Positions 1 to 64,000 of a stretch of 64,000 nt of DNA are shown piece after piece. Below the pieces are notes generated by a model. The model was not told the origin of the DNA, did not search any database, and saw only the letters and a list, made by a program, of their open reading frames with translations. How positions within the stretch are numbered: the first letter of the stretch is position 1; each line of letters opens with the position of its first letter. Origin of the DNA: Escherichia coli. GTDB taxonomy: Bacteria > Pseudomonadota > Gammaproteobacteria > Enterobacterales > Enterobacteriaceae. Made by a program: the position numbers and the translations under genes. Location of the stretch: the NCBI RefSeq assembly GCF_044324875.1, contig NZ_CP172185.1; one strand, written 5' to 3'.

Positions 1-494
1 ACGAAGATTTCGATCTCCATATCTGGCACCTGATTGCGGATCTCTTCAATCTCTTCCAGTGACAGTTCGCGAGAGAGGATCACGCGGGTCAGACCCATTT
101 GCTGCCAGAATTTCACCGTCGCCCAGTTCACGGCGTTAGCCTGTACTGAGAGATGGATCGGCATTTCAGGGAAGTGCTCGCGCACCAGCATAATCAGCCC
201 TGGATCAGACATAATCAGCGCATCCGGCCCCATTTCCACCACCGGTTTCAGGTCACGGATAAAGGTTTTCAGCTTGGCGTTGTGCGGTGCAATGTTGACC
301 ACGACATAAAACTTTTTCCCCAGCGCGTGGGCTTCATTGATGCCGAGCTGAAGATTTTCGTGGTTAAATTCGTTGTTGCGCACACGCAGGGAGTAACGCG
401 GCTGGCCCGCATAAACAGCATCTGCGCCATAAGCGAAAGCGTAACGCATATTTTTCAGCGTTCCCGCCGGGGAAAGGAGTTCCGGTTTAAACAT
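1..494 (-). CDS. yegQ: U32 family peptidase YegQ, N-terminal part only (gene runs off the window start)
   Basis: Reverse complement from 494 reads ATG TTT AAA CCG GAA CTC CTT TCC CC = MFKPELLSP, and the frame stays open to position 1. N-terminus matches my recollection of YegQ. Not in the ORF track because there is no stop inside the window. Confidence 0.75.
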   Translation of the reverse strand, partial: MFKPELLSPAGTLKNMRYAFAYGADAVYAGQPRYSLRVRNNEFNHENLQLGINEAHALGKKFYVVVNIAPHNAKLKTFIRDLKPVVEMGPDALIMSDPGLIMLVREHFPEMPIHLSVQANAVNWATVKFWQQMGLTRVILSRELSLEEIEEIRNQVPDMEIEIF

Positions 495-695
495 AATTCT
501 CTCGTTCTGATGACAGGTCAGATCCGCTTCACCTGATGAAGCGGCCAGGGGAGTGCCCCCACTTTAAGGGCGGGCATTGTAGCGCAATCGTCGGGGTTGG
601 CTCCAGTGTAATTGTGATGAGCTTTTCGATGCCTGGCGTACAATTGACATCAGAATTGAGTATATTTACGACCGTGAATGCTAAGGAGTTAAAAC

Positions 696-1301
696 ATGTG
701 GATGTTAAAGAAGGGAATCACGCTGGCTCTGTTGGTTCTGTTTTCTCTGCCCGCTACTGCCGGTCTTTCGCTGGAGGAGACTGCTCGTAAGGTGATTATC
801 GGCTTTCAGCAAAAAGATGCTCAATTAATCAACTCGTTAATTGATAAAAAAACGGGGTTGTATGTTCTCTTCCAGCGTGGCGCTTCGATGGATGTCGAAA
901 ATTTTAAGTCAATTGATTTTAAAACGCCTGTTCCCGAGTATTTGCTGTGGCCTTCGGCAGGGGAACATATTCCGCGAGATGAAGAGTTTGATAAGAAAAC
1001 TATCCCGGAATTTGACTGTGAACGTGGCTGGAATAAGCACGGATATTTTATTAGCAGCAGCGATACACACCATAAAGTCAGCCGTAATTTGGTCTTCACG
1101 CAGATGTTTGGTTCACCGCGAAACACTATTTCTGATGCGCAGATTGCCGCAGCGCGTCGAATGGAGTACGGGGCCGTGCGTGTGGTCGCTGCGCCAGAAG
1201 GGGGTAGCGATGGACTGGTATTTTATTTAAGTCAACTTTACGGTTATGACCGTGACTGGTATCTGACGGTGGTGGATCAGATTGGTGATTGTGGGGCGTG
1301 A
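696..1301 (+). CDS. hypothetical exported protein (N-terminal signal peptide, two Cys in mature part), function unknown
   Basis: 201-aa ORF. AAGGAG Shine-Dalgarno about 6 nt upstream of ATG 696. N-terminus MWMLKKGITLALLVLFSLPATAGLS has a basic n-region, hydrophobic core and an A-x-G type cleavage site. No family recognised by eye. Confidence 0.55.
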   Translation: MWMLKKGITLALLVLFSLPATAGLSLEETARKVIIGFQQKDAQLINSLIDKKTGLYVLFQRGASMDVENFKSIDFKTPVPEYLLWPSAGEHIPRDEEFDKKTIPEFDCERGWNKHGYFISSSDTHHKVSRNLVFTQMFGSPRNTISDAQIAAARRMEYGAVRVVAAPEGGSDGLVFYLSQLYGYDRDWYLTVVDQIGDCGA

Positions 1302-1331
1302 TAAAGATTTATTCGCCCGCAAGCAGTGATG

Positions 1332-2732
1332 CTATTTAAAAGGTATGTAACCCCTTAATCTGTTGTGAAGTTCCGGATTGCGGGTAAAAAGCGCCTGAAG
1401 TTGCTGACGCTGAAGAGCATTCGGTTGAATGCCCGAAAGATTGAAATTGCGTTGCCATATCGCGAGCTGTTTACCTGCAAATTCTTCAGTTAGCTTGTGT
1501 TGCGATTGCAGAAGAAGAATTAAACCGTCCCATTTGTTCAAGTTATGATACAACCGACAATATGCGCAAGCATGTTTAACTGACGGTGCGTTTTCCAGCA
1601 ACTGACGTATTTCCTCGAACGTGAGCGGAACTCGACACCATACACAGATGTTAACCATAAATCGAAGCCCGGAGGCGTCCGGGTTAGCTAGTGTGGTCAG
1701 AATAATCCCTTTGACACCACCATCAGGATTGGCTTTCGCAAGAATATACATAGCGGCTAATCGCAGTGGGAATACATCCTGTGATAATCCCCATTCAGCC
1801 AGTTTTAAAATATTGGCATCATGAATGGAGTCCAGCCCGTATAAAGCTGCCCGGCGCTGTGAGGGAGTATATTCAGTCGAGGTGACAACATGACGCCAGA
1901 ATTGCGCAACATCCATGACGTCATTAAGCATGTTTTTAGCGCGTAGACGGATCAACATATTGTTATCCAGCAGTAATGCGCTGTACAGAGCCGGAGGAAT
2001 TTCTATAGCTCGGTCAGTAAGGCTAAACAACGTTGCTTGTCGAATACGCGGCCAGCGGTCTTTTAACAGACGAGTTAATACCGCTTCGCTTAACGATAAT
2101 TGTTGACGCAGCCAGTGGGTGACTGCCAGCATTCGTAAACCTTCGTCGGGCTGCTTGAGTATTAAAAGCAGCGAAGATTCATCATTAAAGTAGCCATATT
2201 CAATCAGCGTTTGTAATACTGCGCGGGAAAGTTTTTTATCAGGGCAAGTAAGCCAGCACGTTAATTGCGGGCGGTTATTTTCTTCCAGCAAGAAGCTCAG
2301 TATCTCGTTTACAAATGCACGATGATCGTAACGCTGGCATTGGAGAAGGTTACGTATCATGGGAAGATTAACCGCAAATGCCGCTGCATTCTTATCCTTC
2401 TTTAAATGACGTAACGCTATGGTTGCAGCAAGGCGAACCTCTTTTACCCAGTCATTAGCTGCAAGTAATAATTCTTCTATAGCTGCAACATCCTCTTTTT
2501 GTCCCAGACATTGCACGGCCTTTTCTCGTATATATCCATTGTGGTGATGGGTAAGCTGGCAAAGAACCAGAGTATCGTTGAGATCACAATCATGCGCTAT
2601 ATAATTGCCTGGATCGGCTATCATCGCCTGGAGTTGTTGCTGGATAAGAAATAATTCACAGTCAACAGAATTATTCATTTCGACGTTAAACAAAACCCTG
2701 CGTGTAAATAATGTACGCAATCCTTTGAGCAT
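1332..2732 (-). CDS. hypothetical HEAT/armadillo-like alpha-helical repeat protein with C-terminal paired CxxC motifs, function unknown
   Basis: 466-aa ORF with AGGA-type SD upstream of ATG at 2732. Repeated motifs of the form D/E..V(R/K)..A...L throughout (e.g. NDWVKEVRLAATIALRHL, PDEGLRMLAVTHWL). C-terminus has CVWC and CAYC about 23 residues apart. Locally lower GC than flanking core genes. An internal ATG at 2678 is an alternative start. Confidence 0.6.
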   Translation of the reverse strand: MLKGLRTLFTRRVLFNVEMNNSVDCELFLIQQQLQAMIADPGNYIAHDCDLNDTLVLCQLTHHHNGYIREKAVQCLGQKEDVAAIEELLLAANDWVKEVRLAATIALRHLKKDKNAAAFAVNLPMIRNLLQCQRYDHRAFVNEILSFLLEENNRPQLTCWLTCPDKKLSRAVLQTLIEYGYFNDESSLLLILKQPDEGLRMLAVTHWLRQQLSLSEAVLTRLLKDRWPRIRQATLFSLTDRAIEIPPALYSALLLDNNMLIRLRAKNMLNDVMDVAQFWRHVVTSTEYTPSQRRAALYGLDSIHDANILKLAEWGLSQDVFPLRLAAMYILAKANPDGGVKGIILTTLANPDASGLRFMVNICVWCRVPLTFEEIRQLLENAPSVKHACAYCRLYHNLNKWDGLILLLQSQHKLTEEFAGKQLAIWQRNFNLSGIQPNALQRQQLQALFTRNPELHNRLRGYIPFK

Positions 2733-2854
2733 AATTTTCCTTATCAGTTATGAGGAGAAAACTCATTTCATGATTAATAATTTCTTGAGGGATAGTAACT
2801 CTGTGGTGAGAGAAAATAAAGCCGGACGCCAACAACCCACGCCCGGCATCGTAA

Positions 2855-3187
2855 TTACGTATTGTCTTTCACCGTCTGGCTTGTGCCATTGGCTTTAACG
2901 GAGGCAATTCCGGTTTCACGAGATTGCGCGGTGGCGTACATCTGGCTGGAGCCGATAATTTGATGATTGGCGGCTTTCAGATTGAAATAGAATTTGCCGT
3001 TGCTTGCCGTTTTTTTCTCATAGCGTTCTTCTTGCGGGCTGTTGCTACGCACCGATGCGATGCCCTTTTCCGCAGAGGCTTTTGAGGTATACAGCTCGCT
3101 GGTGAGGATAGTCTCACCATTGCCCGCTTTTAGCACAAACCGGAACTGATTATCACTGCTCTTACTGAGTTCAAACCAACCAGCCAT
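2855..3187 (-). CDS. yegP: YegP (UPF0339/DUF1508 family small protein)
   Basis: ORF track 2855..3226 contains an internal Met giving MAGWFELSKSSDNQFRFVLKAGNGE (110 aa). ATG at 3187 is preceded by AAGGAG. Matches recalled YegP. Confidence 0.8.
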   Translation of the reverse strand: MAGWFELSKSSDNQFRFVLKAGNGETILTSELYTSKASAEKGIASVRSNSPQEERYEKKTASNGKFYFNLKAANHQIIGSSQMYATAQSRETGIASVKANGTSQTVKDNT

Positions 3188-3366
3188 AATGACTCCTTGA
3201 TTGAAATTGCGTATCGAAAACAGCATCTAAAAGAACTGTTTACCGATTAAAGTATGAGCGATTTTCAGGCGGTTGCCAGGGCGGAGAGATAATGTCAGTT
3301 TGCTGACCATGCGCGGGATAATGTTGCCGGATGCGGCGTGAATGCCTTCTCCGGCAGGTAAAAATG

Positions 3367-4089
3367 TTAAACGATGCGGCAGGCGTCGGCTTCCCAGCGG
3401 TAACCGACGCCGTAAACGGCACGGATAAAAGACTGTTCGGCGTCGAGAGATTCCAGCTTGCGACGCAGGTTTTTAATGTGGCTGTCGATGGTGCGGTCGG
3501 TTACTACGCGGTAGTCGTCATAAAGATGATTGAGCAATTGCTCGCGGGAGAACACTTTTCCTGGTTCATGAGAGAGCGTTTTCAACAGACGAAATTCCGC
3601 AGGCGTCAGGTCAAGCATTTTACCGCGCCATGAAGCCTGAAAACGACCTTCGTCGATAATCAACGGGCTTTCGGCATCCTGTTGCTGAAGTTCGCGTTGC
3701 GGTTTGCAACGGCGCAAAATGGTTTTGACGCGCGCTACCACTTCCCGTGGGCTGTACGGTTTGCAGATGTAGTCATCTGCGCCAATTTCCAGCCCCAGCA
3801 GGCGGTCGATCTCTTCGATTTTTGCTGTCACCATCACGATCGGAATGTCAGAAAAACGACGAATCTCCCGGCACAGCGTCAGGCCATCGGTGCCAGGAAG
3901 CATAAGATCCAACAGAATCAGATCCGGTGGTGTCTGGCGTACATATGGCAGTACCTGATCGCCGTGGCTAATCAACGTTGGCGCATAGCTCGCAGCACGC
4001 AGATAATCAATGAGTAACTGCCCCAGCTTCGGTTCATCTTCCACGATCAAAATACGCGGTGTGTTTTCGTCGATTGGTAACTCGGTCAT
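3367..4089 (-). CDS. baeR: OmpR-family response regulator BaeR
   Basis: 240-aa ORF with receiver domain ([13 protein letters not shown]..., [14 protein letters not shown]) and winged-helix C-terminus. Overlaps the upstream kinase gene stop by 4 bp. Confidence 0.95.
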
Positions 4090-5489
4090 ACTTCTCTCTG
4101 TAAATCCCGTTCCAGCGGTAACTCTACTGTAATGCTTACCCCGCCAAAAGGCGAATGGGCAGCAATAATGCGACCATTATGTGCTTCAACAATGTTCAGG
4201 CAAATCGCCAGCCCCAGCCCGGAACCGCCGCTGGCTCGGTTGCGGGAACCTTCGGTGCGATAAAAACGTTCAAACAATTTTTGTAGCTGATCGTCACTGA
4301 CGCCCGGCGCGCTGTCGGCAAAGGTCAGTCGCACCGTTTTGTCGTGCTGCTCGGCAGAGATTTTCAGGCTACCGCCGCTGTCAGTGTAGCGCAGGCTGTT
4401 TTCCAGTAAGTTATTGAATAACTGCATTAAACGGTCGCGATCGCCAAATACGGTAATACTGTCTGGCAGGGAAAATTGCAGTTTCAGGCCACGGCTGGCG
4501 AATCGTTCGCGAAATGCGCCGCCCGCCACTTCCAGCAGTGGGATCAAATCTACCGGTGCTTTTTGATAGGCGAGAGCGCCTTCATCAGACATCGACAACT
4601 GATGGAGATCGTCAACCAGTTTGGTCAGTGTACCGACCTCCGCCTGTAAAGACGCCACCGTCTCCGGCGTGAATTTACGCACGCCATCCTGAATGGCTTC
4701 CAGTTCACCGCGCAGCACCGCTAATGGCGTACGCAGTTCGTGAGAAATATCGGCCATAAAATCGCGCCGCATTTGCTGGTTTTTCTCCAGCGTGCTGGCA
4801 AGCTGGTTGAAGTCTTGCGCCAGTTTGCCCAGTTCATCTTCACTGGTGGGTGTCACGCGGGTAGTGAAATCGCCCGCCGCCAGTTTGTGCGTGCCGTCCA
4901 CCAGCCGTTTGACCGGGGCCAACAGACCACGCGCCAGCAGAAAGGTGGCGAGTGCCGCGAGTAACGTAGCCAGGGCGACAATCAGCCAGCTGGTTTGCCG
5001 CTGTTGTTTATCGAAATTGATATCAGTATTGCGGGTCAGTCGCTCAACAGGGGAGGCAATCACCGCACCCACTTCCGCACCGTTGACCAGAATGGGTCGC
5101 CGTGTACCGTCAGGTGGAATCGGCGCTCGCGGACCAACCAGCACTTTGTTGTTTTGATCGATCACCCAGAACTGAGTACGCCAGCCGTGCGGAGGCATAC
5201 CCGGGCCGGGTTTATCTTCCGAATTATCGTGTTCAAATGAACGCAGGATCTGAAAGACAAAGCGATCGTTGTTGCGCAGGAAGCGCCAGTTGCCATGCTG
5301 CGCATACTGCTCGCCAAGCGCATCACTTAACAGCTGTAATCGCTGTTCATTGCCGTGTTTGATGTAATCAATAAAGCCACGCTCAAAACTGATACGCACC
5401 GCCCAGTGCATACTGATCAGCAAGACAATGCAGGTGGCGAAAATCGCCAGAAACAGTTTGCCGGTAATACCGGGTCGCCAGAACTTCAT
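4086..5489 (-). CDS. baeS: envelope-stress sensor histidine kinase BaeS
   Basis: 467-aa ORF with N-terminal TM segment, HAMP, H-box (SHELRTPL) and HATPase motifs (GGSGLGLAI). Confidence 0.95.
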
Positions 5490-6901
5490 TGCGCGCTCCT
5501 TTTTCGCCGCGAAATAGCTACATTTTGATGCGTATCGTTCGGCACTCTGGCAAAGATGAACGCCGGAAGGGCGATGATAAACGCCATGCTAAGCCAGGTG
5601 TACATAAAGACGGTTTGTGTGGTGCCGCTGTCGACGCTGACATGCTGCGAACCAAAAAGTCCCAGCAACAGCCCGGCGATAGTGACGCCGATACTCATCG
5701 ACAATTGCATAATCATCGACAGCAGGCTGTTTCCGCTGCTCGCCAGATTGTCCGGGAGATCTTTCAGCGTCAGGGTGTTCATGGAGGAGAAACGGGTCGA
5801 GTTGACCATCCCTTGTAAAAACAGGACGAACGGCAAAACGTAGTACCAGCCCAACAGAGCGGTAGTCATAAACAATAGGGTGACCAGCGACAGACCCAGC
5901 GTGGTCGCTACCAGTACCCGACGATAACCAAAGCGATTCACTACCTGTACCACAATTCGCTTCATCCCCATGCTGCCGAGCACCATCGGGATCATCATCA
6001 GTCCGGCATGAAACGGTGAGAAGCCAAGGCCAATTTGCAGGAAAACCGGCGTCATAAAGGGCAACATGCCGCTACCGATACGTCCGGCAAAACTCCCCGC
6101 CAGGCCCAGCGAAAAGGTACGAGTACGGAACAGTTTCAGACTGAAAAGAGCGCGGTTGTTATTTCTGGCGTGCAGCAGATAAAGCACCAGTGCTACCACG
6201 CCAACTGCGACCAGGCCAGCAATCGCCAGCGGCGATAAACCTGTACCTTTACTGCCGTCCAGCGCCAGGGTTAATACCGCCATGCCAACCGCCAGCAATA
6301 AAAAGCCGGAGAGATCGAAGCGCCGCGTCTGCATGGTATAGTTCGGCATTAACATCAATGTGGCGATCGCGCCAATAATCCCCACCGGAATGTTGATTAA
6401 AAAGATCCAGTGCCACGACGCATATTCCACCAGCAGACCGCCGAGCGCCGGACCGAGCAGCGGACCGACCTGACCGGGTAACGTGACAAAGGTCATCGCC
6501 GCCATATACTGCTCGCGCGGTACGATTTTCATCACCGTCAACCTGCCGACCGGCACCATCATCGCACCGCCAACGCCCTGTAACGCGCGTGCCAGCAACA
6601 GTTCGTTCAGCGTGCCGGAAAGCGCGCAAAACAGTGAACCGAGAGTAAACAGTACGATGGCGGTAAAGAAAATATTGCGCACGCCGACTTTGTCCGCCAG
6701 CCAGCCGCTGGCGGGCAGCATCACCGCCACGGTCAGCACATAAGAGACAATGACCATGTGCATATGCAACGGACTTTCCCCGAGGCTTTGCGCCATTGAG
6801 GGAAGGGCGGTGTTTACGATGGTGGTGTCCAGCGACTGCATAAAGAAGCCGAAAGCCACAATCCACAATTGCCAGCGGGTGCTGTCGGGAAGATCTGTCA
6901 T
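5486..6901 (-). CDS. mdtD: MFS transporter MdtD
   Basis: 471-aa polytopic membrane protein with MFS-type motifs, located between mdtC and baeS as in the known mdtABCD-baeSR operon. Confidence 0.93.
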
Positions 6902-9900
6902 TTACTCGGTTACCGTTTGTTTAGGTTTACGCGAAAAACGCAGCCGCAGACGGTCGAAAAAGAGATACACCACCGGCGTGGTATACAGCGTCAGAAGCTG
7001 GCTCATTACCAGACCGCCGACAATGGTGATCCCCAGGGGTTGCCGCAGCTCCGAGCCGTCACCGCCCGACAATACCAGCGGCAGCGCACCAAACAGCGCC
7101 GCCAGGGTAGTCATCATAATCGGGCGAAAACGCAGCAGACAGGCCTGGAAAATAGCTTCCTGCGGCGTGAGGTTACCGTGCCGTTGGGCTTCAAGCGCAA
7201 AATCGACCATCATAATGGCGTTTTTCTTCACGATGCCGATTAATAGCATGATCCCTATCAGGGCGATTAGGCTGAACGGGGCATTGAACAGCTCCAGCGC
7301 CAACAGCGCTCCAACGCCCGCCGAGGGCAGGGTGGAGAGAATCGTCAGCGGATGTACGTAACTCTCGTAAAGGATACCCAGCACGATATACACCGTGGCG
7401 ATGGCGGCGATAATCAGGATCACCTGCGAGTTCATCGTCTCCTGGAACACCTGCGCCGTGCCGGCAAAACTACCGCGCACCGTCGAAGGCACACCAAGCT
7501 GGGTCATTGCGCGATCGATCGCCGCACTGGCGTCCGAGAGCGATTTCCCGGTCGGCAGGTTAAACGAAATGGTCGAGGCCGCCGATAATCCCTGATGATT
7601 CACCGACAGCGGAGCATTCGCCGGTTGCCATTTAGCGAAATACGACAGCGGGATCGCTTTTCCTTCGTTATTGATAACGAACATTTTTTCCAGCGCACTG
7701 ATGTCCTGGGTATAGCGCGGATCCACTTCCATCACCACTTTATACTGGTTCATCGGCTGGTAAATGGTCGAGATTTGTCGCTGACCGAAGGCGTTATTTA
7801 ACAGGCTGTTGGCGGCCTGCACGTCGATTCCCAGCCGTGCCATAGTGTCGCGGTCGTAAACCAGATTCATCTCCGCGCCGTTATCCTGCTGGTCGGAGTT
7901 CACGTCCGCCAGTTCCGGCAATGTCGCCAGTTTTTTGCGGATTTTCGGTTCCCATTCGCGCAGTGCCGCCAGGTCGTCGGACAGTAACGTGTACTGATAG
8001 CTGGCGTTCGACTGACGTCCGCCAACGCGAATATCCTGTACCGCCATCAGGAACAGATTCGCCCCTGGTTCTTTCGCCAGCTTCACGCGCAGACGGTCGA
8101 TAATTTGCTGCGCCGTTTCGCTGCGTTCGCCGCGTGGCTTGAGGGTGATAAACATCATCCCGCTGTTCACCCGCGAACCGCCGGTAAATCCGGTGACATT
8201 ATCCACTGCCGGATCGTCACGGATAATTTTCATGAAATCCTGCAACTTACCGCGCATCGCCTGAAACGAAATACTCTGATCCGCCTGTATCCCGCCCATC
8301 AACACGCCGGTGTCCTGCTCCGGGAAGAAGGTTTTCGGGATCGAGATATACAGCCAGATATTCAAAGCAATGGTGCCAAGCAGCACCACGCCCACCAGAC
8401 GGGTATGATTAAGCCCCCATTTCAGCGACTTACCATAGCCTTGTTGCAGGGCTACCAACATGCGACCAAAACCACGTAGTCGCTTTTGCTCGCGCGGCTT
8501 GCTGGCTTTTAGCATCCAGCCGCACATCATCGGCGTTAGCGTCAGGGAAACCAGCAACGAAATCCCAATGGCGACAGAAAGCGTCACGGCAAATTCGCGT
8601 AACAGTCGGCCCGGCAATCCGCCCATCAACAGCAGCGGCAGGAACACCGCCACCAGTGACAGACTCATCGACAGCACCGTAAAACCGACTTCGCGAGTGC
8701 CTTGCAGCGCGGCCTGTAGCGGTTTCATCCCCGCCTCCAGATGACGGGCGATGTTTTCCAGCACCACGATGGCGTCATCCACCACGAAACCAGTAGCGAT
8801 GGTGAGCGCCATTAACGAAAGATTATTGAGACTGAATCCGCACAGGTACATCGCCGCAAACGTACCAATCAGCGAAACCGGCACCGCAACGGCGGGAATA
8901 ATAGTGGCGCGACCCGAGCGCAGGAATAAAAAGACCACCAGAATGACCAGCGCCACCGAGATAATCAGCGTTTGCTCGACTTCCTCCAGCGAGGCGCGAA
9001 TAGTGGGGGAGCGATCCTGGGCAATTTGCAGATCAATCGCCGCCGGAATGGTCTCCTGCAACTCCGGTAATTTTGCCCGGATGCTGTCAACCGTCTGGAT
9101 AATATTGGCTTCCGGCAGCTTGCGGATCATCAGCAAAATAGCCGGTTTGGCGTTGGTCATCCCGGCGTTGCGCACATCCTGCACTGAGTCGGTCACCGTC
9201 GCCACATCGCCCAGACGAACCGCGCCGCCGTTGTTGTAATGAATAATCAGCGGCTGATATTCAGCGGCGGTTTTCAGTTCATCGTTAGTCTGGATCTGCC
9301 AGCGGTGAGTGCCATCTTCCAGCGCCCCCTGCGGTTTACGCACGTTGGCATTGCTGATGGCAGTGCGAACATCGTCCAGCGACACGCCCTGATTAAACAG
9401 CGCCTGCGGATTCAGCCCGACGCGTACGGCGGGCAGTGAGCTGCCGCCGACATCGACATCACCAACACCGTCGATTTGCGAAATCGTCGGAGCCAGCTGC
9501 GTCGAGGCGAAATCGTACAGTTCACCCTGCGAATAAGTATCGGATGTCAGCGTGAGGATCATTATTGGCGCATCCGACGGGTTCGCTTTGCGATAGGTCG
9601 GACGGCTTGGCATCCCGCTGGGCAGCAAACTTTGCGCGGCGTTGATCGCCGCTTGCACATCGCGCGCTGCGCCGTTGATATCGCGGTCAAAATCAAACTG
9701 CAAAATAATGCGCGTGCTGCCGAGCGAACTGCTGGAGGTCATTTCACTGACCCCGGCAATGCGCCCAAGTGAGCGCTCCAGCGGCGTGGCAACGGAAGAC
9801 GCCATTGTTTCTGGTGACGCACCGGGCAGCGAGGCGCTGACCATAATCACCGGAAAATCGACCTGCGGCAGCGGGGCGACCGGCAGCATACGGAAGCCCA

Positions 9901-9979
9901 GTATGCCGCACAGGGTAATGGCGACCGACAGTAAAATCGTCGCCACCGGGCGGTAAATGAAGAGGGCAAAAAACTTCAC
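6902..9979 (-). CDS. mdtC: RND multidrug efflux permease MdtC
   Basis: 1025-aa ORF with the typical RND/AcrB-family N-terminus [25 protein letters not shown] and 12-TM/large-loop architecture. Confidence 0.95.
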
Positions 9980-12900
9980 TTACGCCTCCTCTTCATGACG
10001 AGCAAAGCGGCTTTTGGTCCACAATGCCAGGCGGTCGAATAGCAGATAAATCACCGGCGTGGTGAACAGCGTCAGCACCTGGCTGACAATCAGACCGCCG
10101 ACCATGCCGATACCTAACGGACGACGCAGTTCCGCGCCGACCCCGGTACTCAACATCAGCGGCAGCGCGCCAAGCAGAGCCGCCAGGGTGGTCATCAGGA
10201 TCGGACGAAAACGCAACAGACAAGCCTGGTAGATTGCATCGCGCGGCGACATGCCTTGCTCGCGCTCAGCAGCCAGCGCGAAGTCGATCATCATGATGGC
10301 GTTCTTCTTCACGATACCGATCAGCAAAATAATGCCGATAATTGCAATCACATCCAGTTCGCTACCGGCAATCATTAACGCCAGCAGTGCGCCAACACCT
10401 GCCGTGGGTAGCGTCGAGAGAATGGTGATCGGGTGAATAAAGCTCTCGTACAGAATGCCGAGCACGATATACATCGCCACCACCGCCGCGACAATCAGCC
10501 AGACAGTGCTGCCCAGCGCCGACTGGAAAGCGAGGGTGCTGCCCTGGAACTGCGTGGTGATATCCACCGGCAGATTCAGCGTCTTTTCGGTGTCCATAAT
10601 CGCCTGCACCGCATCGCCCAGCGAATAGTTATCCGGCACGTTAAAGGAGATAGTCGTTACCGGGAACTGATCCAGATGGTTGATGGAGAGCGGCGCAAAA
10701 CGCTGCTCAATTTTGGCAATTGAGCTTAGCGGCACCACGCCGCCGTCGCTGCTGGTCAGGCGAATGGTATCCAGCGCCGCGAGGCCTGGGGTATTTTCGG
10801 TGTTGTGTTCCAGCACCACGCGATACTGGTTAGCCTGAGTATAAATAGTGGAAATCAGCCGCTGACCAAACGCGTTGTACAGGGCGTTATCGACATCCGC
10901 CATGCTGATCCCCAGACGGCTGGCGCTGTCGCGATCAACATTGACATACGCCACCAGCCCTTGGTCCTGCCAGTCGCTGGAGACATCAGAAAGCTGTGGC
11001 AACTGCTGGAGTTTTTCCATCAACTGTGGCACCCAGGTACTGAGCGCATCCAGTGACGTGGCCTGCAAGGTAAACTGGTACTGGGTGCGGCTGACCTGAG
11101 TATCGATGGTCAGGTCCTGCGTTGGTTGCAGGAAGAGATCGACGCCCGGCACTTTATCCACCGCCGTTTGCAGACGGGCGATGACTTTTTGCACCCGGTC
11201 ATCTCGTTCATCCAGTGGTTTGAGATTGATCTGTAAACGCGCACTGTTCAGCGACGGGTTAGTGCCATCAACGCCAACAAATGAGGTCAAACTTTGCACT
11301 GCCGGATCCTGCAAAATCACGTCCGCGACCTGGCGTTGCCGCTGGGCCATATTGGCAAAGGAGCTGGATTGCGGTGCCTGCAAAGTGCCCTGAATAATGC
11401 CGTTGTCCTGCACCGGGAAGAAACCTTTCGGAATGAACACCCACAGCAGCACGCTAAGCAGCAGCGTGCTGAGTGCCACGCTTAAGGTCAGCCACGGATG
11501 ATTCAGCACTTTCGCCAGTCCACGACCATAGGCGGCGATTATCCTGTCGAACATTTTCTCCGAGGCTCGGGAGAAGCGATTCTGTTTACGCAGCGACTCC
11601 TGGCTGAGCATCCGCGCGCACATCATCGGCGTCAGAGTCAGCGACACCACGGCTGAGATCAAAATCGCGACTGCCAGAGTAATAGCAAATTCGCGGAACA
11701 GTCGCCCGACGATATCGCCCATAAATAGCAGTGGGATCAACACTGCAATCAGTGAGAAGGTCAGCGAGATAATGGTAAAGCCGATTTCACCCGCGCCTTT
11801 GAGCGCCGCCGCCAACGGTTTTTCGCCTTTTTCGATATAGCGGGAAATGTTTTCGATCACCACGATGGCGTCATCGACCACAAATCCGGTGGCGATAGTT
11901 AACGCCATCAGCGTCAGGTTATTGATTGAAAAATCGAGAAACACCATGACCGCGAAGGTGCCGATTAACGACAGCGGCACTGCGACGCCGGGAATGATGG
12001 TCGCCGGAATATTACGCAAAAACAGGTAGATAATCATGACTACCAGCGCGATAGCCATCATCAATTCAAACTGAGTATCATCGACGGATGCGCGAATATT
12101 GGTGGTACGGTCAGAAAGTACTGTCACCTTCACCGATTTCGGCAGACTCTCGGTGAGCTGTGGCAGCATCTGCCGGATGCTGTCGGCGGTGGAGATAATG
12201 TTAGCACCGGGCTGGCGCTGAACATTCATCACAATGGCCTGTTCTTTGTTCGCCCACGCGCCGAGCCAGCTGTTTTCTGCTCCTTGCTCTACGGTTGCGA
12301 CATCGCCCAGACGAATCGGCGCGCCGTTCTGGTAGGCGATGATTAGCTGGCGATACTCTTCGGCGGATTGCATCTGGTCGTTAGCGGAAAGCGTAACCGC
12401 ACGGGAAGGGCCGTCGAGGCTACCTTTTGCCGAGTTAACGTTAGCGCCGGTAATGGCGGTGCGCACGGTTTCGCTGGTCAGGCCGAGGGCGGCAATCGCC
12501 TGAGCGTTAAGTTTGACGCGAACAGCCGGACGCTGGCCGCCGGAAAGCGTCACCAGGCCGACGCCGGAAATCTGCGAGATTTTCTGCGCGACGCGGGTTT
12601 CCACCATATCTTCCACTTGCGTCATCGGCATGGCGGTTGAGGTGACGGCGAGCGTCATGATTGGTGGATCTGCCGGGTTCACTTTGCTGTAAACCGGCGG
12701 GTTAGGCAGATCGCTCGGCAACAAGTTGGTCGCAGCGTTAATCGCGGCCTGCACTTCCTGCTCGGCGACATCGAGCGGTAATGTTAGCTGGAACTGCAAA
12801 GTGATAACTGACGCACCGCCGGAACTTTGCGACGACATCTGTTTCAGGCCAGACATCTGCCCAAACTGGCGTTCAAGCGGCGCGGTAACGGCAGAGGTCA

Positions 12901-13102
12901 TGACATCCGGGCTCGCACCTGGGTAGAGCGTGACTACCTGAATGGTCGGATAGTCCACTTCCGGCAGCGCCGAAACGGGCAGGGCTCGATAACCGATAAT
13001 CCCGGCGAGTAAGATCGCCACCATCAGCAGCGTGGTGGCGACAGGACGCATAATAAACAGGCGCGACGGGCCGCCTGTGCTGCTCGGGGGTAACACCTGC
13101 AT
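9980..13102 (-). CDS. mdtB: RND multidrug efflux permease MdtB
   Basis: 1040-aa ORF, RND family, immediately upstream of mdtC (adjacent stop and start). Confidence 0.95.
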
Positions 13103-14349
13103 CAGGAGCGTGCTCCTTTTTTCGCGTATTCGCGGCTGGTGGCTTTCTCTTCCGGAGTGGTGGCGCTCTGGGCTTCCACTACTTCCACTTTCGCCCCTTC
13201 GGTCAGGCGATCAATGCCGTCCGTCACTACGCGGTCGCCCGCAGAAATACCTGCGCGGATCACCACTTTCTGACTGTCCTGAATGCCCGGCGTCACCAGA
13301 TGTTTGCTGACCTTGTTTTCGCTATTCAGCACCCAGACAAAATGGCCTTCGTTGCCCATTTGCAGAGCGGCGGTGGGGATCACCACGGCGTTTTGTTCGG
13401 TGTCGACTAACATACGCGCGTTAACAAACTGATTGGGAAACAGCGCATCATCCTGATTATTAAAGCGGGCTTTCACTTTAATCGTACCGGTAGTGGCATC
13501 GATTTGGTTATCGAGACTTAACAGCGTGCCTTCACTTAATTTCTTCGAGTTGGTGCGATCCCAGGCTTCAACAACCAGCGGTTTTCCGGCTTTTTGCGCC
13601 TGTACTACGGTAGCGATATCGCTTTCCGGCAGGGTAAAGAGCAAATCGATAGGATGCGTCTGGGTGATCACCACGATCCCGGTGGTATCACCACTGGAGA
13701 TTTGGTTACCAACATCAACCTGCTTGAGACCAACGCGACCATCAACTGGTGCAGTAATACGGCTCCAGTCGAGTTGCAGCTGCGCGCTGGCGACGCTTGC
13801 TTCATCAGCCTTAATGGTGCCTTCGGTTTCACTGACCAGCGCTTGTTGGGCATCCAGTTCCTGACGAGATACGAGATTGGTTTTTGCCAGTTGCTGATAA
13901 CGCGCCAGGTCACGGCGGGCGTTGGCAAGCGTGGCTTTATCTTTTGCCAGTTGGCCCTGGGCTTGTGCTAATGCAACTTTGAACTGGCTGGGGTCAATTT
14001 CTGCCAGTAAATCGCCTGCTTTGACCTGCTGGCCTTCCTGGAAATGTAACGCTATCAGTTGGCCGTCCACGCGGCTGCGCACCGTAACGGTATTAGCGGC
14101 GGTAATGGTGCCAAGCCCGGTGAGGTAACGCGGAACTGCCTGTTCTACGGCGGTCGCCGCCTGAACCGGGGCTAATGGGCCGGAACGCATACCACGGCGA
14201 CCACCCGCTGGCGATTGCTGCGCTTGTTTCGTCGCCCCTGGGGCTGCACTCCGGGAGTCATTGCGGCCTTGCCAGAACCAGAATGCGGCGATGGCGGCGA
14301 TAACCACCACGATTACGATTACCCAACGGGATTTATAACTGCCTTTCAT
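13102..14349 (-). CDS. mdtA: RND efflux membrane-fusion (periplasmic adaptor) protein MdtA
   Basis: ORF track gives 13102..14496, but the internal ATG at 14349 yields [25 protein letters not shown] (415 aa), matching recalled MdtA. Long coiled-coil/lipoyl-type adaptor region. The N-terminal extension was rejected. Confidence 0.9.
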
Positions 14350-14402
14350 CGTTAAGAGTTTCTCTTCCTGAAACGTTTCGCGGAATGATACTAGTGTAGC
14401 CA

Positions 14403-14420
14403 GCCAATAAGGGAGAAAAA
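14403..14420 (-). promoter_or_regulatory. candidate BaeR-binding box in the mdtA promoter
   Basis: Minus strand reads TTTTTCTCCCTTATTGGC, a near match to the published BaeR box TTTTTCTCCATDATTGGC as I recall it, about 55-70 bp upstream of the mdtA start. Confidence 0.5.
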
Positions 14421-14585
14421 TGGAGGAATTATGAAACACTGTCGGGAATCGTCTGAATGACGGGCACATTTGCGAGCACGCATCCAGTAATAACACATGA
14501 AACTATTTTATCTACGCGTTAGCGATAGACTGCTTGCATGGCGAAAGGAGGTAAGCCGACGATTTCAGCGGGACGCTGAAACGGG

Positions 14586-14727
14586 AAAGCCCCTCCCGAG
14601 GAAGGGGCCTTAAATAAGGAAAGGGTCATGATGAAGTGGATCATCATCGTGGTGCTCTTAGTGATTAGCTACCCAGCATACTAAGACTACCAGGGCGGGG
14701 GAAACCCCGCTCTACCCTCACTCCTGA
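14586..14727 (-). ncRNA. Sib-type antisense sRNA (antitoxin) covering ibs copy 1; ends approximate
   Basis: Sib RNAs are known to be encoded fully antisense to ibs ORFs. A GC hairpin at 14589..14610 on the minus strand is followed by a short T run and could be the Sib terminator. The 5' end is not determinable from sequence. Confidence 0.45.
14628..14684 (+). CDS. Ibs-family type I toxin (18 aa, MMKWIIIVVLLVISYPAY)
   Basis: ATGATG start preceded by aaggaaaggg; 18 hydrophobic codons then TAA; sits inside repeat unit 1. Matches the Ibs toxin family pattern. Confidence 0.75.
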   Translation: MMKWIIIVVLLVISYPAY

Positions 14728-14913
14728 AAGTATGCCTTCACGATAAGATTGTCAATCTGCAGGCTTTGCAGTCTGCGATCCTGCCAGCAAATATTCTTTG
14801 CGAGACGTTACGCAATAATCACACTGGAAACTATTTTATCCGCAAGTCAGCGATAGACTGCATACAGGGCGAAAGGAGGTAAGTCGACGATTTCAGCGGG
14901 ACGCTGAAACGGG

Positions 14914-15055
14914 AAAGCCCCTCCCGAGGAAGGGGCCTTAAATAAGGAAAGGGTCATGATGAAGCTACTCATCATCGTGGTGCTCTTAGTCATAAGCTTC
15001 CCCGCTTACTAAGACTACCAGGGCGGGGGAAACCCCGCTCTACCCTCACTCCTGA
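14914..15055 (-). ncRNA. Sib-type antisense sRNA covering ibs copy 2; ends approximate
   Basis: Placed by position equivalence with copy 1 within repeat unit 2. Confidence 0.45.
14956..15012 (+). CDS. Ibs-family type I toxin (18 aa, MMKLLIIVVLLVISFPAY)
   Basis: Same architecture as copy 1, in repeat unit 2. Confidence 0.75.
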   Translation: MMKLLIIVVLLVISFPAY

Positions 15056-15242
15056 AATTATGCCTTCACGATAAGATTGTCAATCCGCAGGCTTTGCAGT
15101 CTGCGATCCTGCCAGCAAATATTCTTTGCGAGTCGTTACGCAATAATCACAGAGGAAACTATTTTGTTCACGCGTTAGCGATAGACTGCATTCAGGGCGA
15201 AAGGAGGTAAGCCGACGATTTCAGCGGGACGCTGAAACGGGA

Positions 15243-15385
15243 AACCCTCTCCCGGAGAAGAGGGCTTTTAATAAGGAAAGGGTTATGATGAAGCACGTCA
15301 TCATACTGGTGATACTCTTAGTGATTAGCTTCCAGGCTTACTAAGAACACCAGGGGGAGGGGGAAACCTCTCCCTAACCCTCACT
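15243..15385 (-). ncRNA. Sib-type antisense sRNA covering ibs copy 3; ends approximate
   Basis: Placed by position equivalence. Hairpin ccctctcccggagaagaggg replaces gcccctcccgaggaaggggc of unit 1 with compensatory changes. Confidence 0.45.
15285..15344 (+). CDS. Ibs-family type I toxin (19 aa, MMKHVIILVILLVISFQAY)
   Basis: Same architecture in repeat unit 3. Flanking hairpins differ in sequence from units 1-2 but keep complementarity. Confidence 0.75.
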   Translation: MMKHVIILVILLVISFQAY

Positions 15386-15564
15386 CCTGAAATTATGTCA
15401 CTCCGCCCTTAGTGTCAATCGACGGCTCTCCGTTCTTGCGAGGCGAATAGCAAAATTTTCTGCGCCGCCGGGCCTAATTCTGAAAGTTGCTTTGCCTGCT
15501 CATATTTCATTGTTGCAGTCGGTATGATACCGGACCTCAATAATTCTCTAAGAAAGGATTTCTT

Positions 15565-16224
15565 ATGAGCGAACAAATCACGTTTGCCACCAGCGATTTT
15601 GCCAGTAACCCGGAACCACGTTGCCCCTGCATTTTGCTGCTGGATGTTTCTGGTTCTATGAACGGTAGACCCATTAATGAACTTAACGCCGGATTGGTTA
15701 CCTTTCGCGATGAGCTGCTTGCCGATTCGCTGGCCTTAAAAAGAGTGGAACTCGGTATTGTGACGTTCGGCCCGGTGCATGTGGAACAACCCTTTACCAG
15801 CGCCGCTAATTTTTTCCCGCCCATCCTGTTTGCCCAGGGCGATACACCAATGGGGGCCGCCATTACCAAAGCCCTGGATATGGTTGAGGAGCGCAAACGT
15901 GAGTATCGCGCCAATGGTATTTCCTATTATCGCCCGTGGATTTTCCTGATCACCGATGGCGCTCCAACCGATGAGTGGCAGGCTGCCGCCAACAAAGTGT
16001 TTCAGGGGGAAGAAGATAAGAAGTTTGCCTTCTTTTCCATCGGTGTTCAGGGGGCGGATATGAAGACTTTGGCACAAATCAGCGTTCGTCAGCCTTTGCC
16101 ACTGCAGGGATTACAATTCCGTGAACTGTTTAGCTGGTTATCCAGTTCGCTGCGTTCGGTTTCCCGCTCCACGCCGGGAACGGAAGTTGTGCTGGAAGCG
16201 CCAAAAGGCTGGACGTCAGTGTGA
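15565..16224 (+). CDS. yegL: von Willebrand factor A (vWA) domain protein YegL
   Basis: 219-aa ORF with MIDAS-like motif near the N-terminus ([12 protein letters not shown]) and the conserved TDGAPTD motif. AGGA SD upstream. Confidence 0.9.
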
Positions 16225-16982
16225 GCTGGCGTCTGGTCTATGCATCAACCGTTGGAACGTCGCACATCAGCGCGGACTTGCCTTGCCAGGATGCCTGCCA
16301 GATGCAGGTTGCCTGGTTAAATGACCAGCAGCCATTATTGTCGGTATTTGTCGCTGATGGCGCAGGCAGCGTCTCGCAGGGTGGCGAAGGTGCGATGCTC
16401 GCCGTCAATGAAGCGATGGCTTATATGTCGCAAAAAGTGCAGGGCGGGGAATTGGGGCTTAATGATGTCCTCGCAACGGACATTGTGCTGACCATTCGTC
16501 AGCGACTTTTTGCCGAGGCGGAAGCCAAAGAATTAGCGGTTCGCGATTTTGCCTGCACGTTTTTGGGATTGATTTCATCAGCTAATGGCACCTTGATTAT
16601 GCAGATTGGCGATGGCGGCGTGGTGGTAGATTTGGGTCACGGTCTGCAATTGCCTCTCACGCCGATGGTGGGTGAATATGCCAACATGACGCACTTCATT
16701 ACCGATGACGATGCTGTTTCCAGACTGGAAACTTACACCAGCACTGGGCGTGCGCATAAAGTTGCAGCATTTACGGATGGTATCCAGCGACTGGCGTTAA
16801 ATATGCTGGATAATTCTCCTCATGTGCCTTTCTTTACCCCGTTTTTCAATGGACTGGCGTCAGCAACGCAGGAACAACTCGATTTATTACCTGAATTGTT
16901 AAAGCAGTTTTTGTCCAGCCCGGCGGTAAACGAGCGTACGGATGATGATAAAACGTTGGCACTGGCGCTGTGGTTACCATGA
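16221..16982 (+). CDS. pphC: PP2C-family Ser/Thr protein phosphatase PphC (YegK)
   Basis: 253-aa ORF. GTG start overlaps the yegL stop (GTGA). PP2C-like metal-binding motifs ([17 protein letters not shown]). Confidence 0.85.
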
Positions 16983-18919
16983 AACCCACTTTATATACTG
17001 CTACTGGTGAGTGCGTTACGCCAGGCCGTGAACTGGGAAAAGGTGGCGAAGGCGCGGTTTATGATATCGAGGAGTTTGTCGATAGCGTCGCCAAGATTTA
17101 TCACACGCCGCCACCCGCCTTAAAACAGGACAAACTTGCCTTTATGGCTGCGACAGCTGACGCGCAATTGTTGAATTATGTCGCCTGGCCGCAGGCAACG
17201 CTTCACGGTGGACGAGGCGGAAAGGTTATCGGTTTTATGATGCCAAAAGTTTCTGGTAAAGAACCGATTCATATGATCTATAGCCCGGCACATCGTCGCC
17301 AACGTTACCCTCATTGTGCGTGGGATTTTCTACTCTATGTTGCGCGCAATATTGCTTCATCTTTTGCTACGGTTCACGAGCACGGGCATGTCGTGGGTGA
17401 CGTAAACCAGAACAGCTTTATGGTAGGCCGTGACAGCAAAGTGGTGTTGATTGATAGCGACTCCTTTCAGATTAACGCCAATGGCACGCTGCATTTATGC
17501 GAAGTCGGCGTGTCGCATTTTACGCCGCCAGAGCTGCAAACCTTGCCATCATTTGTCGGCTTTGAACGCACCGCGAATCACGATAATTTTGGCCTTGCGT
17601 TGCTGATTTTTCACGTCTTGTTTGGTGGGCGGCATCCTTATTCCGGTGTAACGCTTGTCTCTGATGCGGGTAATGCACTGGAGACGGATATTGCCCATTT
17701 CCGTTATGCCTACGCGTCAGATAATCAGCGACGTGGTTTAAAACCGCCGCCACGATCTATTCCGCTGTCGATGTTACCGGGCGATGTTGAAACCATGTTT
17801 CAGCAGGCATTCACGGAAAGTGGCGTGGCAACCGGGCGTCCGACGGCAAAAGCGTGGGTTGCGGCACTTGATTTACTACGCCAACAGTTAAAGAAATGTA
17901 CCGTTTCGGCAATGCATGTTTACCCCGGTCATTTGACTGACTGCCCGTGGTGTGCGCTGGATAATCAAGGCGTTATCTATTTTATTGATCTCGGCGAAGA
18001 GGTCATTACCACCAGCGGTGATTTTGTGCTGGCGAAAGTCTGGGCGATGGTGATGGCGTCAGTAGCACCGCCAGCATTGCAACTGCCATTACCCGATCAT
18101 TTCCAACTGACTGGCAGGCCGCTTCCTTTAGGCCTGTTACGGCGCGAATACATCATTCTGATTGAGATCGCACTGTCAGCGTTATCGCTGTTGCTTTGCG
18201 GCCTTCAGGCAGAACCGCGTTATATTATTTTGGTTCCTGTGCTGGCGGCTATCTGGATTATTGGCAGCCTGACAAGCAAAGCGTACAAAGCAGAAATCCA
18301 GCAACGCCGTGAGGCGTTTAATCGCGCGAAAATGGACTATGACCATTTAGTCAGCCAGATCCAACGGTTGGGCGGGCTGGAAGGTTTTATCGCCAAACGG
18401 ACGATGCTCGAAAAAATGAAGGACGAAATTCTTGGGTTACCGGAAGAAGAAAAGCGCGATCTGGCAGCACTTCAGGACACCGCAAGGGAACGGCAGAAGC
18501 AGAAGTTTCTGGAGGGATTTTTTATTGATGTTGCCTCTATTCCCGGCGTTGGCCCTGCGCGTAAAGCGGCGTTACGGTCCTTTGGTATTGAAACGGCGGC
18601 AGACGTTACCCGACGGAGCGTTAAGCAAGTTAGAGGTTTTGGTGATCATCTGACCCAGGCGGTTATCGACTGGAAAGCGAGTTGCGAACGCCGTTTTGTT
18701 TTCAGGCCGAACGAAGCGGTAACGCCTGCAGACAGACAAGCGGTAATGGCAAAAATGGCCGCCAAACGACATCGGCTGGAATCGACGTTGACTGTCGGTG
18801 CGACAGAGTTGCAGCGATTCCGCCTTCATGCTCCAGCACGGACCATGCCGTTGATGGAACCGTTACGTCAGGCGGCAGAAAAACTGGCTCAGGCGCAGGC
18901 AGATTTAAGCCGCTGCTGA
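16979..18919 (+). CDS. yegI: eukaryotic-like Ser/Thr protein kinase YegI
   Basis: ATG at 16979 overlaps the pphC stop (ATGA) and gives [11 protein letters not shown]..., matching recalled YegI. Gly-rich loop GKGGEGAVYD and kinase-like core (HVVGDVNQNSFMV), then TM segments and a C-terminal helical region. The ORF-track start at 16970 is a GTG three codons upstream. Confidence 0.85.
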   Translation: MKPTLYTATGECVTPGRELGKGGEGAVYDIEEFVDSVAKIYHTPPPALKQDKLAFMAATADAQLLNYVAWPQATLHGGRGGKVIGFMMPKVSGKEPIHMIYSPAHRRQRYPHCAWDFLLYVARNIASSFATVHEHGHVVGDVNQNSFMVGRDSKVVLIDSDSFQINANGTLHLCEVGVSHFTPPELQTLPSFVGFERTANHDNFGLALLIFHVLFGGRHPYSGVTLVSDAGNALETDIAHFRYAYASDNQRRGLKPPPRSIPLSMLPGDVETMFQQAFTESGVATGRPTAKAWVAALDLLRQQLKKCTVSAMHVYPGHLTDCPWCALDNQGVIYFIDLGEEVITTSGDFVLAKVWAMVMASVAPPALQLPLPDHFQLTGRPLPLGLLRREYIILIEIALSALSLLLCGLQAEPRYIILVPVLAAIWIIGSLTSKAYKAEIQQRREAFNRAKMDYDHLVSQIQRLGGLEGFIAKRTMLEKMKDEILGLPEEEKRDLAALQDTARERQKQKFLEGFFIDVASIPGVGPARKAALRSFGIETAADVTRRSVKQVRGFGDHLTQAVIDWKASCERRFVFRPNEAVTPADRQAVMAKMAAKRHRLESTLTVGATELQRFRLHAPARTMPLMEPLRQAAEKLAQAQADLSRC

Positions 18920-18931
18920 GCCATTTTTCAA

Positions 18932-20284
18932 TTAACGAAACACCACTTCCGCCCAGCGTGCCAGCCCGGCGGTGACGGAGCCAAAGTCATCGCCGCCTGC
19001 AATCGGAATGCCCGGCAACTGTTCTGCCAGCGCTTTTTTAATCAGCGGTGAACGGGCGCTACCGCCGGTCAGATAGATAACATCCGGTTTTTCCTGGGCG
19101 TTATCCAGCGCCAGTTGCACCTGTTCCAGAATCCGCGCCAGTGGCTGGTTGAGGGCGCTTTCCAGCCCTTGCTGGCTAATCAGCGTAGCCAGTTCATCGC
19201 TGATAAACGGCAGTGAGGCGCGGGTTTCCGCTACGCTTGAAAGCGCAATTTTGCTCTCTTCTGCGCTACGTACCAGGCGATAGCTTAAACGCTGACGCCA
19301 GACTTTCTGTAACAGGGCCACTTTTTCCGGTTCGCGGGCATCGCGTACCAGATCGTTAAGCAGACGACCGTTGGCACTACTGTAGAAATCACTTTGCGCA
19401 GGTACGTCGTTGATGGCAACCGCATTCCACCACGGCAGAATCGGCAGGGCGATGCCTTTTTCGGTTTCGCCACCCATGCCCAGTAACGGCATCAGGTTTT
19501 TAAACGCCAGTGCGATATCCAGATCGTTACCGCCAATACGGCAACCACTGTGACCCAGCAGGCTGGCTTCACGATCGAGACGCGAACGCCACTGCGGCCC
19601 CATCAGCAGCAATGAACAGTCAGTCGTACCACCGCCGATATCCACCACCAGCACCCGTTTTTCTTCCTGCAAGGTGGCTTCGTAATCCAGCCCAGCCGCG
19701 ACCGGCTCGTACTGGAATACCACATCCTTAAACCCGGCACGCTTCGCCGCGCGTTCCAGAATCCCCTGCGCCTGGGTGTTTGCTTCATCGCCGCCCAGCC
19801 CCTGGAAGTTGATAGGGCGACCAATCACCGCCTGAGTAATCGCTTCTGGCAGCTGTGCCTGCGCCTGCTGGCGAATGTGCAACATCATTGCGCAGACCAG
19901 ATCCTCAAACAGCGCTACCTGCTGCGGTTTTAAGCCGCTGGCACCGAGGAACGATTTTGGTGATTTCACAAACCACACTTCTTCTGGATCATCAATGTAC
20001 TGTGCCAGTGAGGAAAGACCGAACTGCACGCTTTTCGCCGTAACATCGATATATTCTTCGCGGTTATAACGAATCGCCCGACGCAGCAGCGCCTGCGTTT
20101 CATCGTCGTCTGCCGGAACATCATGATGGCGGTACAGCCATTCGCTTACCGCTTCACGCGTTGGCGCGCAAAGCATTGAAGGCAGCAGCGTGCTGTCGTT
20201 TTCCATTTTCAGTAATTGCGGCTTACCGTCGCGCATGACCGCCACTGAACAGTTTGCTGTACCGTAATCAAAACCAATAAACAC
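18932..20284 (-). CDS. yegD: Hsp70/actin-fold ATPase family protein YegD
   Basis: Probable GTG start at 20284 giving (M)FIGFDYGTANCSVAV (450 aa), matching recalled YegD. Hsp70 phosphate-binding motifs (VDIGGGTTDCS). The ORF-track extension to 20347 is probably not translated. Confidence 0.85.
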   Translation of the reverse strand: MFIGFDYGTANCSVAVMRDGKPQLLKMENDSTLLPSMLCAPTREAVSEWLYRHHDVPADDDETQALLRRAIRYNREEYIDVTAKSVQFGLSSLAQYIDDPEEVWFVKSPKSFLGASGLKPQQVALFEDLVCAMMLHIRQQAQAQLPEAITQAVIGRPINFQGLGGDEANTQAQGILERAAKRAGFKDVVFQYEPVAAGLDYEATLQEEKRVLVVDIGGGTTDCSLLLMGPQWRSRLDREASLLGHSGCRIGGNDLDIALAFKNLMPLLGMGGETEKGIALPILPWWNAVAINDVPAQSDFYSSANGRLLNDLVRDAREPEKVALLQKVWRQRLSYRLVRSAEESKIALSSVAETRASLPFISDELATLISQQGLESALNQPLARILEQVQLALDNAQEKPDVIYLTGGSARSPLIKKALAEQLPGIPIAGGDDFGSVTAGLARWAEVVFR

Positions 20285-20417
20285 GAAATAATCCCCATGC
20301 CGGTGAAGAAGGGGCGTGACTTTAGCGAAATGTTGCCGTCGCGACAACCGGAATATGAAAGCAAAGCGTAACGTCTGAATAACGTTTATGCTGAAAGCGG
20401 ATTAACAAGGAGATGCG

Positions 20418-21275
20418 ATGTATACCCTGAACTGGCAGCCGCCGTATGACTGGTCGTGGATGTTGGGATTTCTCGCCGCCCGTGCGGTGAACGGTGTGGA
20501 AACGGTCGCTGACGATTATTATGCCCGTAGTCTGGCGGTGGGCGAATATCGCGGCGTGGTGACTGCTATTCCGGATATAGCCCGCCATACTCTGCACATA
20601 AATTTAAGTGCAGGTTTAGAACCAGTTGCCGCAGAGTGTCTGGCGAAAATGAGCCGCCTGTTTGATCTGCAATGTAACCCGCAGATTGTTAACGGTGCGT
20701 TGGGCAAGTTAGGCGCGGCGCGGCCCGGATTGCGTTTACCCGGCAGTGTTGATGCTTTTGAGCAGGGCGTGCGGGCGATTTTAGGCCAGCTGGTGAGCGT
20801 GGCGATGGCGGCAAAATTGACCGCCAGAGTGGCACAGCTTTATGGCGAACGGCTGGATGATTTTCCGGATTATGTCTGCTTCCCCACGCCTCAGCGGCTG
20901 GCAGCAGCCGACCCGCAGGCATTAAAAGCGTTAGGTATGCCGTTGAAACGGGCAGAGGCGCTGATTAATCTGGCAAATGCGGCGCTGGAGGGCACCTTAC
21001 CAATGACAATTCCGGGCGACGTAGAGCAAGCGATGAAAACGCTGCAAACTTTTCCGGGTATCGGGCGCTGGACGGCGAATTATTTCGCCTTACGTGGCTG
21101 GCAGGCGAAAGATGTTTTCCTGCCGGATGATTATCTGATTAAACAGCGATTTCCGGGAATGACACCGGCACAAATCCGCCGTTATGCCGAACGCTGGAAG
21201 CCCTGGCGTTCTTATGCGCTGTTGCATATCTGGTATACGGAAGGCTGGCAACCAGACGGAACGGACGAATTGTAG
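20418..21275 (+). CDS. alkA: 3-methyladenine DNA glycosylase II AlkA
   Basis: 285-aa ORF beginning MYTLNWQPPYDWSWMLGFLAARAV, with helix-hairpin-helix glycosylase fold. Matches recalled AlkA. Confidence 0.95.
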   Translation: MYTLNWQPPYDWSWMLGFLAARAVNGVETVADDYYARSLAVGEYRGVVTAIPDIARHTLHINLSAGLEPVAAECLAKMSRLFDLQCNPQIVNGALGKLGAARPGLRLPGSVDAFEQGVRAILGQLVSVAMAAKLTARVAQLYGERLDDFPDYVCFPTPQRLAAADPQALKALGMPLKRAEALINLANAALEGTLPMTIPGDVEQAMKTLQTFPGIGRWTANYFALRGWQAKDVFLPDDYLIKQRFPGMTPAQIRRYAERWKPWRSYALLHIWYTEGWQPDGTDEL

Positions 21276-21297
21276 GCCTGATACGCCGCATCAGGCG
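21273..21297. repeat. REP-like palindrome, probable bidirectional terminator between convergent alkA and dgcE
   Basis: gcctgatacgccgcatcaggc is an imperfect palindrome of the REP family, sitting between two convergent stop codons. Confidence 0.6.
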
Positions 21298-21312
21298 ATG
21301 GGGAAGCACGCC

Positions 21313-24300
21313 TCAGTTAATCGCGAAATAACTGCTATTCACCAGCAAATCCAGCGGTTGGGCATCGGCAAACACATCGCCATAAATCAGATCGACGCCG
21401 ATGCCAGAAAGCGTATCCATCACCAGGGGTAAAACTACTGGCCCGGCGATGGTCTTCATCCCGAGCCGCTGAGCGTGCCCCTGAATGATCGTAATCAGCA
21501 TCTCATCCATCAAATTTCCCTGCACATTGGCGCATAACTCACCATCAAGTAGCAGGTAATCTGCCATATTCGCTTTCAGCGAGTTGAAGATTTGCAGATC
21601 GCGGCCCACCTGACTGAATACGATCCGACATCCCGCCAGCCGCAGTTTTTGCACGCTTTCTGCGTGATCTAAAATCGCGTCTGCCGGAATAATCAGATGT
21701 AATAACCGTGGTGGTAGAGGGCTATTTTCCAGCTGCTCAATTAGTTCATTCACCAGCGTGGCGCTACTCAAACCGGCAACGGAAAGCGGGAGGGCGATGC
21801 TTATACCTTTACTGGCAACCGCTTTGGCGGCCTGCTGGAAAAAATCGTGGAATACCCGTCGGTCAAGAGCATGGCTAAGTGCCGGATCGCTGAAGCTACG
21901 ACGAAATGTTTGTTCATCAATAATCTCGCCTTCGCAACTCCAGAGCTTAAGTGAAATCAGCCACAAATTACGCGCTTGCGGGATCCGCGGCGAAGCGACA
22001 CCGTGGGCGATCATCATCAACTGATTCTCTTTAATCATCCGCCACTGTTCATCAAGCGATATCGCCGCCCGTTCGCTATGTGCGGCAGCTTGCTGCGGTT
22101 CGTAAATCGTCACCCGGCCCCGGCCACCATTTTTGGAGGCATAACAGGCGATATCAGCCTGCGACATCACTTCAGCCGCCTGATGATTGTTGTCATCAAT
22201 CAAGGTAATCCCGGCACTGGCACCTACCCGATGTACACGTCCTTCCCAGATAAAGTGATAGTCATTCACGGCGCTGATAATGCGTGTAGCGATAAAACGC
22301 GCACTTTCGACATTACAATCTGGCAGCAGCAGACCAAATTCATCGCCACCGAGTCGCGCCAGCACGTCGCTGGAGCGCAGCATACTCAGCATCAACGACG
22401 CCAGTTCGCGCAGCAAAGCGTCGCCAGCGGCGTGCCCGGCGCTGTCATTCACCGCTTTAAAGCGATCAAGATCGATAAACACCAGTGCATGTCGCTGATG
22501 TGTACTGTTTACCGTTTGCAGCAGGATACGCAGTTGCTTCTCAAAACTGGCGCGATTGGCGAGATGCGTCAGTGCATCATGGGAGGCGCTGTAGCTCAGC
22601 TGGCGCAGCATTTTGCGTGATTCGGTGACGTCCTGAATCACCAGAACCGAGCCTATATTGCTGCCGTCCAGAGTACTTAACGGCGTAATACTGTAATGCA
22701 CGTCGTAGCTGCCGCCGCTCCGGCAGTGCAACACCACATCTTGTTCAATCGCGGAACGTGAGGTGTCGGCACTGTAAATGTTCTCCATTAATGGTCCGTT
22801 GTCGCCAAAAGTAATATGCAACACCGTCAGGAGTGGAACACCTAACGCTTCTTCCTGCGTCCAGCCGCTCATCTTCTCCGCCACCGGATTCATAAAGGTA
22901 ATTTTCATTGCCATATCAATACAGACCACGGCTTCGCCGATGGAATCCAGCGTTATGTGCAGGCGCTCTTTTTCCTGAAACAATGCCTCGTTAAGATGTT
23001 TCACTTCGGTCATATCCATATTAATGCCGAGCAGGCGTTCGACTTCGCCTTCTTTATTCAGTACCCGGTTAGCGAGGGCGCGGATATGGCGGATGCCATC
23101 TTTCACGGCAATGCGAAATTCCAGCTTAAAGGGCGAGCGTGATTGCAACGAATCACGAATCACTTTTTCGGCATGCTGGCGATCTTCCGGCAGCACGCAC
23201 TCGTACCACACCTGCCAGTTCGGTTTGATATGCGGAGGAATTTCATACAGCTCGAACATCCGCTTATCCCAGCTAAAAATATTCGGCTTTAGCTCCCACT
23301 CCCAGATGCCAATCCCGCCCGCTTCGTTAGCCAGCGTGATGCGCTCCATCAGTTGCTGGTTCACCTGTTCGGTGCGTTTTAGCTCGTTAATGTCTTCAAT
23401 CTGAGCGATAAAATAGAGCGGCGTGCCATCGGTGTGGCGCACCAGTGAGACGGCAAGCAACGCCCAGACAACATCGCCATTGCGGTTGTAGTAGCGTTTT
23501 TCCATGGAATAGGTGTTTATTTCACCGCTGATCAGCTTTTCAACCTGTTGCAGATCTTTATTGAGATCCTCCGGCCAGGTCAGTTGCTGAAAGGTGAGTC
23601 CGCGCAGTTCTTCCTGACTGTAACCGAGAAACTGGCAGAGTGCTTTGTTGGATTGCAGCCATTGCCCTTCGGTGCCCACTAATGCCATGCCGATGGCGGA
23701 ATATTCCATGGCGTTACGAAAACGGGTTTCGCTTTCGGAAATGTGTTTGCGTTCCGCACGAAAGGCATACATCACCATGGTCATGATGTTGGCGGGCAGC
23801 AGGATCAGCAAAAACGGTAGCCACGGCATATGGCTCATCAGGTATGTACGCGGCGTAGCAAGCAGGGAGGGATCAGCGGCCATCATCAGTGACACCATCA
23901 TCACCGTGGTAAGGAAGATCAAAAAGGCTTCCATTCGTGGCAGGCGCACGGCGCTCCACATCAACAGCACAATAATGAAAGTAAAAGGCCACGGCAGATA
24001 CAGCATCGAAAGCCAGCTTAACGTCAGTGTGATGGCTAACGTGAGCAGCGACTCAAAAAGCAACCGTGGGTTGCGATGGCGCAGCAGATAGTGTGGTTTA
24101 AATAACAATCCCAGCGGCACCAGTGCCAGTGCGCCGATGGATTCTGACAGTACCCATATCAAAAATGCCCTGAGAGGATCGTCTCCGGGCGTCAGCAGGA
24201 TAACCAGAACACCCCCCAACAGAGGCGGAACAATGGCGCTGCCGAGTGCCAGACGCAGCCAGTCAGCCAGATTTTGCAATGGGTTATACCACGGCAGCAA

Positions 24301-24630
24301 TTTACGCAGTAGCACTGCCCCGACCACGGCTTCAACAATATTGATGGTCGTCCAGGTCATGTTCAGCGAGCTGGTGGAAAAAAGCAGGATGGATGCGGCG
24401 ATATTTCCCAGCGAGCAGCTCAGCGCAATTCCCGGCCACATGCGCCCGGCATGGCGATAAAACGCCACCATCATGATGGACGTCGGGAACCACAATGGGG
24501 CGAGTTGGGTGCCAAACTGCGAAAGCTCAAGCGAGAAAAGGGTAAAGATAAACGAGACTAAACCTAAACTGACCAGGTGAAGCAGCGGGTGGGGCAGGGC
24601 AATTAATACATGCTGTGATTGTTTGCTCAT
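21313..24630 (-). CDS. dgcE: diguanylate cyclase DgcE (YegE): MASE1 membrane domain, PAS domains, GGDEF and degenerate EAL
   Basis: 1105-aa ORF with N-terminal polytopic region, PAS-like segments, GGDEF motif (RLGGDEFGLLL) and a C-terminal EAL-like domain. Confidence 0.92.
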   Translation of the reverse strand: MSKQSQHVLIALPHPLLHLVSLGLVSFIFTLFSLELSQFGTQLAPLWFPTSIMMVAFYRHAGRMWPGIALSCSLGNIAASILLFSTSSLNMTWTTINIVEAVVGAVLLRKLLPWYNPLQNLADWLRLALGSAIVPPLLGGVLVILLTPGDDPLRAFLIWVLSESIGALALVPLGLLFKPHYLLRHRNPRLLFESLLTLAITLTLSWLSMLYLPWPFTFIIVLLMWSAVRLPRMEAFLIFLTTVMMVSLMMAADPSLLATPRTYLMSHMPWLPFLLILLPANIMTMVMYAFRAERKHISESETRFRNAMEYSAIGMALVGTEGQWLQSNKALCQFLGYSQEELRGLTFQQLTWPEDLNKDLQQVEKLISGEINTYSMEKRYYNRNGDVVWALLAVSLVRHTDGTPLYFIAQIEDINELKRTEQVNQQLMERITLANEAGGIGIWEWELKPNIFSWDKRMFELYEIPPHIKPNWQVWYECVLPEDRQHAEKVIRDSLQSRSPFKLEFRIAVKDGIRHIRALANRVLNKEGEVERLLGINMDMTEVKHLNEALFQEKERLHITLDSIGEAVVCIDMAMKITFMNPVAEKMSGWTQEEALGVPLLTVLHITFGDNGPLMENIYSADTSRSAIEQDVVLHCRSGGSYDVHYSITPLSTLDGSNIGSVLVIQDVTESRKMLRQLSYSASHDALTHLANRASFEKQLRILLQTVNSTHQRHALVFIDLDRFKAVNDSAGHAAGDALLRELASLMLSMLRSSDVLARLGGDEFGLLLPDCNVESARFIATRIISAVNDYHFIWEGRVHRVGASAGITLIDDNNHQAAEVMSQADIACYASKNGGRGRVTIYEPQQAAAHSERAAISLDEQWRMIKENQLMMIAHGVASPRIPQARNLWLISLKLWSCEGEIIDEQTFRRSFSDPALSHALDRRVFHDFFQQAAKAVASKGISIALPLSVAGLSSATLVNELIEQLENSPLPPRLLHLIIPADAILDHAESVQKLRLAGCRIVFSQVGRDLQIFNSLKANMADYLLLDGELCANVQGNLMDEMLITIIQGHAQRLGMKTIAGPVVLPLVMDTLSGIGVDLIYGDVFADAQPLDLLVNSSYFAIN

Positions 24631-24947
24631 TACCGCTTTATCCGCAAGACCAGGTCGCCAGTATTCGTTTCTGTGTTTATGCTAGTACAAAAGTTTTACA
24701 TTTTATATGCGAATTGCTCATAAAGTGACGTAAAGGCGGATAATTTGCGCAACTTCGTATAACAATTTTTACCTTGCATTAAAACTGAACAACGTAATTT
24801 GCCACCGGGAATTATTCGTCAACAATTACTCTGAGCGCGCGGCAACGCTATTCGACTGGTATCAGGCGGATGAAATCCCTATAATTGCCGCGTTTGGCGC
24901 TTCGTCGCCCCCTTCCTAACATCCAGGTTAATCAGGTCGCTAAATAT

Positions 24948-25589
24948 ATGACTGATCAGTCTCATCAGTGCGTCATTATCGGTATCGCTGGCGCATCGGC
25001 TTCCGGCAAGAGTCTTATTGCCAGTACCCTTTATCGTGAATTACGTGAGCAAGTCGGTGATGAACACATCGGCGTAATTCCCGAAGACTGCTATTACAAA
25101 GATCAAAGCCATCTGTCGATGGAAGAACGCGTTAAGACCAACTACGACCATCCCAGCGCGATGGATCACAGCCTGTTGCTTGAGCATTTACAAGCGTTGA
25201 AACGCGGCTCGGCAATTGACCTGCCGGTTTACAGCTATGTTGAACATACGCGTATGAAAGAAACGGTGACGGTTGAGCCGAAGAAAGTCATCATTCTCGA
25301 AGGCATTTTGCTGCTAACGGATGCGCGTTTGCGTGACGAACTTAACTTCTCAATTTTCGTTGATACCCCGCTGGATATCTGCCTGATGCGCCGCATCAAG
25401 CGTGACGTTAACGAGCGTGGGCGTTCAATGGATTCAGTGATGGCGCAATATCAAAAAACCGTGCGTCCGATGTTCCTGCAATTCATTGAGCCTTCTAAAC
25501 AATATGCGGACATTATCGTGCCGCGCGGCGGGAAAAACCGCATCGCCATCGATATATTGAAAGCGAAAATAAGTCAGTTCTTTGAATAA
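24948..25589 (+). CDS. udk: uridine/cytidine kinase Udk
   Basis: Internal ATG at 24948 gives [25 protein letters not shown] (213 aa) with a P-loop. The upstream extension in the ORF track was rejected. Confidence 0.93.
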
Positions 25590-25680
25590 GCTTGATAAAT
25601 TGTGTACCGTTCAGTGATAACCTGGTATGCCCTTGACGTAATTGGCGTTAAGGGAGTGATGCACGAAAGGAGAAAATGCC

Positions 25681-26262
25681 ATGCGTCTGTGTGACCGAGA
25701 TATTGAAGCCTGGCTTGATGAAGGCCGTTTGTCGATCAACCCACGTCCGCCAGTGGAGCGTATTAATGGCGCGACGGTGGATGTGCGCCTGGGCAATAAA
25801 TTTCGTACCTTCCGTGGTCACACGGCAGCGTTTATCGATCTGAGCGGTCCCAAAGATGAAGTGAGCGCCGCGCTTGACCGCGTGATGAGCGATGAGATCG
25901 TACTCGATGAAAGCGAGGCGTTTTATCTTCACCCAGGAGAGCTGGCGCTGGCGGTGACGCTGGAGTCGGTGACGCTGCCAGCCGATCTGGTGGGATGGCT
26001 GGACGGTCGTTCCTCACTGGCGCGTCTGGGGCTTATGGTGCACGTCACCGCGCACCGTATCGATCCGGGCTGGTCTGGCTGTATTGTGCTGGAGTTCTAC
26101 AACTCCGGTAAGCTGCCGCTGGCGCTGCGTCCGGGCATGTTAATTGGTGCGCTGAGCTTTGAGCCGCTTTCCGGCCCGGCGGCGCGACCTTACAACCGCC
26201 GTGAAGATGCGAAATATCGCAACCAGCAGGGCGCGGTAGCCAGCCGAATCGATAAAGACTAA
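25681..26262 (+). CDS. dcd: dCTP deaminase Dcd
   Basis: 193-aa ORF beginning [17 protein letters not shown], a dUTPase-fold deaminase. Confidence 0.95.
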
Positions 26263-26283
26263 TTCAGGCCCATTGAGGATACC

Positions 26284-28137
26284 ATGAGACGATTTCTGAC
26301 GACGCTGATGATACTCCTGGTCGTGCTGGTGGCCGGGTTATCTGCGTTAGTGTTGCTGGTGAATCCGAATGATTTCCGCGACTATATGGTCAAGCAAGTT
26401 GCTGCACGTAGCGGTTATCAATTGCAGCTCGACGGGCCACTGCGTTGGCACGTCTGGCCGCAACTTAGTATCCTCTCCGGGCGAATGTCTCTCACTGCCC
26501 AGGGCGCGAGCCAGCCACTGGTTCGCGCAGACAACATGCGTCTGGACGTGGCGCTTTTACCACTGCTGAGTCATCAACTGAGCGTTAAGCAGGTGATGCT
26601 AAAAGGGGCAGTGATTCAACTGACGCCGCAGACGGAAGCGGTGCGCAGTGAAGACGCTCCGGTTGCACCGCGCGACAATACCTTGCCGGATCTGTCAGAC
26701 GATCGCGGATGGTCGTTTGATATATCCAGTCTTAAGGTGGCGGACAGCGTGCTGGTGTTCCAGCATGAAGATGACGAGCAGGTGACAATCCGCAATATTC
26801 GCCTGCAAATGGAACAAGATCCCCAACATCGTGGTTCATTTGAGTTCTCCGGGCGGGTTAATCGCGATCAGCGCGATCTCACGATATCCCTTAACGGTAC
26901 GGTAGATGCTTCTGATTATCCGCATGATTTAACGGCGGCTATTGAACAAGTTAACTGGCAGTTGCAGGGTGCAGATTTACCAAAACAAGGTATTCAGGGG
27001 CAGGGGAGTTTCCAGGCCCAGTGGCAGGAGTCACATAAACGCCTTTCATTTAACCAAATTAGTTTGACCGCCAATGACAGTACGCTGAGCGGGCAAGCAC
27101 AGGTCACACTGACAGAGAAACCGGAATGGCAGCTGAGACTGCAATTTCCGCAACTGAATCTTGACAACCTCATCCCGCTTAATGAAACAGCGAACGGTGA
27201 AAACGGTGCCGCGCAGCAGGGGCAGAGCCAATCAACGTTGCCGCGCCCGGTCATTTCTTCGCGTATTGATGAACCGGCCTATCAGGGACTGCAAGGCTTT
27301 ACGGCTGATATTTTGTTGCAGGCCAGTAACGTGCGCTGGCGCGGAATGAATTTTACAGATGTTGCCACGCAAATGACCAACAAGTCGGGTTTGCTGGAAA
27401 TTACTCAACTGCAGGGCAAACTTAACGGTGGACAGGTTTCACTGCCGGGCACGCTGGACGCGACATCAATAAATCCGCGGATAAACTTCCAGCCACGGCT
27501 GGAAAACGTTGAGATTGGTACCATTCTGAAGGCGTTTAACTATCCGATTTCGTTGACCGGAAAGATGTCACTGGCTGGTGATTTCTCCGGTGCTGACATA
27601 GATGCCGACGCATTCCGCCATAACTGGCAAGGACAGGCACATGTCGAAATGACCGACACGCGCATGGAAGGGATGAACTTCCAGCAGATGATTCAGCAAG
27701 CGGTAGAACGTAATGGTGGTGATGTGAAGGCCGCTGAAAACTTCGATAACGTAACGCGTCTTGACCGCTTTACCACCGATTTGACGTTGAAGGATGGCGT
27801 CGTGACGTTAAACGACATGCAAGGTCAATCGCCCATGCTGGCGCTTTCCGGGGCTGGTACGTTGAATCTGGCGGAGCAAACCTGTGACACCCAGTTTGAT
27901 ATTCGGGTCGTGGGGGGCTGGAACGGGGAAAGCAAACTGATTGATTTCCTCAAAGAAACGCCAGTACCGCTGCGGGTTTATGGCAACTGGCAGCAACTCA
28001 ATTACAGTCTGCAAGTGGATCAGTTACTGCGCAAACATCTACAGGACGAAGCGAAACGTCGCCTGAATGACTGGGCCGAGCGGAATAAAGATTCCCGCAA
28101 TGGCAAAGATGTGAAGAAGTTGCTGGAGAAGATGTAG
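26284..28137 (+). CDS. asmA: outer-membrane assembly/lipid transport protein AsmA
   Basis: 617-aa ORF with N-terminal membrane anchor MRRFLTTLMILLVVLVAGLSALVLL and a long periplasmic AsmA-like domain. Confidence 0.93.
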   Translation: MRRFLTTLMILLVVLVAGLSALVLLVNPNDFRDYMVKQVAARSGYQLQLDGPLRWHVWPQLSILSGRMSLTAQGASQPLVRADNMRLDVALLPLLSHQLSVKQVMLKGAVIQLTPQTEAVRSEDAPVAPRDNTLPDLSDDRGWSFDISSLKVADSVLVFQHEDDEQVTIRNIRLQMEQDPQHRGSFEFSGRVNRDQRDLTISLNGTVDASDYPHDLTAAIEQVNWQLQGADLPKQGIQGQGSFQAQWQESHKRLSFNQISLTANDSTLSGQAQVTLTEKPEWQLRLQFPQLNLDNLIPLNETANGENGAAQQGQSQSTLPRPVISSRIDEPAYQGLQGFTADILLQASNVRWRGMNFTDVATQMTNKSGLLEITQLQGKLNGGQVSLPGTLDATSINPRINFQPRLENVEIGTILKAFNYPISLTGKMSLAGDFSGADIDADAFRHNWQGQAHVEMTDTRMEGMNFQQMIQQAVERNGGDVKAAENFDNVTRLDRFTTDLTLKDGVVTLNDMQGQSPMLALSGAGTLNLAEQTCDTQFDIRVVGGWNGESKLIDFLKETPVPLRVYGNWQQLNYSLQVDQLLRKHLQDEAKRRLNDWAERNKDSRNGKDVKKLLEKM

Positions 28138-28157
28138 GTTACCAGGTGACCTGTCCT

Positions 28158-28194
28158 GTAGGCCTGATAAGACGCGTAAAGCGTCGCATCAGGC
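28158..28194. repeat. REP element downstream of asmA
   Basis: gtaggcctgataagacgcg...gcgtcgcatcaggc palindromic REP consensus. Confidence 0.7.
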
Positions 28195-28429
28195 GTTCGT
28201 GGCGGCACCATTATATTCTGAATATGTAAGATCGAAGGCTGTTCCGTTCACTTGATGTTCCTCGCTACTATGGAACGCTCAAGCCGGTGAACGTGCCAGG
28301 GTGGCTCAATCTCCACCACCCTGGCAACCCGGACCCACACCCCCGCTGTGATGTCCGTTTACCACAGACAATGCTTCATTGCTGAAGTTATAAGGCGTTA
28401 CGCAGCATTGGGTAAAATGGCCGATACCA

Positions 28430-30013
28430 TCACACCTCGTACTCCATCTCGCTATCCTTACGCAGCGGTATAATCTGCACCTTCTGCACGCGATGGCTTT
28501 CCACCTGCAACGTTTTAAGCAAATAATCCCCCACCTGAACTTCTTCGCCAGGTTTTGGAATACGCTGCAAATATTCCATCAGCAGCCCGGCAATGGTGTG
28601 ATATTCGCGTTTCTCATCCAGCGGTAGCGGCACATATTGCACCAGATCTTCCAGTGGCATATGACCATTCGCCGTCCAGGAACCGTCGGCGTTTTTCTGA
28701 ATATCATGGCGGGCGTCGATCTCTTCCACTTCGTTCGGCAAGTTACCGGCAATAGTTTCCGTGACGTCACTTAATGTCACAATCCCTTCCACCGAGCCAA
28801 ACTCATCCACTACAAAAGCAAAGTGCGTGCGGGCATTACGGAACTGCTCCAGGGCAGGTAACAACGGCAAGGTTTCCGGGAACACCAGCGGCTGGCGAAT
28901 CAACACCCGCAGGTTGAGCGGTTCGCCGCGCAGAGACTGTTGTAGCAGGTCGATAACGTGAACAACACCGAGCAAATCTTCTGCGTCATCACCGTCGGTA
29001 ACCACCAACCGCGTATGCTGATTTCGCTCCAGCAACTGGCGGATTTCTTCTTCCGGCGCGTTGAGATCGATATGCTCAATATCGTGGCGCGACGTCATAA
29101 TGCTGCTGACGGTACGCTGGTTAAGATTAAGTACCCGCTCAATCATCCGCCGTTCCTGCGGATTAAAGATCTGCTGGTTACCATGATCCACCAGCATGGA
29201 CGCGGTTTCGGCGTCCAGTTCCGCATCTTCTTTTTGCCCGCTAAGCAGGCGCATTACCGCTTCGGTAGTCCGCTGGCGCAGCGTCTGGTTAGCGGAAAGA
29301 AAACGTCGCCGGTTAAAGATAGCCAACTGATTGAGCGCCTCGATCATCACCGAGAAACCAATAGCAGCGTACAGGTAGCCTTTCGGAATGACGAAGCCGA
29401 AACCTTCTGCCACCAGGCTAAAGCCAATCATCAACAGGAAGCTTAAGCAGAGAATAACGATCGTCGGGTGACTGTTAACAAATTGCGTTAACGGCTTGCT
29501 GGCCATCAACATCAGGCTAATAGCGATAACGACGGCGGCCATCATGACCAGTAAATGGTCGACCATCCCGACGGCGGTAATCACCGAGTCGAGTGAGAAG
29601 ATGGCGTCCAGTACCACAATTTGTGTCACCACCCCCCAGAACTTCGCACCTTTGCGTTGCGTGGGGTTATTGCTGTCTTTCCCTTCCAGCCGTTCGTTCA
29701 GCTCCATCGTGGCTTTGAACAGCAGGAAGAAACCACCAAACAGCATGATTAAGTCGCGGGCGCTAAAGGTAAACGAGCGAAAGCTGAATAGCGGTTGTGT
29801 CAGGGTGACCAGCCAGGAGATTGACGCCAGCAGTAACAGGCGCATTAACATCGCCAGCAGCAGCCCGGTAACCCGTGCGCGGTCGCGCTGCTTCGGCGGT
29901 AGTTTTTCGGCGAGGATGGCAATAAAGACCAGGTTATCAATGCCGAGGACCAGTTCGATCACAATCAGCGTGATTAACCCGGCCCAGATAGACGGATCGG
30001 CAATCCATTCCAT
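28430..30013 (-). CDS. yegH: TerC-family membrane domain fused to CBS/CorC domains, YegH (UPF0053)
   Basis: ATG at 30013 gives [34 protein letters not shown] (527 aa), matching recalled YegH. The ORF-track N-terminal extension was rejected. Confidence 0.88.
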
Positions 30014-30454
30014 AGTAAGTACAAAACCTATTCGTTGTATGACAAATGTCACAATTCGATCATGGATAAATCGGGGCAAAAATGCAATGTTGCAGCACTA
30101 TTTATCTCATATTATTTGAGGGTAATAACCTCACATTATCCCTGAATTAAAAGTGGTAATAATAAAATATTATTTAAGAAATATCGCATGTGGAGACGCA
30201 ATATTAAATATTGTCAACCTAAAGAAACTCCTAAAAACCATATTGAATGACACTTAATATAATTCTTAAAAATAGCCAATTGCCGAATTGTTACCTTGCC
30301 TGCTATTCCGTTAGCTGTAACACTTCCTCCTGCATTATTGGAGAGCCAATATTCAATTACCATAATGTCACCTTATATTCGGAAGTTAATTTCCGTAATA
30401 ACCCTTTCTCATCAACGACTGCATGCTGAGAGGGTGTGAAAAATTAAACTAAAT

Positions 30455-30493
30455 CAGTGTATTGGTAGCTAAAAAGCCAGGGGCGGTAGCGTG
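30455..30493 (+). promoter_or_regulatory. JUMPstart element with ops site (RfaH-dependent antitermination) in the colanic acid operon leader
   Basis: cagtgtattggtagctaaaaagccaggggcggtagcgtg contains the ops core GGCGGTAGCGTG (30482..30493), about 180 bp upstream of wza. Confidence 0.8.
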
Positions 30494-30671
30494 TCTGGAT
30501 GCCTGAAAGACCAGTCTGAATTATTCTGTCAATAGCCTGCGGATGAAATCAATTTTTTTAGGACTGATGCCAGTTAAATTTTTATTCAATTAACTGCAAG
30601 GTAAATGTGCATGGCGACATTGCTATTAATAGTGCACAGGATAATTACTCTGCCAAAGTGATAAATAAACA

Positions 30672-31811
30672 ATGATGAAATCCAAAATGAAATTGATGCC
30701 ATTATTGGTGTCAGTAACCTTGATAAGCGGTTGCACAGTACTTCCGGGCAGCAATATGTCGACGATGGGTAAAGACGTCATCAAACAGCAGGACGCTGAT
30801 TTCGATCTCGACAAAATGGTGAATGTTTATCCGTTGACCCCGCGCCTGATTGATCAATTACGTCCACGACCCAATGTAGCGCGCCCCAATATGACGCTGG
30901 AAAGTGAGATCGCGAATTACCAGTATCGCGTCGGGCCGGGGGACGTTCTTAATGTCACCGTCTGGGATCACCCGGAACTCACCACGCCAGCCGGTCAGTA
31001 CCGCAGCTCCAGCGACACCGGCAACTGGGTACAGCCTGACGGCACTATGTTTTATCCGTATATCGGCAAAGTTCACGTGGTGGGGAAAACGCTCGCTGAA
31101 ATCCGCAGTGATATTACCGGGCGCTTAGCGACGTACATCGCTGACCCGCAGGTGGACGTTAATATCGCCGCCTTCCGCTCGCAAAAAGCCTATATCTCCG
31201 GCCAGGTGAATAAATCCGGCCAACAGGCGATCACCAACGTGCCACTGACCATTCTCGACGCCATCAACGCCGCAGGTGGCCTGACCGACACCGCTGACTG
31301 GCGCAACGTGGTGTTAACACACAATGGTCGTGAAGAACGCATTTCATTGCAGGCGCTGATGCAAAACGGCGACCTCAATCAGAATCGACTGCTTTATCCT
31401 GGCGATATTCTCTACGTGCCGCGTAATGATGATCTGAAAGTGTTTGTGATGGGTGAAGTGAAGAAACAGAGCACCCTGAAAATGGACTTTAGCGGCATGA
31501 CCCTGACTGAAGCCCTTGGTAATGCTGAAGGCATCGACATGACCACCTCCAACGCCAGCGGCATCTTTGTCATTCGTCCGCTGAAAGGCGAGGGTGGGCG
31601 TAACGGCAAGATTGCCAATATCTACCAGCTGGATATGTCCGATGCCACGTCGCTGGTGATGGCGACAGAATTCCGCCTGCAACCTTATGACGTGGTGTAT
31701 GTCACCACCGCACCGGTTTCCCGCTGGAACCGTCTGATCAATCAGTTGCTGCCAACTATTAGCGGTGTCCGTTACATGACGGATACAGCCAGCGACATTC
31801 ATAACTGGTAA
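30672..31811 (+). CDS. wza: outer-membrane polysaccharide export lipoprotein Wza
   Basis: 379-aa ORF with lipoprotein signal [21 protein letters not shown] and polysaccharide export domain. Matches recalled Wza. Confidence 0.95.
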
Positions 31812-31816
31812 TCGTC

Positions 31817-32260
31817 ATGTTTAACAACATTTTAGTTGTCTGTGTCGGCAATATTTGCCGTTCCCCGACGGCGGAACGCTTACTGCAACGTTATCACCCG
31901 GAGCTAAAAGTGGAGTCCGCTGGACTCGGCGCGCTGGTCGGAAAGGGCGCTGATCCTACCGCTATCAGCGTCGCCGCAGAACATCAACTGTCTCTGGAAG
32001 GTCATTGCGCACGGCAAATCAGCCGCCGTCTGTGTCGCAACTACGACCTGATTTTGACCATGGAAAAGCGCCATATCGAACGCTTATGCGAGATGGCACC
32101 GGAGATGCGCGGCAAAGTGATGCTGTTTGGTCACTGGGATAACGAACGTGAAATCCCCGATCCGTATCGCAAAAGCCGGGAAACGTTTGTAGCGGTGTAC
32201 ACATTACTTGAACGGTCTGCCCGCCAGTGGGCGCAGGCATTGAACGCAGAGCAGGTATAA
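31817..32260 (+). CDS. wzb: low-molecular-weight protein-tyrosine phosphatase Wzb
   Basis: 147-aa ORF with CVGNICRSP active-site motif. Confidence 0.95.
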   Translation: MFNNILVVCVGNICRSPTAERLLQRYHPELKVESAGLGALVGKGADPTAISVAAEHQLSLEGHCARQISRRLCRNYDLILTMEKRHIERLCEMAPEMRGKVMLFGHWDNEREIPDPYRKSRETFVAVYTLLERSARQWAQALNAEQV

Positions 32261-32262
32261 GA

Positions 32263-34425
32263 ATGACAGAAAAAGTAAAACAACATGCCGCTCCGGTAAC
32301 GGGCAGTGATGAAATCGATATTGGTCGCCTGGTCGGCACCGTCATTGAAGCGCGCTGGTGGGTGATTGGCATCACCGCCGTATTTGCCCTCTGTGCCGTG
32401 GTTTACACCTTCTTCGCCACGCCGATTTATAGTGCCGACGCACTGGTACAAATCGAGCAAAACAGCGGCAATTCGTTAGTGCAGGACATTGGTTCGGCAT
32501 TAGCCAACAAACCGCCAGCATCGGACGCCGAGATCCAGTTGATTCGTTCGCGCCTGGTGCTTGGTAAAACGGTGGACGATCTCGACCTCGATATTGCGGT
32601 GAGCAAAAACACGTTCCCGATTTTCGGTGCGGGCTGGGATCGCCTGATGGGACGCCAGAACGAGACGGTAAAAGTGACCACCTTTAACCGCCCGAAAGAG
32701 ATGGCGGATCAGGTGTTTACGCTTAATGTGCTGGACGATAAAAACTACACTCTGAGCAGCGATGGCGGCTTTAGCGCCCGTGGGCAAGCGGGCCAGATGC
32801 TGAAAAAAGAAGGCGTCACACTGATGGTTGAAGCCATTCACGCCAGCCCGGGCAGTGAGTTTACCGTCACCAAATACTCCACGCTGGGGATGATCAACCA
32901 ACTGCAAAACAGCCTGACGGTAACGGAGAACGGCAAAGATGCTGGCGTTTTGAGCCTGACTTATACTGGAGAAGATCGCGAACAGATCCGCGACATTCTT
33001 AACAGTATCGCTCGTAACTATCAGGAACAAAATATTGAGCGCAAATCGGCGGAAGCGTCGAAAAGCCTCGCTTTCCTCGCGCAACAGTTACCGGAAGTAC
33101 GTAGCCGCCTCGATGTTGCCGAAAACAAACTGAATGCCTTCCGTCAGGATAAAGATTCAGTTGATCTGCCGCTGGAAGCGAAAGCGGTGCTCGATTCGAT
33201 GGTGAACATCGACGCGCAGTTGAACGAACTGACCTTTAAAGAAGCGGAAATCTCCAAGCTGTACACCAAAGTTCACCCGGCGTATCGCACGCTGCTGGAG
33301 AAACGGCAGGCGCTGGAAGACGAAAAAGCCAAACTTAATGGTCGCGTAACGGCGATGCCGAAAACCCAGCAGGAAATTGTGCGCCTGACCCGCGATGTCG
33401 AGTCTGGGCAGCAGGTCTATATGCAACTGCTGAATAAAGAGCAGGAGCTGAAAATCACCGAAGCCAGCACCGTCGGTGATGTGCGCATTGTTGACCCGGC
33501 AATCACCCAGCCTGGTGTGCTAAAACCGAAGAAAGGGCTGATTATCCTTGGGGCGATTATCCTCGGCCTGATGCTCTCTATCGTGGGTGTGCTGCTGCGC
33601 TCGTTGTTTAATCGCGGTATCGAAAGCCCGCAGGTGCTGGAAGAACACGGTATCAGCGTCTATGCCAGCATCCCGCTGTCGGAATGGCAGAAAGCGCGCG
33701 ATAGCGTCAAAACCATCAAAGGGATTAAACGCTATAAACAGAGCCAGCTACTGGCGGTGGGGAATCCAAGCGATCTGGCGATTGAAGCCATTCGCAGTCT
33801 GCGTACCAGTCTGCACTTCGCGATGATGCAGGCACAGAACAATGTGTTGATGATGACAGGGGTTAGCCCGTCAATCGGTAAAACCTTTGTCTGCGCCAAC
33901 CTGGCGGCGGTGATCAGCCAGACCAATAAACGGGTGTTGTTGATCGACTGCGATATGCGCAAAGGCTACACCCACGAGCTGTTGGGCACCAATAACGTCA
34001 ATGGCCTGTCGGAAATTCTGATTGGTCAGGGCGATATTACTACCGCAGCTAAACCGACCTCTATTGCCAAATTTGACCTGATCCCGCGCGGTCAGGTGCC
34101 GCCAAATCCTTCTGAACTGTTGATGAGCGAACGCTTTGCCGAACTGGTGAACTGGGCGAGTAAAAACTATGACCTGGTGTTGATTGATACGCCGCCGATT
34201 CTGGCAGTGACCGATGCGGCAATTGTTGGTCGTCATGTCGGAACCACGTTAATGGTGGCGCGTTATGCGGTCAACACCTTGAAAGAAGTGGAAACCAGTC
34301 TGAGCCGCTTTGAGCAAAACGGTATTCCGGTGAAAGGGGTGATTTTGAACTCCATCTTCCGCCGCGCCAGCGCGTATCAGGATTATGGCTATTACGAATA
34401 CGAATATAAGTCGGACGCGAAATAA
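32263..34425 (+). CDS. wzc: tyrosine autokinase/polysaccharide co-polymerase Wzc
   Basis: ATG at 32263 gives MTEKVKQHAAPVTGSDEIDIG (720 aa). Walker A (SPSIGKT) and C-terminal Tyr-rich tail (YQDYGYYEYEYKSD). Confidence 0.95.
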   Translation: MTEKVKQHAAPVTGSDEIDIGRLVGTVIEARWWVIGITAVFALCAVVYTFFATPIYSADALVQIEQNSGNSLVQDIGSALANKPPASDAEIQLIRSRLVLGKTVDDLDLDIAVSKNTFPIFGAGWDRLMGRQNETVKVTTFNRPKEMADQVFTLNVLDDKNYTLSSDGGFSARGQAGQMLKKEGVTLMVEAIHASPGSEFTVTKYSTLGMINQLQNSLTVTENGKDAGVLSLTYTGEDREQIRDILNSIARNYQEQNIERKSAEASKSLAFLAQQLPEVRSRLDVAENKLNAFRQDKDSVDLPLEAKAVLDSMVNIDAQLNELTFKEAEISKLYTKVHPAYRTLLEKRQALEDEKAKLNGRVTAMPKTQQEIVRLTRDVESGQQVYMQLLNKEQELKITEASTVGDVRIVDPAITQPGVLKPKKGLIILGAIILGLMLSIVGVLLRSLFNRGIESPQVLEEHGISVYASIPLSEWQKARDSVKTIKGIKRYKQSQLLAVGNPSDLAIEAIRSLRTSLHFAMMQAQNNVLMMTGVSPSIGKTFVCANLAAVISQTNKRVLLIDCDMRKGYTHELLGTNNVNGLSEILIGQGDITTAAKPTSIAKFDLIPRGQVPPNPSELLMSERFAELVNWASKNYDLVLIDTPPILAVTDAAIVGRHVGTTLMVARYAVNTLKEVETSLSRFEQNGIPVKGVILNSIFRRASAYQDYGYYEYEYKSDAK

Positions 34426-34435
34426 CGAGATCCGC

Positions 34436-34500
34436 TGTCGGATGCGATGCTGACGCATCTTATCCGACCTCCGTTCACGCCGCATCCGGCAACAGAACCC
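34436..34500. repeat. REP element between wzc and wcaA
   Basis: cggatgcgatgctgacgcatcttatccgacc...gccgcatccggca REP-type palindromes. Confidence 0.65.
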
Positions 34501-34553
34501 GTAAACAAGCTTATAAACCGGCAGAACATCTCGACACTCCGGGAGAACAACCT

Positions 34554-35393
34554 ATGAAAGACAATCCGCTGATCTCAATCTATATGCCGACCTGGAATCG
34601 CCAACAACTGGCGATTCGGGCGATAAAATCGGTCCTGCGCCAGGACTATAACAACTGGGAGATGATCATCGTGGATGATTGCTCCACCTCCTGGGAACAA
34701 CTCCAACAGTACGTCACCGCCCTCAACGATCCGCGTATCACTTACATTCACAACGACATTAACAACGGGGCGTGCGCGGTACGTAACCAGGCGATTATGC
34801 TGGCGCAAGGGGAATATATCACCGGGATCGATGATGATGATGAATGGACCCCCAACCGTCTGAGCGTCTTCCTCGCCCATAAACAGCAACTGGTCACACA
34901 CGCCTTTTTGTACGCTAACGACTACGTTTGCCAGGGCGAAGTCTATTCCCAACCGGCAAGTTTGCCACTGTATCCCAAATCGCCGTATTCACGCCGCCTG
35001 TTCTACAAACGCAATATCATTGGCAATCAGGTCTTTACCTGGGCGTGGCGTTTCAAAGAGTGTTTGTTCGATACCGAACTGAAAGCGGCACAGGATTACG
35101 ACATTTTCCTGCGGATGGTGGTGGAGTATGGCGAACCGTGGAAAGTGGAAGAGGCGACGCAGATCCTGCATATCAATCACGGTGAAATGCAGATCACCTC
35201 GTCACCGAAAAAATTCTCCGGATACTTCCACTTTTACCGTAAGCACAAAGACAAATTTGACCGCGCCAGCAAAAAATATCAGCTGTTTACCCTCTACCAG
35301 ATCCGCAATAAACGCATGACCTGGCGCACTTTGCTGACGCTGCTGTCGGTGCGTAACGGCAAACGTCTGGCTGATGGTATTCGGGGGCGCTAA
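34554..35393 (+). CDS. wcaA: colanic acid GT2 glycosyltransferase WcaA
   Basis: 279-aa ORF; GT2 signatures (ISIYMPTWNR, DDDDEW); position in the cluster. Confidence 0.9.
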   Translation: MKDNPLISIYMPTWNRQQLAIRAIKSVLRQDYNNWEMIIVDDCSTSWEQLQQYVTALNDPRITYIHNDINNGACAVRNQAIMLAQGEYITGIDDDDEWTPNRLSVFLAHKQQLVTHAFLYANDYVCQGEVYSQPASLPLYPKSPYSRRLFYKRNIIGNQVFTWAWRFKECLFDTELKAAQDYDIFLRMVVEYGEPWKVEEATQILHINHGEMQITSSPKKFSGYFHFYRKHKDKFDRASKKYQLFTLYQIRNKRMTWRTLLTLLSVRNGKRLADGIRGR

Positions 35394-35395
35394 AG

Positions 35396-35884
35396 ATGCT
35401 GGAAGATCTGCGCGCCAACAGCTGGAGTTTACGCCCGTGCTGCATGGTTCTTGCCTATCGCGTCGCTCATTTTTGTTCGGTGTGGCGCAAAAAGAACGTC
35501 CTCAACAATCTGTGGGCGGCCCCGCTGTTGGTGCTGTATCGCATTATTACCGAATGCTTTTTCGGTTATGAAATCCAGGCCGCCGCGACCATTGGCCGCC
35601 GCTTTACTATCCATCACGGTTACGCCGTAGTGATCAATAAAAACGTGGTAGCGGGGGATGATTTCACCATTCGCCACGGCGTCACTATCGGCAATCGTGG
35701 TGCCGATAACATGGCATGTCCACACATTGGCAACGGCGTCGAACTCGGTGCCAACGTCATTATTCTTGGTGATATCACGATTGGTAACAACGTCACCGTG
35801 GGCGCGGGCAGCGTGGTGCTCGACTCTGTCCCGGACAACGCGCTGGTGGTGGGAGAAAAAGCGCGAGTGAAGGTAATTAAATGA
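35396..35884 (+). CDS. wcaB: colanic acid acetyltransferase WcaB (hexapeptide-repeat)
   Basis: 162-aa ORF with left-handed beta-helix hexapeptide repeats (IGNRG..., IGNNVTVGAGSVV). Confidence 0.9.
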   Translation: MLEDLRANSWSLRPCCMVLAYRVAHFCSVWRKKNVLNNLWAAPLLVLYRIITECFFGYEIQAAATIGRRFTIHHGYAVVINKNVVAGDDFTIRHGVTIGNRGADNMACPHIGNGVELGANVIILGDITIGNNVTVGAGSVVLDSVPDNALVVGEKARVKVIK

Positions 35885-37098
35885 ATATTCTGCAATTTAA
35901 TGTGCGACTGGCGGAAGGCGGGGCAGCAGGTGTGGCGTTAGATCTCCACCAGCGCGCGCTGCAACAGGGGCTGGCGTCACATTTTGTCTACGGCTACGGC
36001 AAAGGCGGCAAAGAGAGCGTCAGCCATCAGAACTATCCGCAGGTCATCAAACATACGCCGCGGATGACCGCGATGGCGAACATTGCGTTGTTTCGTCTGT
36101 TTAATCGCGATCTGTTTGGCAATTTCAATGAGTTATATCGCACTATTACCCGCACACCGGGTCCGGTGGTCCTGCATTTTCATGTGCTGCACAGCTACTG
36201 GTTGAATCTTAACAGCGTGGTGCGCTTTTGCGAAAAAGTGAAAAACCATAAACCGGATGTCACTCTGGTCTGGACGCTGCACGACCACTGGAGCGTTACC
36301 GGACGCTGCGCCTTTACCGACGGTTGCGAAGGCTGGAAAACGGGCTGCCAGAAATGCCCGACCTTAAATAATTATCCGCCGGTGAAGATTGATCGCGCAC
36401 ACCAACTGGTGGCGGGCAAACGGCAGTTATTCCGTGAGATGCTGGCACTGGGCTGTCAGTTTATTTCCCCCAGCCAGCATGTGGCTGACGCTTTCAATAA
36501 CCTGTACGGTCCAGGGCGTTGCCGGATTATCAATAACGGTATTGATATGGCAACCGAAGCGATTTTGGCGGACTTGCCTCCGGTACGCGAAACCCAGGGC
36601 AAGCCGAAAATCGCGGTGGTGGCGCATGATCTGCGTTACGACGGCAAAACTAACCAGCAACTGGTACGCGAGATGATGGCGCTGGGTGACAAAATCGAAC
36701 TGCATACTTTCGGTAAGTTCTCACCGTTCACCGCTGGTAATGTGGTCAATCACGGCTTTGAAACCGACAAACGTAAACTGATGAGCGCGCTCAACCAGAT
36801 GGATGCGCTGGTATTCAGTTCTCGCGTCGATAACTACCCGCTGATTTTGTGTGAGGCGTTATCGATTGGCGTGCCGGTGATTGCCACCCATAGCGATGCG
36901 GCGCGTGAAGTGCTGCAAAAATCCGGTGGTAAAACCGTCAGCGAAGAAGATGTGCTGCAGCTGGTGCAGTTAAGCAAACCGGAAATCGCACAGGCGATAT
37001 TTGGTACCACGCTGGCTGAGTTCAGCCAGCGCAGCCGCGCCGCCTACAGTGGACAACAGATGCTGGAGGAGTATGTCAACTTCTATCAGAATCTGTAG
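35881..37098 (+). CDS. wcaC: colanic acid GT4 glycosyltransferase WcaC
   Basis: 405-aa ORF; start overlaps the wcaB stop; position in the cluster. Confidence 0.9.
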   Translation: MNILQFNVRLAEGGAAGVALDLHQRALQQGLASHFVYGYGKGGKESVSHQNYPQVIKHTPRMTAMANIALFRLFNRDLFGNFNELYRTITRTPGPVVLHFHVLHSYWLNLNSVVRFCEKVKNHKPDVTLVWTLHDHWSVTGRCAFTDGCEGWKTGCQKCPTLNNYPPVKIDRAHQLVAGKRQLFREMLALGCQFISPSQHVADAFNNLYGPGRCRIINNGIDMATEAILADLPPVRETQGKPKIAVVAHDLRYDGKTNQQLVREMMALGDKIELHTFGKFSPFTAGNVVNHGFETDKRKLMSALNQMDALVFSSRVDNYPLILCEALSIGVPVIATHSDAAREVLQKSGGKTVSEEDVLQLVQLSKPEIAQAIFGTTLAEFSQRSRAAYSGQQMLEEYVNFYQNL

Positions 37099-38290
37099 CT
37101 ACCTGCTGCTGCCGCTGATTTACCTGTTGGTTAACGTCAAAATCGCCCAGCTTGGCGAAAGTTTCCCCATCACCATCGTCACTTTTTTACCTGTCTTGTT
37201 ACTGCTGTTTTTAGAACGCATCAGCGTTAAAAAATTGATGATTGCCTTAGGGATTGGTGCGGGACTCACGGCGTTTAACTATCTGTTTGGTCAGTCGTTG
37301 GATGCCAGTAAATACGTCACTTCAACCATGCTGTTTGTCTATATTGTGATCATTATTGGCATGGTGTGGAGTATTCGCTTTAAAACGATTTCGCCACACA
37401 ACCATCGCAAGATATTACGTTTCTTTTATCTGGTGGTCGGGTTGGTGGTGGCGCTGGCGGCGGTGGAGATGGCGCAAATTATCCTCACCGGCGGCAGCAG
37501 TATTATGGAATCGATTTCGAAATATCTGATTTACAGCAACAGCTATGTGCTGAATTTCATCAAATTCGGCGGCAAGCGCACGACAGCACTTTATTTCGAA
37601 CCGGCATTTTTCGCTCTGGCATTAATCTCAATTTGGCTCAGCATCAAACAGTTTGGTATCAAAACCCCTAAAACCGATGCTATGATTCTCGCAGGGATAA
37701 TATTATCCGGATCGTTTTCAGGGGTTATGACCTTTATCCTGTTTTATTTGCTGGAGTGGGCATTTCAATATCTGAATAAAGAGGCGATTAAGAAAAAGTT
37801 ACCGTTAGCATTGATTTCTCTGGCTGTATTCCTGGTTGGTGTGGTAATCGCGTTTCCTTATATTTCCACCCGTCTGGGCGATTTAGGTACGGAAGGATCG
37901 TCATCATATTATCGTATTGTCGGTCCGCTGGTGATGGTCGGTTATTCTTTGACCCATATTGACGGTGTAGTCAGATTTGGCTCACTTTATGAATATGTCG
38001 CATCATTCGGAATATTTAACGGTGCGGATGTCGGAAAAACCATAGACAATGGTTTGTATCTGCTGATTATTTATTTTTCCTGGTTCGCGGTGTTTTTATC
38101 ACTGTGGTACATGGGGAAAGTGATAAAAATGATGATCAACGCTTTTGGTGATAACCGCAATTTTCGCGTGCAATTATATCTTTTTACTCCGGTATCGCTG
38201 TTTTTTACCGGTTCGATATTTAGCCCGGAATATGCATTTTTAATCGTCTGTCCGTTTATTTTGCGAAAAGCGTTAAATATTACGAGGTAA
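37073..38290 (+). CDS. wcaD: colanic acid polymerase WcaD
   Basis: ATG at 37073 gives [28 protein letters not shown] (405 aa), a polytopic membrane protein. Overlaps the wcaC 3' end in another frame. The upstream TTG extension was rejected. Confidence 0.88.
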
Positions 38291-38300
38291 GAATAAGAAC

Positions 38301-39047
38301 ATGTTGCTTAGCATAATCACTGTCGCGTTTCGTAACCTCGAAGGGATAGTCAAAACACACGCCTCGCTGGCGCATCTGGCGCAGGCGGACGATATCAGCT
38401 TCGAATGGATTGTTGTCGATGGCGGTTCCAATGATGGCACCCGTGAGTATCTGGAAAATCTCAATGGTATCTTTAACCTACGCTTTGTCAGCGAGCCAGA
38501 TAATGGTATCTACGACGCCATGAACAAAGGCATTGCGATGGCACAAGGCAAGTTCGCGCTGTTTCTCAACTCGGGCGATATTTTTCATCAGGATGCCGCA
38601 AATTTTGTCCGTAAGTTAAAAATGCAAAAAGATAACGTGATGATCACCGGCGATGCGCTGCTGGATTTTGGCGACGGGCATAAAATTAAACGTAGCGCCA
38701 AACCGGGTTGGTATATTTATCACAGCCTGCCCGCCAGTCATCAGGCGATATTTTTTCCGGTATCCGGCTTGAAAAAATGGCGTTATGACCTGGAATATAA
38801 AGTTTCTTCCGACTACGCGCTGGCAGCCAAAATGTATAAAGCCGGTTATGCATTTAAAAAACTCAATGGCCTGGTGTCTGAATTTTCTATGGGTGGAGTA
38901 TCTACCACCAATAATATGGAATTATGTGCTGACGCCAAAAAAGTCCAACGGCAGATATTGCACGTGCCTGGCTTTTGGGCTGAATTATCCTGGCATTTAC
39001 GCCAACGTACTACCTCAAAGACGAAAGCCTTATATAACAAAAGCTGA
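38301..39047 (+). CDS. wcaE: colanic acid GT2 glycosyltransferase WcaE
   Basis: 248-aa ORF; GT2-like N-terminus ([23 protein letters not shown]). Confidence 0.9.
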
Positions 39048-39062
39048 ATATAAGGGAAAACG

Positions 39063-39611
39063 ATGCAGGATTTAAGTGGTTTCTCGGTACCGAAAGGGTT
39101 CCGGGGCGGCAACGCTATTAAAGTGCAATTGTGGTGGGCAGTACAGGCAACATTATTTGCCTGGTCGCCGCAAGTATTGTATCGCTGGCGGGCTTTTTTA
39201 TTACGTTTATTCGGCGCAAAAATAGGAAAAAACGTAGTTATTCGTCCGTCAGTAAAAATTACCTATCCGTGGAAATTAACTTTAGGTGATTACGCGTGGG
39301 TCGGCGATGAGGTCAATTTATATACCCTCGGTGAAATAACCATTGGCGCACATTCTGTGATATCGCAAAAAAGTTATTTATGCACCGGTAGCCACGACCA
39401 TGCAAGTCAACATTTCACCATTAACGCCACGCCTATTGTGATTGGCGAGAAATGCTGGCTGGCGACAGATGTTTTTGTTGCCCCTGGCGTCACGATCGGC
39501 GACGGCACCGTCGTGGGTGCGCGAAGCAGTGTTTTTAAATCGCTTCCGGCAAATGTGGTTTGCCGGGGGAATCCCGCAGTGGTGATACGCGAACGCGTTG
39601 AAACTGAATAA
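39063..39611 (+). CDS. wcaF: colanic acid acetyltransferase WcaF (hexapeptide-repeat)
   Basis: 182-aa ORF with hexapeptide repeat region. Confidence 0.9.
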   Translation: MQDLSGFSVPKGFRGGNAIKVQLWWAVQATLFAWSPQVLYRWRAFLLRLFGAKIGKNVVIRPSVKITYPWKLTLGDYAWVGDEVNLYTLGEITIGAHSVISQKSYLCTGSHDHASQHFTINATPIVIGEKCWLATDVFVAPGVTIGDGTVVGARSSVFKSLPANVVCRGNPAVVIRERVETE

Positions 39612-39637
39612 ATTCAAAAAATACAGAGGAATAAGAC

Positions 39638-40759
39638 ATGTCAAAAGTCGCTCTCATCACCGGTGTAACCGGACAAGACGGTTCTTACCTGGCAGAGTTT
39701 CTGCTGGAAAAAGGTTACGAGGTGCATGGTATTAAGCGTCGTGCATCGTCATTCAACACCGAGCGCGTGGATCACATTTATCAGGATCCGCACACCTGCA
39801 ACCCGAAATTCCATCTGCATTATGGCGACCTGAGTGATACCTCCAACCTGACGCGTATTTTGCGTGAAGTGCAGCCGGATGAAGTGTACAACCTGGGCGC
39901 AATGAGCCACGTTGCGGTTTCTTTTGAGTCACCGGAATATACCGCAGACGTCGATGCGATGGGTACGCTACGCCTGCTGGAGGCGATCCGCTTCCTCGGT
40001 CTGGAAAAGAAAACCCGTTTCTATCAGGCTTCCACCTCTGAACTGTACGGTCTGGTGCAGGAAATTCCGCAGAAAGAGACCACGCCGTTCTACCCGCGAT
40101 CTCCGTATGCGGTCGCCAAACTGTACGCCTACTGGATCACCGTTAACTACCGCGAATCCTACGGCATGTACGCCTGTAACGGTATTCTCTTCAACCATGA
40201 ATCCCCGCGCCGCGGCGAAACCTTCGTTACCCGCAAAATCACCCGCGCAATCGCCAACATCGCTCAGGGGCTGGAGTCGTGCCTGTACCTCGGCAATATG
40301 GATTCCCTGCGCGACTGGGGCCATGCCAAAGACTACGTAAAAATGCAGTGGATGATGCTGCAACAGGAACAGCCGGAAGATTTCGTTATCGCGACCGGCG
40401 TTCAGTACTCCGTGCGTCAGTTCGTGGAAATGGCGGCAGCACAGCTGGGTATCAAACTGCGCTTTGAGGGCACGGGCGTTGAAGAGAAGGGTATTGTGGT
40501 TTCCGTCACCGGGCATGACGCGCCGGGCGTGAAACCGGGTGATGTGATTATCGCCGTTGACCCGCGTTACTTCCGTCCGGCAGAAGTTGAAACGCTGCTC
40601 GGTGACCCGACCAAAGCGCACGAAAAACTGGGCTGGAAACCGGAAATCACCCTCAGAGAGATGGTGTCTGAAATGGTGGCTAATGACCTCGAAGCGGCGA
40701 AAAAACACTCTCTGCTGAAATCTCACGGCTACGACGTGGCGATCGCGCTGGAGTCATAA
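39638..40759 (+). CDS. gmd: GDP-mannose 4,6-dehydratase
   Basis: 373-aa ORF with SDR N-terminus [31 protein letters not shown]; matches recalled Gmd. Confidence 0.95.
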
Positions 40760-40761
40760 GC

Positions 40762-41727
40762 ATGAGTAAACAACGCATTTTTATCGCTGGCCATCGCGGG
40801 ATGGTCGGTTCTGCCATCAGGCGGCAGCTCGAACAGCGCGGTGATGTGGAACTGGTATTACGCACCCGCGACGAGCTGAACCTGCTGGACAGCCGCGCCG
40901 TGCATGATTTCTTTGCCAGCGAACGTATTGACCAGGTCTATCTGGCGGCGGCGAAAGTGGGCGGCATTGTTGCCAACAACACGTATCCGGCGGATTTCAT
41001 CTACCAGAACATGATGATTGAGAGCAACATCATTCACGCCGCGCATCAGAACGACGTGAACAAACTGCTGTTTCTCGGATCGTCCTGTATCTACCCGAAA
41101 CTGGCAAAACAGCCGATGGCAGAAAGCGAGTTATTGCAGGGTACGCTGGAGCCGACCAACGAGCCTTACGCCATTGCCAAAATCGCCGGGATCAAACTGT
41201 GCGAATCTTACAATCGCCAGTACGGACGCGATTACCGCTCGGTCATGCCGACCAACCTGTACGGGCCGCACGACAACTTCCACCCGAGTAACTCGCATGT
41301 GATCCCTGCATTGCTGCGTCGCTTCCACGAGGCGACGGCACAGAATGCGCCGGACGTGGTGGTGTGGGGCAGCGGTACGCCGATGCGCGAATTTCTGCAT
41401 GTCGATGATATGGCGGCGGCGAGCATTCATGTCATGGAGCTGGCGCACGAAGTCTGGCTGGAGAACACCCAGCCGATGCTGTCGCACATTAACGTCGGCA
41501 CGGGCGTTGACTGCACTATCCGCGAGCTGGCGCAAACCATCGCCAAAGTGGTGGGTTACAAAGGTCGGGTGGTTTTTGATGCCAGTAAACCGGATGGTAC
41601 ACCGCGCAAACTGCTGGATGTGACGCGCCTGCATCAGCTTGGCTGGTATCACGAAATCTCACTGGAAGCGGGGCTTGCCAGCACTTACCAGTGGTTCCTT
41701 GAGAATCAAGACCGCTTTCGGGGGTAA
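40762..41727 (+). CDS. fcl: GDP-L-fucose synthase (GDP-4-keto-6-deoxymannose 3,5-epimerase/4-reductase)
   Basis: 321-aa ORF with [19 protein letters not shown] Rossmann N-terminus. Confidence 0.95.
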
Positions 41728-41729
41728 TG

Positions 41730-42209
41730 ATGTTTTTACGTCAGGAAGACTTTGCCACGGTAGTGCGCTCCACACCGCTTGTCTCTCTCGACTTTATTGT
41801 TGAGAACAGTCGCGGCGAGTTTCTGCTTGGCAAAAGAACCAACCGCCCGGCGCAGGGTTACTGGTTTGTGCCGGGAGGGCGCGTGCAGAAAGACGAAACG
41901 CTGGAAGCCGCATTTGAGCGGCTGACGATGGCGGAACTGGGGCTACGTCTGCCGATAACAGCAGGCCAGTTTTACGGTGTCTGGCAGCACTTTTATGACG
42001 ATAACTTCTCCGGCTCGGATTTTACCACTCACTATGTGGTGCTCGGTTTTCGCATCAGAGTCGCGGAAGATGAGCTGTTACTGCCGGATGAGCAGCATGA
42101 CGATTACCGCTGGCTGACGCCGGACGCGTTGCTCGCCAGTGACAATGTTCACGCTAACAGCCGCGCCTATTTTCTCGCTGAGAAGCGTGCCGGAGTACCC
42201 GGATTATGA
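41730..42209 (+). CDS. gmm: GDP-mannose mannosyl hydrolase (Nudix)
   Basis: ATG at 41730 gives [24 protein letters not shown] (159 aa); Nudix fold. Confidence 0.9.
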
Positions 42210-43429
42210 AAATACTGGTCTACGGCATTAACTACTCGCCGGAGTTAACCGGCACCGGCAAGTACACCGGCGAGATGGTGGAATGGCTGGCAGCACAAGG
42301 TCATGAGGTGCGGGTTATTACCGCGCCGCCTTACTACCCGCAGTGGCAGGTGGGCGAGAACTATTCCGCCTGGCGGTACAAACGGGAAGAGGGGGCCGCC
42401 ACGGTGTGGCGCTGCCCGCTGTACGTGCCAAAACAGCCGAGCACCCTGAAACGCCTGTTGCATCTCGGTAGTTTTGCCGCCAGCAGTTTCTTTCCTCTGA
42501 TGGCGCAACGTCGCTGGAAGCCGGATCGCATTATCGGCGTGGTGCCAACGCTGTTTTGCACGCCGGGAATGCGCCTGCTGGCGAAACTCTCTGGTGCGCG
42601 TACCGTGCTGCATATTCAGGATTACGAAGTGGACGCCATGCTGGGGCTGGGCCTTGCCGGAAAAGGCAAAGGCGGCAAAGTGGCACTGCTGGCGACGGCG
42701 TTCGAACGTAGCGGACTGCATAACGTCGATAACGTCTCCACGATTTCGCGCTCGATGATGAATAAAGCCATCGAAAAAGGCGTGGCGGCGGAAAACGTCA
42801 TCTTCTTCCCCAACTGGTCGGAAATTGCCCGTTTTCAGCATGTCGCAGAGGCCGATGTTGATGCCCTTCGTAACCAGCTTGGCCTGCCGGATAACAAAAA
42901 AATCATTCTTTACTCCGGCAATATTGGTGAAAAGCAGGGGCTGGAAAACGTTATTGAAGCTGCCGATCGCCTGCGTGATGAACCGCTGATTTTTGCCATT
43001 GTCGGGCAGGGCGGCGGCAAAGCGTGGCTGGAAAAAATGGCGCAGCAGCGTGGACTGCACAATATGCAATTTTTTCCGCTGCAATCGTATGACGCTTTAC
43101 CCGCACTGCTGAAGATGGGCGATTGCCATCTGGTGGTGCAAAAACGCGGCGCGGCAGATGCCGTATTACCGTCGAAACTAACCAATATTCTGGCAGTAGG
43201 CGGTAACGCGGTGATTACCGCAGAGGCCCACACAGAACTGGGGCAGCTTTGCGAAACCTTTCCGGGCATTGCGGTTTGCGTAGAACCGGAATCGGTCGAG
43301 GCGCTGGTGGCGGGGATCCGTCAGGCGCTCCTGCTGCCCAAACACAACACGGTGGCACGTGAATATGCCGAACGCACGCTCGATAAAGAGAACGTGTTAC
43401 GTCAATTTATAAATGATATTCGGGGATAA
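42206..43429 (+). CDS. wcaI: colanic acid GT4 glycosyltransferase WcaI
   Basis: 407-aa ORF; start overlaps the gmm stop; position in the cluster. Confidence 0.9.
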
Positions 43430-43431
43430 TT

Positions 43432-44868
43432 ATGGCGCAGTCGAAACTCTATCCAGTTGTGATGGCAGGTGGCTCCGGTAGCCGCTTATGGCCGCTTTCC
43501 CGCGTACTTTACCCCAAGCAGTTTTTATGCCTGAAAGGCGATCTCACCATGCTGCAAACCACCATCTGCCGCCTGAACGGCGTGGAGTGCGAAAGCCCGG
43601 TGGTGATTTGCAATGAGCAGCACCGCTTTATTGTCGCGGAACAGCTGCGTCAACTGAACAAACTTACCGAGAACATTATTCTCGAACCGGCAGGGCGAAA
43701 CACGGCACCTGCCATTGCGCTGGCGGCGCTGGCGGCAACACGTCATAGCCCGGAGAGCGACCCGTTAATGCTGGTATTGGCGGCGGATCATGTGATTGCC
43801 GATGAAGACGCGTTCCGTGCCGCCGTGCGTAATGCCATGCCATATGCCGAAGCGGGCAAGCTGGTGACCTTCGGCATTGTGCCGGATCTACCAGAAACCG
43901 GTTATGGCTATATTCGTCGCGGTGAAGTATCTGCGGGTGAGCAGGATACGGTGGCCTTTGAAGTGGCGCAGTTTGTCGAAAAACCGAATCTGGAAACCGC
44001 TCAGGCCTATGTGGCAAGCGGCGAATATTACTGGAACAGCGGTATGTTCCTGTTCCGCGCCGGACGCTATCTCGAAGAACTGAAAAAATATCGCCCGGAT
44101 ATTCTCGACGCCTGTGAAAAAGCGATGAGCGCCATCGATCCGGATCTCGATTTTATTCGTGTGGATGAAGAAGCGTTTCTCGCCTGCCCGGAAGAGTCGG
44201 TGGATTACGCAGTCATGGAACGTACGGCAGATGCTGTTGTGGTGCCGATGGATGCGGGCTGGAGCGATGTCGGTTCCTGGTCCTCTTTATGGGAGATCAG
44301 CGCCCACACCGCCGAGGGCAACGTTTGCCACGGCGATGTGATTAATCACAAAACTGAAAACAGCTATGTGTATGCCGAATCTGGCCTGGTCACCACCGTC
44401 GGGGTGAAAGATTTGGTGGTAGTGCAGACCAAAGATGCGGTGCTGATTGCTGACCGTAACGCGGTGCAGGATGTGAAAAAAGTGGTCGAGCAGATCAAAG
44501 CCGATGGTCGCCATGAGCATCGGGTGCATCGCGAAGTGTATCGTCCGTGGGGCAAATATGACTCTATCGACGCGGGCGACCGCTACCAGGTGAAACGCAT
44601 CACCGTGAAACCGGGCGAAGGCTTGTCGGTACAGATGCACCATCACCGCGCGGAACACTGGGTAGTGGTCGCGGGAACGGCAAAAGTCACCATTGATGGT
44701 GATATCAAACTGCTTGGTGAAAACGAGTCCATTTATATTCCGCTGGGGGCGACGCATTGCCTGGAAAACCCGGGGAAAATTCCGCTCGATTTAATTGAAG
44801 TGCGCTCCGGCTCTTATCTCGAGGAGGATGATGTGGTGCGCTTCGCGGATCGCTACGGGCGGGTGTAA
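43432..44868 (+). CDS. cpsB: mannose-1-phosphate guanylyltransferase (colanic acid copy)
   Basis: 478-aa ORF with [13 protein letters not shown] nucleotidyltransferase motif and C-terminal cupin ([17 protein letters not shown]). Confidence 0.95.
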
Positions 44869-44995
<127 letters not shown>

Positions 44996-45060
44996 TAACG
45001 ACAAAAACAAAATTGGCCGTTTCGGTCAGGGCCAACTATTGCCTGAAAAAGGGTAACGAC

Positions 45061-46431
45061 ATGAAAAAATTAACCTGCTTTAAAGCCTATGATATTCGCG
45101 GGAAATTAGGCGAAGAACTGAATGAAGATATTGCCTGGCGTATTGGGCGTGCCTATGGCGAATTTCTCAAACCGAAAACCATTGTGTTAGGCGGTGATGT
45201 CCGCCTCACCAGCGAAATCTTAAAACTGGCGCTGGCAAAAGGTTTACAGGATGCGGGTGTCGATGTGCTGGATATTGGCATGTCCGGCACCGAAGAGATC
45301 TATTACGCCACGTTCCATCTCGGCGTGGATGGCGGCATCGAAGTCACTGCCAGCCATAATCCGATGGATTACAACGGCATGAAGCTGGTACGCGAAGGGG
45401 CTCGCCCGATCAGCGGCGATACCGGACTGCGCGACGTCCAGCGTCTGGCAGAAGCCAATGACTTCCCTCCTGTCGATGAAACCAAACGCGGTCGCTATCA
45501 GCAAATCAATCTGCGTGATGCTTACGTTGATCACCTGTTCGGTTATATCAACGTCAAAAACCTCACGCCGCTCAAGCTGGTGATTAACTCCGGGAACGGC
45601 GCAGCGGGTCCGGTAGTTGACGCCATTGAAGCCCGCTTTAAAGCCCTCGGCGCACCTGTGGAATTGATCAAAGTGCACAACACGCCGGACGGCAATTTCC
45701 CCAACGGTATTCCTAACCCGCTGCTGCCGGAATGCCGCGACGACACCCGCAATGAGGTCATCAAACACGGCGCGGATATGGGCATTGCCTTTGATGGCGA
45801 TTTTGACCGCTGCTTCCTGTTTGACGAAAAAGGGCAGTTTATCGAGGGCTACTACATTGTCGGCCTGCTGGCAGAAGCGTTCCTCGAAAAAAATCCTGGC
45901 GCGAAGATCATCCACGATCCACGTCTCTCCTGGAACACCGTTGATGTGGTGACTGCTGCTGGCGGCACGCCGGTAATGTCGAAAACCGGACACGCCTTTA
46001 TTAAAGAACGTATGCGCAAGGAAGACGCCATCTATGGTGGCGAAATGAGCGCTCACCATTACTTCCGCGATTTCGCTTACTGCGACAGCGGCATGATCCC
46101 GTGGCTGCTGGTCGCCGAACTGGTGTGCCTGAAAGGAAAAACGCTGGGCGAACTGGTGCGCGACCGGATGGCAGCGTTTCCGGCAAGCGGTGAGATCAAC
46201 AGCAAACTGGCGCACCCCGTTGAGGCGATTAACCGCGTCGAACAGCATTTTAGCCGCGAGGCGCTGGCGGTGGATCGCACCGATGGCATCAGCATGACCT
46301 TTGCCGACTGGCGCTTTAATCTGCGCTCCTCCAACACCGAACCGGTGGTGCGGTTGAATGTGGAATCGCGCGGTGATGTGCCGCTGATGGAAGCGCGAAC
46401 GCGAACTCTGCTGGCGTTGCTGAACGAGTAA
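45061..46431 (+). CDS. cpsG: phosphomannomutase (colanic acid copy)
   Basis: ATG at 45061 gives [29 protein letters not shown] (456 aa) with phosphohexomutase active-site Ser motif (TASHNP). The upstream extension was rejected. Confidence 0.93.
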
Positions 46432-46485
46432 TGTCGGATCTTCCCTTACCCCACTGCGGGTAAGGGGCTAATAACAGGAACAACG

Positions 46486-47880
46486 ATGACAAATCTAAAA
46501 AAGCGCGAGCGAGCGAAAACCAATGCATCGTTAATCTCTATGGTGCAACGCTTTTCAGATATCACCATCATGTTTGCCGGACTATGGCTGGTTTGCGAAG
46601 TGAGCGGCCTGTCATTCCTCTACATGCACCTGTTGGTGGCGCTGATTACGCTGGTGGTGTTCCAGATGCTGGGTGGCATCACCGATTTTTATCGCTCATG
46701 GCGAGGTGTTCGGGCAGCGACAGAATTTGCCCTGCTGCTACAAAACTGGACCTTAAGCGTGATTTTCAGCGCCGGACTGGTGGCGTTCAACAATGATTTC
46801 GACACGCAACTGAAAATCTGGCTGGCGTGGTATGGGCTGACCAGCATCGGACTGGTGGTTTGCCGTTCATGTATTCGCATTGGGGCGGGCTGGCTGCGTA
46901 ATCATGGCTATAACAAGCGTATGGTCGCCGTAGCGGGGGATTTAGCCGCCGGACAAATGCTGATGGAGAGCTTCCGTAATCAGCCGTGGTTAGGGTTTGA
47001 AGTGGTGGGCGTATACCACGACCCAAAACCGGGCGGCGTTTCTAACGACTGGGCGGGCAATCTGCAACAGCTGGTAGAGGATGCAAAAGCGGGCAAGATT
47101 CATAACGTCTATATCGCGATGCAGATGTGCGACGGCGCGCGCGTGAAAAAACTGGTCCATCAACTGGCGGACACCACCTGTTCGGTGCTGCTGATCCCCG
47201 ATGTCTTTACCTTCAACATTCTCCATTCCCGTATCGAAGAGATGAACGGCGTACCGGTGGTGCCGCTTTACGACACACCGCTTTCCGGGGTTAACCGCCT
47301 GCTCAAACGTGCGGAAGACATTGTGCTGGCGACGCTTATCCTGCTGCTGATCTCCCCGGTGCTGTGTTGCATTGCGCTGGCGGTGAAACTCAGTTCACCT
47401 GGGCCGGTTATTTTCCGCCAGACTCGCTACGGCATGGACGGCAAACCGATCAAAGTGTGGAAGTTCCGTTCCATGAAAGTGATGGAGAACGACAAAGTGG
47501 TGACTCAGGCGACGCAGAACGATCCGCGCGTCACCAAAGTGGGGAATTTTCTACGCCGCACCTCGCTGGATGAATTGCCGCAGTTTATTAATGTGCTGAC
47601 CGGGGGGATGTCGATTGTCGGTCCGCGTCCGCATGCGGTGGCGCATAACGAACAGTATCGCCAGCTCATTGAAGGCTACATGCTGCGCCATAAGGTGAAA
47701 CCGGGCATTACCGGCTGGGCGCAGATTAACGGCTGGCGCGGCGAAACCGACACGCTGGAGAAAATGGAAAAACGCGTCGAGTTCGACCTTGAGTACATCC
47801 GCGAATGGAGCGTCTGGTTCGATATCAAAATCGTTTTCCTGACGGTGTTCAAGGGCTTCGTTAACAAAGCGGCATATTGA
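46486..47880 (+). CDS. wcaJ: undecaprenyl-phosphate glucose-1-phosphate transferase WcaJ
   Basis: 464-aa ORF with N-terminal TM segments and C-terminal bacterial sugar transferase domain (SIVGPRPH). Confidence 0.93.
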   Translation: MTNLKKRERAKTNASLISMVQRFSDITIMFAGLWLVCEVSGLSFLYMHLLVALITLVVFQMLGGITDFYRSWRGVRAATEFALLLQNWTLSVIFSAGLVAFNNDFDTQLKIWLAWYGLTSIGLVVCRSCIRIGAGWLRNHGYNKRMVAVAGDLAAGQMLMESFRNQPWLGFEVVGVYHDPKPGGVSNDWAGNLQQLVEDAKAGKIHNVYIAMQMCDGARVKKLVHQLADTTCSVLLIPDVFTFNILHSRIEEMNGVPVVPLYDTPLSGVNRLLKRAEDIVLATLILLLISPVLCCIALAVKLSSPGPVIFRQTRYGMDGKPIKVWKFRSMKVMENDKVVTQATQNDPRVTKVGNFLRRTSLDELPQFINVLTGGMSIVGPRPHAVAHNEQYRQLIEGYMLRHKVKPGITGWAQINGWRGETDTLEKMEKRVEFDLEYIREWSVWFDIKIVFLTVFKGFVNKAAY

Positions 47881-47881
47881 T

Positions 47882-49360
47882 ATGAGCTTACGTGAAAAAA
47901 CCATCAGCGGCGCGAAGTGGTCGGCGATTGCCACGGTGATCATCATCGGCCTCGGGTTGGTGCAGATGACCGTGCTGGCGCGGATTATCGACAACCACCA
48001 GTTCGGCCTGCTGACTGTGTCGCTGGTGATCATCGCGCTGGCAGATACGCTTTCTGACTTCGGTATCGCTAACTCCATTATTCAGCGAAAAGAAATCAGC
48101 CACCTTGAACTCACCACGCTGTACTGGCTGAACGTTGGGCTGGGGCTTGTGGTGTGCGTGGCGGTGTTTTTGTTGAGTGATCTCATTGGTGACATGCTGA
48201 ATAACCCGGACCTGGCACCCTTGATTAAAACATTGTCGCTGGCGTTTGTGGTGATCCCCCACGGGCAACAGTTCCGCGCGTTGATGCAGAAGGAGCTGGA
48301 GTTCAACAAAATCGGCATGATCGAAACCAGCGCGGTGCTGGCGGGCTTCACTTTTACGGTGGTTAGCGCCCATTTCTGGCCGCTGGCGATGACCGCGATC
48401 CTCGGTTATCTGGTCAATAGTGCGGTAAGAACGCTGCTGTTTGGCTACTTTGGCCGCAAAATTTATCGCCCCGGTCTGCATTTCTCGCTGGCGTCGGTGG
48501 CACCGAACTTACGCTTTGGTGCCTGGCTGACGGCGGACAGCATCATCAACTATCTCAACACCAACCTTTCAACGCTGGTGCTGGCGCGTATTCTCGGCGC
48601 GAGTGTGGCAGGGGGGTACAACCTGGCGTACAACGTGGCCGTTGTGCCGCCGATGAAACTGAACCCCATCATCACCCGCGTGTTGTTTCCGGCGTTTGCC
48701 AAAATTCAGGACGACACCGAAAAGCTGCGCGTCAACTTCTACAAGCTGCTGTCGGTGGTGGGGATTATCAACTTTCCGGCGCTGCTCGGGCTGATGGTGG
48801 TGTCAAATAACTTTGTACCGCTGGTCTTTGGTGAGAAGTGGAACAGCATTATTCCGGTGCTGCAATTGCTGTGTGTGGTGGGGCTGCTGCGCTCAGTGGG
48901 GAACCCGATTGGTTCGCTGCTGATGGCGAAAGCGCGGGTCGATATCAGCTTTAAATTCAACGTATTCAAAACCTTTCTGTTTATTCCGGCGATTGTTATT
49001 GGTGGGCAGATGGCGGGCGCAATCGGCGTCACGCTTGGCTTCCTGCTGGTGCAGATTATCAACACCATTCTGAGCTATTTCGTGATGATTAAACCGGTGC
49101 TCGGTTCCAGTTATCGCCAGTACATCCTGAGTTTGTGGCTGCCGTTTTATCTCTCGCTGCCGACGCTGGTGGTTAGTTCTGCGCTGGGCATTGTGCTGAA
49201 AGGGCAACTGGCGCTGGGGATGCTGTTGGCGGTGCAAATAGCCGCGGGCGTGCTGGCGTTTGTGGTGATGATTGTGCTGTCGCGCCATTCGCTGGTGGTG
49301 GAAGTGAAGCGTCAGTTTTGTCGCAGCGAAAAAATGAAAATGCTTTTACGGGCGGGGTGA
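47882..49360 (+). CDS. wzxC: colanic acid repeat-unit flippase WzxC
   Basis: 492-aa polytopic MOP-family membrane protein; position in the cluster. Confidence 0.93.
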   Translation: MSLREKTISGAKWSAIATVIIIGLGLVQMTVLARIIDNHQFGLLTVSLVIIALADTLSDFGIANSIIQRKEISHLELTTLYWLNVGLGLVVCVAVFLLSDLIGDMLNNPDLAPLIKTLSLAFVVIPHGQQFRALMQKELEFNKIGMIETSAVLAGFTFTVVSAHFWPLAMTAILGYLVNSAVRTLLFGYFGRKIYRPGLHFSLASVAPNLRFGAWLTADSIINYLNTNLSTLVLARILGASVAGGYNLAYNVAVVPPMKLNPIITRVLFPAFAKIQDDTEKLRVNFYKLLSVVGIINFPALLGLMVVSNNFVPLVFGEKWNSIIPVLQLLCVVGLLRSVGNPIGSLLMAKARVDISFKFNVFKTFLFIPAIVIGGQMAGAIGVTLGFLLVQIINTILSYFVMIKPVLGSSYRQYILSLWLPFYLSLPTLVVSSALGIVLKGQLALGMLLAVQIAAGVLAFVVMIVLSRHSLVVEVKRQFCRSEKMKMLLRAG

Positions 49361-49387
49361 ATGGTTGTTTTCGGTTCCGACAACGGT

Positions 49388-49672
49388 TGCCGGATGCGGC
49401 GTGAACGCCTTATCCGTCCTACGGCTCTGTGCTCGGGTCTTGTAGGCCTGATAAGACGCGCCAGCGTCGCATCAGGCACTAAATGCCGGATGCGGCGTAA
49501 AACGCCTTATCCATCCTACGGTTCTGTGCTCGGGACCTGTAGGCCTGATAAGACGCGTCAGCGTCGCATCAGGCACTGAATGCTGGATGCGGCGTGAACG
49601 CCTTATCCGGCCTACGGTTCTGTGCTCGGGTCTTGTAGGCCTGATAAGACGCGCCAGCGTCGCATCAGGCAA
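49388..49672. repeat. BIME cluster: three tandem ~95-bp units of paired REP elements between wzxC and wcaK
   Basis: Three near-identical copies of gccggatgcggcgtgaacgccttatccg.cctacgg.tctgtgctcggg.cttgtaggcctgataagacgcg.cagcgtcgcatcaggca. Confidence 0.85.
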
Positions 49673-49731
49673 AAAACGGCAACGAACACAACAAACACAG
49701 CCTCACCTGGCATCAAATTTATGAGGAAAAA

Positions 49732-51012
49732 ATGAAATTACTTATTCTGGGCAACCACACTTGCGGCAATCGTGGCGACAGCGCCATCTTGCGCGGCTTA
49801 CTTGATGCCATCAACATCCTCAATCCACATGCCGAAGTGGACGTGATGAGCCGCTATCCTGTCAGTTCTTCCTGGCTGCTCAACCGCCCGGTAATGGGCG
49901 ATCCGCTGTTCCTGCAAATGAAACAACACAACAGCGCGGCGGGCGTTGTCGGGCGCGTTAAAAAAGTCCTCCGTCGCCGCTACCAGCATCAGGTATTGCT
50001 CTCACGCGTCACCGACACTGGCAAGCTGCGTAATATCGCCATCGCCCAGGGATTCACTGACTTCGTGCGCCTGCTGTCAGGTTACGACGCCATTATTCAG
50101 GTCGGCGGATCGTTTTTTGTCGATCTCTACGGCGTGCCGCAGTTTGAACATGCGCTTTGCACATTTATGGCGAAAAAGCCGCTGTTTATGATTGGTCACA
50201 GCGTCGGCCCCTTCCAGGATGAGCAATTTAACCAACTGGCGAACTACGTTTTCGGTCACTGTGACGCGCTGATCCTGCGCGAGTCGGTTAGCCTCGATCT
50301 AATGAAACGCAGCAATATCACCACTGCAAAAGTGGAACATGGCGTCGATACCGCGTGGCTGGTCGATCACCACACAGAAGATTTCACCGCCAGCTATGCC
50401 GTCCAACACTGGCTGGACGTTGCCGCACAACAGAAAACGGTAGCAATTACCTTGCGCGAACTGGTACCGTTCGACAAACGTCTCGGCACCACTCAACAAG
50501 CGTATGAAAAAGCCTTTGCCGGGGTGGTCAATCGCATTCTCGACGAAGGATATCAGGTGATTGCGCTCTCCACCTGTACGGGTATCGACAGCTATAACAA
50601 AGACGACCGCATGGTGGCGCTCAATCTGCGCCAGCATATCAGCGATCCTGCCCGTTACCACGTAGTGATGGATGAACTCAACGATCTGGAAATGGGCAAA
50701 ATTCTCGGTGCCTGTGAACTCACCGTCGGTACGCGCCTGCACTCCGCCATTATCTCAATGAACTTTGCCACTCCGGCGATTGCCATCAACTATGAACATA
50801 AATCCGCCGGGATTATGCAACAGCTGGGACTGCCAGAGATGGCGATTGATATCCGTCATTTACTGGACGGCAGCCTGCAAGCGATGGTTGCGGATACCTT
50901 AGGCCAACTTCCGGCGCTGAACGCACGACTTAACGAAGCTGTCAGTCGTGAGCGTCAGACAGGAATGCAGATGGTGCAATCTGTGCTTGAGCGCATCGGG
51001 GAGGTGAAATGA
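49732..51012 (+). CDS. wcaK: colanic acid pyruvyl transferase WcaK
   Basis: 426-aa ORF beginning MKLLILGNHTCGNRGDSAIL; position in the cluster. Confidence 0.92.
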   Translation: MKLLILGNHTCGNRGDSAILRGLLDAINILNPHAEVDVMSRYPVSSSWLLNRPVMGDPLFLQMKQHNSAAGVVGRVKKVLRRRYQHQVLLSRVTDTGKLRNIAIAQGFTDFVRLLSGYDAIIQVGGSFFVDLYGVPQFEHALCTFMAKKPLFMIGHSVGPFQDEQFNQLANYVFGHCDALILRESVSLDLMKRSNITTAKVEHGVDTAWLVDHHTEDFTASYAVQHWLDVAAQQKTVAITLRELVPFDKRLGTTQQAYEKAFAGVVNRILDEGYQVIALSTCTGIDSYNKDDRMVALNLRQHISDPARYHVVMDELNDLEMGKILGACELTVGTRLHSAIISMNFATPAIAINYEHKSAGIMQQLGLPEMAIDIRHLLDGSLQAMVADTLGQLPALNARLNEAVSRERQTGMQMVQSVLERIGEVK

Positions 51013-52229
51013 AGGTCGGCTTCTTTTTACTGAAATTTCCGCTGTCGTCGGAAACCTTCGTCCTCAATCAAATTACCGCGTTTATTGATATGGGCTTTGA
51101 AGTGGAGATTGTCGCGCTGCAAAAAGGTGACACACAAAACACCCACGCGGCATGGACGAAATACAACCTTGCCGCAAGAACCCGCTGGTTACAGGACGAA
51201 CCTACGGGCAAAGTGGCGAAGCTGCGCCACCGTGCCAGCCAGACCTTACGCGGCATTTATCGTAAAAATACCTGGCAGGCGCTCAACCTCAAACGCTATG
51301 GTGCCGAGTCGCGGAACCTGATTTTGTCTGCCATTTGCGGCCAGGTCGCAACACCGTTTCATGCCGATGTCTTTATCGCTCATTTTGGTCCGGCAGGGGT
51401 AACCGCAGCAAAACTACGCGAACTGGGTGTCATTCGCGGCAAAATTGCCACTATCTTCCACGGCATTGATATCTCCAGTCGGGAAGTGCTCAACCACTAC
51501 ACTCCCGAATATCAGCAACTGTTCCGCCGTGGCGACCTGATGTTACCGATAAGCGATCTGTGGGCCGGAAGGCTGCAAAAAATGGGCTGTCCGAGGGAAA
51601 AAATCGCCGTATCGCGTATGGGCGTGGACATGACGCGCTTTAGCCCGCGCCCGGTGAAAGCGCCCGCAACGCCGCTGGAAATCATTTCCGTCGCACGCTT
51701 AACCGAGAAAAAAGGCCTGCATGTGGCGATTGAAGCCTGCCGTCAGTTGAAAGAGCAGGGCGTGGCATTTCGCTATCGCATCCTCGGCATTGGCCCGTGG
51801 GAACGACGCCTGCGCACCCTCATCGAACAATATCAACTGGAAGATGTGGTGGAGATGCCGGGCTTTAAACCGAGCCATGAAGTGAAAGCGATGCTCGACG
51901 ACGCGGATATCTTCCTGTTGCCATCGGTAACGGGCGCGGATGGCGATATGGAAGGCATTCCGGTCGCGCTGATGGAAGCGATGGCGGTCGGCATTCCGGT
52001 GGTTTCTACTCTGCATAGCGGAATACCGGAACTGGTCGAGGCCGATAAATCCGGCTGGCTGGTGCCTGAGAACGATGCTCGCGCACTGGCGCAACGACTG
52101 GCGGCGTTTAGCCAACTGGACACCGACGAACTGGCTCCGGTCGTCAAACGAGCGCGCGAAAAAGTCGAACACGATTTTAACCAGCAGGTGATTAATCGAG
52201 AACTCGCCAGCTTGCTGCAAGCTTTATAG
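51009..52229 (+). CDS. wcaL: colanic acid GT4 glycosyltransferase WcaL
   Basis: 406-aa ORF; overlaps the wcaK stop; GT4 EX7E-type region. Confidence 0.92.
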
Positions 52230-52239
52230 AGGAGAACGT

Positions 52240-53634
52240 ATGCCATTTAAAAAACTCTCCCGACGCACCTTCCTGACGGCAAGCTCCGCGCTTGCCTTCC
52301 TCCATACCCCTTTCGCTCGCGCACTTCCCGACCAACAGAGCGTTAACATTAACGACTACAACCCTCACGACTGGATCGCCTCATTTAAACAAGCCTTCAG
52401 CGAAGGACAAACAGTCGTCGTGCCTGCCGGATTCGTTTGTGACAATATCAACACCGGCATCTTCATCCCTCCCGGCAAAACGTTACACATCCTTGGAAGC
52501 CTGCGCGGCAACGGCAGAGGGCGATTTGTCTTACAGGACGGCAGCCAGGTGACAGGGGAGGAGGGCGGCAGTATGCATAACATCACCCTGGATGTGCGTG
52601 GTTCTGACTGCACCATCAAAGGGCTGGCGATGAGCGGTTTCGGCCCGGTAACGCAGATTTATATCGGCGGCAAAAACAAACGGGTTATGCGTAACCTGAC
52701 CATCGATAACCTGACCATTAGCCACGCTAATTACGCCATCTTACGTCAGGGATTTCATAACCAGATTATCGGTGCCAACATCACCAATTGTAAGTTCAGC
52801 GACTTACAGGGGGACGCCATTGAATGGAACGTGGCGATTAACGACAGTGATATTTTGATCTCCGACCACATCATCGAGCGCATCAACTGTACCAACGGCA
52901 AAATCAACTGGGGAATCGGCATAGGCCTTGCGGGGAGTACTTATGATAATAACTACCCGGAAGACCAGGCAGTGAAAAACTTTGTCGTGGCGAATATCAC
53001 GGGATCGGATTGTCGACAACTGATCCATGTTGAAAATGGTAAACATTTTGTTATTCGTAATATCAAAGCCCGCAATATCACGCCGGATTTCAGTAAGAAA
53101 GCAGGTATTGATAACGCCACGGTCGCTATTTACGGTTGTGACAATTTCGTGATTGATAATATTGAAATGATTAATAGCGCCGGGATGTTAATCGGTTATG
53201 GGGTAATTAAAGGCAAATATCTCTCGATACCGCAAAATTTCCGAGTGAATAATATTCAGCTGGATAACACCCACCTTGCTTACAAATTGCGCGGTATCCA
53301 AATCTCTGCCGGGAATGCTGTCTCCTTTGTGGCACTGACTAACATTGAGATGAAGCGTGCCTCGTTGGAGTTACACAACAAACCGCAACATCTTTTTATA
53401 CGAAATATCAAAGTGATGCAGGAATCCTCTGTTGGACCCGCATTGAGCATGAACTTCGACATGCGCAAAGACGTTCGCGGCGTCTTTATGGCGAAAAAAG
53501 AAACACTGCTGTCTCTTGCAAATGTTCATGCGGTGAATGAAAGAGGGCAAAGCTCCGTCGATATCGACAGGGTTAATCACCATATTGTTAATGTGGAAAA
53601 GATTAACTTTAGATTGCCAGAACGGAGAGAGTAG
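52240..53634 (+). CDS. wcaM: colanic acid biosynthesis protein WcaM (secreted, beta-helix-like)
   Basis: 464-aa ORF with Tat/Sec-like N-terminus [21 protein letters not shown]; position in the cluster. Confidence 0.9.
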
Positions 53635-53808
53635 ATTTGCGACCATTCCTGGAAAAATGGAGCCATACTTAGGAACAATGCTACTGCAATCCACAACGAA
53701 GCGGCGTAACATCACAAGTAATTCAGTAATCAATTCAGGGTAATTGATGCTGGCGAAAAAAATCGAACAAGCTATAATTCAGCAACCATTTTACAGGTGG
53801 ATGAAATA

Positions 53809-54702
53809 ATGACGAATTTAAAAGCAGTTATTCCTGTAGCGGGTCTTGGGATGCATATGTTGCCTGCCACTAAGGCGATTCCCAAAGAGATGCTACCGAT
53901 CGTCGACAAGCCAATGATTCAGTACATTGTTGACGAGATTGTGGCTGCAGGGATCAAAGAAATCCTCCTGGTAACTCACGCGTCCAAGAACGCGGTCGAA
54001 AACCACTTCGACACCTCTTATGAATTAGAATCTCTCCTTGAACAGCGCGTGAAGCGTCAACTACTGGCGGAAGTGCAGTCCATCTGTCCGCCGGGCGTGA
54101 CCATTATGAACGTGCGTCAGGGCGAACCTTTAGGTTTGGGCCACTCCATTTTATGTGCACGACCTGCCATTGGTGACAACCCATTTGTCGTGGTACTGCC
54201 AGACGTTGTTATCGATGACGCCAGCGCCGATCCGCTACGCTATAACCTTGCTGCCATGATTGCGCGCTTCAACGAAACGGGCCGCAGCCAGGTGCTGGCA
54301 AAACGTATGCCGGGTGACCTCTCTGAATACTCCGTCATTCAGACCAAAGAACCACTGGATCGTGAAGGTAAAGTCAGCCGCATCGTCGAATTTATCGAAA
54401 AACCGGATCAGCCGCAGACGCTGGACTCAGACATCATGGCCGTTGGTCGCTATGTGCTTTCTGCCGATATTTGGCCGGAACTTGAACGCACGCAACCTGG
54501 TGCATGGGGGCGTATTCAGCTGACTGATGCTATTGCCGAACTGGCGAAAAAACAGTCCGTTGATGCCATGCTGATGACCGGCGACAGCTACGACTGCGGT
54601 AAAAAAATGGGCTATATGCAGGCGTTTGTGAAGTATGGACTGCGCAACCTGAAGGAAGGGCCAAAGTTCCGTAAGAGCATTGAGAAGTTGCTCGGGGAAT
54701 AG
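53809..54702 (+). CDS. galF: UTP-glucose-1-phosphate uridylyltransferase regulatory subunit GalF
   Basis: ATG at 53809 gives [39 protein letters not shown] (297 aa). The upstream GTG extension was rejected. Confidence 0.95.
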
Positions 54703-54962
54703 ATCCCAAGCCAATGTAACAATAATTTAGATAAATAGCGGCAGCTAACATCCCGGCGTCTATGCTTTAAACAAAGGAATGTTACTGTCGTTTTTCTTTT
54801 TAAAACAAAGAATAACAACGAGTTAACCTACTAAGTTTAATCTATTTTTTGTTGGATTTATCCTTGTTTCTGACAGCATTTGGTAAGACAATTGGCGTTT
54901 GAATTTAAGATAGCTTTGCGATAGCTAGCGGGGCGGGGTACATCTTTGGCATTTTGCTAGTG

Positions 54963-54996
54963 CACTGGTAGCTGTTAAGCCAGGGGCGGTAGCGTG
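54963..54996 (+). promoter_or_regulatory. JUMPstart element with ops site upstream of the O-antigen gene cluster
   Basis: cactggtagctgttaagccaggggcggtagcgtg contains the ops core GGCGGTAGCGTG (54985..54996), in the galF to O-antigen intergenic region. Confidence 0.85.
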
Positions 54997-55095
54997 GTAA
55001 GATTGTGTTTATATGATGCGTTCTCAAAATAAGAAATAATAATCCTGACTATTTTTATACTATTGATAATATCTGAAATAAACTTAAGAGCAAAC

Positions 55096-56100
55096 ATGAA
55101 AGTAATTGTAAATAATTTTTTTGATGGTATTTTGAAAAGAGGAATACCGATCTATACTTCTGAACTTGTGCAAAAGTTAAGAGACAATAATGTTCAGGTT
55201 ATTTATGTTGCATGTCCAAAAGCATTCCATAAGCTGCCTTCATGGTTTCTGAATGTTCTTTTTATAATAGTAGAGCAGCTTTTAATACCAATTATGGGTA
55301 TATTTTATAGAACTAAGTATAATATATATCCCTATAATAGTAGTTCCATCATTGACTTGTTATTAGGTAAGGCAATTGTTATAATTCATGACTTCATTAG
55401 TCTTAAGAAAAATAAACGAAATCTTGCTGCCATTTATGTGAAAGTCTGTATTTATTTTTCATCTTTTTTAGCAAAGAAAGTAATATTTATTTCTCAAAGC
55501 ACTCAGCGAGTATCTAAGAGAATATCGCTATTTAAGTGTATAGAATCTATCCTGCTCCCAAATCCATTTTTCTCATTTGAGAAAATTGCTAATGTTACCG
55601 AAATAAAAGATCTTGGATATTTACTTCTAGTTTCAGGTTTAGGGGATAATAAGGATCTAGGCACAGCTCTGGACTATTATTTTTCAATCCCAAGGGAAGA
55701 AAGAATACCATTAAAAATATTAGGTTGTGGGAATGGTATTAGCAAGGTTAACGACTTAATTGATGGGCGGGATACAGATAAAGAAATTGAAATTATTGGT
55801 TTTGTTTCTTTAGAGGAAGTCGTCAAACTATATTGTAATTCTAAAATTGTTTGGGCTCATTCGCTTGCCGAGGGGTATGGAAGGACTTTAGCTGAAGCAA
55901 AACTCACATGCAAAAATGTTATATGCACACGGATCTCTGCTTTCCGCGAACAAAAGGATTCGAATATTTTCTTTTATACTTACTATTCTGAGTATTATGA
56001 AGTCTATTCATACTTGGTAGATAATTCACCCAGTGTCGAAAGGAAAGCTCTGCATGAACATATTTTATTTGAAAATGAATTGAGAAAGATTTATGAGTAA
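55096..56100 (+). CDS. O-antigen glycosyltransferase, probable GT4 family
   Basis: ATG at 55096 (MKVIVNNFFDG..., preceded by TAAGAG) chosen over the ORF-track start at 55063. EX7E-like region AHSLAEGYGRTLAEA. Very AT-rich codon usage. Confidence 0.75.
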   Translation: MKVIVNNFFDGILKRGIPIYTSELVQKLRDNNVQVIYVACPKAFHKLPSWFLNVLFIIVEQLLIPIMGIFYRTKYNIYPYNSSSIIDLLLGKAIVIIHDFISLKKNKRNLAAIYVKVCIYFSSFLAKKVIFISQSTQRVSKRISLFKCIESILLPNPFFSFEKIANVTEIKDLGYLLLVSGLGDNKDLGTALDYYFSIPREERIPLKILGCGNGISKVNDLIDGRDTDKEIEIIGFVSLEEVVKLYCNSKIVWAHSLAEGYGRTLAEAKLTCKNVICTRISAFREQKDSNIFFYTYYSEYYEVYSYLVDNSPSVERKALHEHILFENELRKIYE

Positions 56101-57295
56101 TATTGATATAAATAAGAAACAGATATTAGTTTTGACTCCACGGTTCCCGTTTCCTGTCATTGGTGGGGATCGATTACGTATCTATAAGATCTGTAAAGAA
56201 CTGTCTAAGCATTATGATCTTACGTTGCTGAGTCTGTGTGATAAACGCGAAGAGCTCAACTATGAATATGATCGTGAAGTTTTTAGTAGTGTTCACAGAG
56301 TATATCTTTCAAAGAAAAAATCTATTTTAAATGTCATATTCTCTTTGTTTTCAAATACTCCCCTACAGATTGGGTATTATAAATCTAAAGAATTTGAAGA
56401 TAAACTTAAGCAGTTATTACCTGAACATTCTGCAACTCTTTCACATTTGATAAGGGTTGGTGATTATGTGAAAGAGAATAAAGATATAAATTTTTTAGAG
56501 ATGACCGATGCCATTTCACTTAATTATAAACGAGTAAAGGAAAAAGCATCTTTATTGAGTTTAAAAACATTTGTATATTCTTTTGAACAAAAAAGACTCG
56601 AACGATATGAGCGAACTATAAATAACAAGTTCAGCTTGACTACTTTGGTATCACAGGTTGACTCCGATTATTTATATCCAGACCGTCCGAATAATGTATT
56701 AGTCTGTGGAAATGGTGTTGATGCCGTTAGCTTACCTTTTTCAGAACGAAAAATAGCTAAAGATAAAAAGATAACCCTTGTATTTATAGGTAATTTATAT
56801 TCTTTGCAAAATATGGATGGTGTGAGATGGTTCACCAAGGAAGTTTTACCATTTCTTAACAAGCATGGTAATTTTGAATTTAAGGTCATCGGACGTATTA
56901 CAGATAAAGATAAGAGTTGGTTAGAAAGCCAGCCTGGCGTTGTTGTCACAGGTGAAGTTGATAGCATAACTTATGCAGCAGCTGATGGGCATATTGGTGT
57001 ATGTCCTATTAGATTAGGGGCAGGTATCCAAAATAAGGTACTTGAATATATGGCGTTGGGATTACCTTGTATCTCTTCTACTGTAGGCTTTGAAGGCTTG
57101 GGAGCAGAGGAGGGTAAGGAGATTTATGTTGCCAATACAAAAGAAGAATATTTACGTGTATTAAATTATTTTATAACAAATCTGGATAAATATACCGAAA
57201 CAGCATTAGTTGCGAAAAAGTTTATCGGTGAGAATTTTTCATGGGAAGCTAAATTGAGCCCATATATCCAGAAAATTAAGGAGTCTGTTAAATAA
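56093..57295 (+). CDS. O-antigen glycosyltransferase, GT4 family
   Basis: 400-aa ORF; start overlaps the previous gene. GT4 C-terminal region ([33 protein letters not shown]). Confidence 0.8.
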
Positions 57296-57296
57296 A

Positions 57297-58712
57297 ATGA
57301 TTATCCCAATTATTATGGCCGGTGGTTCTGGTACTCGCTTATGGCCTCTTTCGCGTTCGTTATACCCGAAACAATTTTTATCATTGATTAATGAAAATAG
57401 TTTGCTCCAGGAAACGTTGAAGAGACTTGATGGATTAAATTGTTTGCCTCCTGTCATTGTTAGCAATAATGAGCATAGATTTATTGTTGCTGAACAATTG
57501 CGACAGTTCGGTGTGGATGACTTCCAGATTATTCTAGAACCTGTAGGTAGAAATACTGCGCCCGCCGTTGCGCTGGCTGCTCTAAAGTCTCTAGAACTCC
57601 ATGGCGATCATCATATGCTGGTTCTTGCTGCTGACCATGCTATTCAGGATATTGAAGCCTTCCATGCAGCTGTTTTAGCTGCAGAACAAGAGTCCGTTGA
57701 CAATAAGTTAGTGACTTTTGGCATCGTCCCGACCAAACCTGAAACTGGGTATGGCTATATTAAAAAGGGCGAACAAGTTAAAAACTCTGTATTTAAAGTA
57801 AATTCTTTCGTCGAAAAACCTGATTTAGAAACGGCTAAAAATTATCTCGAACAAAAATGCTATTTGTGGAATAGTGGTATGTTCATGTTCAAGGCGAGCG
57901 TATATTTAGATGAATTGAAAAAATTTCGCCCTGATATTTTAGCAGCGTGTAAAGAGTCGCTTTCCAGTGCTAGTACTGATCTAGATTTTATCAGATTAAA
58001 TTCTGATGTCTTTGCAGAATGTCCCGATGAGTCAATTGATTATGCGGTAATGGAAAAAACTCAGGATTGTGTAGTTATTCCACTTGATGCTGACTGGAGT
58101 GACATCGGTTCATGGACATCACTTTGGGAAATATCAGAGAAAGATGAACATGAAAACGTATCGCATGGCGATGTAATTAACTATAACAGCAGGAACAACT
58201 ACATTTACTCTGAAGGTTCACTGATCAGCACTGTAGGAGTTAATAACCTTATTATAGTTCAAACTAAAGATGCGCTCCTGGTAGCACAGCAAGACAACGT
58301 ACAAGACATAAAGAAGATTGTCGAAATTCTTAAAAAGCAAAAACGTAGCGAACATATATCCCATCGCGAAGTCTATCGTCCTTGGGGACGTTATGATTCT
58401 GTAGAACGTGGCGACCGTTATCAGGTAAAGCGTATTACCGTTAAGCCTGGTGAATGTCTCTCAACACAAATGCATCATCATCGAGCTGAGCATTGGGTGG
58501 TTGTCGCTGGTACTGCAAAGGTGACTTGCGGCGAACGCACTTTTTTCGTCACTGAAAATGAGTCAACTTTCATACCAATTGGCACAGTTCATACCTTGGA
58601 AAATCCAGGAAAGATACCATTAGAAGTAATTGAGATTCAGTCGGGTGTATATCTAGGTGATGATGATATTGTGCGCCTAAGTGATAAATATGGTCGTGTT
58701 GAGGATAAATAA
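57297..58712 (+). CDS. manC: mannose-1-phosphate guanylyltransferase (O-antigen copy)
   Basis: 471-aa ORF; N-terminus [28 protein letters not shown] and C-terminal cupin nearly identical in motif to cpsB, but in AT-rich codon usage. Confidence 0.9.
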
Positions 58713-58716
58713 TTAT

Positions 58717-60138
58717 ATGAATATTACCAATGATGTAATTAAAAATAGCGGAATTGCATTTGGTACAAGTGGTGCTCGTGGATTAGTGAAAGATTTTACA
58801 CCCAACGTGTGTGCTGCATTCACTTATGCTTTTATCGATGTAATGATGAAGGATTTTTCTTTTAAAGAGGTTGCGCTCGCAATAGATAATCGCCCAAGCA
58901 GCTATGCTATGGCACAAGCTTGCGCAGCAGCATTGTTGGAATGTAGTATTAAACCTATTTACTACGGTGTAATTCCAACTCCAGCTTTGGCAAATCAAGC
59001 GATTGCCGATGGGATTCCTGCAATAATGGTTACTGGAAGTCATATTCCATTTGATAGAAATGGTTTGAAATTCTATCGTCCAGACGGGGAAATTTCAAAA
59101 GAAAATGAGAACAGCATTATACATGCTGAAAAAGAGTATCCTGATGTAACTGTATTGCCAGAATTACAATGTTCAAAGCGTGCCGCTGATACTTATATCG
59201 AGAGAAACACTTCAATTTTTTCAAATATATTTAAAGGTAAACGTATCGGGATTTATGAACATTCAAGTGCGGGACGGGATCTTTATTCAGAAATATTCAG
59301 TAAGCTTGGTGCTGAAGTTGTAAGTATTGGTAGAAGTGATGAGTTTGTGCCTATTGATACTGAAGCAGTATCAAAAGAAGATGAAGAAAAAGCTTTACAC
59401 TGGTCATCTGAGTATGACCTCGATATGATTTTTTCTACCGATGGTGATGGCGATCGTCCTTTGGTTGCTGACGAAAATGGCGTTTGGTTACGGGGTGATA
59501 TATTAGGACTATTTTGCTCAAAGGCAATGAATATTGAAGCGGTAGCTGTACCTGTAAGTTGTAATACGGTTATTCAGACTTGCGGGTGGTTTAATCATGT
59601 AACGCTGACTAAAATTGGTTCACCATACGTCATTTCAGCGTTTGATTCTCTGAATAATAGTTTTGATAGGGTTGCAGGGTTTGAGGCTAACGGTGGGTAT
59701 CTTTTAGGTAGCGATGTAAATTATAACAGCGGTATGATTAAAGCGCTTCCAACAAGAGATGCTGTTTTGCCTGCTTTAATGGTACTGGCACTGGCTATAA
59801 AAAATAATGTGACTATTTCAAAACTCTTGGCGGAGTTGCCACCACGATTTACCTACTCAAATAGAGTTCAAAATTTTGCAACAAGCAAAAGTAAAAGCAT
59901 TATCGCGTCAGCTCAAGAAAATCCTCAAGAATTTATCGAAAGAATAGGCTTTGTCGATCTTCATGTACAATCGGTGGATACAATTGACGGGTTAAGATTG
60001 ACACTAAGTGATGGTTCAATAATCCATTTGCGACCGTCAGGCAACGCACCTGAATTGCGATGCTATGCAGAAGCAGATAACATAATAAAAGCTGAAAAAT
60101 TAGTGTTAGAAGTTTTGCATAAAGTTACTCTTTTGTAA
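58717..60138 (+). CDS. manB: phosphomannomutase-type phosphohexomutase (O-antigen copy)
   Basis: ATG at 58717 gives [29 protein letters not shown]...; active-site region [17 protein letters not shown]. The ORF-track start at 58681 is a GTG inside manC. Gene symbol assigned by function and cluster context, not by match to a specific known locus. Confidence 0.8.
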
Positions 60139-60321
60139 AAAAATATAAACTTTTTTCTACTCTTGAGCGGTTTGTCATTTAACCGCTCAGTAATAGATTG
60201 TTTATAAATTGTTTATATTTAGCATTGGTGTTTTTATTTGCGTTCATCCCGAATAAGAGATTGTAAAATTAACTGTTTCTTATTTTTCAAATGAGTTACT
60301 TCACTAGTAAAGCTAATTACT

Positions 60322-61653
60322 ATGCATAAGCAATATTATTCATTATTGTGCAATAAAATACAGTTTAAACATCTGGCTATATATTTTTCTGTATTTCTTT
60401 CACTATCCTCATGTTTCTTGTGGGGAGGGGCGGATACATTTGTATCGCAAGTGTATATTGATATTTTAGCCACTATATCTACAGCGCTATTAGTTGTTTT
60501 GATGTTCTATTATTATATTAATAGAGTTCGCTATTTATCACTAACCTTACTTTTTGCATTCGTTTTTTCTTTGATTATTGGTTTGCCATCGATTTATCTT
60601 TACTATTTTAAAAACGCAAATCATGGGTTTGAAATAATTTGTATCTGGGGGATGTTGATCAATTCCATCCTTTACTTGCAAACAACAGAGACTGTCATAA
60701 AAGAAGAAAAAAGATATTTAACTAGTTTATTTTATATTTTGTTTTCTATTGTTGCACTGTGTCAATTATACAAAATATTAATTTATCTTATGTTTATATT
60801 GAATTCAGGAGAAGGGCATTTAGCAATTTATACTGAAAGCGAAGAATTGCTATCCCAAGTTCCATTTTTTATTCGTGCTATTAGTGGTTTTGCAGTTGTA
60901 ATGTCATTGTCCACTTTTTATTTTAAAACACCGACCTACATTAAAGTTATTGCATTTGTTTTACTTGCATCTGATTTAGCTATTGGAATACGTAATAAGT
61001 TTTTCTTTTCAGTGATTTGTATTTTTATACTATATATGTACTCTAATGAGTATAGAGTAAGAAATTTATTTAAGCAACTCTCAAAACCAATATTTCTCAT
61101 CGCCGGTTTTTTATGCTTCTCGATGGTATCGTATTTCCGTGAAGGGTACCAAATCGATTTTATGATTTATATTGGCATTGTTTTAGATTCGCTATCCTCT
61201 ACTCTTGGGGGGATGCAGAATTTGTTTGATATGCAATCATCAGGATGGGATCAACTTCATCCCGCTGTGGTATTCACACAAGTATTACCGCTAAGCGGTC
61301 TTGGTTTTCTTGATGATCAACAAATCGCAAAAGATTTTTCAATAATTGTTTTAGGTGATGTATCCTCTGGTATTGCGTTGTCATCTTCAGGATTGTTAGA
61401 GTCATCGTTGCTGAGTCTAAACTTGGGAGTGATTATTTATTTACTGTATTTATCAGGGGTGATGCTTTTTATTAAATGGGGACTAAATAATCAACGGATA
61501 ATAATAAACTTTGTTGCCATCTCCATGATATCTGGATTTTTTTATGCTGTTCGTGGTGAACTGATTTTGCCATTGGCTTTTCTTCTAAAATCATTGCCGA
61601 TTGTTCTTATATCTCCATTACTTGTTAAAAATAAAATTTATCATGGTCAGTAA
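60322..61653 (+). CDS. wzy: probable O-antigen polymerase (Wzy-type polytopic membrane protein)
   Basis: 443-aa strongly hydrophobic, very AT-rich ORF with about 10-12 predicted TM segments and no MOP-family N-terminal motif. Assigned by exclusion and cluster context. Confidence 0.6.
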   Translation: MHKQYYSLLCNKIQFKHLAIYFSVFLSLSSCFLWGGADTFVSQVYIDILATISTALLVVLMFYYYINRVRYLSLTLLFAFVFSLIIGLPSIYLYYFKNANHGFEIICIWGMLINSILYLQTTETVIKEEKRYLTSLFYILFSIVALCQLYKILIYLMFILNSGEGHLAIYTESEELLSQVPFFIRAISGFAVVMSLSTFYFKTPTYIKVIAFVLLASDLAIGIRNKFFFSVICIFILYMYSNEYRVRNLFKQLSKPIFLIAGFLCFSMVSYFREGYQIDFMIYIGIVLDSLSSTLGGMQNLFDMQSSGWDQLHPAVVFTQVLPLSGLGFLDDQQIAKDFSIIVLGDVSSGIALSSSGLLESSLLSLNLGVIIYLLYLSGVMLFIKWGLNNQRIIINFVAISMISGFFYAVRGELILPLAFLLKSLPIVLISPLLVKNKIYHGQ

Positions 61654-61694
61654 GTGGTTTATTTTTCGACCAGGATCTCACCAGTAGGCATGAC

Positions 61695-62930
61695 ATGATC
61701 AAAGAAATTTTCTCCGATGGCATTTTTTCGCTATTTAATAAAATATGTTACTTCGGTTTTAAAACACTTGCAATAATTCTGATTACTCGTTCCTTAGGAG
61801 AAGATGTAGGCGGAGAGTTCATTTTTTTAGTTGGTTTTCTCGAAGTCCTTCGGGTGGTTACTGATTTTGGTGTGGATCTGTTTGTTATAAAAAAATATAA
61901 TGATTCTACAGATAAAATAAAACTATTAAATGTAACGTTTGCACAAAAAATTCTTTCTGGAGTAATTGTTTTACTACTGTTTTGTTTGTATTCTTTTGTT
62001 CAGGGTTATCAATATAATGTCTATATTCCTATTGTGTTAGCCTTACCTGTTGCTTTATTTTTTAATTTCTCAAATAGCTATTTTCAATCTCTCAATTCCA
62101 ATAAATCTCTCACGTTTCCGATCGCAATTGCATCTATTGCAACGTGTACGATCTTCGCTATTCAGTATTTTTTAAACGTTAAATTTAACGCATGGGATTA
62201 CCTGTGTGTTGAACTATTATTCGTATCGCTGGTTACACTAAAACTATTCGTTAGTGTCAAGTTTAGGTTTATTAGAACGTCAGCTTTTGATGTGCTAATG
62301 TCAATTCTTTCTTTATATAAATATACATTAAGTATAGGTCTTACAGCTGTTGTTGTAATTATTTATAGCCGTATAGATAATTTTTATCTCAAGACATTTG
62401 CCCCAGGGGATCTTGCAGCATATGGCCAGATATTTAGGATGGTTGATCCACTGGTTATGGTTTCTTCTGTATTTTCTACAGTTGCCTATGCAAGATTTTG
62501 CCGAATTAACTTACAAGAAAAAAATGCTTTTACTAAGGTGTTTCAGTTCCTGTTATGTATTGTGGCATATGGCGTGCTGAGTTCATTAGTTTATTTCTTT
62601 ATAATAAAATACCTGGGTCATTTTGTATTGATTTCTAATGTTAATAATGATTTCTTGATAATGATGTTCTTGATTGTTGCATGTGTGAAATGTATCAATG
62701 GTGGTACAACTGCAATAATTCAGTCACAGGGGTTTTATAAAGTGGGTTTGTATGTTTCGTATGTTTGCATTTTGACATCGATACCAACTATGTATTTCTT
62801 AATAATGAAGTACGGTGTTAAAGGTGCTGCTATGACGATTCTGCTTGTAGAGTGTATTAGTTTCATATTACTTCTCTGCAGCTTTTTTATGATAAAAAAG
62901 ATGCGTCCTAAAAAAACATTCGAAATGTAA
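61695..62930 (+). CDS. wzx: probable O-antigen flippase (Wzx, MOP family)
   Basis: 411-aa polytopic membrane ORF with N-terminal FNKICYFGFKTLAIILITRSLGEDVGGEF resembling the Wzx/polysaccharide-biosynthesis-protein N-terminal motif. Confidence 0.65.
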   Translation: MIKEIFSDGIFSLFNKICYFGFKTLAIILITRSLGEDVGGEFIFLVGFLEVLRVVTDFGVDLFVIKKYNDSTDKIKLLNVTFAQKILSGVIVLLLFCLYSFVQGYQYNVYIPIVLALPVALFFNFSNSYFQSLNSNKSLTFPIAIASIATCTIFAIQYFLNVKFNAWDYLCVELLFVSLVTLKLFVSVKFRFIRTSAFDVLMSILSLYKYTLSIGLTAVVVIIYSRIDNFYLKTFAPGDLAAYGQIFRMVDPLVMVSSVFSTVAYARFCRINLQEKNAFTKVFQFLLCIVAYGVLSSLVYFFIIKYLGHFVLISNVNNDFLIMMFLIVACVKCINGGTTAIIQSQGFYKVGLYVSYVCILTSIPTMYFLIMKYGVKGAAMTILLVECISFILLLCSFFMIKKMRPKKTFEM

Positions 62931-63082
62931 TCAATGAGTCCTCTTTGAATAGAATTAGTTTGTTCTATTTATGAACACTTAGCTTGAGTAAGTTCTAACA
63001 TAGATTACTAATTGTTTGATACTATCTGCTTTACAAGCATAACCGCGTATGTCGCGGTGACCACACCTGACAGGAGTATGTA

Positions 63083-64000
63083 ATGTCCAAGCAACAGATC
63101 GGCGTCGTCGGTATGGCAGTGATGGGGCGCAACCTGGCGCTCAACATCGAAAGCCGTGGTTATACCGTCTCCGTCTTCAACCGCTCCCGCGAAAAAACTG
63201 AAGAAGTTGTTGCCGAGAACCCGGGTAAGAAACTGGTTCCTTATTACACGGTGAAAGAGTTTGTCGAGTCTCTTGAAACCCCTCGTCGCATCCTGTTAAT
63301 GGTGAAAGCAGGTGCAGGCACGGATGCTGCTATTGATTCCCTCAAACCATATCTCGATAAAGGTGACATCATCATTGATGGTGGTAACACCTTCTTCCAG
63401 GACACTATTCGTCGTAATCGTGAGCTTTCAGCAGAGGGCTTTAACTTCATCGGTACCGGTGTTTCCGGCGGTGAAGAGGGGGCGTTGAAAGGACCTTCCA
63501 TCATGCCTGGTGGGCAGAAAGAAGCCTATGAACTGGTTGCACCAATTCTGACCAAAATCGCCGCAGTAGCTGAAGACGGTGAGCCATGCGTTACCTATAT
63601 TGGTGCCGATGGCGCAGGTCACTATGTGAAGATGGTTCACAACGGTATTGAATACGGCGATATGCAGCTGATTGCTGAAGCCTATTCTCTGCTAAAAGGT
63701 GGCCTGAACCTCACCAACGAAGAACTGGCGCAGACTTTTACCGAGTGGAATAACGGTGAACTGAGCAGCTACCTGATCGACATCACCAAAGATATCTTCA
63801 CCAAAAAAGATGAAGACGGTAACTACCTGGTTGATGTGATTCTGGATGAAGCAGCAAACAAAGGTACGGGCAAATGGACCAGCCAGAGTGCGCTGGATCT
63901 CGGCGAACCGCTGTCGCTGATAACCGAGTCTGTGTTTGCACGTTATATCTCTTCTCTGAAAGATCAGCGCGTTGCCGCGTCTAAAGTTCTCTCTGGCCCG
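63083..64000 (+). CDS. gnd: 6-phosphogluconate dehydrogenase (decarboxylating), 5' part (gene runs off the window end)
   Basis: CAGGAG SD then ATG at 63083 gives [35 protein letters not shown]..., the classical Gnd N-terminus with Rossmann motif. No stop before the window end. Confidence 0.95.

Follow-up and report, generated by a model that had tools for sequence, protein, structure and literature searches.

The locus described here lies in a 64-kb stretch of Escherichia coli DNA, hereafter the window, and consists of the gap between two convergent genes, asmA and yegH, together with the repeats that occupy it. The features are listed below in window coordinates; the abbreviation RRS (replication risk sequence) refers to a repeat family introduced further on.

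26284..28137, + strand: asmA coding sequence, the upstream convergent gene (617-aa ORF)
28162..28194: REP element, a 14-nt imperfect inverted repeat, distinct from the RRS-like repeat
28238..28337, + strand: 5' module (hairpin A, hairpin B and C-rich tail) of a probable RRS-family relic, located with covariance model R1
28245..28293: hairpin A, with arms CGTTCAC (28245-28251) and GTGAACG (28287-28293) around a 35-nt loop, read from the sequence
28294..28326: hairpin B, the reported palindrome, with arms at 28294-28304 and 28316-28326 and the loop at 28305-28315
28329..28332: junction of a 159-bp internal deletion, within a CCGG microhomology, placed by alignment with the full allele of strain 98212
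28333..28350, + strand: 3' tail of the repeat, ACCCACACCCCCGCTGTG, placed by family alignments, with an approximate end point
28430..30013, - strand: yegH, encoding a TerC-family membrane protein, the downstream convergent gene (ORF ending at 28430; the start coordinate was inferred from the 1584-bp length of the homologous gene annotated in E. coli records)

The 3' part of asmA is 97-98% identical to the annotated asmA in E. coli records. The first-pass annotation had placed a perfect 9-bp inverted repeat in a gap of roughly 290 bp between the two genes, and the palindrome is present exactly as written there, in a gap of 292 bp. Both arms, CCAGGGTGG (28296-28304) and CCACCCTGG (28316-28324), were confirmed in the window letters, but the pairing runs two bases further outward on each side, so that the true arms are 11 bp long (TGCCAGGGTGG at 28294-28304 and CCACCCTGGCA at 28316-28326). 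The resulting stem-loop, hairpin B, has 11 perfect pairs around the 11-nt loop CTCAATCTCCA (28305-28315) and is flanked by ACCCGGACCC and CACGTTCACC. As a single DNA strand, a 49-nt segment containing it has a predicted folding energy of -13.8 kcal/mol on the + strand (z about -3.8) and -14.4 kcal/mol on the - strand (z about -3.9). The earlier view that this is not a classical intrinsic terminator is borne out, as there is no T-run on either strand and no terminator-like site between 27900 and 28700; a terminator and promoter interpretation was dropped when the scan found nothing relevant. Rfam gave no match over the palindrome or over the family unit described below at E values up to 10, including the ~700-bp composites of Kluyvera.

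The REP element that had been noted nearby was found at 28162-28194. The gap has a sub-threshold Rfam match to naRNA4, a REP-derived family, at 28161-28233, which covers the REP and not the palindrome; the REP sits 100 bp upstream of the palindrome. REP-like sequence itself is limited to 28161-28198, and the palindrome has no similarity to REP. Elsewhere in the window, similarity to this REP located REP-like clusters at 44888-44970 and 49387-49670, several copies falling between about 49.4 and 49.7 kb. The 64 kb contain three perfect inverted repeats whose arms measure at least 11 bp and whose loops span 3-20 nt, against 0.18 +/- 0.44 expected from first-order Markov simulations; taken alone, this count is only modest evidence against chance. 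The other two lie at 38093-38129 (TTTTTATCACT...AGTGATAAAAA, 15-nt loop) and 56436-56476 (CTCTTTCACAT...ATGTGAAAGAG, 19-nt loop). That the palindrome at asmA-yegH is clearly non-random follows from its homology and covariation, to which we now turn.

The palindrome is one stem-loop of a dispersed DNA repeat of about 250 bp, the replication risk sequence (RRS), also known as TRIP1. The name RRS dates from 2023, and K-12 is the only strain that has been studied; its authors note that a 1999 list (Rudd 1999) already contained the repeat, under the name TRIP1 and together with 'a third partial repeat' (Pham et al. 2023, PMC10287960). The canonical RRS are two nearly perfect GC-rich repeats of 222 bp, one near lysO and one near dusC, both at a distance of about 650 kb from dif. 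Once the lagging-strand template becomes single-stranded, intact RRS fold and leave a post-replication gap (PMC10287960, PMC11194060), and in vitro they block Pol I, II and IV at a segment termed 'G4' (PMC10287960, PMC11194060, PMC13308219). They trigger RecA/SSB-bound lagging-strand gaps and influence genome topology; lysO and dusC are the only two prominent RecA/SSB peaks reported in K-12 (PMC10287960, PMC11194060, PMC13308219). At both loci, as the literature emphasizes, the lagging-strand template is the G4 strand. The C strand also triggers gaps in vitro, with reduced efficiency (Kusi-Appauh et al. 2026 preprint, PMC13308219). Cloned RRS could not be sequenced by standard protocols, according to the RRS authors. 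Neither hairpins nor their covariation are described in the RRS papers, in which the word 'hairpin' occurs 0 times.

Several lines of evidence place the window element in this family. The family core GGGCGCGAGGTAAC was found by full-text search to lie inside primers RRS-1F and RRS-1R of Pham et al. 2024, and the K-12 loci named in the RRS papers, lysO-aqpZ and dusC-yohP, carry canonical copies. The full-length asmA-yegH allele (see below) is 73% identical to RRS-dusC over 253 nt and matches its paralogues with BLAST E values of 1e-38 to 1e-49. The remnant in the window is 75% identical to a copy of the same subtype (type II) at proX, and its A+B part has only 55-57% identity to canonical RRS, because both stems have been rewritten by compensatory changes. 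What assigns the window copy to the family is thus the link through the full-length allele, together with a structure-aware model. This covariance model, R1, was trained on 20 canonical RRS 5' modules alone; rows from asmA-yegH, type II and type III copies were kept out. It matches window positions 28238-28337 on the + strand over the full model length with hairpins A and B in register (34.7 bits, E 1.8e-7 by a rough calibration), which is the sole significant match in the 64 kb; the next-best matches have E values of 0.09 and 0.65. The better of these, at 35913-35968 on the - strand (13.5 bits, E about 0.09), has a broken hairpin and is probably due to chance.

The anatomy of the remnant follows the canonical order. 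The + strand of the window corresponds to the 'C strand' of the RRS papers, and hairpin A is homologous to GCGCTCCTT...AAGGAGCGC of canonical RRS. The 159-bp internal deletion took hairpins C, D and E along with the long-range stem that closes their domain, and left hairpin A, hairpin B and the tail; the BLAST pieces that meet at the junction are 28138-28330 and 28329-28429. Beyond the 3' tail at 28333-28350, similarity to the family fades. We designate the element type II, as hairpin B has arms CCAGGGTGG / CCACCCTGG in place of the canonical GGGGGCGG / CCGCCCCC and the G5 runs are shortened to G3. The hairpin B loop, in the window and in K-12, carries a G-to-T change relative to the family motif AATCGCC (CTCAATCTCCA in the window, CTCAATCGCCA without the mutation).

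The 3' arm of hairpin B and the C-run that follows it are the opposite strand of the RRS 'G4' sequence 5'-GGGGGTGCAGGGGGCGGCGG (PMC11194060), and from this position the window palindrome is homologous to the polymerase-stalling segment. According to the RRS authors, there is no further exact G4 site in K-12 (PMC11194060). The exact 20-mer is likewise missing in the window, where GGGTTGCCAGGGTGGTGG stands in its place; the G-runs of this homologue have lengths of 3, 1, 3, 2 and 2, as compared with 5, 1, 5, 2 and 2 in the canonical sequence. Judged from its letters, this stretch may form a two-tetrad G4. The window copy is not a complete 222-bp unit, 159 bp being deleted.

The position and orientation of the copy also differ from those of the canonical pair. 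The asmA-yegH copy lies at 2,139.57 kb in K-12 coordinates, about 90 kb closer to dif than RRS-dusC (2,229.2 kb), and is not among the two dif-symmetric copies. The G-type strand is the + strand in the asmA-yegH copy and the - strand in RRS-dusC (K-12). In the replichore assignment of K-12, the - strand at RRS-dusC is the lagging-strand template. By synteny, assuming collinearity with K-12, the G-rich strand of the window copy would thus be on the leading-strand template, opposite to RRS-dusC.

We used the full asmA-yegH allele to assess the distribution of the family. It finds between one and ten places per E. coli genome (median 3), including paralogues of 78-86% identity in the unrelated intergenic regions lysO-aqpZ, dusC-yohP, putP-efeU and proX-MFS, and 12 places on one chromosome of Klebsiella. 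When one genome per species was scanned with a 19-base family pattern, copies turned up in Enterobacteriaceae only, apart from a few chance matches, with representatives in Escherichia, Citrobacter, Kluyvera, Trabulsiella and Pseudocitrobacter; at least 10 copies are present in Kluyvera cryocrescens.

In an alignment of 35 sequences, the unit has the order hairpin A, hairpin B, a long-range stem enclosing hairpins D and E, and a tail. The named structure leaves 93.9% of the alignment cells paired, as compared with 38-46% in slid controls; 24 pairs change on both sides, and the observed score was reached by 0 of 500 shuffles. Hairpin A (helix 1) has nine pairs, four of them with double changes, and 93% of its cells are paired, while the respective numbers for hairpin B (helix 2) are 12 pairs, eight with double changes, and 96%. 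The long-range stem (helices 3-4) also shows covariation when its pairs are counted; a local hairpin C may form in its place, and RNAalifold picked pairings other than either. There were 37 G:T and 23 A:C mismatches, a count dominated by one pair that gives no strand polarity.

Hairpin B occurs in the variants GGTGG/CCACC, GGCGG/CCGCC, GGAGG/CCTCC, TTAAGGGAGC/GCTCCCTTAA and CAAAAGGAGG/CCTCCTTTTG. Among the arm pairs, GGGGGCGG / CCGCCCCC is the commonest, CCAGGGTGG / CCACCCTGG is found at asmA-yegH and proX, TTAAGGG[A/T/G]GC / GC[T/A/C]CCCTTAA in Citrobacter, and CAAAAGGAGG / CCTCCTTTTG in strain LSJC7; a further variant is GGGGGAGG / CCTCCCCC, and in Klebsiella the outer G-C pair is replaced by A-T. 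ATCGCC, in the 3' part of the loop, is a conserved motif of the family. Hairpin B is thus conserved by covariation, and the G-runs are lineage-specific, being reduced from G5 to G3 or absent across copies. In three loci (L056, L009 and L016), the assemblies contain Ns and G or C runs exactly at hairpin B, which calls for caution in counting variants there.

At the asmA-yegH locus itself, a series of length alleles emerged when 5,426 complete E. coli genomes were searched with the gap sequence by megablast; four of these alleles were aligned:

Strain 98212 (full allele): gap of 451 bp, the reference
Window: gap of 292 bp, lacking 159 internal bp, with the junction 3 to 6 nt past the palindrome
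K-12: gap of 273 bp, with a different deletion located further downstream
AVS0096 (empty allele): gap of 67 bp, with the REP and a few bases kept

The palindrome region is present in 4300 of the 5426 genomes (79%), including both partial-deletion alleles, and also in the cryptic Escherichia clades; within Escherichia, the conservation check proposed with the original observation came out in its favor. The window-type junction occurs in 395 of the 5426 genomes. Three divergent Escherichia clade genomes have the element at asmA-yegH, one (L029) in the E. coli orientation and two (L016 and L025) inverted. Its presence in these clades indicates that the element is ancestral and that the three shorter alleles arose in E. 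coli by successive deletion. AVS0096 was also considered as an empty site; it has no recognizable target-site duplication and is better read as a deletion. The inverted elements (L016 at 8665-9123, and L025) are bracketed by inverted REPs, which could have mediated the flip.

A second partial copy is found in K-12 between putP and efeU (L065, 1845-2050). It consists of canonical hairpins A and B, a deletion and the tail; 124 bp are lost from a point 2 nt into hairpin B's 3' arm onward, and strain E50 has the full version (L006). Thus, in addition to its two functional RRS, K-12 has two partial copies, at asmA-yegH and at putP-efeU, which goes beyond the RRS papers and bears on the RRS 'double deletion' strains. 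Other deletions in the family have their end points at hairpin bases, next to them, or between short direct repeats. Such clustering would be expected from slippage at a stalled polymerase, and it fits in vivo stalling of synthesis by these structures.

The canonical loci lysO and dusC are occupied in almost all E. coli, and in natural isolates each of the two canonical RRS is found in both directions between its unchanged flanking genes, with differences in the immediate flanks. The lysO copy is inverted relative to K-12 (strain-104 type) in 1,282 of 5,425 genomes (24%), and the dusC copy (A36 type) in 1,999 of 5,425 (37%); these counts follow from thresholds of at least 80% allele coverage and are not a per-genome census. 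Examples are the inverted lysO-aqpZ allele of E. coli strain 104 (L070, 939-1394, compared with L064 of K-12) and the inverted dusC-yohP allele of strain A36 (L007, 2339-2725, compared with L063 of K-12). All four combinations of lysO and dusC orientations occur among Escherichia lineages. This occurrence in either orientation goes beyond the RRS literature, and the naturally inverted copies provide ready-made material on the orientation dependence of RRS function.

Based on these results, we consider it highly probable that the palindrome is stem-loop B of a decayed and divergent RRS/TRIP1 5' module, most likely a relic with little or no RRS activity. For the palindrome itself this is a deflationary outcome, a decaying copy of a recently described repeat; of the earlier reading, the non-terminator and conservation parts stand and the rest is superseded. 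Hairpin B of the window copy would fold on transiently single-stranded DNA (about -14 kcal/mol), and the copy would probably contribute mainly to local replication slippage, which would give rise to the nested deletion alleles at asmA-yegH. By analogy, an inverted and weakened copy could keep some gap activity, because in vitro the RRS C strand is a gap trigger too (PMC13308219). Selection, and not chance, might explain why 79% of E. coli genomes, and both partial-deletion alleles, still have the palindrome. For the family as a whole we advance a more tentative proposal, plausible but short of probable, that a Watson-Crick hairpin, as part of a multi-hairpin fold, and not a G-quadruplex is the conserved core of the polymerase-blocking segment, and that RRS is a modular, deletion-prone, multi-copy family and not a fixed Ter-flanking pair. 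This proposal is made because pairing is kept where the G-runs are shortened (type II) or absent (type III, in Citrobacter and Trabulsiella), and because the C strand, which has no predicted G4, is active in the gap assay in vitro. What has been called a G-quadruplex segment is in any case one arm of a covarying hairpin, including in subfamilies without G5 runs.

A different view of the family, which we regard as rather unlikely, is that it represents the structured end of a non-autonomous MITE-like element whose hairpins are recognition structures for a transposase or recombinase and are not selected by the host. Mobility of this kind would agree with the variable copy number (1-10 in E. coli, at least 10 in Kluyvera cryocrescens, 12 in Klebsiella), with presence/absence and orientation polymorphisms at several loci, with copies near-identical across genera (also PMC10287960), and with the ~700-bp composites of Kluyvera, which end in an inverted hairpin-A/hairpin-B module and in some cases have outer inverted repeats. 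The absence of strand polarity in the mismatches (37 versus 23, again dominated by one pair) is likewise as expected for DNA and not for RNA. However, no transposase partner was found for the family, there is no target-site duplication or clean empty site at asmA-yegH, putP-efeU or proX, and the self-BLAST of the composite gave no long terminal repeat beyond the hairpin itself. Nor were there phage matches, and the plasmid matches are mislabelled chromosomes or chromosomal fragments, on which grounds a phage or plasmid origin was also rejected; moreover, almost all E. coli have the two canonical loci filled.

The two roles that the first-pass annotation had suggested for the palindrome, an RNA stability element or a protein-binding site, are not supported. 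It is improbable that the palindrome is an RNA element, either a 3'-UTR hairpin shielding the asmA or yegH mRNA from 3' exonucleases or a terminator acting without a T-run. Its position downstream of two convergent genes and the stability of the stem on both strands would suit such a role, and REP elements can act as mRNA 3'-protecting hairpins. Yet the repeat sits in many unrelated intergenic regions, upstream, downstream and between functionally unrelated genes, and in both orientations at the same loci; it is missing in about 21% of E. coli, it lacks a T-run, a terminator-like site and an Rfam match, and the G:U versus A:C counts, dominated as they are by one pair, have no bias toward a transcribed strand. 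An operator-like site for a dimeric sequence-specific DNA-binding protein is more improbable still. The dyad is perfect, and the conserved (A)ATCGCC loop motif, with a related AATCGCCG twice more in the unit, would offer a possible protein contact. Paralogues in the same genome, however, differ in their arms and remain complementary, which is the signature of a folded strand and not of a half-site consensus and also speaks against a function bound to a single transcript; the 11-nt spacer between 11-bp half sites is atypical, and the window copy is mutated in the very loop motif that is conserved. As to a chance palindrome in a GC-rich spacer, the expectation of about 0.18 such repeats per 64 kb is not astronomically low, but the homology to a multi-copy family, the covariation and the covariance-model match refute this reading and leave it a negligible probability. 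Among other candidates, the RSA repeat (Blattner/Bachellier) was dropped once RRS was identified, and small ORFs or a type I toxin were rejected because the ORFs of the full allele are not conserved between copies.

The preferred reading, a degraded RRS module, can be set against other repeat systems. With RRS/TRIP1 the window locus shares homology, hairpin order, a GC-rich composition, an intergenic location and the palindrome at the position of the 'G4' segment, and several assemblies show artefacts at hairpin B, as was the case for cloned RRS; it differs in its G3 runs, the loss of 159 bp, a location off the dif-symmetric position and a G-rich strand on the leading-strand template, as judged from synteny with K-12, and the RRS papers report no gap peak at asmA-yegH. 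The BoxC/PIT/TM-ECO triplex repeats (Holder et al. 2015, PMC4666352) are likewise short GC-rich intergenic palindromic repeats in highly variable intergenic regions, with local deletions and no promoter or terminator activity. Identity with them was rejected, as their consensus CCCTCNCCC-N3-6-GGGNGAGGG-N3-GGGNGAGGG is not matched and a third homopurine block is lacking (PMC4666352). REP/BIME elements are also extragenic palindromes between convergent genes, but REP are about 35 bp long and present in hundreds of copies, whereas hairpin B is part of a ~250-bp unit with 1-10 copies per genome. The pilE G4 of Neisseria gonorrhoeae (cited in PMC11194060) resembles RRS as a programmed DNA structure that locally perturbs replication or recombination, but it is a genuine quadruplex built from G3 tracts and has an sRNA promoter of its own, whereas the conserved feature of RRS is a Watson-Crick hairpin. 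ERIC/IRU and enterobacterial MITE-like repeats share dispersed intergenic locations, imperfect palindromes, presence/absence polymorphism and a copy number that varies between species; in contrast to RRS, which has multiple hairpins and functional data, ERIC is a single 127-bp hairpin, and there is no sequence similarity between the two.

Some additional observations concern RRS copies outside E. coli. In Kluyvera, the RRS unit forms the left part of a non-coding composite of about 700 bp (L053, ~7300-8400, - strand), in which it is followed by one to three tandem units of about 40 bp (GCTGCAAGTTTTCAGCTAAAAGCCAACGCCAATATC), a conserved middle and, at the far end, the inverted hairpin-A/hairpin-B module, which is of the Citrobacter type. 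The outer inverted repeats of some of these composites are GTAATGCTGGTCAGTTAAG, and further Kluyvera and Pseudocitrobacter composites are found at loci L012, L024 and L045-L058. In the Klebsiella pneumoniae record CP110563.1, a triplex motif of the BoxC/TM-ECO type, CCCTCTCCCTCCGGGAGAGGGCCAGGGTGAGGGG, lies about 50 bp upstream of the RRS copy (L068, 331-365); this 85-kb record and several other RRS-bearing 'plasmid' records look chromosomal. Finally, five copies, belonging to two genera, have an IS110-family element inserted in the RRS hairpin D loop at an identical point (GGTAACAT^ATCCCTG), namely those of Kluyvera YDC799 (L038 at ~1530-2905, L036 and L037) and Citrobacter Awk 4 (L060 and L061). 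The transposase of this element has 346 aa with the Pfam domains DEDD_Tnp_IS110 and Transposase_20. In the non-coding end of the element lies GTTACCTC, the complement of the target GAGGTAAC, and this complementarity suggests RNA-guided targeting of the RRS repeat.

Follow-up and report, generated by a model that had tools for sequence, protein, structure and literature searches.

The JUMPstart sequence was reportedly described by Hobbs and Reeves in 1994, and the link between JUMPstart, RfaH and the colanic acid operon is said to date from 1994-96. What is called antitermination in this setting is today understood to include anti-pausing, the exclusion of NusG, counter-silencing of H-NS and the recruitment of ribosomes as well. 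The closest described system is the cps (wza) JUMPstart of E. coli K-12 and CFT073, which is the same element as the one analyzed here. In CFT073, its ops is GGCGGTAGCGTG, located in a UTR on the nontemplate strand, with a distance of 190 nt to the first gene (Hustmyer et al. 2022, PMC9765446), and RfaH requires ops to lie on that strand (PMC9765446). When wild-type CFT073 is cultured in rich medium, its colanic acid operon is silent, the promoter being silenced by H-NS; RfaH is found at wza only after deletion of both hns and stpA, the ChIP-seq signal at the wza ops in that mutant is gone upon deletion of rfaH, and the locus has been termed a cryptic RfaH target (PMC9765446). Other authors speak of a "JUMPStart-RfaH antitermination mechanism" for the wca operon (PMC9976346, citing Stout 1996 and Hobbs & Reeves 1994), state that colanic acid production is RfaH-regulated (PMC3101779), or state that the genes downstream of wzc need RfaH (PMC3673037), the last source using the review-type wording "presumably cps" for RfaH control.

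The ops elements of rfaQ (waa), hlyCABD, kps and F tra have the same 12-nt consensus with the TG pause at positions 11-12, are on the non-template strand and lie in operon leaders. These operons are expressed and RfaH-dependent in ordinary culture, whereas that for colanic acid must first be induced through Rcs or relieved of H-NS. Another related arrangement is that of the group 1 capsules (K30 / Klebsiella cps), in which JUMPstart precedes a wza-wzb-wzc export module, as it does here. In group 1 loci, however, the element comes after galF and before wzi, whereas in the present case a divergent yegH promoter region precedes it and the operon opens with wza. RfaH itself, an elongation factor, has been characterized in E. 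coli (PMC9765446, PMC5995543). In particular, bases C3-G8 of ops are needed for its recruitment, C3:G8 closes a non-template DNA hairpin with T6 flipped into RfaH, T11-G12 form the pause dinucleotide, and RfaH recruits the 30S subunit to leaders without a Shine-Dalgarno sequence (PMC5995543).

Here, we describe the sequence, strand, position and conservation of the element that precedes wza in a 64,000-nucleotide stretch of an E. coli chromosome, which we call the window, together with the anatomy of the operon behind it. For the occupancy of an identical site by RfaH and for the structural mechanism, we draw on the literature.

Results

Positions 28000-58000 of the window were scanned against all Rfam families. 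Ahead of wza, the scan returned the JUMPstart family RF01707 with 57.3 bits (gathering score 35, E=1.8e-12), covering model positions 1-38 of 38, and an additional, permissive scan of the yegH-wza intergenic region gave nothing credible besides JUMPstart. The element reads CAGTGTATTGGTAGCTAAAAAGCCAGGGGCGGTAGCGTG, and its core GGCGGTAG sits at its 3' end, as expected of a member of RF01707. An earlier note on this DNA had proposed a canonical ops core within a JUMPstart-like sequence and a comparison with the JUMPstart consensus; the full-length match above the gathering score and the exact ops bear this proposal out. All bases that matter for RfaH are intact in the wza ops, i.e. C3, G4, G5, T6, A7 and G8 as well as T11-G12. 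The predicted pause is at T11 (30492), the next base being G12 (30493), and the consensus-pause bases G-10, T-1 and G+1 are all present.

The stem of the JUMPstart element has 5 base pairs, two of which are G-U pairs, and it fits the RF01707 model. Its folding energy is no different from that of shuffled sequences (Z +0.11). The values for the ops DNA hairpin (Z -2.15, for a 12-mer with trivial energies) and for the structure of the whole leader (Z -0.31) are uninformative, and any covariation in the JUMPstart stem has to be read with its 3' arm fixed by the 18-mer search pattern of the sample described below.

The start of ops is 190 nt from the ATG of wza (30672), leaving a gap of 178 nt, in agreement with the roughly 180 bp claimed before. 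The element is intergenic and on the + strand, like the operon, meaning that ops is on the non-template strand that RfaH requires, and the objection that it might lie on the wrong strand fails. Upstream, yegH is transcribed divergently (- strand, ATG at 30013), and the region between the two genes (30014-30671) is 658 bp long with 34% GC, versus 53% for the operon. The earlier description of a 650-bp AT-rich leader is right as to size and composition, but the word leader does not fit the whole of it: the 658 bp make up a divergent promoter and intergenic region, and only about 340 nt are predicted to be transcribed as leader. Downstream, 20 genes from wza to wcaM run co-directionally on the + strand over 22,963 bp, in line with the more than 20 kb given for the cps operon in the earlier note. 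Wza scores 729 bits against NF011658, a polysaccharide export family. The rfaH gene lies outside the 64-kb window. The coordinates of all features are collected in Table 1.

Table 1. Features of the window around the wza JUMPstart element and along the two polysaccharide operons.
Feature	Position	Strand	Basis or remark
RcsAB-box-like sequence TAAGAAATATCGCA	30175-30188		pattern match
RcsAB-box-like sequence TAAAGAAACTCCTA	30220-30233		nearly invariant across genera
Palindromic RcsAB-box-like sequence CTTAATATAATTCTTAAAA	30253-30271		nearly invariant across genera
Predicted cps (wza) promoter, -35 TTGCCT, 17-nt spacer, -10 AACACT	30296-30324	+	cross-genus conservation
Predicted untranslated leader, ~340 nt, ops at ~+151 to +162	30332-30671	+	from predicted promoter
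JUMPstart element, 39 nt	30455-30493	+	Rfam RF01707 full-length match
JUMPstart stem-loop UUGGU / GCCAG, 9-nt loop	30462-30480	+	Rfam alignment structure line
ops GGCGGTAGCGTG, RfaH recruitment and pause site	30482-30493	+	exact 12-nt match
Island: T-tract, AGGA, ATG (30567), ORF MPVKFLFN (30567-30593)	30553-30598	+	conservation 0.91-0.96
Colanic acid operon wza-wzb-wzc-wcaABCDEF-gmd-fcl-gmm-wcaI-cpsBG-wcaJ-wzxC-wcaKLM	30672-53634	+	ORFs, RefSeq annotation of a 99%-identical genome
REP-like stem-loop, wzc-wcaA gap	34437-34468	+	RNA fold
algC RNA motif RF02929, cpsB (manC)-cpsG (manB) gap	45007-45056	+	Rfam 78.2 bits
Two REP elements, wzxC-wcaK gap	49445-49612	-	Rfam naRNA4, 68-74 bits
Second JUMPstart, O-antigen (rfb/wzx) cluster	54958-54996	+	Rfam 59.2 bits

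How well is this arrangement kept? Within the species, the 671-bp yegH-wza region finds a match in 4,831 of 5,426 complete E. coli genomes, and leader identity among the E. coli genomes listed is 97.6-99.6%. An 81-nt segment around JUMPstart is at least 95% identical in 4,817 of the 5,426 and identical in 1,224. Relative to the K-12/CFT073 element nothing of substance is different: CFT073 shares the 12-nt ops and its -190 position, and the only common E. coli polymorphism is a T/C at 30460, in the 5' half of JUMPstart. For the comparison across species, we collected loci with the 18-mer GCCAGGGGCGGTAGCGTG, one genome per species, obtaining at least 120 loci, nearly all from Enterobacterales. 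As the sample was chosen on an 18-nt core that holds ops, positions 30476-30493 are fixed by the search pattern and the frequency of wza leaders without ops is outside its reach; the independent evidence of conservation consists of the 5' half of the element, its constant distance from wza and the counts within E. coli. Among the matches listed, 115 loci extend far enough downstream to be assessed, and 40 of them encode a Wza homologue within 3 kb; the 4 kb downstream are open on the same strand at 76 of 81 JUMPstart loci, and the distance from ops to wza is again about 180 nt in some 24 other enterobacterial genome records, from Citrobacter, Enterobacter, Cedecea, Superficieibacter, Escherichia and other genera. 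The exact 18-nt core was also met on contigs that are short or of low coverage and carry the labels Opitutales, Arthrobacter, Erysipelotrichia, Spirochaetaceae and Actinomycetes (loci L028, L056, L062, L064 and L068), most likely as a result of enterobacterial contamination or mis-binning.

When 22 distinct leaders are aligned, most columns have decayed to about 50% identity and sharp islands remain, namely 30175-30271, 30296-30324, JUMPstart, 30553-30577 and the ~40 nt that immediately precede wza. The 5' half of JUMPstart, which is outside the search pattern, is 79-90% conserved versus about 50% for the flanking leader.

The second of these islands is the predicted cps promoter. Its motifs CTTGCC and AGCTG.AACA show little or no variation over the 22 distinct leaders from several genera, its spacer contains a TG (30316-17), and its -10 reads AACAAT in most other genera. 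It is the only promoter-like island kept across genera, about 150 nt upstream of ops. Transcription of cps would accordingly be expected to start near 30332, as read off this island, which would place ops inside the cps transcript; for CFT073 wza, the transcription start site is entered as NA (Hustmyer et al. 2022, PMC9765446). A promoter-scan match, TGGAGA-16-CATAAT (30339-30366), was considered as the cps promoter and set aside, the stretch being poorly conserved (~0.5-0.7). A C-rich, G-poor Rho-loading region upstream of JUMPstart was looked for as well, and the composition found there (C 0.19, G 0.16) is too weak to support such a claim. All three RcsAB-box-like candidates are upstream of the predicted promoter, in the zone 30175-30271; in the window as a whole, the degenerate RcsAB pattern is not enriched (28 found versus 35.8 expected). 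Many E. coli genomes carry in RefSeq a minus-strand, 49-aa "hypothetical protein", WP_162829205.1, at approximately 30214-30363, and this call, which overlies the conserved RcsAB-like boxes and the promoter-like island, is probably spurious.

The window holds a second JUMPstart, the classical one of the O17/O44/O73/O77/O106-family O-antigen cluster. Its ops (54985-54996) is identical to that of wza, 24 of the 27 preceding bases match, both elements are on the coding strand in an AT-rich leader, and the first gene of either operon is without a good Shine-Dalgarno sequence. The O-antigen element is separated from galF by 256 nt and from the ATG of the first glycosyltransferase gene (55096) by 99 nt, as compared with the 178-nt gap for wza, and it has no counterpart of the conserved island and mini-ORF described below for the wza leader. 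Wild-type CFT073 has RfaH on its O-antigen ops, in contrast to the cryptic wza site (PMC9765446). The window has 3 occurrences of the pattern GGCGGTAGNNTG versus 0.05 expected (~60-fold), a number reached in none of 100 shuffles; two of the three sites are in the leaders of the two polysaccharide operons and one is intragenic. An ops-like GGCGGTAGCCTG is present on the sense strand of baeS (4365-4376, -; ORF 4086-5489, 932 bits to NF007837), and it is probably a chance occurrence, since intragenic ops sites in CFT073 give no RfaH ChIP signal (PMC9765446).

As for what a modified polymerase might have to overcome, the operon has three long untranslated gaps, wzc-wcaA (128 nt), cpsB-cpsG (192 nt) and wzxC-wcaK (371 nt), in which Rho would have access to an uncoupled polymerase. 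The sites that RfaH overrides further downstream are ones that we infer. In group 1 capsule loci a stem-loop attenuator follows wzc, and the colanic acid operon has a stem-loop in the gap after wzc, too; unlike the group 1 attenuator, the latter is REP-like, has no U-tract behind the stem and is not called by the terminator scan. We treat it as a candidate internal attenuator, which RfaH-modified polymerase may read through. Intrinsic terminators as the targets of antitermination were considered and dropped: a scan of 30400-50399 found 26 sites versus 24.5 expected, with no convincing + strand intrinsic terminator in the intergenic gaps of that range. Since intrinsic terminators are not enriched, the target of antitermination is not visible in the sequence.

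The start of wza also deserves attention. The gene has no Shine-Dalgarno sequence (dG -2.3 kcal/mol versus a median of -2.8 for random 20-mers), and most internal genes of the operon score between -5 and -14 kcal/mol. The lack of such a sequence at wza fits the RfaH-mediated recruitment of 30S subunits to leaders of this kind. The ~40 nt upstream of the wza start, GCACAGGATAATTACTCTGCCAAAGTGATAAATAAACAATG (30634-30680), are 91-96% conserved across genera, again with no Shine-Dalgarno sequence, which suggests a conserved translational control element; the ACAGGAU motif in this region might be a CsrA-type site.

Finally, between ops and wza there is the conserved island TTTTTTTAGGACTGATGCCAGTTAA (30553-30577), whose conservation is on par with that of the wza start region. 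Placed at a fixed distance of ~72 nt after ops, it leads into an 8-codon mini-ORF, MPVKFLFN. Of the window's own JUMPstart and those of the 120 loci listed, 121 in all, 25 are followed by a ATGCCAGTT start 66-73 nt beyond ops; they are the leaders in which ops precedes wza by ~180 nt, joined by a single locus (L097) with wza further downstream. Across leaders, the mini-ORF has 8, 12, 27 or 33 codons, and some of the changes are synonymous. In five leaders wza is ~440-466 nt after ops, and two of these five keep the T-tract/A(A/G)GA motif without the ATG; the island motif in these leaders resembles an RcsAB box. In the window, the island resembles an RcsAB-box half-site and overlaps a possible hairpin, UGC(C)AGUUAA/UUAACUGCA. 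RNAalifold predicts no pairs in the island; for the named hairpin, 78% of cells are paired with weak covariation, and 15 of 500 shuffles score equally high. Over the stretch of the leader compared, the RefSeq record of MG1655 lists no gene. A 6-codon ORF right after ops (ATGCCTGAAAGACCAGTCTGA, 30500-30520) was examined too and rejected, as it is not conserved in other genera.

Discussion

The element analyzed here is the known JUMPstart/ops signal found in the leader of the colanic acid (slime capsule) operon in E. coli, an ordinary, textbook member of its family at an already known location. We consider it very probable that it serves to load RfaH for transcription of the 23-kb operon to its end. 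RfaH-dependent antitermination, as proposed in the earlier note, is supported in this sense: RfaH has been seen by ChIP on the identical wza ops of CFT073, and the statements in the literature concur.

Following the published work on RfaH, the events at this locus may be pictured as follows. Transcription would start at the RcsAB-activated, H-NS-silenced promoter approximately 150 nt upstream of ops. On reaching ops, RNA polymerase would pause at U11, with the non-template GGCGGTAGCGTG exposed on the surface of the bubble, and the exposed strand would form a tiny hairpin (C3:G8) with T6 flipped out. Autoinhibited RfaH would then recognize G5 and T6 and take the place of NusG on the polymerase, its C-terminal domain refolding. 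The RfaH-modified complex would be expected to resist pausing, Rho-dependent termination and H-NS/StpA roadblocks over the 23 kb, and the loading of ribosomes at wza is probably helped by RfaH as well.

One could ask whether such a short, G-rich motif might not simply be a functionless chance match. Indeed, ops-like 12-mers do arise inside genes, as GGCGGTAGCCTG does in baeS, and the intragenic ops sites of CFT073 bind no RfaH (PMC9765446). However, what is matched ahead of wza is a 39-nt covariance model, 22 bits over threshold, only 0.05 motifs are expected per window, the same position recurs in several genera, and the identical site of CFT073 is bound by RfaH. The model score, the cross-genus position and the presence of RfaH on the identical site refute this reading, to which we assign a practically negligible probability. 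A different suggestion, and in our estimate a very improbable one, makes ops a mere neighbor of an RNA stem-loop in the 5' half of JUMPstart (30455-30481), which would do its work without RfaH, for instance in the stability or processing of the transcript. The 5-bp stem is part of the Rfam model, and the 5' half is 79-90% conserved without having been selected for and is common to the O-antigen JUMPstart. Against this, the stem is weak, with its two G-U pairs, it folds no better than shuffled sequences, and the literature considered here credits the functional effects to the ops part (PMC5995543).

Could the element, then, be genuine and still count for little? It may be that ops binds RfaH but plays a minor part in colanic acid expression, initiation (RcsAB activation, H-NS silencing, RcsA turnover) setting nearly all of the output, and that the element is for the most part vestigial, inherited in common with group 1 capsule loci. 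Such a view draws on CFT073, where the wild type is silent and without RfaH signal and RfaH appears only once initiation is de-repressed (PMC9765446), and also on the operon itself, which has no excess of intrinsic terminators and whose body, at 53% GC, is beyond the leader no typical AT-rich H-NS target. However, the element and its distance from wza have been kept across genera within a leader that is otherwise at ~50% identity, RfaH is stated to be required for the genes downstream of wzc (PMC3673037), and the three untranslated gaps, 128-371 nt long, are places that expose an uncoupled polymerase to Rho. This reading appears improbable to us, and the loading of RfaH for the whole operon remains the reading that we favor.

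What the conserved island downstream of ops does is a separate question. It could be a second, so far undescribed functional element of the wza leader, namely a ribosome-loading site, at which a ribosome would join the RfaH-modified polymerase before the SD-less wza is reached, and if this were true, the leader would contain a dedicated ORF tied to the transcription-translation coupling by RfaH. We find this rather improbable; the lack of the ATG in two of five leaders, the hairpin potential and the likeness to an RcsAB box all count against a simple uORF. The evidence allows equally for an RcsB-type operator half-site, for an RNA hairpin or for nothing being translated there at all.

JUMPstart has been known in the cps leader since the 1990s, and RfaH binding at this site has been known from ChIP-seq since 2022. 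The element would, very probably, explain how a capsule operon of 23 kb and 20 genes, with long untranslated gaps, is transcribed end to end when Rcs fires. JUMPstart/ops also serves as the handle in the engineering of colanic acid production.

Follow-up and report, generated by a model that had tools for sequence, protein, structure and literature searches.

A strain-variable BIME-2 array of REP palindromes between wzxC and wcaK in the colanic acid operon of Escherichia coli

Among the small non-coding repeats of E. coli, clusters of REP palindromes form the most abundant family. The cluster lying between the colanic acid genes wzxC and wcaK raises the question of what such repeats do inside an operon that has to be read through. 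We addressed this question in a stretch of E. coli DNA of 64,000 nucleotides (hereafter, the window), in which an initial annotation had placed three tandem BIME units, each a pair of REPs, at 49388-49672.

Tandem Repeats Finder delimits the array at 49388..49671 (period 97, 2.9 copies, 91% matches, score 496), and a repeat search of the window returned three copies spaced 97 and 96 bp apart. The span first proposed was thus one base too long at its right end, while the threefold succession of a Y-type REP and an inverted Z2-type REP was borne out. The array lies wholly inside the 371-bp gap between the two genes and is therefore extragenic. The REP head motif GCCKGATGCGRCG, with at most one mismatch, occurs 16 times in the 64-kb window versus 0.54 times expected from shuffles, a number that none of 100 shuffles reached; six of the 16 heads belong to the array, where they alternate between the plus and minus strands. 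BIME-2 elements are defined by z2 and y REPs, a short S linker, s, l and r flanks, and multiple tandem copies whose number varies among strains (PMC3333891; PMC1187871). The array is a BIME-2, in which Y-type REP palindromes alternate in tandem with inverted Z2-type ones: it is built of Y/Z2 units in alternating orientation with S and head-to-head linkers, it is extragenic, and the number of its tandem copies is strain-variable. Units of a non-REP kind are excluded by the sequence.

On the plus strand, which is the mRNA sense, each unit reads Y-type REP, 19-nt linker, inverted Z2-type REP and 5-nt linker. The Y-type REPs measure 35-36 nt (TGCCGGATGCGGCGTGAACGCCTTATCCGNCCTAC) and have GCCGGATGCGGCG as their head, the inverted Z2-type REPs measure 37 nt (GTAGGCCTGATAAGACGCGCCAGCGTCGCATCAGGCA) and have GCCTGATGCGACG, the tail-to-tail S linker of 19 nt is bounded by CCTAC and GTAGG, and the 5-nt head-to-head linker is CTAAA or CTGAA. 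Units of 96 bp, with the Y loop TGAAC, alternate with units of 97 bp, with the Y loop TAAAAC. Upstream of the array, wzxC (47882..49360, plus strand), encoding the colanic acid repeat-unit flippase, matches NCBIfam NF007773 over its full length with 829.6 bits, as a WzxC-type MOP flippase. Its stop codon TGA (49358..49360) is followed by a 27-nt spacer (49361..49387, plus strand) containing CGACAACG, an imperfect direct repeat of the CGGCAACG found just past the array. Unit 1 comprises a forward Y-type REP on the plus strand (49388..49422, TGCCGGATGCGGCGTGAACGCCTTATCCGTCCTAC; hairpin of -14.8 kcal/mol), the S linker GGCTCTGTGCTCGGGTCTT (49423..49441, plus strand), which is G-rich in the mRNA sense with a C/G ratio of 0.71, an inverted Z2-type REP on the minus strand (49442..49478; hairpin of -21.9 kcal/mol, z = -5.5) and the linker CTAAA (49479..49483). 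Unit 2 comprises a 36-nt Y-type REP with the TAAAAC loop variant (49484..49519, plus strand), the S linker GGTTCTGTGCTCGGGACCT (49520..49538, plus strand), an inverted Z2 REP (49539..49575, minus strand) and the linker CTGAA (49576..49580). Unit 3 comprises a Y-type REP with the head variant TGCTGG (49581..49615, plus strand), the S linker GGTTCTGTGCTCGGGTCTT (49616..49634, plus strand) and an inverted Z2 REP (49635..49671, minus strand). The array is separated from wcaK by a 60-nt A/C-rich, poorly structured spacer (49672..49731, plus strand), which is unpaired in the minimum free energy fold, has a C/G ratio of 1.67 and holds the wcaK Shine-Dalgarno sequence (GAGG, 7 nt, ATG). The wcaK gene (49732..51012, plus strand), encoding the colanic acid pyruvyl transferase, is a full-length match to the NCBIfam equivalog TIGR04006 with 933.4 bits.

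With CCTAC after each Y and GTAGG before each Z2, the REPs have the conserved GTAG/CTAC tetranucleotide at their foot, and the predicted hairpins have internal mismatches in the stem; foot and mismatch are both needed for the REP-associated transposase RayT/TnpA-REP, for which the REPs of the array would be putative substrates. The stems are indeed imperfect, as inverted repeats were recovered with a 6-nt seed and none with a 9-nt seed.

The array belongs to a long operon. A JUMPstart element with ops (GGCGGTAGCGTG) lies on the plus strand at 30455..30493 (Rfam RF01707, 57.3 bits), 179 nt upstream of wza, and marks the start of an operon that must read through the array. A second JUMPstart element, at 54958..54996, precedes the O-antigen genes. 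The junctions from wza to wcaM range from -26 to +54 nt, with three exceptions: wzc-wcaA measures 128 nt, cpsB-cpsG 192 nt and wzxC-wcaK 371 nt. REPs are present in all three of these gaps. The wzc-wcaA gap has one REP and an inverted half-REP (34436..34491, plus strand). The cpsB-cpsG group (44870..44971, plus strand) has a truncated Z2 half (44870..44882), a Y REP (44889..44923) and an inverted Z2 (44935..44971); the REP pair reported earlier at 44869..44995 is thus real, with a right end that was drawn generously. Liang and colleagues reportedly found in 2015 that a REP within about 15 nt of a stop codon acts on translation of the upstream gene. The first REP of the array starts 28 nt past the wzxC stop (49360 to 49388), a distance beyond that limit for an action on wzxC translation, and the cpsB-cpsG half-REP begins 2 nt after the cpsB stop codon (44866..44868).

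Within 49200..49900, we found neither a sigma-70-like promoter consensus nor an intrinsic terminator (a GC-rich hairpin with a U-run) on either strand; the last hairpin of the array is followed by an A-run, AAAAAAC. In K-12, after 60 min of colicin M, the log2 induction of the operon falls gradually from wza (7.12) through cpsG (5.15), wcaJ (4.82), wzxC (4.45), wcaK (4.45) and wcaL (3.63) to wcaM (2.71), and a step between wzxC and wcaK is absent (PMC3599342). Since wzxC and wcaK are co-induced in K-12, whose allele has two units, transcription reads through the array. The read-through claimed in the initial annotation is accordingly supported by the JUMPstart/ops element ahead of wza, by the tight junctions and by this equal induction. 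Equal fold changes are also compatible with a constant fractional loss, as a fold change is insensitive to an attenuator that removes a constant fraction. In uninduced K-12, the RNA-seq baseMean is 90.9 for wcaK versus 36.2 for wzxC (supplement of bioRxiv 10.64898/2026.03.23.713779), which is the opposite of an upstream bias, although the counts are so low that they can be given no weight.

The predicted fold of the 371-nt gap has an energy of -176.6 kcal/mol, as compared with -126.8 ± 5.4 for shuffled sequences (z = -9.2). Single Y and Z2 REPs reach -14.8 and -21.9 kcal/mol, respectively, and each unit on its own is predicted to form a single long hairpin by pairing of Y with Z2, with energies of -45.8 to -51.1 kcal/mol. 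Based on these observations, we consider it likely that the array is a mobile, near-neutral repeat that transcription passes through, with no more than a mild effect as a barrier to mRNA decay or as an attenuator. Transcription of the JUMPstart/ops-controlled wza-to-wcaM operon reads through the array, and in the mRNA the long Y:Z2 hairpin of each unit would have a predicted energy of about -46 to -51 kcal/mol. These hairpins could slow 3'-to-5' exonucleases and thereby protect the upstream wza..wzxC segment, and they could also cause some loss of the transcripts entering wcaKLM. The stabiliser and attenuator roles are both proposed by analogy with other REPs and with REP325. The net effect on expression is probably small, leaving the array close to neutral. 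A role as an exonuclease barrier is experimental for the malE-malF REPs, the classical example of REPs that stabilise mRNA and an intra-operon pair that, in what is cited of Newbury et al. 1987, impedes 3'-to-5' exonucleases; for the array of the window, the same role would follow from its likeness to that pair.

The array is a known kind of element at a known place. In K-12 MG1655, the corresponding element is REP144, located at 2118467..2118652 between wzxC and wcaK (supplement of bioRxiv 10.64898/2026.03.23.713779); REP144 is named only in that supplement, and the main text of the preprint mentions neither wzxC, wcaK nor RfaH. REP144 and the array of the window share the locus, the Y/Z2 units, the linkers and the orientation, and differ in size: REP144 has two units in a 275-bp gap, whereas the window has three in a 371-bp gap, with the extra 96-bp unit at the wzxC side. 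Additionally, in a study of REPs flanking the O157 O-antigen cluster, Iguchi 2011 placed REPs in the gaps wcaK-wzxC, cpsG-cpsB and wcaA-wzc, described indels that contain REPs and vary among strains, and noted a junction of similarity at wcaK-wzxC (PMC3158064), so that both the strain variation and the junction were already known. That study compared six strains; our analysis adds a range of zero to nine units, a clean example of the duplication mechanism, two deletions that end in REPs, the contrast in orientation with REP325 and a comparison across genera. By itself, the array is a textbook repeat of little consequence, and its presence is not surprising.

REP325 is a six-unit Y/Z2 BIME-2 in the yjdM-yjdN operon, and therefore intra-operon like the array of the window, which has three units. 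It is the source of naRNA4. The Y and Z2 REPs of unit 3 are identical to those of REP325 at 33 of 35 and 36 of 37 positions, respectively. REP325 stabilises the upstream yjdM mRNA, cuts the downstream yjdN about 8-fold and gives a ladder of hairpin-ended RNAs, and its effect is partly sensitive to bicyclomycin, i.e., Rho-dependent, with the full array only; genome-wide, tandem gene pairs separated by REPs skew to the upstream gene (bioRxiv 10.64898/2026.03.23.713779). The effects proposed in the initial annotation, on mRNA stability or through partial termination, are thus matched by those of this analogous BIME-2. Nevertheless, the two elements differ in several respects. The period of REP325 is 100 bp with an 11-nt head-to-head linker, versus 96/97 bp and 5 nt in the window. 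The naRNA4 matches of REP325 lie on the yjdM-yjdN sense strand, whereas the array of the window is oriented the opposite way relative to transcription; due to this opposite orientation, the tail-to-tail linkers, which are unpaired, are rich in G in the wca mRNA (C/G 0.57-0.71) and strongly C-rich in the REP325 transcript (C/G 9). No JUMPstart match was found in the 6-kb yjdMN locus scanned. The results obtained with REP325 may therefore not carry over to an array of opposite orientation, and this orientation, the G-rich linkers and the JUMPstart/ops control suggest that attenuation would be weaker here than at REP325.

To measure unit number within E. coli, two 600-bp flanks were joined into one query, and the span of each match was converted into the length of the insert. 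The query matched 4706 of 5426 complete E. coli genomes, and units were counted in 60 of these 4706 genomes, sampled evenly along the ranked matches. The sample contained alleles with no unit (10/60), one (9/60), two (15/60), three (5/60), four (6/60), five (5/60) and six units (3/60), together with 59-bp remnants (2/60), a different sequence at the junction (3/60, at 94% coverage) and disrupted loci (2/60). Representative alleles, which were read directly and split at the Y heads, confirmed the counts based on span. One unit is found in O157:H7, two in K-12 and six in CFT073. A nine-unit allele was found among the 60 closest alleles, in a uropathogenic isolate. The comparison across strains proposed in the initial annotation thus upholds its claim of a variable copy number, with zero to six units in the 60 sampled genomes and nine in this isolate, and the array is a length-polymorphic marker of zero to nine units in steps of about 96 bp.

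The nine-unit array reads as units 1-2-3-4-1-2-3-4-5 of a five-unit allele with identical flanks, although both lengths hinge on the quality of the assemblies. Units 1-4 are thus duplicated exactly, which is direct evidence that tandem duplication occurs in register, and unit number would accordingly shift by in-register unequal recombination or by slippage between units. The two isolates come from the same series of a UTI study. Among the shorter alleles, one has a 71-bp gap with no REP and retains a single copy, CGGCAAT, of the 8-bp sequence that flanks occupied alleles as an imperfect direct repeat; on sequence grounds, this single copy would fit either a microhomology deletion or a target duplication. 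In another allele, a deletion inside one unit has left a Y REP alone. In a third (e.g., NCTC86), the REPs are replaced by a boxC-like element, and the ribosome-binding site is GAGGTCAT, as in other genera.

We then considered WcaK-encoding loci from 80 species representatives, in 77 of which the wzxC-wcaK gap was measurable. The median gap is 31 bp, and 48 of the 77 species have gaps of at most 40 bp, in which the wcaK ribosome-binding site is the sole feature. REP-like sequences are present at the junction in 7-9 species, the carriers being E. coli, E. whittamii, Citrobacter amalonaticus and its relatives, and Salmonella enterica subsp. arizonae; among the larger gaps, those of 10-12 species contain boxC-like elements and that of one species an ERIC element. 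As most of these species have so short a junction, the array is a lineage-specific insertion that was not ancestral to the colanic acid operon, and it invaded a junction only 14-40 bp long in most Enterobacteriaceae. The wzxC-wcaK junction tolerates insertions. Neighbouring junctions overlap or are tightly coupled, whereas wcaK is provided with a ribosome-binding site of its own.

As DNA, the array is a substrate for rearrangement, through recombination junctions, insertion of the REP-specific element IS1397 and REP-to-REP deletions. In strain BH100N, an IS1397-family element lies in the loop of the third Z2 REP, and the sequence runs on into hisIE/hisI, a deletion that has removed everything from wcaK to the O-antigen region. 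A second deletion, in Escherichia sp. MOD1-EC7003, has joined the REP that follows wzc to the BIME directly before wcaK, and wcaA-wzxC is gone; here, the assignment to wzc is based on a YEYEYK motif in the ORF that terminates immediately before the REP and on a near-identical sequence after the stop, which matches the wzc-wcaA REP of the window. Deletions that inactivate the synthesis of colanic acid or O-antigen thus end in this array and in other REPs of the operon. Additionally, a comparison of two of the alleles (L003 and L005) shows 2 differences in 600 sites to the left and 21 in about 696 sites to the right, with a breakpoint between -35 and +118 bp of the array, and the window and a further allele (L002) give a similar pattern. 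The discordant left and right histories of L003 and L005 agree with the wcaK-wzxC junction of Iguchi 2011.

These observations allow the tentative reading, possible in our view but with the balance against it, that the main significance of the array is that of a recombination hotspot, at which exchanges of the neighbouring O-antigen and colanic acid region are bounded. The change in similarity at the wcaK-wzxC gap (PMC3158064), the switch of L003/L005 and, alike, of the window and L002 at the array, and the two deletions ending in these REPs argue for it. However, between the window and strain 135, which share a 100% identical O-antigen segment of the O17/O44/O73/O77/O106 family, a divergent 3-kb patch (49135..52142) spans the array and crosses it rather than ending there. 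Moreover, about ten alleles were compared, and breakpoints cluster all along the region flanking the O-antigen genes anyway.

Within the reading that we prefer, of a near-neutral repeat that is read through, an attenuating effect would at most be mild. A stronger version, which seems rather unlikely to us, holds that the array is a tuned attenuator: a copy-number-dependent, partly Rho-dependent terminator would set wcaK, wcaL and wcaM relative to the upstream genes, with the lineage-specific unit numbers (0-9) as a heritable dial of expression. The roughly 8-fold reduction of the gene downstream of the six-unit REP325, the Rho dependence of that element with its full array and not with 2-4 hairpins, the highly polymorphic and lineage-typical unit number and the drop in induction from wcaK to wcaM downstream of the array are all in line with such a dial. 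Nevertheless, the orientation opposite to REP325 makes the G-rich linkers a poor rut-like sequence, and a single in vitro Rho-binding peak is listed for REP144, in antisense orientation to wzxC (supplement of bioRxiv 10.64898/2026.03.23.713779). JUMPstart/ops, with which the operon begins, is described as RfaH antitermination, the two-unit allele of K-12 has equal induction on both sides, and alleles with no unit are as common as stated above. Alleles of different length form a natural series, which could be used to test the effect of BIME-2 unit number on downstream expression in a long operon controlled by antitermination.

A doubtful alternative places the function in the DNA, where the array would be a binding and cleavage site of DNA gyrase that relieves the positive supercoiling ahead of RNA polymerase in a strongly inducible operon of ~23 kb, and it would not need to have any effect on the RNA. 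BIME-2 elements are reported gyrase targets according to work cited in PMC3158064, and REPs occupy all three large gaps of this long operon. However, the zero-unit alleles and most other genera manage without the element at this junction, where boxC or ERIC sequences occur in other genera and, in the material examined, come without a link to gyrase.

The colonisation of the junction by three repeat families in different genera could reflect selection and not neutrality. An extension of this idea, which we regard as improbable, is that the junction is a selected landing site for structured RNA, reached independently by REP/BIME, boxC-like and ERIC repeats, and that in E. coli the zero to nine units constitute a fast-mutating heritable dial for wcaK/wcaL/wcaM expression relative to the other genes of the operon. 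If so, unit number would set the pyruvylation or the completion of colanic acid repeat units.

It is very improbable that the array encodes naRNA4-like nucleoid-associated RNAs that would condense the chromosome with HU. Two matches to Rfam naRNA4 (RF02564) on the minus strand, at 49445..49516 (68.3 bits) and 49542..49612 (74.0 bits), exceed the gathering score of 59.5, and each spans a head-to-head Y/Z2 junction. Nevertheless, both are antisense to the operon, as is the naRNA4 match of the K-12 wzxC-wcaK element, and they lie in the interval in which a promoter consensus is absent from both strands. Their scores are far below those of the REP325 units (95-111 bits), and the model recognises a generic Y/Z2 junction, since it also matches the phnE-phnD gap. 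Moreover, REP325/naRNA4 has been reported without measurable nucleoid compaction (bioRxiv 10.64898/2026.03.23.713779). A naRNA4 small-RNA gene in the array was therefore not accepted; the matches are genuine, but they lie on the antisense strand and are common to Y/Z2 junctions in general.

Small proteins from the ORFs inside the array (49361..49579, plus strand, 72 aa; 49472..49672, minus strand, 66 aa) were rejected as practically implausible: both ORFs come up in the program-made ORF list, but NCBIfam gave no match for either of them, most alleles have GTT in place of the ATG at 49361, and the unit number and the 96/97-bp alternation disrupt any frame. The array warns annotators against calling ORFs or small RNAs within it.

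The unit number of the BIME-2 between wzxC and wcaK, which in the window comprises three units of a Y REP and an inverted Z2 REP each (49388..49671), differs between two E. coli strains from a single recurrent-UTI study series in Mexico City. UPEC-774U/190308 carries nine units and UPEC-455U/190220 carries five, with identical flanks on both sides. The nine-unit array corresponds to the five-unit array with units 1-4 duplicated exactly (386 bp), although an assembly error within the repeats is possible.

The array also lies inside a stretch that sets the window apart from E. coli strain 135. The two sequences show no differences over 45000..49134 and only six over 52143..64000, a region that includes the O17/O44/O73/O77/O106-family O-antigen cluster, whereas the intervening 3-kb patch (49135..52142) contains approximately 95 differences and one extra unit. 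The divergent patch, which covers the 3′ end of wzxC, the BIME, wcaK and wcaL, looks like a recombination tract.

Two further loci show larger rearrangements ending in the array. In E. coli BH100N (NZ_CP025703.1), an IS1397-family IS3 element has inserted into the third Z2 REP of the array, within its loop (locus 3573..5420), and hisIE comes next; since the sequence runs on into hisIE, the deletion takes in wcaK, the O-antigen cluster, gnd, ugd and wzz. In Escherichia sp. MOD1-EC7003, the REP downstream of the wzc stop codon is joined to a three-unit BIME immediately 5′ of wcaK (locus 1000..1500), an apparent REP-to-REP deletion that would have removed approximately 15 kb, from wcaA through wzxC. 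The wzxC/wcaK flanks gave no megablast match in 720 of the 5426 complete E. coli genomes. The one locus inspected, a weak partial-match record (NZ_AP045822.1), contains a decayed cluster with a frameshifted wzc, an IS3-family element at the wzc-wcaA gap, and wzxC and wcaK reduced to fragments.

An alternative allele of the wzxC-wcaK junction is present in E. coli SCU-108, where a boxC-like element, CCCTCACCCTAACCCTCTCCCCAGGGGGCGAGGGG, replaces the BIME in a 161-bp junction and the ribosome-binding site, GAGGTCAT, resembles that of other genera; judged by its span, NCTC86 carries this type of allele too. Among the 77 Enterobacteriaceae species with a measurable gap, the junction is 40 bp or shorter in 48, and REP-like, boxC-like and ERIC elements have invaded it independently in different genera.

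In the cpsB-cpsG gap, a truncated Z2 half-REP (within 44866..44882) starts 2 nt after the cpsB stop codon TAA (44866..44868) and is able to pair with the head of the following Y REP. Liang et al. are said to have described, in 2015, an influence of REPs this near a stop codon on the translation of the upstream gene. Just past the REPs of this gap and immediately 5′ of the cpsG start (45061), the algC RNA motif (Rfam RF02929) was matched on the plus strand at 45007..45056 with 78.2 bits (gathering score, 33.8); K-12 gives the same match.

JUMPstart/ops elements were located on the plus strand upstream of wza in the colanic acid operon (30455..30493) and past galF, upstream of the O-antigen genes (54958..54996). 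In K-12, an in vitro Rho-binding peak obtained with NusG (2118651..2118749, plus strand; bioRxiv 10.64898/2026.03.23.713779, supplement) overlaps the wzxC-proximal edge of REP144, the two-unit counterpart of the array, and lies antisense to the operon.

Elsewhere in the window, three tandem copies of SIB RNA (RF00113; 14613..15418, minus strand, 139-150 bits) sit within a tandem repeat of 2.8 copies of 328 bp (14488..15397). The K-12 equivalent has two copies, sibA and sibB; thus, the window's strain may possess one more Sib/Ibs type I toxin-antitoxin module than K-12.

Follow-up and report, generated by a model that had tools for sequence, protein, structure and literature searches.

The AT-rich block between galF and gnd in this E. 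coli genome raises the question of which O antigen it specifies, and whether the repeat unit of that antigen is a new one. In the window, meaning the whole 64,000-nucleotide stretch that was analyzed, the block occupies positions 54703-63082 and its bounds are exact: 54702 is the last base of galF (53809..54702, + strand) and 63083 the first of gnd. The composition profile gives a GC content of 0.27-0.41 inside the block, in contrast to 0.50-0.55 in the flanks, and GC3 per gene is 0.26-0.32 in the six cluster genes vs. 0.53-0.62 in wcaL, wcaM, galF, and gnd. The conserved upstream flank, galF, scores 685.8 bits against TIGR01105 (cut-off 659), in agreement with its RefSeq annotation, and the downstream flank, the 5′ part of gnd (63083..64000, + strand) that is cut by the window end, scores 516 bits against NF006765. 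The six co-oriented genes, all on the + strand, encode two glycosyltransferases (GT1 and GT2), ManC, ManB, Wzy, and Wzx, in that order. Neither the open reading frames (ORFs) nor the family profiles gave any sign of rml genes, wzm/wzt, or an initiating transferase between galF and gnd, and this interval is also free of IS elements and frameshifts, with all six ORFs intact. The original prediction of an AT-rich six-gene block between galF and gnd is therefore borne out by the coordinates, GC, and GC3, and its statement that rml genes are absent holds for the interval. Two starts in the ORF list (TTG 55063 and GTG 58681) yield longer genes than the corresponding RefSeq starts (ATG 55096 and ATG 58717).

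The genes lie downstream of a JUMPstart element (54958..54996, + strand), which scores 59.2 bits with Rfam model RF01707 (gathering score 35) and contains the ops motif GGCGGTAG at 54985-54992. The exact sequence GGCGGTAGCGTG occurs twice in the window, in the cluster leader and upstream of wza, against a chance expectation of 0. JUMPstart/ops would make the operon leader a site of antitermination by RfaH. Consensus scans for promoters and terminators across 54600-63300 returned hits at chance level (37 sites vs. 34.6 expected, and 6 vs. 5.4), and we claim no internal promoter or terminator.

Comparison of the block with that of the O17 reference strain K12a found 8379 of 8380 bases identical, the sole mismatch being at position 59892. 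The annotated regions of K12a and of strain GN25 have the identical layout GT-GT-manC-manB-wzy-wzx between galF and gnd, and at least 80% of the cluster query is covered in 92 of 5426 complete E. coli genomes. Each of the six proteins exactly matches a sequence found on at least 1000 public contigs. For two of them, the RefSeq names are 'O17/O44/O73/O77/O106 family' polymerase and flippase, and it is on the wzx and wzy alleles that molecular O-typing relies. The threshold given in the literature for the O77 group is >99% nucleotide identity over the whole cluster (Liu et al. 2020, PMC7685785). The group comprising O17, O44, O73, O77, and O106 corresponds to Gp9 (Iguchi et al. 2015, PMC4379981), and the name 'O77g' is in use for it (PMC13188871, PMC13248637). 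Judged by these sequence matches, the O77-group O-antigen cluster of E. coli is almost certainly present in intact form at positions 54703-63082, and no result speaks against this. Compared to K12a, the six genes, their order, and their locus are the same, their proteins are identical, and only the flanks differ. The original prediction had left the serogroup unassigned, but near-identity to K12a and the RefSeq names place the locus in the O17/O44/O73/O77/O106 group, a characterized group with a known structure and this same gene order. The cluster is thus already known and well characterized, and the copy described here is an ordinary one. It is included in every O-typing database, and is said to have been sequenced and tied to a solved structure in 2007, by Wang and co-workers in Microbiology.

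The six proteins were examined for their parts in building such an antigen. ManC (57297..58712, + strand), a bifunctional mannose-1-phosphate guanylyltransferase/mannose-6-phosphate isomerase, scores 754.6 bits against TIGR01479 (cut-off 373) and shares 60% identity with its colanic-acid paralog CpsB, encoded in the same window. ManB (58717..60138, + strand), which RefSeq names phosphomannomutase, contains all four PGM_PMM domains. It reaches no NCBIfam equivalog cut-off and is only 24% identical to CpsG, from which its sequence indicates a distinct lineage, and its specificity for mannose is inferred from context. The TIGR01479 score and the four PGM_PMM domains agree with the earlier identification of manC and manB.

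Wzy (60322..61653, + strand) is an exact match to the O17/O44/O73/O77/O106 polymerase (WP_000549530/Q1L812) and has at least eight hydrophobic segments. Because no profile match rises above threshold, with 30.4 bits for TIGR04370 (cut-off 40) and no Pfam match, its identification depends solely on that exact match. Wzx (61695..62930, + strand) is an exact match to the O17/O44/O73/O77/O106 flippase (WP_000588762/Q1L817), with at least ten hydrophobic segments and a match to Pfam Polysacc_synt (4.9e-7). No ABC-transporter ORF was found in the interval. With wzx and wzy present and wzm/wzt absent, the locus is of the Wzx/Wzy type, as had been proposed. The position of wzx as the last gene, which the original prediction regarded as unusual, carries no meaning. 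Although wzx adjoined gnd in none of 10 sampled genomes, representing nine distinct clusters, the last gene varied in nearly all of them, so that there is no canonical last gene from which this cluster could depart. The order with wzx last is the same in every O77-group member and in Citrobacter.

The published backbone of the O77 group is ->6)-a-Man-(1->2)-a-Man-(1->2)-b-Man-(1->3)-a-GlcNAc-(1-> (Liu et al. 2020, PMC7685785). This Man3-GlcNAc repeat, together with manC/manB, wzx, and wzy, confirms that the cluster is mannose-based, and its beginning with GlcNAc is consistent with the WecA-initiated HexNAc that had been predicted. The predicted trisaccharide gives way to a tetrasaccharide. Two glycosyltransferase genes would naively add up to three sugars, a count that could be read as a new or unassigned cluster with a novel mannose-rich trisaccharide repeat, as the original prediction implied. 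However, the cluster is nearly identical to that of a typed reference strain and is present in 92 complete genomes, and the backbone has four sugars, with one O77-group glycosyltransferase proposed to transfer two mannoses (reported second-hand in Liu et al. 2020, PMC7685785). We therefore give the idea of a novel trisaccharide practically no credence, and retain the O77-group assignment.

Which member of the O77 group the strain represents depends on genes outside the cluster. The five serogroups differ only in glucose side branches, which are added by gtr genes located elsewhere and, for O44, carried on prophage (PMC7685785). In the gene content of the 64-kb window, from yegQ to gnd, there are no gtr genes. 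With these genes elsewhere and none in the window, the group can be assigned but the individual serogroup cannot. There is a slim chance that the strain carries an undescribed gtr variant, giving a sixth serological form.

Both glycosyltransferases are predicted O-unit mannosyltransferases. GT1 (55096..56100, + strand; 334 aa) is identical to the E. coli protein Q1L822/WP_000864846 and matches Pfam Glycos_transf_1 (PF00534) at 1.9e-10. It has two N-terminal hydrophobic segments and, in its C-terminal GT-B 'group 1' domain, the EX7E motif EGYGRTLAE at residues 259-267. GT2 (56093..57295, + strand; 400 aa), whose gene shares 8 nt with that of GT1, is identical to Q1L815/WP_000065081, is annotated as family 4, and matches Pfam Glyco_trans_1_4 (PF13692) at 9.9e-19, with a TIGR03087-like score of 209 bits that falls under the cut-off. 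Inspection of the GT2 translation by eye shows AGIQNKVLE at the place equivalent to the EX7E motif of GT1, and the sole C-terminal EX7E of GT2 is found at residue 343 and is not part of the nucleotide-binding motif. The proposal of two GT4 enzymes is accordingly upheld in part: both proteins have GT-B 'group 1' domains, but only GT2 is annotated as family 4.

With three mannoses and two glycosyltransferases in the cluster, one enzyme is expected to act twice, and with one of the three linkages being β, one of the two may depart from the usual retaining GT4 type. Our literature search found no biochemical evidence on which enzyme adds two mannoses or on how the β-mannosyl bond forms, and PDB sequence searches with both proteins gave no significant match even at E up to 10 and thus no help on stereochemistry. 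The canonical EX7E motif of GT1 and its first place in the operon lead us to suggest, tentatively and with low confidence, that GT1 makes the two α1,2 bonds and GT2 the β1,3 bond. The roles could be reversed, with GT2 making both α1,2-mannosyl bonds and GT1 the β1,3 bond to GlcNAc, and we consider this a serious contender with a somewhat less than even chance of being correct. RefSeq gives family 4, which is normally retaining, to GT2 only, the group-1 domain match is stronger in GT2 (9.9e-19), and the N-terminal hydrophobic segments of GT1 might suit action on membrane-proximal Und-PP-GlcNAc. In contrast, it is GT1 and not GT2 that has the canonical EX7E in its group-1 domain. The tendency of genes to lie in reverse order of function also favors GT1 acting last, although it applies in only 39% of clusters (PMC7685785). 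Our tentative preference therefore stays with GT1 for the α1,2 bonds and GT2 for the β1,3 bond.

In the proposed pathway, the six genes would be transcribed as a single operon from the leader next to galF, where, from what is known of such pathways, JUMPstart/ops would recruit RfaH and so keep transcription going across the AT-rich genes. GDP-mannose would come from ManB and ManC, and WecA, encoded elsewhere, would be expected to provide Und-PP-GlcNAc, as in the general pathway. The two glycosyltransferases would then add three mannoses to yield Man-α1,2-Man-α1,2-Man-β1,3-GlcNAc-PP-Und. Wzx would flip this O-unit, and Wzy, again by analogy with the known pathway, would link units through a GlcNAc-α1,6-Man bond. 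WzzB and WaaL, both encoded outside the window, would control how long the chains grow and attach them to lipid A-core, respectively, and gtr glucosylation genes carried elsewhere would set the serogroup among the five. Defects outside the window, for example in wecA, waaL, or rfaH, could leave the strain rough or displaying another antigen, and nothing inside the window informs on those genes. We consider this improbable, however, with six intact ORFs identical to the commonest alleles, an intact JUMPstart, and an interval without IS elements or frameshifts.

The flanks have a history of their own. Upstream of ~52142, the colanic-acid genes differ from those of K12a by 2-4%, and the cluster flanks are mosaic, with a breakpoint in wcaL. 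On the other side, the first 518 nt of gnd show at least 99% identity in only 91 genomes and 90-95% identity in 4440, and on these sequence comparisons the gnd allele travels with the O-antigen cluster. A cryptic Escherichia clade was considered as host, as positions 1-25000 of the window have no match above 98.0% in the 5426 genomes. It was rejected because XJ6.1 and GN25, both ordinary E. coli, are just as far apart over the same segments (97.5% and 98.9%).

Related systems are found in other species. The galF-gnd interval of Citrobacter portucalensis GCA_023910405.1 holds the six genes in this order too, with 97.5-98.3% nucleotide identity per gene, whereas its flanks are at genus-level divergence (80% identity for galF, 73% for wcaL and wcaM, and 89% for gnd). 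This copy might be the trace of a recent exchange between genera that is still under way, which we regard as a long shot. In a different species, Salmonella enterica, the O:6,14 (serogroup H) antigen is reported to share the four-sugar backbone of the O77 group (DebRoy et al. 2016, PMC4732683, citing Wang et al. 2007). The polymannose antigens of E. coli O8/O9/O9a are also mannose-based and need manC/manB, and their mannosyltransferases transfer more than a single mannose (Liu et al. 2020, PMC7685785). However, they are ABC-transporter (wzm/wzt) homopolymers made by the multi-domain WbdA, unlike the Wzx/Wzy system with single-domain glycosyltransferases described here.

The cluster illustrates an already known limit of genoserotyping, in that one cluster serves five serogroups separated only by gtr genes located elsewhere. 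The finding brings little new biology, and its value is in placing the source strain in O77g, a group to which the ExPEC ST69 lineage belongs, as does the stx2d-positive O77g:H18 strain behind the 2025 HUS outbreak in France (PMC13188871, PMC13248637).

The interval between galF and gnd (window 54703-63082) holds an O-antigen cluster that is real, intact, and correctly delimited, and whose sequence, structure, and typing are already known. It starts 1 base past the galF stop (54702) and ends 1 base before the gnd start (63083). GC content is 0.27-0.41 within the interval and 0.50-0.55 in the flanks, while third-position GC is 0.26-0.32 in the six cluster genes and 0.53-0.62 in wcaL, wcaM, galF, and gnd. 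On the plus strand lie the glycosyltransferase (GT) genes GT1 (55096-56100) and GT2 (56093-57295, overlapping GT1 by 8 nt), followed by manC (57297-58712), manB (58717-60138), wzy (60322-61653), and wzx (61695-62930), with gaps from galF to gnd of 393 nt (the leader), 183 nt, 41 nt, and 152 nt. The leader contains a JUMPstart element (54958-54996; Rfam, 59.2 bits) that includes an ops motif (54985-54992). The AT-rich six-gene block is therefore as originally predicted in coordinates, composition, and gene set. The expected Wzx/Wzy-type pathway is borne out by the presence of wzx and wzy and the absence of wzm/wzt, and the interval also lacks rml genes, as predicted, and an initiating transferase.

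A megablast search of 5426 complete E. coli genomes with the 8380-base query found 92 with coverage of at least 80%, the top matches listed all having 100% coverage and 100.0% (rounded) identity. Base-by-base comparison with K12a, the O17:H18 reference strain, gave a single mismatch at 59892, and all six proteins are identical to proteins on at least 1000 public contigs. RefSeq-annotated relatives carry these six genes in this order, the last two named 'O17/O44/O73/O77/O106 family O-antigen polymerase' and 'flippase'. The clusters of these five serogroups are >99% identical and encode the backbone ->6)-D-Manp-(a1->2)-D-Manp-(a1->2)-D-Manp-(b1->3)-D-GlcpNAc-(a1-> (Liu et al, 2020, PMC7685785), a four-sugar backbone that the O77 group shares with Salmonella O:6,14 (DebRoy et al, 2016, PMC4732683). 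The group, Gp9, is found in phylogroups A, B1, and E/D (Iguchi et al, 2015, PMC4379981); the name 'O77g' is in recent use, with O77g:H18 ST69 linked to a 2025 HUS outbreak (PMC13188871, PMC13248637). The cluster, to which the original prediction could not assign a serogroup, thus belongs to a known group of five, with a known structure and this same gene order. O77 has the bare backbone, while O17, O44, O73, and O106 bear glucose side branches, for which gtr genes outside the cluster were proposed and, for O44, confirmed on a prophage (PMC7685785). No gtr genes lie in the 64-kb window, which begins at yegQ and continues through baeSR, mdtABCD, ibs/sib, yegI, dgcE, asmA, and the colanic-acid genes as far as gnd; the group can therefore be assigned but not a single serogroup.

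The published structure agrees with the predicted HexNAc at the start of the repeat unit, which is GlcNAc, but not with the predicted trisaccharide. That prediction failed because one glycosyltransferase is proposed to be used twice: O77g is listed among the clusters in which one enzyme transfers two mannose residues (PMC7685785). The terminal position of wzx, thought to be unusual, carries no weight, as no particular gene is standard in last place and gene order does not vary within O77g. Ten genomes, with nine distinct clusters between them, were sampled across the gnd alleles; the gene adjoining gnd was for an acyltransferase, one of various GTs, ManB, a WbuC-type protein, or Wzy, or was a pseudogene, and was wzx in none.

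Profile searches upheld the mannose precursor genes, with manC scoring far over the equivalog cut-off and manB matching four PGM/PMM domains. Wzx matches Polysacc_synt, and both GTs match group-1 GT-B families. Wzy has only a sub-threshold match, as is usual for polymerases, and at least eight hydrophobic segments. In a protein collection at 90% identity, Wzx (411 aa) and Wzy (443 aa) were grouped in cluster 5 (P0047, P0048, P0049), whose representative P0049 (426 aa) is a Wzx whose C-terminal tail is altered. The co-grouping appears to be an artefact of the clustering and not of biological origin. The window contains two GDP-mannose gene pairs, at 43432-46431 and 57297-60138, and an algC RNA motif (RF02929) lies upstream of cpsG at 45007-45056. 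Identity is 60% between ManC and CpsB but only 24% between ManB and CpsG, and the best-scoring models for ManB are of the GlmM type, placing the O-antigen ManB in a phosphohexomutase lineage other than the colanic-acid one.

Combining these sequence features with chemistry from the literature, and with the roles of WecA, RfaH, and WzzB from standard pathway knowledge, RfaH would sustain operon transcription at ops, ManB and ManC would supply GDP-mannose, and WecA, encoded elsewhere, would supply Und-PP-GlcNAc. The two GTs would add three mannoses, one b1,3-linked and two a1,2-linked, after which Wzx would flip the O-unit, Wzy would make the GlcNAc-a1,6-Man bond between units, and WzzB, whose gene lies directly downstream of ugd in relatives, would complete the LPS with WaaL. 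A canonical EX7E motif, typical of retaining mannosyltransferases, is present in GT1 (EGYGRTLAE, residues 259-267). Because of this motif, the position of GT1 as first gene of the operon, and the tendency of GT genes to be ordered in reverse of their function (39% of clusters only; PMC7685785), we lean slightly towards GT1 forming both a1,2 bonds and GT2 the b1,3 bond. Sequence searches of both GTs against the PDB gave no help on these roles.

At the other end of the window (1-25000, yegQ-dgcE), none of the 5426 complete genomes is >98.0% identical, and only three among the matches listed give full coverage, the others breaking at the yegQ-yegP gap. A cryptic clade was considered as the source of this divergence and rejected: two ordinary E. 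coli strains differ equally there, so the region supports no taxonomic conclusion. The yegQ-yegP gap holds a two-gene accessory insert encoding a hypothetical protein (201 aa; 696-1301, plus strand) and a HEAT-repeat protein (466 aa; 1332-2732, minus strand), the sole match for the pair being a weak PADLOC 'HEAT-ARM_XIII' hit (1.8e-7) to the larger protein. The insert is fully covered in only three genomes among the matches listed and is absent from the O77g strain GN25. Between mdtA and yegL, three tandem Sib antitoxin RNAs with Ibs type I toxin partners occupy 14613-15418 on the minus strand (Rfam RF00113, 139-150 bits); ibs copy number varies, with four annotated in GN25 and three in the ordinary strain XJ6.1.

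Judged by alignment with K12a and GN25, the flanks are a recombination mosaic around an invariant cluster. Relative to K12a, there are 94 mismatches in 49513-52142 and 4 in 52143-64000, a drop that indicates a recombination junction within wcaL (51009-52229). Identity to GN25 is ~100% over 34000-48000, 95-97% over 48000-55000, and ~100% again over the cluster (55000-63000). The wzxC-wcaK intergenic region (49388-49612) contains two naRNA4/REP-type elements (RF02564), repeats that account for the ~30 megablast placements per genome, and is ~96 nt longer than in K12a, equivalent to one extra REP copy. The first 518 nt of gnd (63083-63600) have a match in 5361 genomes; identity reaches at least 99% in only 91 of these, about the number with the cluster (92), and is 90-95% in 4440. 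This rarity suggests that the gnd allele travels with the cluster, in what looks like hitch-hiking. The flank pattern is the familiar one of O-antigen locus movement by homologous recombination in the flanks. These six genes, in unchanged order, also lie between galF and gnd in Citrobacter portucalensis (GCA_023910405.1, contig JAIOGV010000004.1; locus L016, 10001-17835). They are each 97.5-98.3% identical to those of the window at the nucleotide level, whereas galF (80%), wcaL and wcaM (73%), and gnd (89%) show genus-level divergence, which suggests that the O-antigen locus has been exchanged between Escherichia and Citrobacter relatively recently.

Follow-up and report, generated by a model that had tools for sequence, protein, structure and literature searches.

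What is the short conserved element between galF and the first O-antigen gene of this Escherichia coli locus: a leader through which RfaH reaches the O-antigen genes, a junction at which O-antigen clusters are swapped, or an element that acts chiefly as RNA? JUMPstart (RF01707) is a 39-bp element found just upstream of many polysaccharide-associated gene starts, and the leaders of the RfaH regulon include those of rfb, rfa/waa, kps, hly, tra and wza. At the ops pause, the exposed non-template strand draws in RfaH, which excludes NusG, curbs both pausing and termination by Rho and links the ribosome to the polymerase. The DNA analysed here, called the window throughout, is 64,000 nt long (RefSeq assembly GCF_044324875.1, contig NZ_CP172185.1) and is the E. 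coli wca–galF–O-antigen–gnd region. We are confident that 54958..54996 is a canonical JUMPstart with its ops (operon polarity suppressor), lying in the untranslated leader of a Wzx/Wzy-type O-antigen cluster of the O17/O44/O73/O77/O106 group.

Gene names were taken from the RefSeq annotation of a 100%-identical locus (window coordinate = locus coordinate + 51702). The cluster and its flanks are laid out as follows:

53809..54702, + strand: galF, the conserved left flank (RefSeq annotation; 92–95% identical to galF of other serogroups)
55096..56100, + strand: glycosyltransferase of the GT1 family, the first gene (WP_000864846.1; Pfam PF00534, 1.1e-10)
56093..57295, + strand: glycosyltransferase family 4 (Pfam PF13692, 5.3e-19; 8-nt overlap with the preceding gene)
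57297..58712, + strand: manC, mannose-1-phosphate guanylyltransferase / mannose-6-phosphate isomerase (Pfam PF00483, PF01050)
58717..60138, + strand: manB, phosphomannomutase (Pfam PGM_PMM domains I–IV)
60322..61653, + strand: wzy, O-antigen polymerase of the O17/O44/O73/O77/O106 family (RefSeq annotation)
61695..62930, + strand: wzx, O-antigen flippase of the O17/O44/O73/O77/O106 family (Pfam PF01943)
63083..64000, + strand, running off the window: 5' part of gnd, the conserved right flank (RefSeq annotation)

Pfam agrees with RefSeq for the cluster genes other than wzy, for which no Pfam match was found. The order GT-GT4-manC-manB-wzy-wzx between galF and gnd, with group-specific wzx and wzy, is that of the O17/O44/O73/O77/O106 cluster, and a megablast search of 5426 complete E. 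coli genomes finds the 8398 bp at 54703..63100 with 100% identity in O17_K12a and in many further strains. Relative to the seven carriers of the group compared, the window has a base of its own at 59892, in manB. The GC content falls from about 0.5 in galF to 0.27–0.43 in the cluster, dropping directly after the JUMPstart, and stands at about 0.49 in gnd. Clusters of this group are >99% identical and share a Man-Man-Man-GlcNAc backbone (Liu et al. 2020, PMC7685785; Gp9-type group), and the glucosylation of their side branches has been proposed to be encoded elsewhere (PMC7685785), and for that reason the locus does not tell the serogroups of the group apart.

The window holds two manC/manB pairs, namely cpsB/cpsG of colanic acid (43432..46431) and the lower-GC O-antigen pair (57297..60138), and these probably account for the 1788 genomes that gave partial matches to the O-antigen query. 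An algC RNA motif (RF02929, 78.2 bits) lies at 45007..45056 on the + strand, directly 5' of the colanic acid phosphomannomutase gene cpsG; unlike cpsG, the O-antigen manB has no such motif in front of it. Strain SCU-482 (NZ_CP053247.1) matches 54303..55500 over 1196 bases for 1198 at 99.8% identity, with no glycosyltransferase CDS annotated beneath the match, a possible sign of a frameshift in the first O-antigen gene of that strain.

The element ahead of the cluster has the following parts, and the window carries one further copy:

54958..54996, + strand: 39-bp JUMPstart, TAGTGCACTGGTAGCTGTTAAGCCAGGGGCGGTAGCGTG (Rfam RF01707)
54965..54983, + strand: JUMPstart hairpin, in which CTGGT (54965-54969) pairs with GCCAG (54979-54983) across a 9-nt loop (structure line of the Rfam alignment)
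54985..54996, + strand (non-template): ops, the 12-nt GGCGGTAGCGTG, an exact match to GGCGGTAGNNTG
30455..30493, + strand: the other JUMPstart/ops of the window, in the wza leader of the colanic acid cluster (RF01707, 57.3 bits)

The RF01707 model matches 54958..54996 over its full length (positions 1–38 of 38) with 59.2 bits and an E-value of 2.6e-11, the gathering score being 35 bits. The 39-mer JUMPstart consensus fits the same stretch with one mismatch and found nothing in 100 shuffles; the match is beyond chance expectation. The consensus starts with C and this copy with T, which is no substantive difference. The ops octamer GGCGGTAG occupies 54985..54992, inside the 12-nt pattern GGCGGTAGnnTG, the hairpin recurs in the centroid fold of the leader, and GGTAGC is duplicated within the element (54967-54972 and 54988-54993). 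The element shares its length, exact 12-nt ops, hairpin and duplicated GGTAGC with the JUMPstart/ops family, and it agrees with that family in strand and in its position between galF and the first O-antigen gene, such that all of the sequence-level defining features are present at 54958..54996. The ops lies on the strand of the six downstream genes and therefore on the non-template strand. It ends (54996) 99 nt before the ATG of the first glycosyltransferase (55096), and no open reading frame of at least 20 aa was found on the + strand across 54703-55062, so that none crosses the ops.

The initial annotation had placed a JUMPstart/ops at the head of the O-antigen cluster, in the galF to O-antigen intergenic region and about 100 bp before the first glycosyltransferase, and on all of these points it is borne out: by the RF01707 score and exact ops, by the end of galF at 54702, by the measured distance and by the GT1-family assignment of the first gene. 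The span that it gave, 54963..54996, ends exactly where the element does but misses the first 5 nt. It rightly counted this copy as the second of the window, the first being the one before wza. To call the two almost identical was somewhat generous, as 33 of the 39 bases are the same (85%); the 3' 20 nt (AAGCCAGGGGCGGTAGCGTG), including the ops, are identical, and the six substitutions fall in the 5' half and the loop.

When the element was compared with copies at eight other polysaccharide loci (K-12 O16, O157, O21, two other rfbB-first clusters, a plasmid-borne cluster, a group-1 capsule locus and the wza copy of the window), it was 85–97% identical to them, with flanks at random level. The JUMPstart of strain LD27-1 is 97% identical to the present copy. 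Just 5' of the JUMPstart, rfbB-first clusters carry a variable hairpin (GCGCGAG...CTCGT), whereas a different, G-rich sequence occupies that place here (54915-54942). The plasmid-borne copy, also 97% identical, belongs to a chromosomal-type O-antigen locus, wcaL-wcaM-galF-JUMPstart-rfbB-rfbD-rfbA-flippase, on the 52-kb E. coli plasmid p21AR0133D (NZ_JBSAOW010000005.1, locus 1..8038). The copy in E. coli CE0026a (NZ_CP119003.1, locus 3991..4085) precedes the group-1 capsule locus wzi-wza-wzb-wzc and adjoins IS1; a frameshifted 'hypothetical protein' pseudogene annotated by RefSeq spans it and is probably an annotation artefact.

Within the window, the wza copy lies 179 nt upstream of the start of the wza ORF (30672). 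The 12-nt ops pattern is matched exactly for a third time (GGCGGTAGCCTG) at 4365..4376 on the - strand, within a 467-aa ORF (4086..5489) and on its coding strand; to judge by mdt-like ORFs nearby, this ORF is presumably baeS. Octamers GGCGGTAG at 4369, 19059 and 29895 were rejected as extra ops sites, as all of them lie within ORFs, where RfaH does not load (PMC9765446). In strain CFT073, wza–wcaM is a cryptic RfaH target at which initiation is silenced by H-NS (PMC9765446).

Two further parts of the leader can be placed around the JUMPstart:

54864..54892, + strand: putative sigma-70 promoter, with -35 TTGTTT (54864-54869), a 17-nt spacer and -10 GACAAT (54887-54892)
54997..55095, + strand: serogroup-specific 3' part of the leader, AT-rich (GC 0.27–0.33)

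Transcription would start in the spacer between galF and the JUMPstart, probably from the -35 at 54864 and the -10 at 54887; an O-antigen promoter at this position is plausible and would imply a leader some 195 nt long. The putative promoter falls in a serogroup-conserved block of the MAFFT alignment, CCTTGTTTC...TTGGTAAGACAATT(A/G)GCGTTTGAATTT, which can also be written CCTTGTTTC...TTGGTAAGACAATTGGCGTTTGAATTT. Marolda and Valvano are said to have mapped the O7 promoter in 1998, at a position that agrees with 54864..54892. A simple scan for sigma-70 promoters on the + strand from galF to the JUMPstart, with a threshold of at least 9 of 12 positions, returned no site, the one at 54864..54892 included. 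An extended leader RNA structure was considered and dropped, as the fold of the 200-nt leader is no stabler than that of shuffled sequences (z = +1.32). A mir-283 match at 54715-54810 was set aside as chance (18.5 bits against a cut-off of 50).

The organisation downstream of the leader is that of a compact array. All six cluster genes are co-directional, and the two glycosyltransferase genes, manC and manB overlap or sit 1–4 nt apart, with wider gaps of 183 nt between manB and wzy and of 41 nt between wzy and wzx. Intrinsic terminator-like sites were found at chance level (6 against 5.0 expected), with none in an intergenic gap. From what is general for ops, RNA polymerase would be expected to pause at 54985..54996, where the exposed non-template GGCGGTAGCGTG would recruit RfaH. 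RfaH would then replace NusG, suppressing pausing and Rho-dependent termination, and would counteract H-NS/StpA roadblocks and keep the ribosome coupled to the polymerase. We propose that, because of this action of RfaH, the AT-rich (29–42% GC), long and foreign-looking GT-GT4-manC-manB-wzy-wzx array may be read as one unit; the rfaH gene itself is not in the window. A single RfaH-dependent unit at 55096..62930, as initially annotated, is likely, in that it fits both the architecture of the cluster and RfaH ChIP in other E. coli. In CFT073, the O-antigen (wzx) unit and wza each show an RfaH ChIP-seq signal that sets in at the one ops of the leader and is kept through the unit, every RfaH target is coated with H-NS/StpA, and intragenic ops-like sites are unbound by RfaH (PMC9765446). 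The AT-rich composition of the present cluster fits this picture of RfaH and H-NS in CFT073.

The element had further been annotated as marking the junction at which the horizontally acquired segment begins on the left, with a comparison against other serogroups on either side as the check. In a megablast search with 54303..55500, among the matches listed, alignments to genomes that do not carry the cluster end at or before query position 694 (window 54996), many of them exactly there. The galF side was found in 5140 of the 5426 complete E. coli genomes, whereas a sensitive blastn search with 54997..55400 found 93 of them, all at ≥99% identity and all carrying the cluster. Anchored on the element, the 80 nt 3' of the JUMPstart are 17–33% identical across the eight loci, which is the random level, as against 85–97% for the JUMPstart itself. 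The JUMPstart is the last stretch common to all serogroups, and its 3' end is therefore the left edge of the serogroup-specific DNA, exactly at 54996/54997.

The edge of serogroup-specific DNA is not the same thing as the edge of the transferred block. When the window is set against seven further genomes with this cluster, differences are dense (about 4%) up to a lineage-specific point and fall to near zero through the cluster and into gnd. The last dense differences are as follows:

52142, at the 3' end of wcaL, 2.8 kb left of 54996: O17_K12a, CFSAN061770, A10, EC31 and ST3
52719, in wcaM, 2.2 kb left of 54996: 042 (O44)
54663, within galF and 39 nt short of its stop, no more than 0.33 kb left of 54996: GN25

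The near-identical block starts to the left of 54996, and what moves along with the cluster therefore usually includes galF and a portion of wcaM or wcaL. These alignments place the actual crossovers within wcaL, within wcaM, or in the interval from the final bases of galF to the JUMPstart, and exchange uses homology anywhere to the left of the JUMPstart, in galF, wcaM or wcaL. The junction on the right falls outside the window. Six of the carrier sequences compared extend far enough into gnd, where the window and these six are distinguished by positions 63544 and 63547 alone. The annotated junction thus stands as the left edge of serogroup-specific DNA, where homology to other serogroups stops, but not as the start of the transferred block, for which the breakpoints mostly lie 2.2–2.8 kb further left.

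The wca–galF flank (38200..54700) is a recombination mosaic which, relative to O17_K12a, is 100% identical in 44700-48700 and from 52200 on and about 96% identical in 38200-44200 and 49200-52200. Carriers of the O17/O44/O73/O77/O106 cluster have a different mosaic in their wca flank and, among the matches listed, no complete genome covers the 24.9-kb stretch 38200-63100 at >98.9% identity. Two naRNA4/REP-type elements (RF02564, 68–74 bits) lie at 49445..49516 and 49542..49612 on the - strand, in the wzxC–wcaK intergenic region, and the wzxC–wcaK stretch aligns poorly or variably between strains (41% coverage against MS 110-3).

It could be argued that the JUMPstart is mainly a recombination junction or hotspot at which O-antigen clusters swap, since all polysaccharide loci have it in common as an island of 85–97% identity, to the right of which homology ceases. 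For GN25 alone, the crossover could have involved the JUMPstart itself, which is taken in by the interval 54664..54996. In the other six of the seven carriers, however, the junction is placed further left, after 52142 or 52719; a 39-bp tract of identity is moreover a poor substrate compared with the approximately 900-bp galF and the wca genes, and a review places the exchange in the flanking genes (PMC7685785). We consider a main role in recombination highly unlikely. O-antigen switching takes galF and part of wca along, so that the JUMPstart is not to be read as the transfer junction.

A different objection is that the element might act chiefly as a leader RNA stem-loop controlling mRNA stability or translation, and not through non-template DNA and RfaH. 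The Rfam model treats the JUMPstart as a cis-regulatory RNA, its 5-bp hairpin does form here, and Marolda and Valvano reportedly proposed leader stem-loops for O7 in 1998. Against this, the leader as a whole is no stabler than its shuffles, and conservation is highest in the unpaired 3' ops and not in the stem. RfaH, moreover, reads the exposed non-template DNA strand, according to Artsimovitch and Landick (2002) as they are cited in PMC9765446. An action mainly at the level of RNA, which finds no support beyond the small hairpin, is in our judgement very unlikely, and we retain the reading of 54958..54996 as a DNA-level RfaH leader.

The single-unit reading is challenged most directly by one feature inside the cluster:

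60139..60321, + strand: manB–wzy spacer, 183 nt, with a perfect 10-bp hairpin (60163-60172 / 60181-60190) and an 8-nt loop

This spacer is the sole long gap in the cluster, and if it held another promoter, or a site of RNA processing or attenuation, the cluster would not be one transcription unit and wzy–wzx would in part escape control by the JUMPstart leader. The spacer RNA is strongly structured (-42.3 kcal/mol, z = -4.29, with none of 200 shuffles equally stable), and it holds a weak promoter-like match at 60172-60199 (9/12), because of which wzy–wzx could be partly independently expressed. The shift in GC content from 0.36–0.43 in manCB to 0.29–0.35 in wzy/wzx suggests that the cluster was assembled from modules. 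On the other hand, promoter-like matches occur at chance density in the scan (37 found, 35.8 expected), and the hairpin at 60163-60190, with no U tract behind it, does not qualify as a canonical terminator. RfaH in CFT073 also rides RNA polymerase over the whole of an O-antigen unit that has one ops (PMC9765446). A split cluster of this kind appears unlikely, and the likely reading remains a single RfaH-dependent unit. The spacer is confined to the 93 genomes that carry the cluster, and the idea that it travels with manB in other serogroups was rejected on that count. A more speculative and quite improbable suggestion is that the spacer acts as an internal checkpoint on the ratio of precursor and glycosyltransferase genes to wzy/wzx, working either as an attenuator that RfaH suppresses or as a site where the RNA is processed or stabilised. 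If true, the checkpoint would make expression of the polymerase and flippase more RfaH-dependent than that of the proximal genes.

Both the JUMPstart/ops leader and the O17/O44/O73/O77/O106 cluster were already known, and the element described here is real but ordinary, with nothing new about it. It confirms a standard RfaH-type leader for this O-antigen cluster and carries little weight beyond annotation. The JUMPstart is so firmly established as the conserved 5' boundary of O-antigen clusters that it serves as the standard primer site at that end for their amplification (PMC3715488; PMC2884935), and the edge at 54996/54997 is useful for setting boundaries in in-silico serotyping and for placing JUMPstart–gnd PCR primers. 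The breakpoints, for their part, illustrate once again that galF and part of wca move with the cluster in O-antigen switching.

Follow-up and report, generated by a model that had tools for sequence, protein, structure and literature searches.

The window analysed here is a 64,000-nt stretch of DNA. Its 3′ half corresponds to the part of the Escherichia coli chromosome that runs from the colanic acid cluster through galF and the O-antigen cluster into the start of gnd, as judged from the open reading frame map and an essentially identical genome annotated in RefSeq. All features described below lie on the plus strand. The colanic acid genes follow the order wza ... gmd-fcl-gmm-wcaI-cpsB-cpsG-wcaJ-wzxC-wcaKLM, and six genes are found between galF and gnd in the arrangement galF-GT-GT4-manC-manB-wzy-wzx-gnd. 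The two operons have separate JUMPstart elements. The leader of the O-antigen operon contains a JUMPstart/ops element (54958..54996; GGCGGTAGCGTG), the site of RfaH-dependent antitermination, which matched Rfam RF01707 with 59.2 bits (gathering score 35). The colanic acid counterpart, located upstream of wza at 30455..30493, scored 57.3 bits against the same family.

The first two O-antigen genes encode glycosyltransferases. The first (55096..56100), a presumed mannosyltransferase, is named 'glycosyltransferase' at the equivalent position in RefSeq and shares 76% identity with its counterpart in Salmonella enterica locus L088; an open reading frame with a TTG start at 55063 is an upstream extension of this gene. 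The second (56093..57295), annotated in RefSeq and assigned to the GT4 family, is 78.8% identical to its L088 counterpart. They are followed by manC (57297..58712), encoding a 471-residue mannose-1-phosphate guanylyltransferase with a C-terminal type II phosphomannose isomerase (PMI)/cupin domain, by manB (58717..60138), encoding an RfbK-type phosphomannomutase of 473 residues counted from its ATG, and by wzy (60322..61653) and wzx (61695..62930), annotated in RefSeq as O-antigen polymerase and flippase. A longer frame with a GTG start at 58681 differs from the RefSeq start of manB; the 473-residue product matches the database protein P0001 at 100% identity. As the original prediction had stated, the window holds two mannose-activation gene pairs, the other being the colanic acid genes cpsB (43432..44868; 478 residues), identified by its equivalog model and by annotation, and cpsG (45061..46431; 456 residues beginning MKKLTCF), a phosphomannomutase of the PMM/PGM AlgC/XanA type according to its profile and PDB matches. 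A TTG frame from 45013 is an upstream extension of cpsG.

Positions 54700-64000 showed ∼100% DNA identity to annotated O17/O44/O73/O77/O106 clusters, including that of strain O17_K12a, and the region was present at ≥99% identity in 93 of 5,426 complete E. coli genomes. Both wzx and wzy are named 'O17/O44/O73/O77/O106 family' by PGAP, and these family-specific genes, together with the gene content between galF and gnd, place the cluster in the O77 group. We detected no difference from the published O77-group cluster (Wang et al. 2007, Microbiology 153:2159; PMC7685785), of which the window is an instance. These clusters are >99% identical among the five serogroups (Wang et al. 2007, cited in PMC7685785). 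Their common backbone, ->6)-Man-(a1->2)-Man-(a1->2)-Man-(b1->3)-GlcNAc-(a1->, contains three D-Man residues and a single GlcNAc (PMC7685785, citing Wang et al. 2007), and two of the Man residues are added by a single glycosyltransferase (PMC7685785). The presence of GDP-mannose genes in the cluster is accounted for by these three mannoses. The Glc side branches of the O-units depend on gtr genes elsewhere on the chromosome (PMC7685785); because these distinguishing genes sit outside the window, it fits all five serogroups alike.

The ManC of the O-antigen cluster and CpsB are 60% identical over 473 aligned positions. ManC carries the Pfam domains NTP_transferase, ManC beta-helix and MannoseP_isomer and clearly exceeds the cut-off of the GMP/PMI model TIGR01479 (754.6 against 372.95 bits), but remains below that of the CpsB equivalog NF012004 (706.9 against 859 bits), for which CpsB itself scores 1114. 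The long identical motifs that had been noted in both proteins are indeed there, and the quoted block starting HREVYRPWG falls inside the alignment. They do not, however, indicate a special tie to cpsB. The codon-aligned genes share 59% of their nucleotides and 34% of third positions, with no sub-window of raised DNA identity and a longest exact shared run of 12 nt. Within the conserved block, 85% protein identity goes with a third-position identity of just 0.25–0.33, which makes the motifs uninformative on any particular manC-cpsB relation. We read them as conserved sequence from the active site in the cupin/PMI domain (PF01050), maintained by purifying selection and owing nothing to recent exchange. 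Gene conversion between manC and cpsB was considered as a source of the motifs and rejected, given the lack of a raised-identity segment and the low third-position identity.

CpsB is 70–72% identical to ManC proteins of Photorhabdus, an Aeromonadaceae MAG and Alishewanella whose genes directly precede one for an RfbK-type ManB, and is closer to these than to the ManC of the window (61%). In a neighbour-joining tree of a small sample of sequences, the window ManC joined the L088 ManC in 500 of 500 bootstraps and a further E. coli O-antigen ManC in 474; it never grouped with CpsB (0/500). The description of manC as a cpsB paralogue in the original prediction says merely that it is a member of the single ManC family.

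In contrast to the ManC proteins, the two phosphomannomutases are clearly dissimilar, as had been predicted. Identity between ManB and CpsG is only 24% (E 4e-9), and the sequences show both the N-termini cited in the prediction and the differing motifs at the TASHNP position. As judged by E-value, the homology of either pair of proteins lies far outside what chance would give. On a trimmed alignment ManB shares 22% identity with CpsG, 24% with E. coli GlmM and 21% with Pgm, so that it appears about as distant from CpsG as from GlmM or Pgm. All four domains, PGM_PMM_I to IV (PF02878, PF02879, PF02880 and PF00408), are found above their gathering scores, and the catalytic loops are intact (TGS108HIP, D242GDGDR, GFE323ANGG and R439PSGNAP) and invariant across eight enterobacterial relatives. 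ManB thus has what is expected of an alpha-D-phosphohexomutase: the four domains, the catalytic Ser, the metal-binding DxDxDR, the sugar-binding Glu and the R-x-S-x-x-x-P phosphate loop. CpsG and its AlgC/XanA-type PMM/PGM relatives have the superfamily, the four domains, the loop positions and the reaction in the GDP-mannose pathway in common with ManB. They differ in their 22–24% identity and in the loops themselves, where CpsG has TASHNP for TGSHIP, GGEMSAH for GFEANGG and RSSNTEP for RPSGNAP, with DGDFDR as its metal-binding loop.

Profile and structure searches separated the two enzymes in the same manner. Against the CpsG model NF011943 (cut-off 801), CpsG scored 1051 bits and ManB 22; against the PMM-PGM model NF007088 ManB reached 61 bits (cut-off 618). 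ManB met no NCBIfam cut-off, its best match being the archaeal GlmM model with 170 bits (cut-off 439). Its nearest structure is PDB 4hjh, deposited as 'Phosphomannomutase', which aligned end-to-end at E 1e-95 with the catalytic loops all conserved, and no AlgC or XanA structure was among its PDB matches at E≤1e-5. The nearest structures to CpsG are XanA (5bmn, 3e-170) and AlgC (1k35, 2e-56). On this sequence evidence ManB and CpsG belong to different phosphohexomutase subfamilies, in agreement with the predicted difference in subtype.

The suggestion that ManB resembles Salmonella RfbK also held. An RfbK sequence used purely as a search probe retrieved the database protein P0121 (477 residues, 2,343 member sequences), which is 99% identical to the probe; all RfbK comparisons were made with P0121 and not with the probe. 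P0121 is named RfbK by NCBI and is 62% identical to ManB over its full length (474 aligned positions). Its gene lies in the context wzx-GT-GT-GT-manC-manB-wbaP-gnd-ugd-wzz, in agreement with the published layout of galactose-initiated Salmonella clusters, in which manBC have a GC content of 36–41% (PMC3715488). The cluster-representative locus (L087) has two epimerase genes ahead of wzx, a gene order that looks like group D1, and so is not LT2 itself; the manB genes of Salmonella groups B and D are 98–99.9% identical (PMC3715488). A neighbour-joining tree built from 25 sequences separated the 22 RfbK-type proteins, the window ManB among them, from CpsG, GlmM and Pgm in 500 of 500 bootstraps, and paired the window ManB with Salmonella P0003 in 498. 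The deep order of the four phosphohexomutase subfamilies was poorly resolved, with 355, 111 and 34 of 500 bootstraps for the three possible topologies, and the least supported of these (34) was the one joining the RfbK type and CpsG as sister subfamilies. Similarity to RfbK, placement in its clade and adjacency to manC in a polysaccharide cluster all assign ManB to the RfbK/ManB type.

From the homology to RfbK and 4hjh and from the gene context, ManB would be expected to convert mannose-6-phosphate to mannose-1-phosphate. One could instead suppose that 'manB' encodes another phosphohexomutase, GlmM-like or PGM-like, and that CpsG supplies the mannose-1-phosphate, since the best NCBIfam matches are to GlmM models (170 and 110 bits, all below cut-off) and the PDB matches after 4hjh are mostly GlmM entries. 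We consider this very improbable: the match to 4hjh, a phosphomannomutase, is ∼70 orders of magnitude better than that to any GlmM, ManB is 62% identical to an NCBI-named RfbK, manB consistently adjoins manC, and the O-unit contains three mannoses. Salmonella group B RfbK was also reportedly expressed by Elling et al. in 1996 and found to have PMM activity, which counts against this proposal as well.

The composition of the pair follows the O-antigen cluster and not the colanic acid genes. Whereas cpsB and cpsG have 55% GC (GC3 0.61–0.64), manC has 40% (GC3 0.32) and manB 38% (GC3 0.26), and the rest of the O-antigen cluster lies at 30–34%. The nearest relative cluster is that of Salmonella enterica L088, the locus that carries P0003. 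It has the same six-gene order (galF-GT-GT-manC-manB-wzy-wzx-gnd), with protein identities of 76, 79, 83, 75.5, 70 and 74% along the cluster, and both its ManB (498/500) and its ManC (500/500) are mutual nearest relatives of the window proteins in the trees. It differs from the window in this protein divergence of 17–30% and in transposase remnants after wzx. By gene order L088 is presumably the Salmonella O6,14 (group H) cluster, which Wang in 2007 is said to have linked to O77.

The pairing of manC with an RfbK-type manB is also found well beyond these two clusters. The next ManB relatives, at 63–68% identity, are from Photobacterium, Aeromonas, Vibrio, Citrobacter and similar genera. In a genome scan with eight aligned ManBs of the RfbK type from enterobacteria, the 600 matching stretches listed were filled with marine Gammaproteobacteria and did not include Salmonella LT2. 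Of these, 80 loci from other species were kept, and manC was immediately upstream of manB in most of them. Within E. coli, an RfbK-type manB was detectable in 332 of 5,426 genomes, comprising the 93 of the O77 group and 239 others at 60–80% identity. We inspected five of the latter, and in all of them the gene lies in a different O-antigen cluster (O141, O126, O115 or one of two unnamed types) and immediately follows a manC. Salmonella RfbK/RfbM of the galactose-initiated groups A, B, D and E resemble the window pair in their phosphomannomutase subfamily, their identical catalytic loops, their order of manC then manB and their low GC content (36–41% in PMC3715488, 38–40% in the window). However, the window ManC is just 57% identical to RfbM, and rfbM and rfbK overlap and are followed by wbaP, in contrast to the 4-nt gap and the downstream wzy found here.

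These observations support acquisition of the O-antigen manC-manB by horizontal transfer and not by duplication of cpsB/cpsG, as the original prediction had proposed; the direction of the transfer we infer. The divergence of the two pairs is far from similar, 60% identity for ManC/CpsB against 24% for ManB/CpsG, and could suggest a hybrid origin in which manC was copied from cpsB and manB alone was imported and joined to it. Exchange of man genes between colanic acid and O-antigen clusters is indeed documented elsewhere, the O-antigen manB of O157 being >95% identical to cpsG (PMC3158064). Nevertheless we give a hybrid origin only a few chances in a hundred. manC has the same low GC content as manB and the rest of the cluster, contains no segment of raised identity to cpsB, and encodes a protein 83% identical to the L088 ManC, with both genes keeping their partners there. 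In other genera, moreover, an RfbK-type manB usually follows immediately after manC, and ManCs from other genera are as near or nearer to CpsB, at up to 72% identity. The asymmetry arises because ManC forms a single family in bacteria whereas phosphomannomutases fall into two distantly related subfamilies (CpsG/AlgC/XanA PMM/PGM and RfbK/ManB), and it does not mean that manC and manB had different histories within the O-antigen cluster. Tandem duplication of cpsB-cpsG inside E. coli followed by divergence in place, for which one could cite the common manC-then-manB order, the ∼13-kb spacing on one strand and the 60% identity of the ManC copies, can be practically discounted, as ManB is no nearer to CpsG than to GlmM or Pgm and shares a clade (500/500) with RfbK and dozens of proteins from Gammaproteobacteria, the GC contents differ, third positions are saturated, and ManC never joined CpsB in the bootstraps.

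We therefore favour, with a probability of about 0.93, the reading that the manC-manB module (57297-60138) supplies GDP-mannose for the O77-group O-antigen operon to which it belongs, and that it arrived horizontally with the cluster and is not a duplicate of cpsB/cpsG. The pair would have come with the O-antigen cluster as a manC-manB cassette of a kind common in Gammaproteobacteria. ManB is predicted to convert mannose-6-phosphate to mannose-1-phosphate via a phosphoserine (Ser108) and Mg2+, and ManC to convert the product to GDP-mannose. The two glycosyltransferases would then use GDP-mannose to build the Man-Man-Man-GlcNAc O-unit, which Wzx would flip and Wzy polymerise. The low-GC operon has its own JUMPstart and cpsB/cpsG lie in a separately controlled operon, suggesting that the O-antigen pair is expressed independently and that O-antigen synthesis does not depend on cpsB/cpsG. 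Since the cps operon is under Rcs control and largely silent at 37 °C, a pair of its own would give the O-antigen a constitutive supply of GDP-mannose.

A second GDP-mannose pair with an RfbK-type mutase is real, but such pairs are already well documented and commonplace in enterobacterial O-antigen loci: what is seen here is the O77-group cluster as published, with a mutase of the long-known RfbK type. Stevenson in 1991 and Jensen and Reeves in 2001, from the Reeves laboratory, reportedly described two mannose pathways, cps and rfb, as well as low-GC O-antigen man genes of foreign origin. Both points are supported also by PMC3715488 and PMC7685785. The result matters little beyond correct annotation, although the region illustrates how O-antigen clusters bring their own horizontally acquired sugar-nucleotide genes beside the housekeeping-like colanic acid copies. 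Recombination between cpsG and a colanic-acid-like O-antigen manB deletes or converts the region in O14 (PMC7685785) and O157 (PMC3158064); the manB of the window and cpsG are so unlike that they cannot recombine in this way. A megablast search with cpsG gave matches at 5,710 places across 4,691 genomes, and the excess of ∼1,000 places in this hit count is consistent with second cpsG-like copies. The O77 group is of some current public-health relevance, independent of the manC-manB finding, as a haemolytic uraemic syndrome (HUS) outbreak in France in 2025 was caused by STEC O77g:H18 (PMC13188871).

The identity of CpsB, whose partner is CpsG, to ManCs beside RfbK-type ManBs (70–72%) suggests that ManC may, in the course of evolution, have repeatedly exchanged a mutase of one subfamily for one of the other, a non-orthologous displacement within the GDP-mannose module. 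We advance this tentatively and think it rather less probable than its opposite; such swapping may already be described in Jensen and Reeves 2001. If the pattern seen for CpsB were systematic, ManC phylogeny would be decoupled from mutase type, and the mutase types might differ in function, for example as strict PMM and bifunctional PMM/PGM.

A scan of the O-antigen operon for promoters and terminators gave counts equal to those in shuffled sequence. An Rfam match to sR14 inside wzy (22 bits, below the gathering score) was dismissed as chance. The end of manC and the start of manB are separated by 4 nt and a GAGGA lies 11 nt before the manB ATG, so the two genes are probably co-translated. The 183-nt spacer between manB and wzy contains a 10-bp hairpin (60163..60190; RNA fold of the spacer z = −4.3), which lies in a 54-bp segment that is missing from the corresponding position in L088.

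Comparison of the mannose-activation proteins suggests that the phosphomannomutase type paired with a ManC is no guide to how closely ManC proteins are related. CpsB, encoded in the colanic acid cluster (43432-44868), shares 69-72% identity with the ManC proteins of three loci from other genera (L023, Photorhabdus; L029, an Aeromonadaceae MAG; and L058, Alishewanella), and in all three loci the manC gene lies directly 5′ of an RfbK-type manB. The O-antigen ManC of the window itself is less close to CpsB (61%).

The two mannose gene pairs belong to separate RfaH-dependent operons, given one JUMPstart/ops element (Rfam RF01707) per operon: one ahead of wza (30455-30493, 57 bits) and one ahead of the O-antigen operon (54958-54996, 59 bits). 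In megablast searches of complete E. coli genomes, cpsG (45061-46431) was matched at ≥99% identity in only 64 genomes and at 95-99% in 4,569, and about 735 complete genomes gave no match whatever. The colanic acid genes adjoining the O-antigen locus are unusually polymorphic, as is expected from recombination around this locus.

For three genes the mechanical ORF call is an upstream extension of the RefSeq gene. It begins at GTG 58681 for manB (RefSeq ATG 58717), at TTG 45013 for cpsG (ATG 45061) and at TTG 55063 for the first glycosyltransferase (ATG 55096). Homologues also agree with the RefSeq starts of manB and cpsG.

The 183-nt spacer between manB and wzy (60139-60321) folds far more strongly than shuffled sequence (z=−4.3) and contains a 10-bp hairpin (UUGAGCGGUU...AACCGCUCAG; 60163-60190). 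Because this hairpin lacks a T-run, it looks unlike an intrinsic terminator. A role in mRNA stability or processing is possible, as is an origin as an assembly scar. The 54-bp segment that holds the hairpin is absent from the Salmonella enterica counterpart of the O-antigen cluster (L088). Remnants of transposase genes, namely DUF4096 and DDE_3 fragments, lie between wzx and gnd in L088 (12359-13944 of that locus); the E. coli window has none.

The O-antigen cluster contains only two glycosyltransferase genes (55096-57295) for three mannosyl linkages; the literature accounts for this mismatch by the transfer of two Man residues by one enzyme (PMC7685785).
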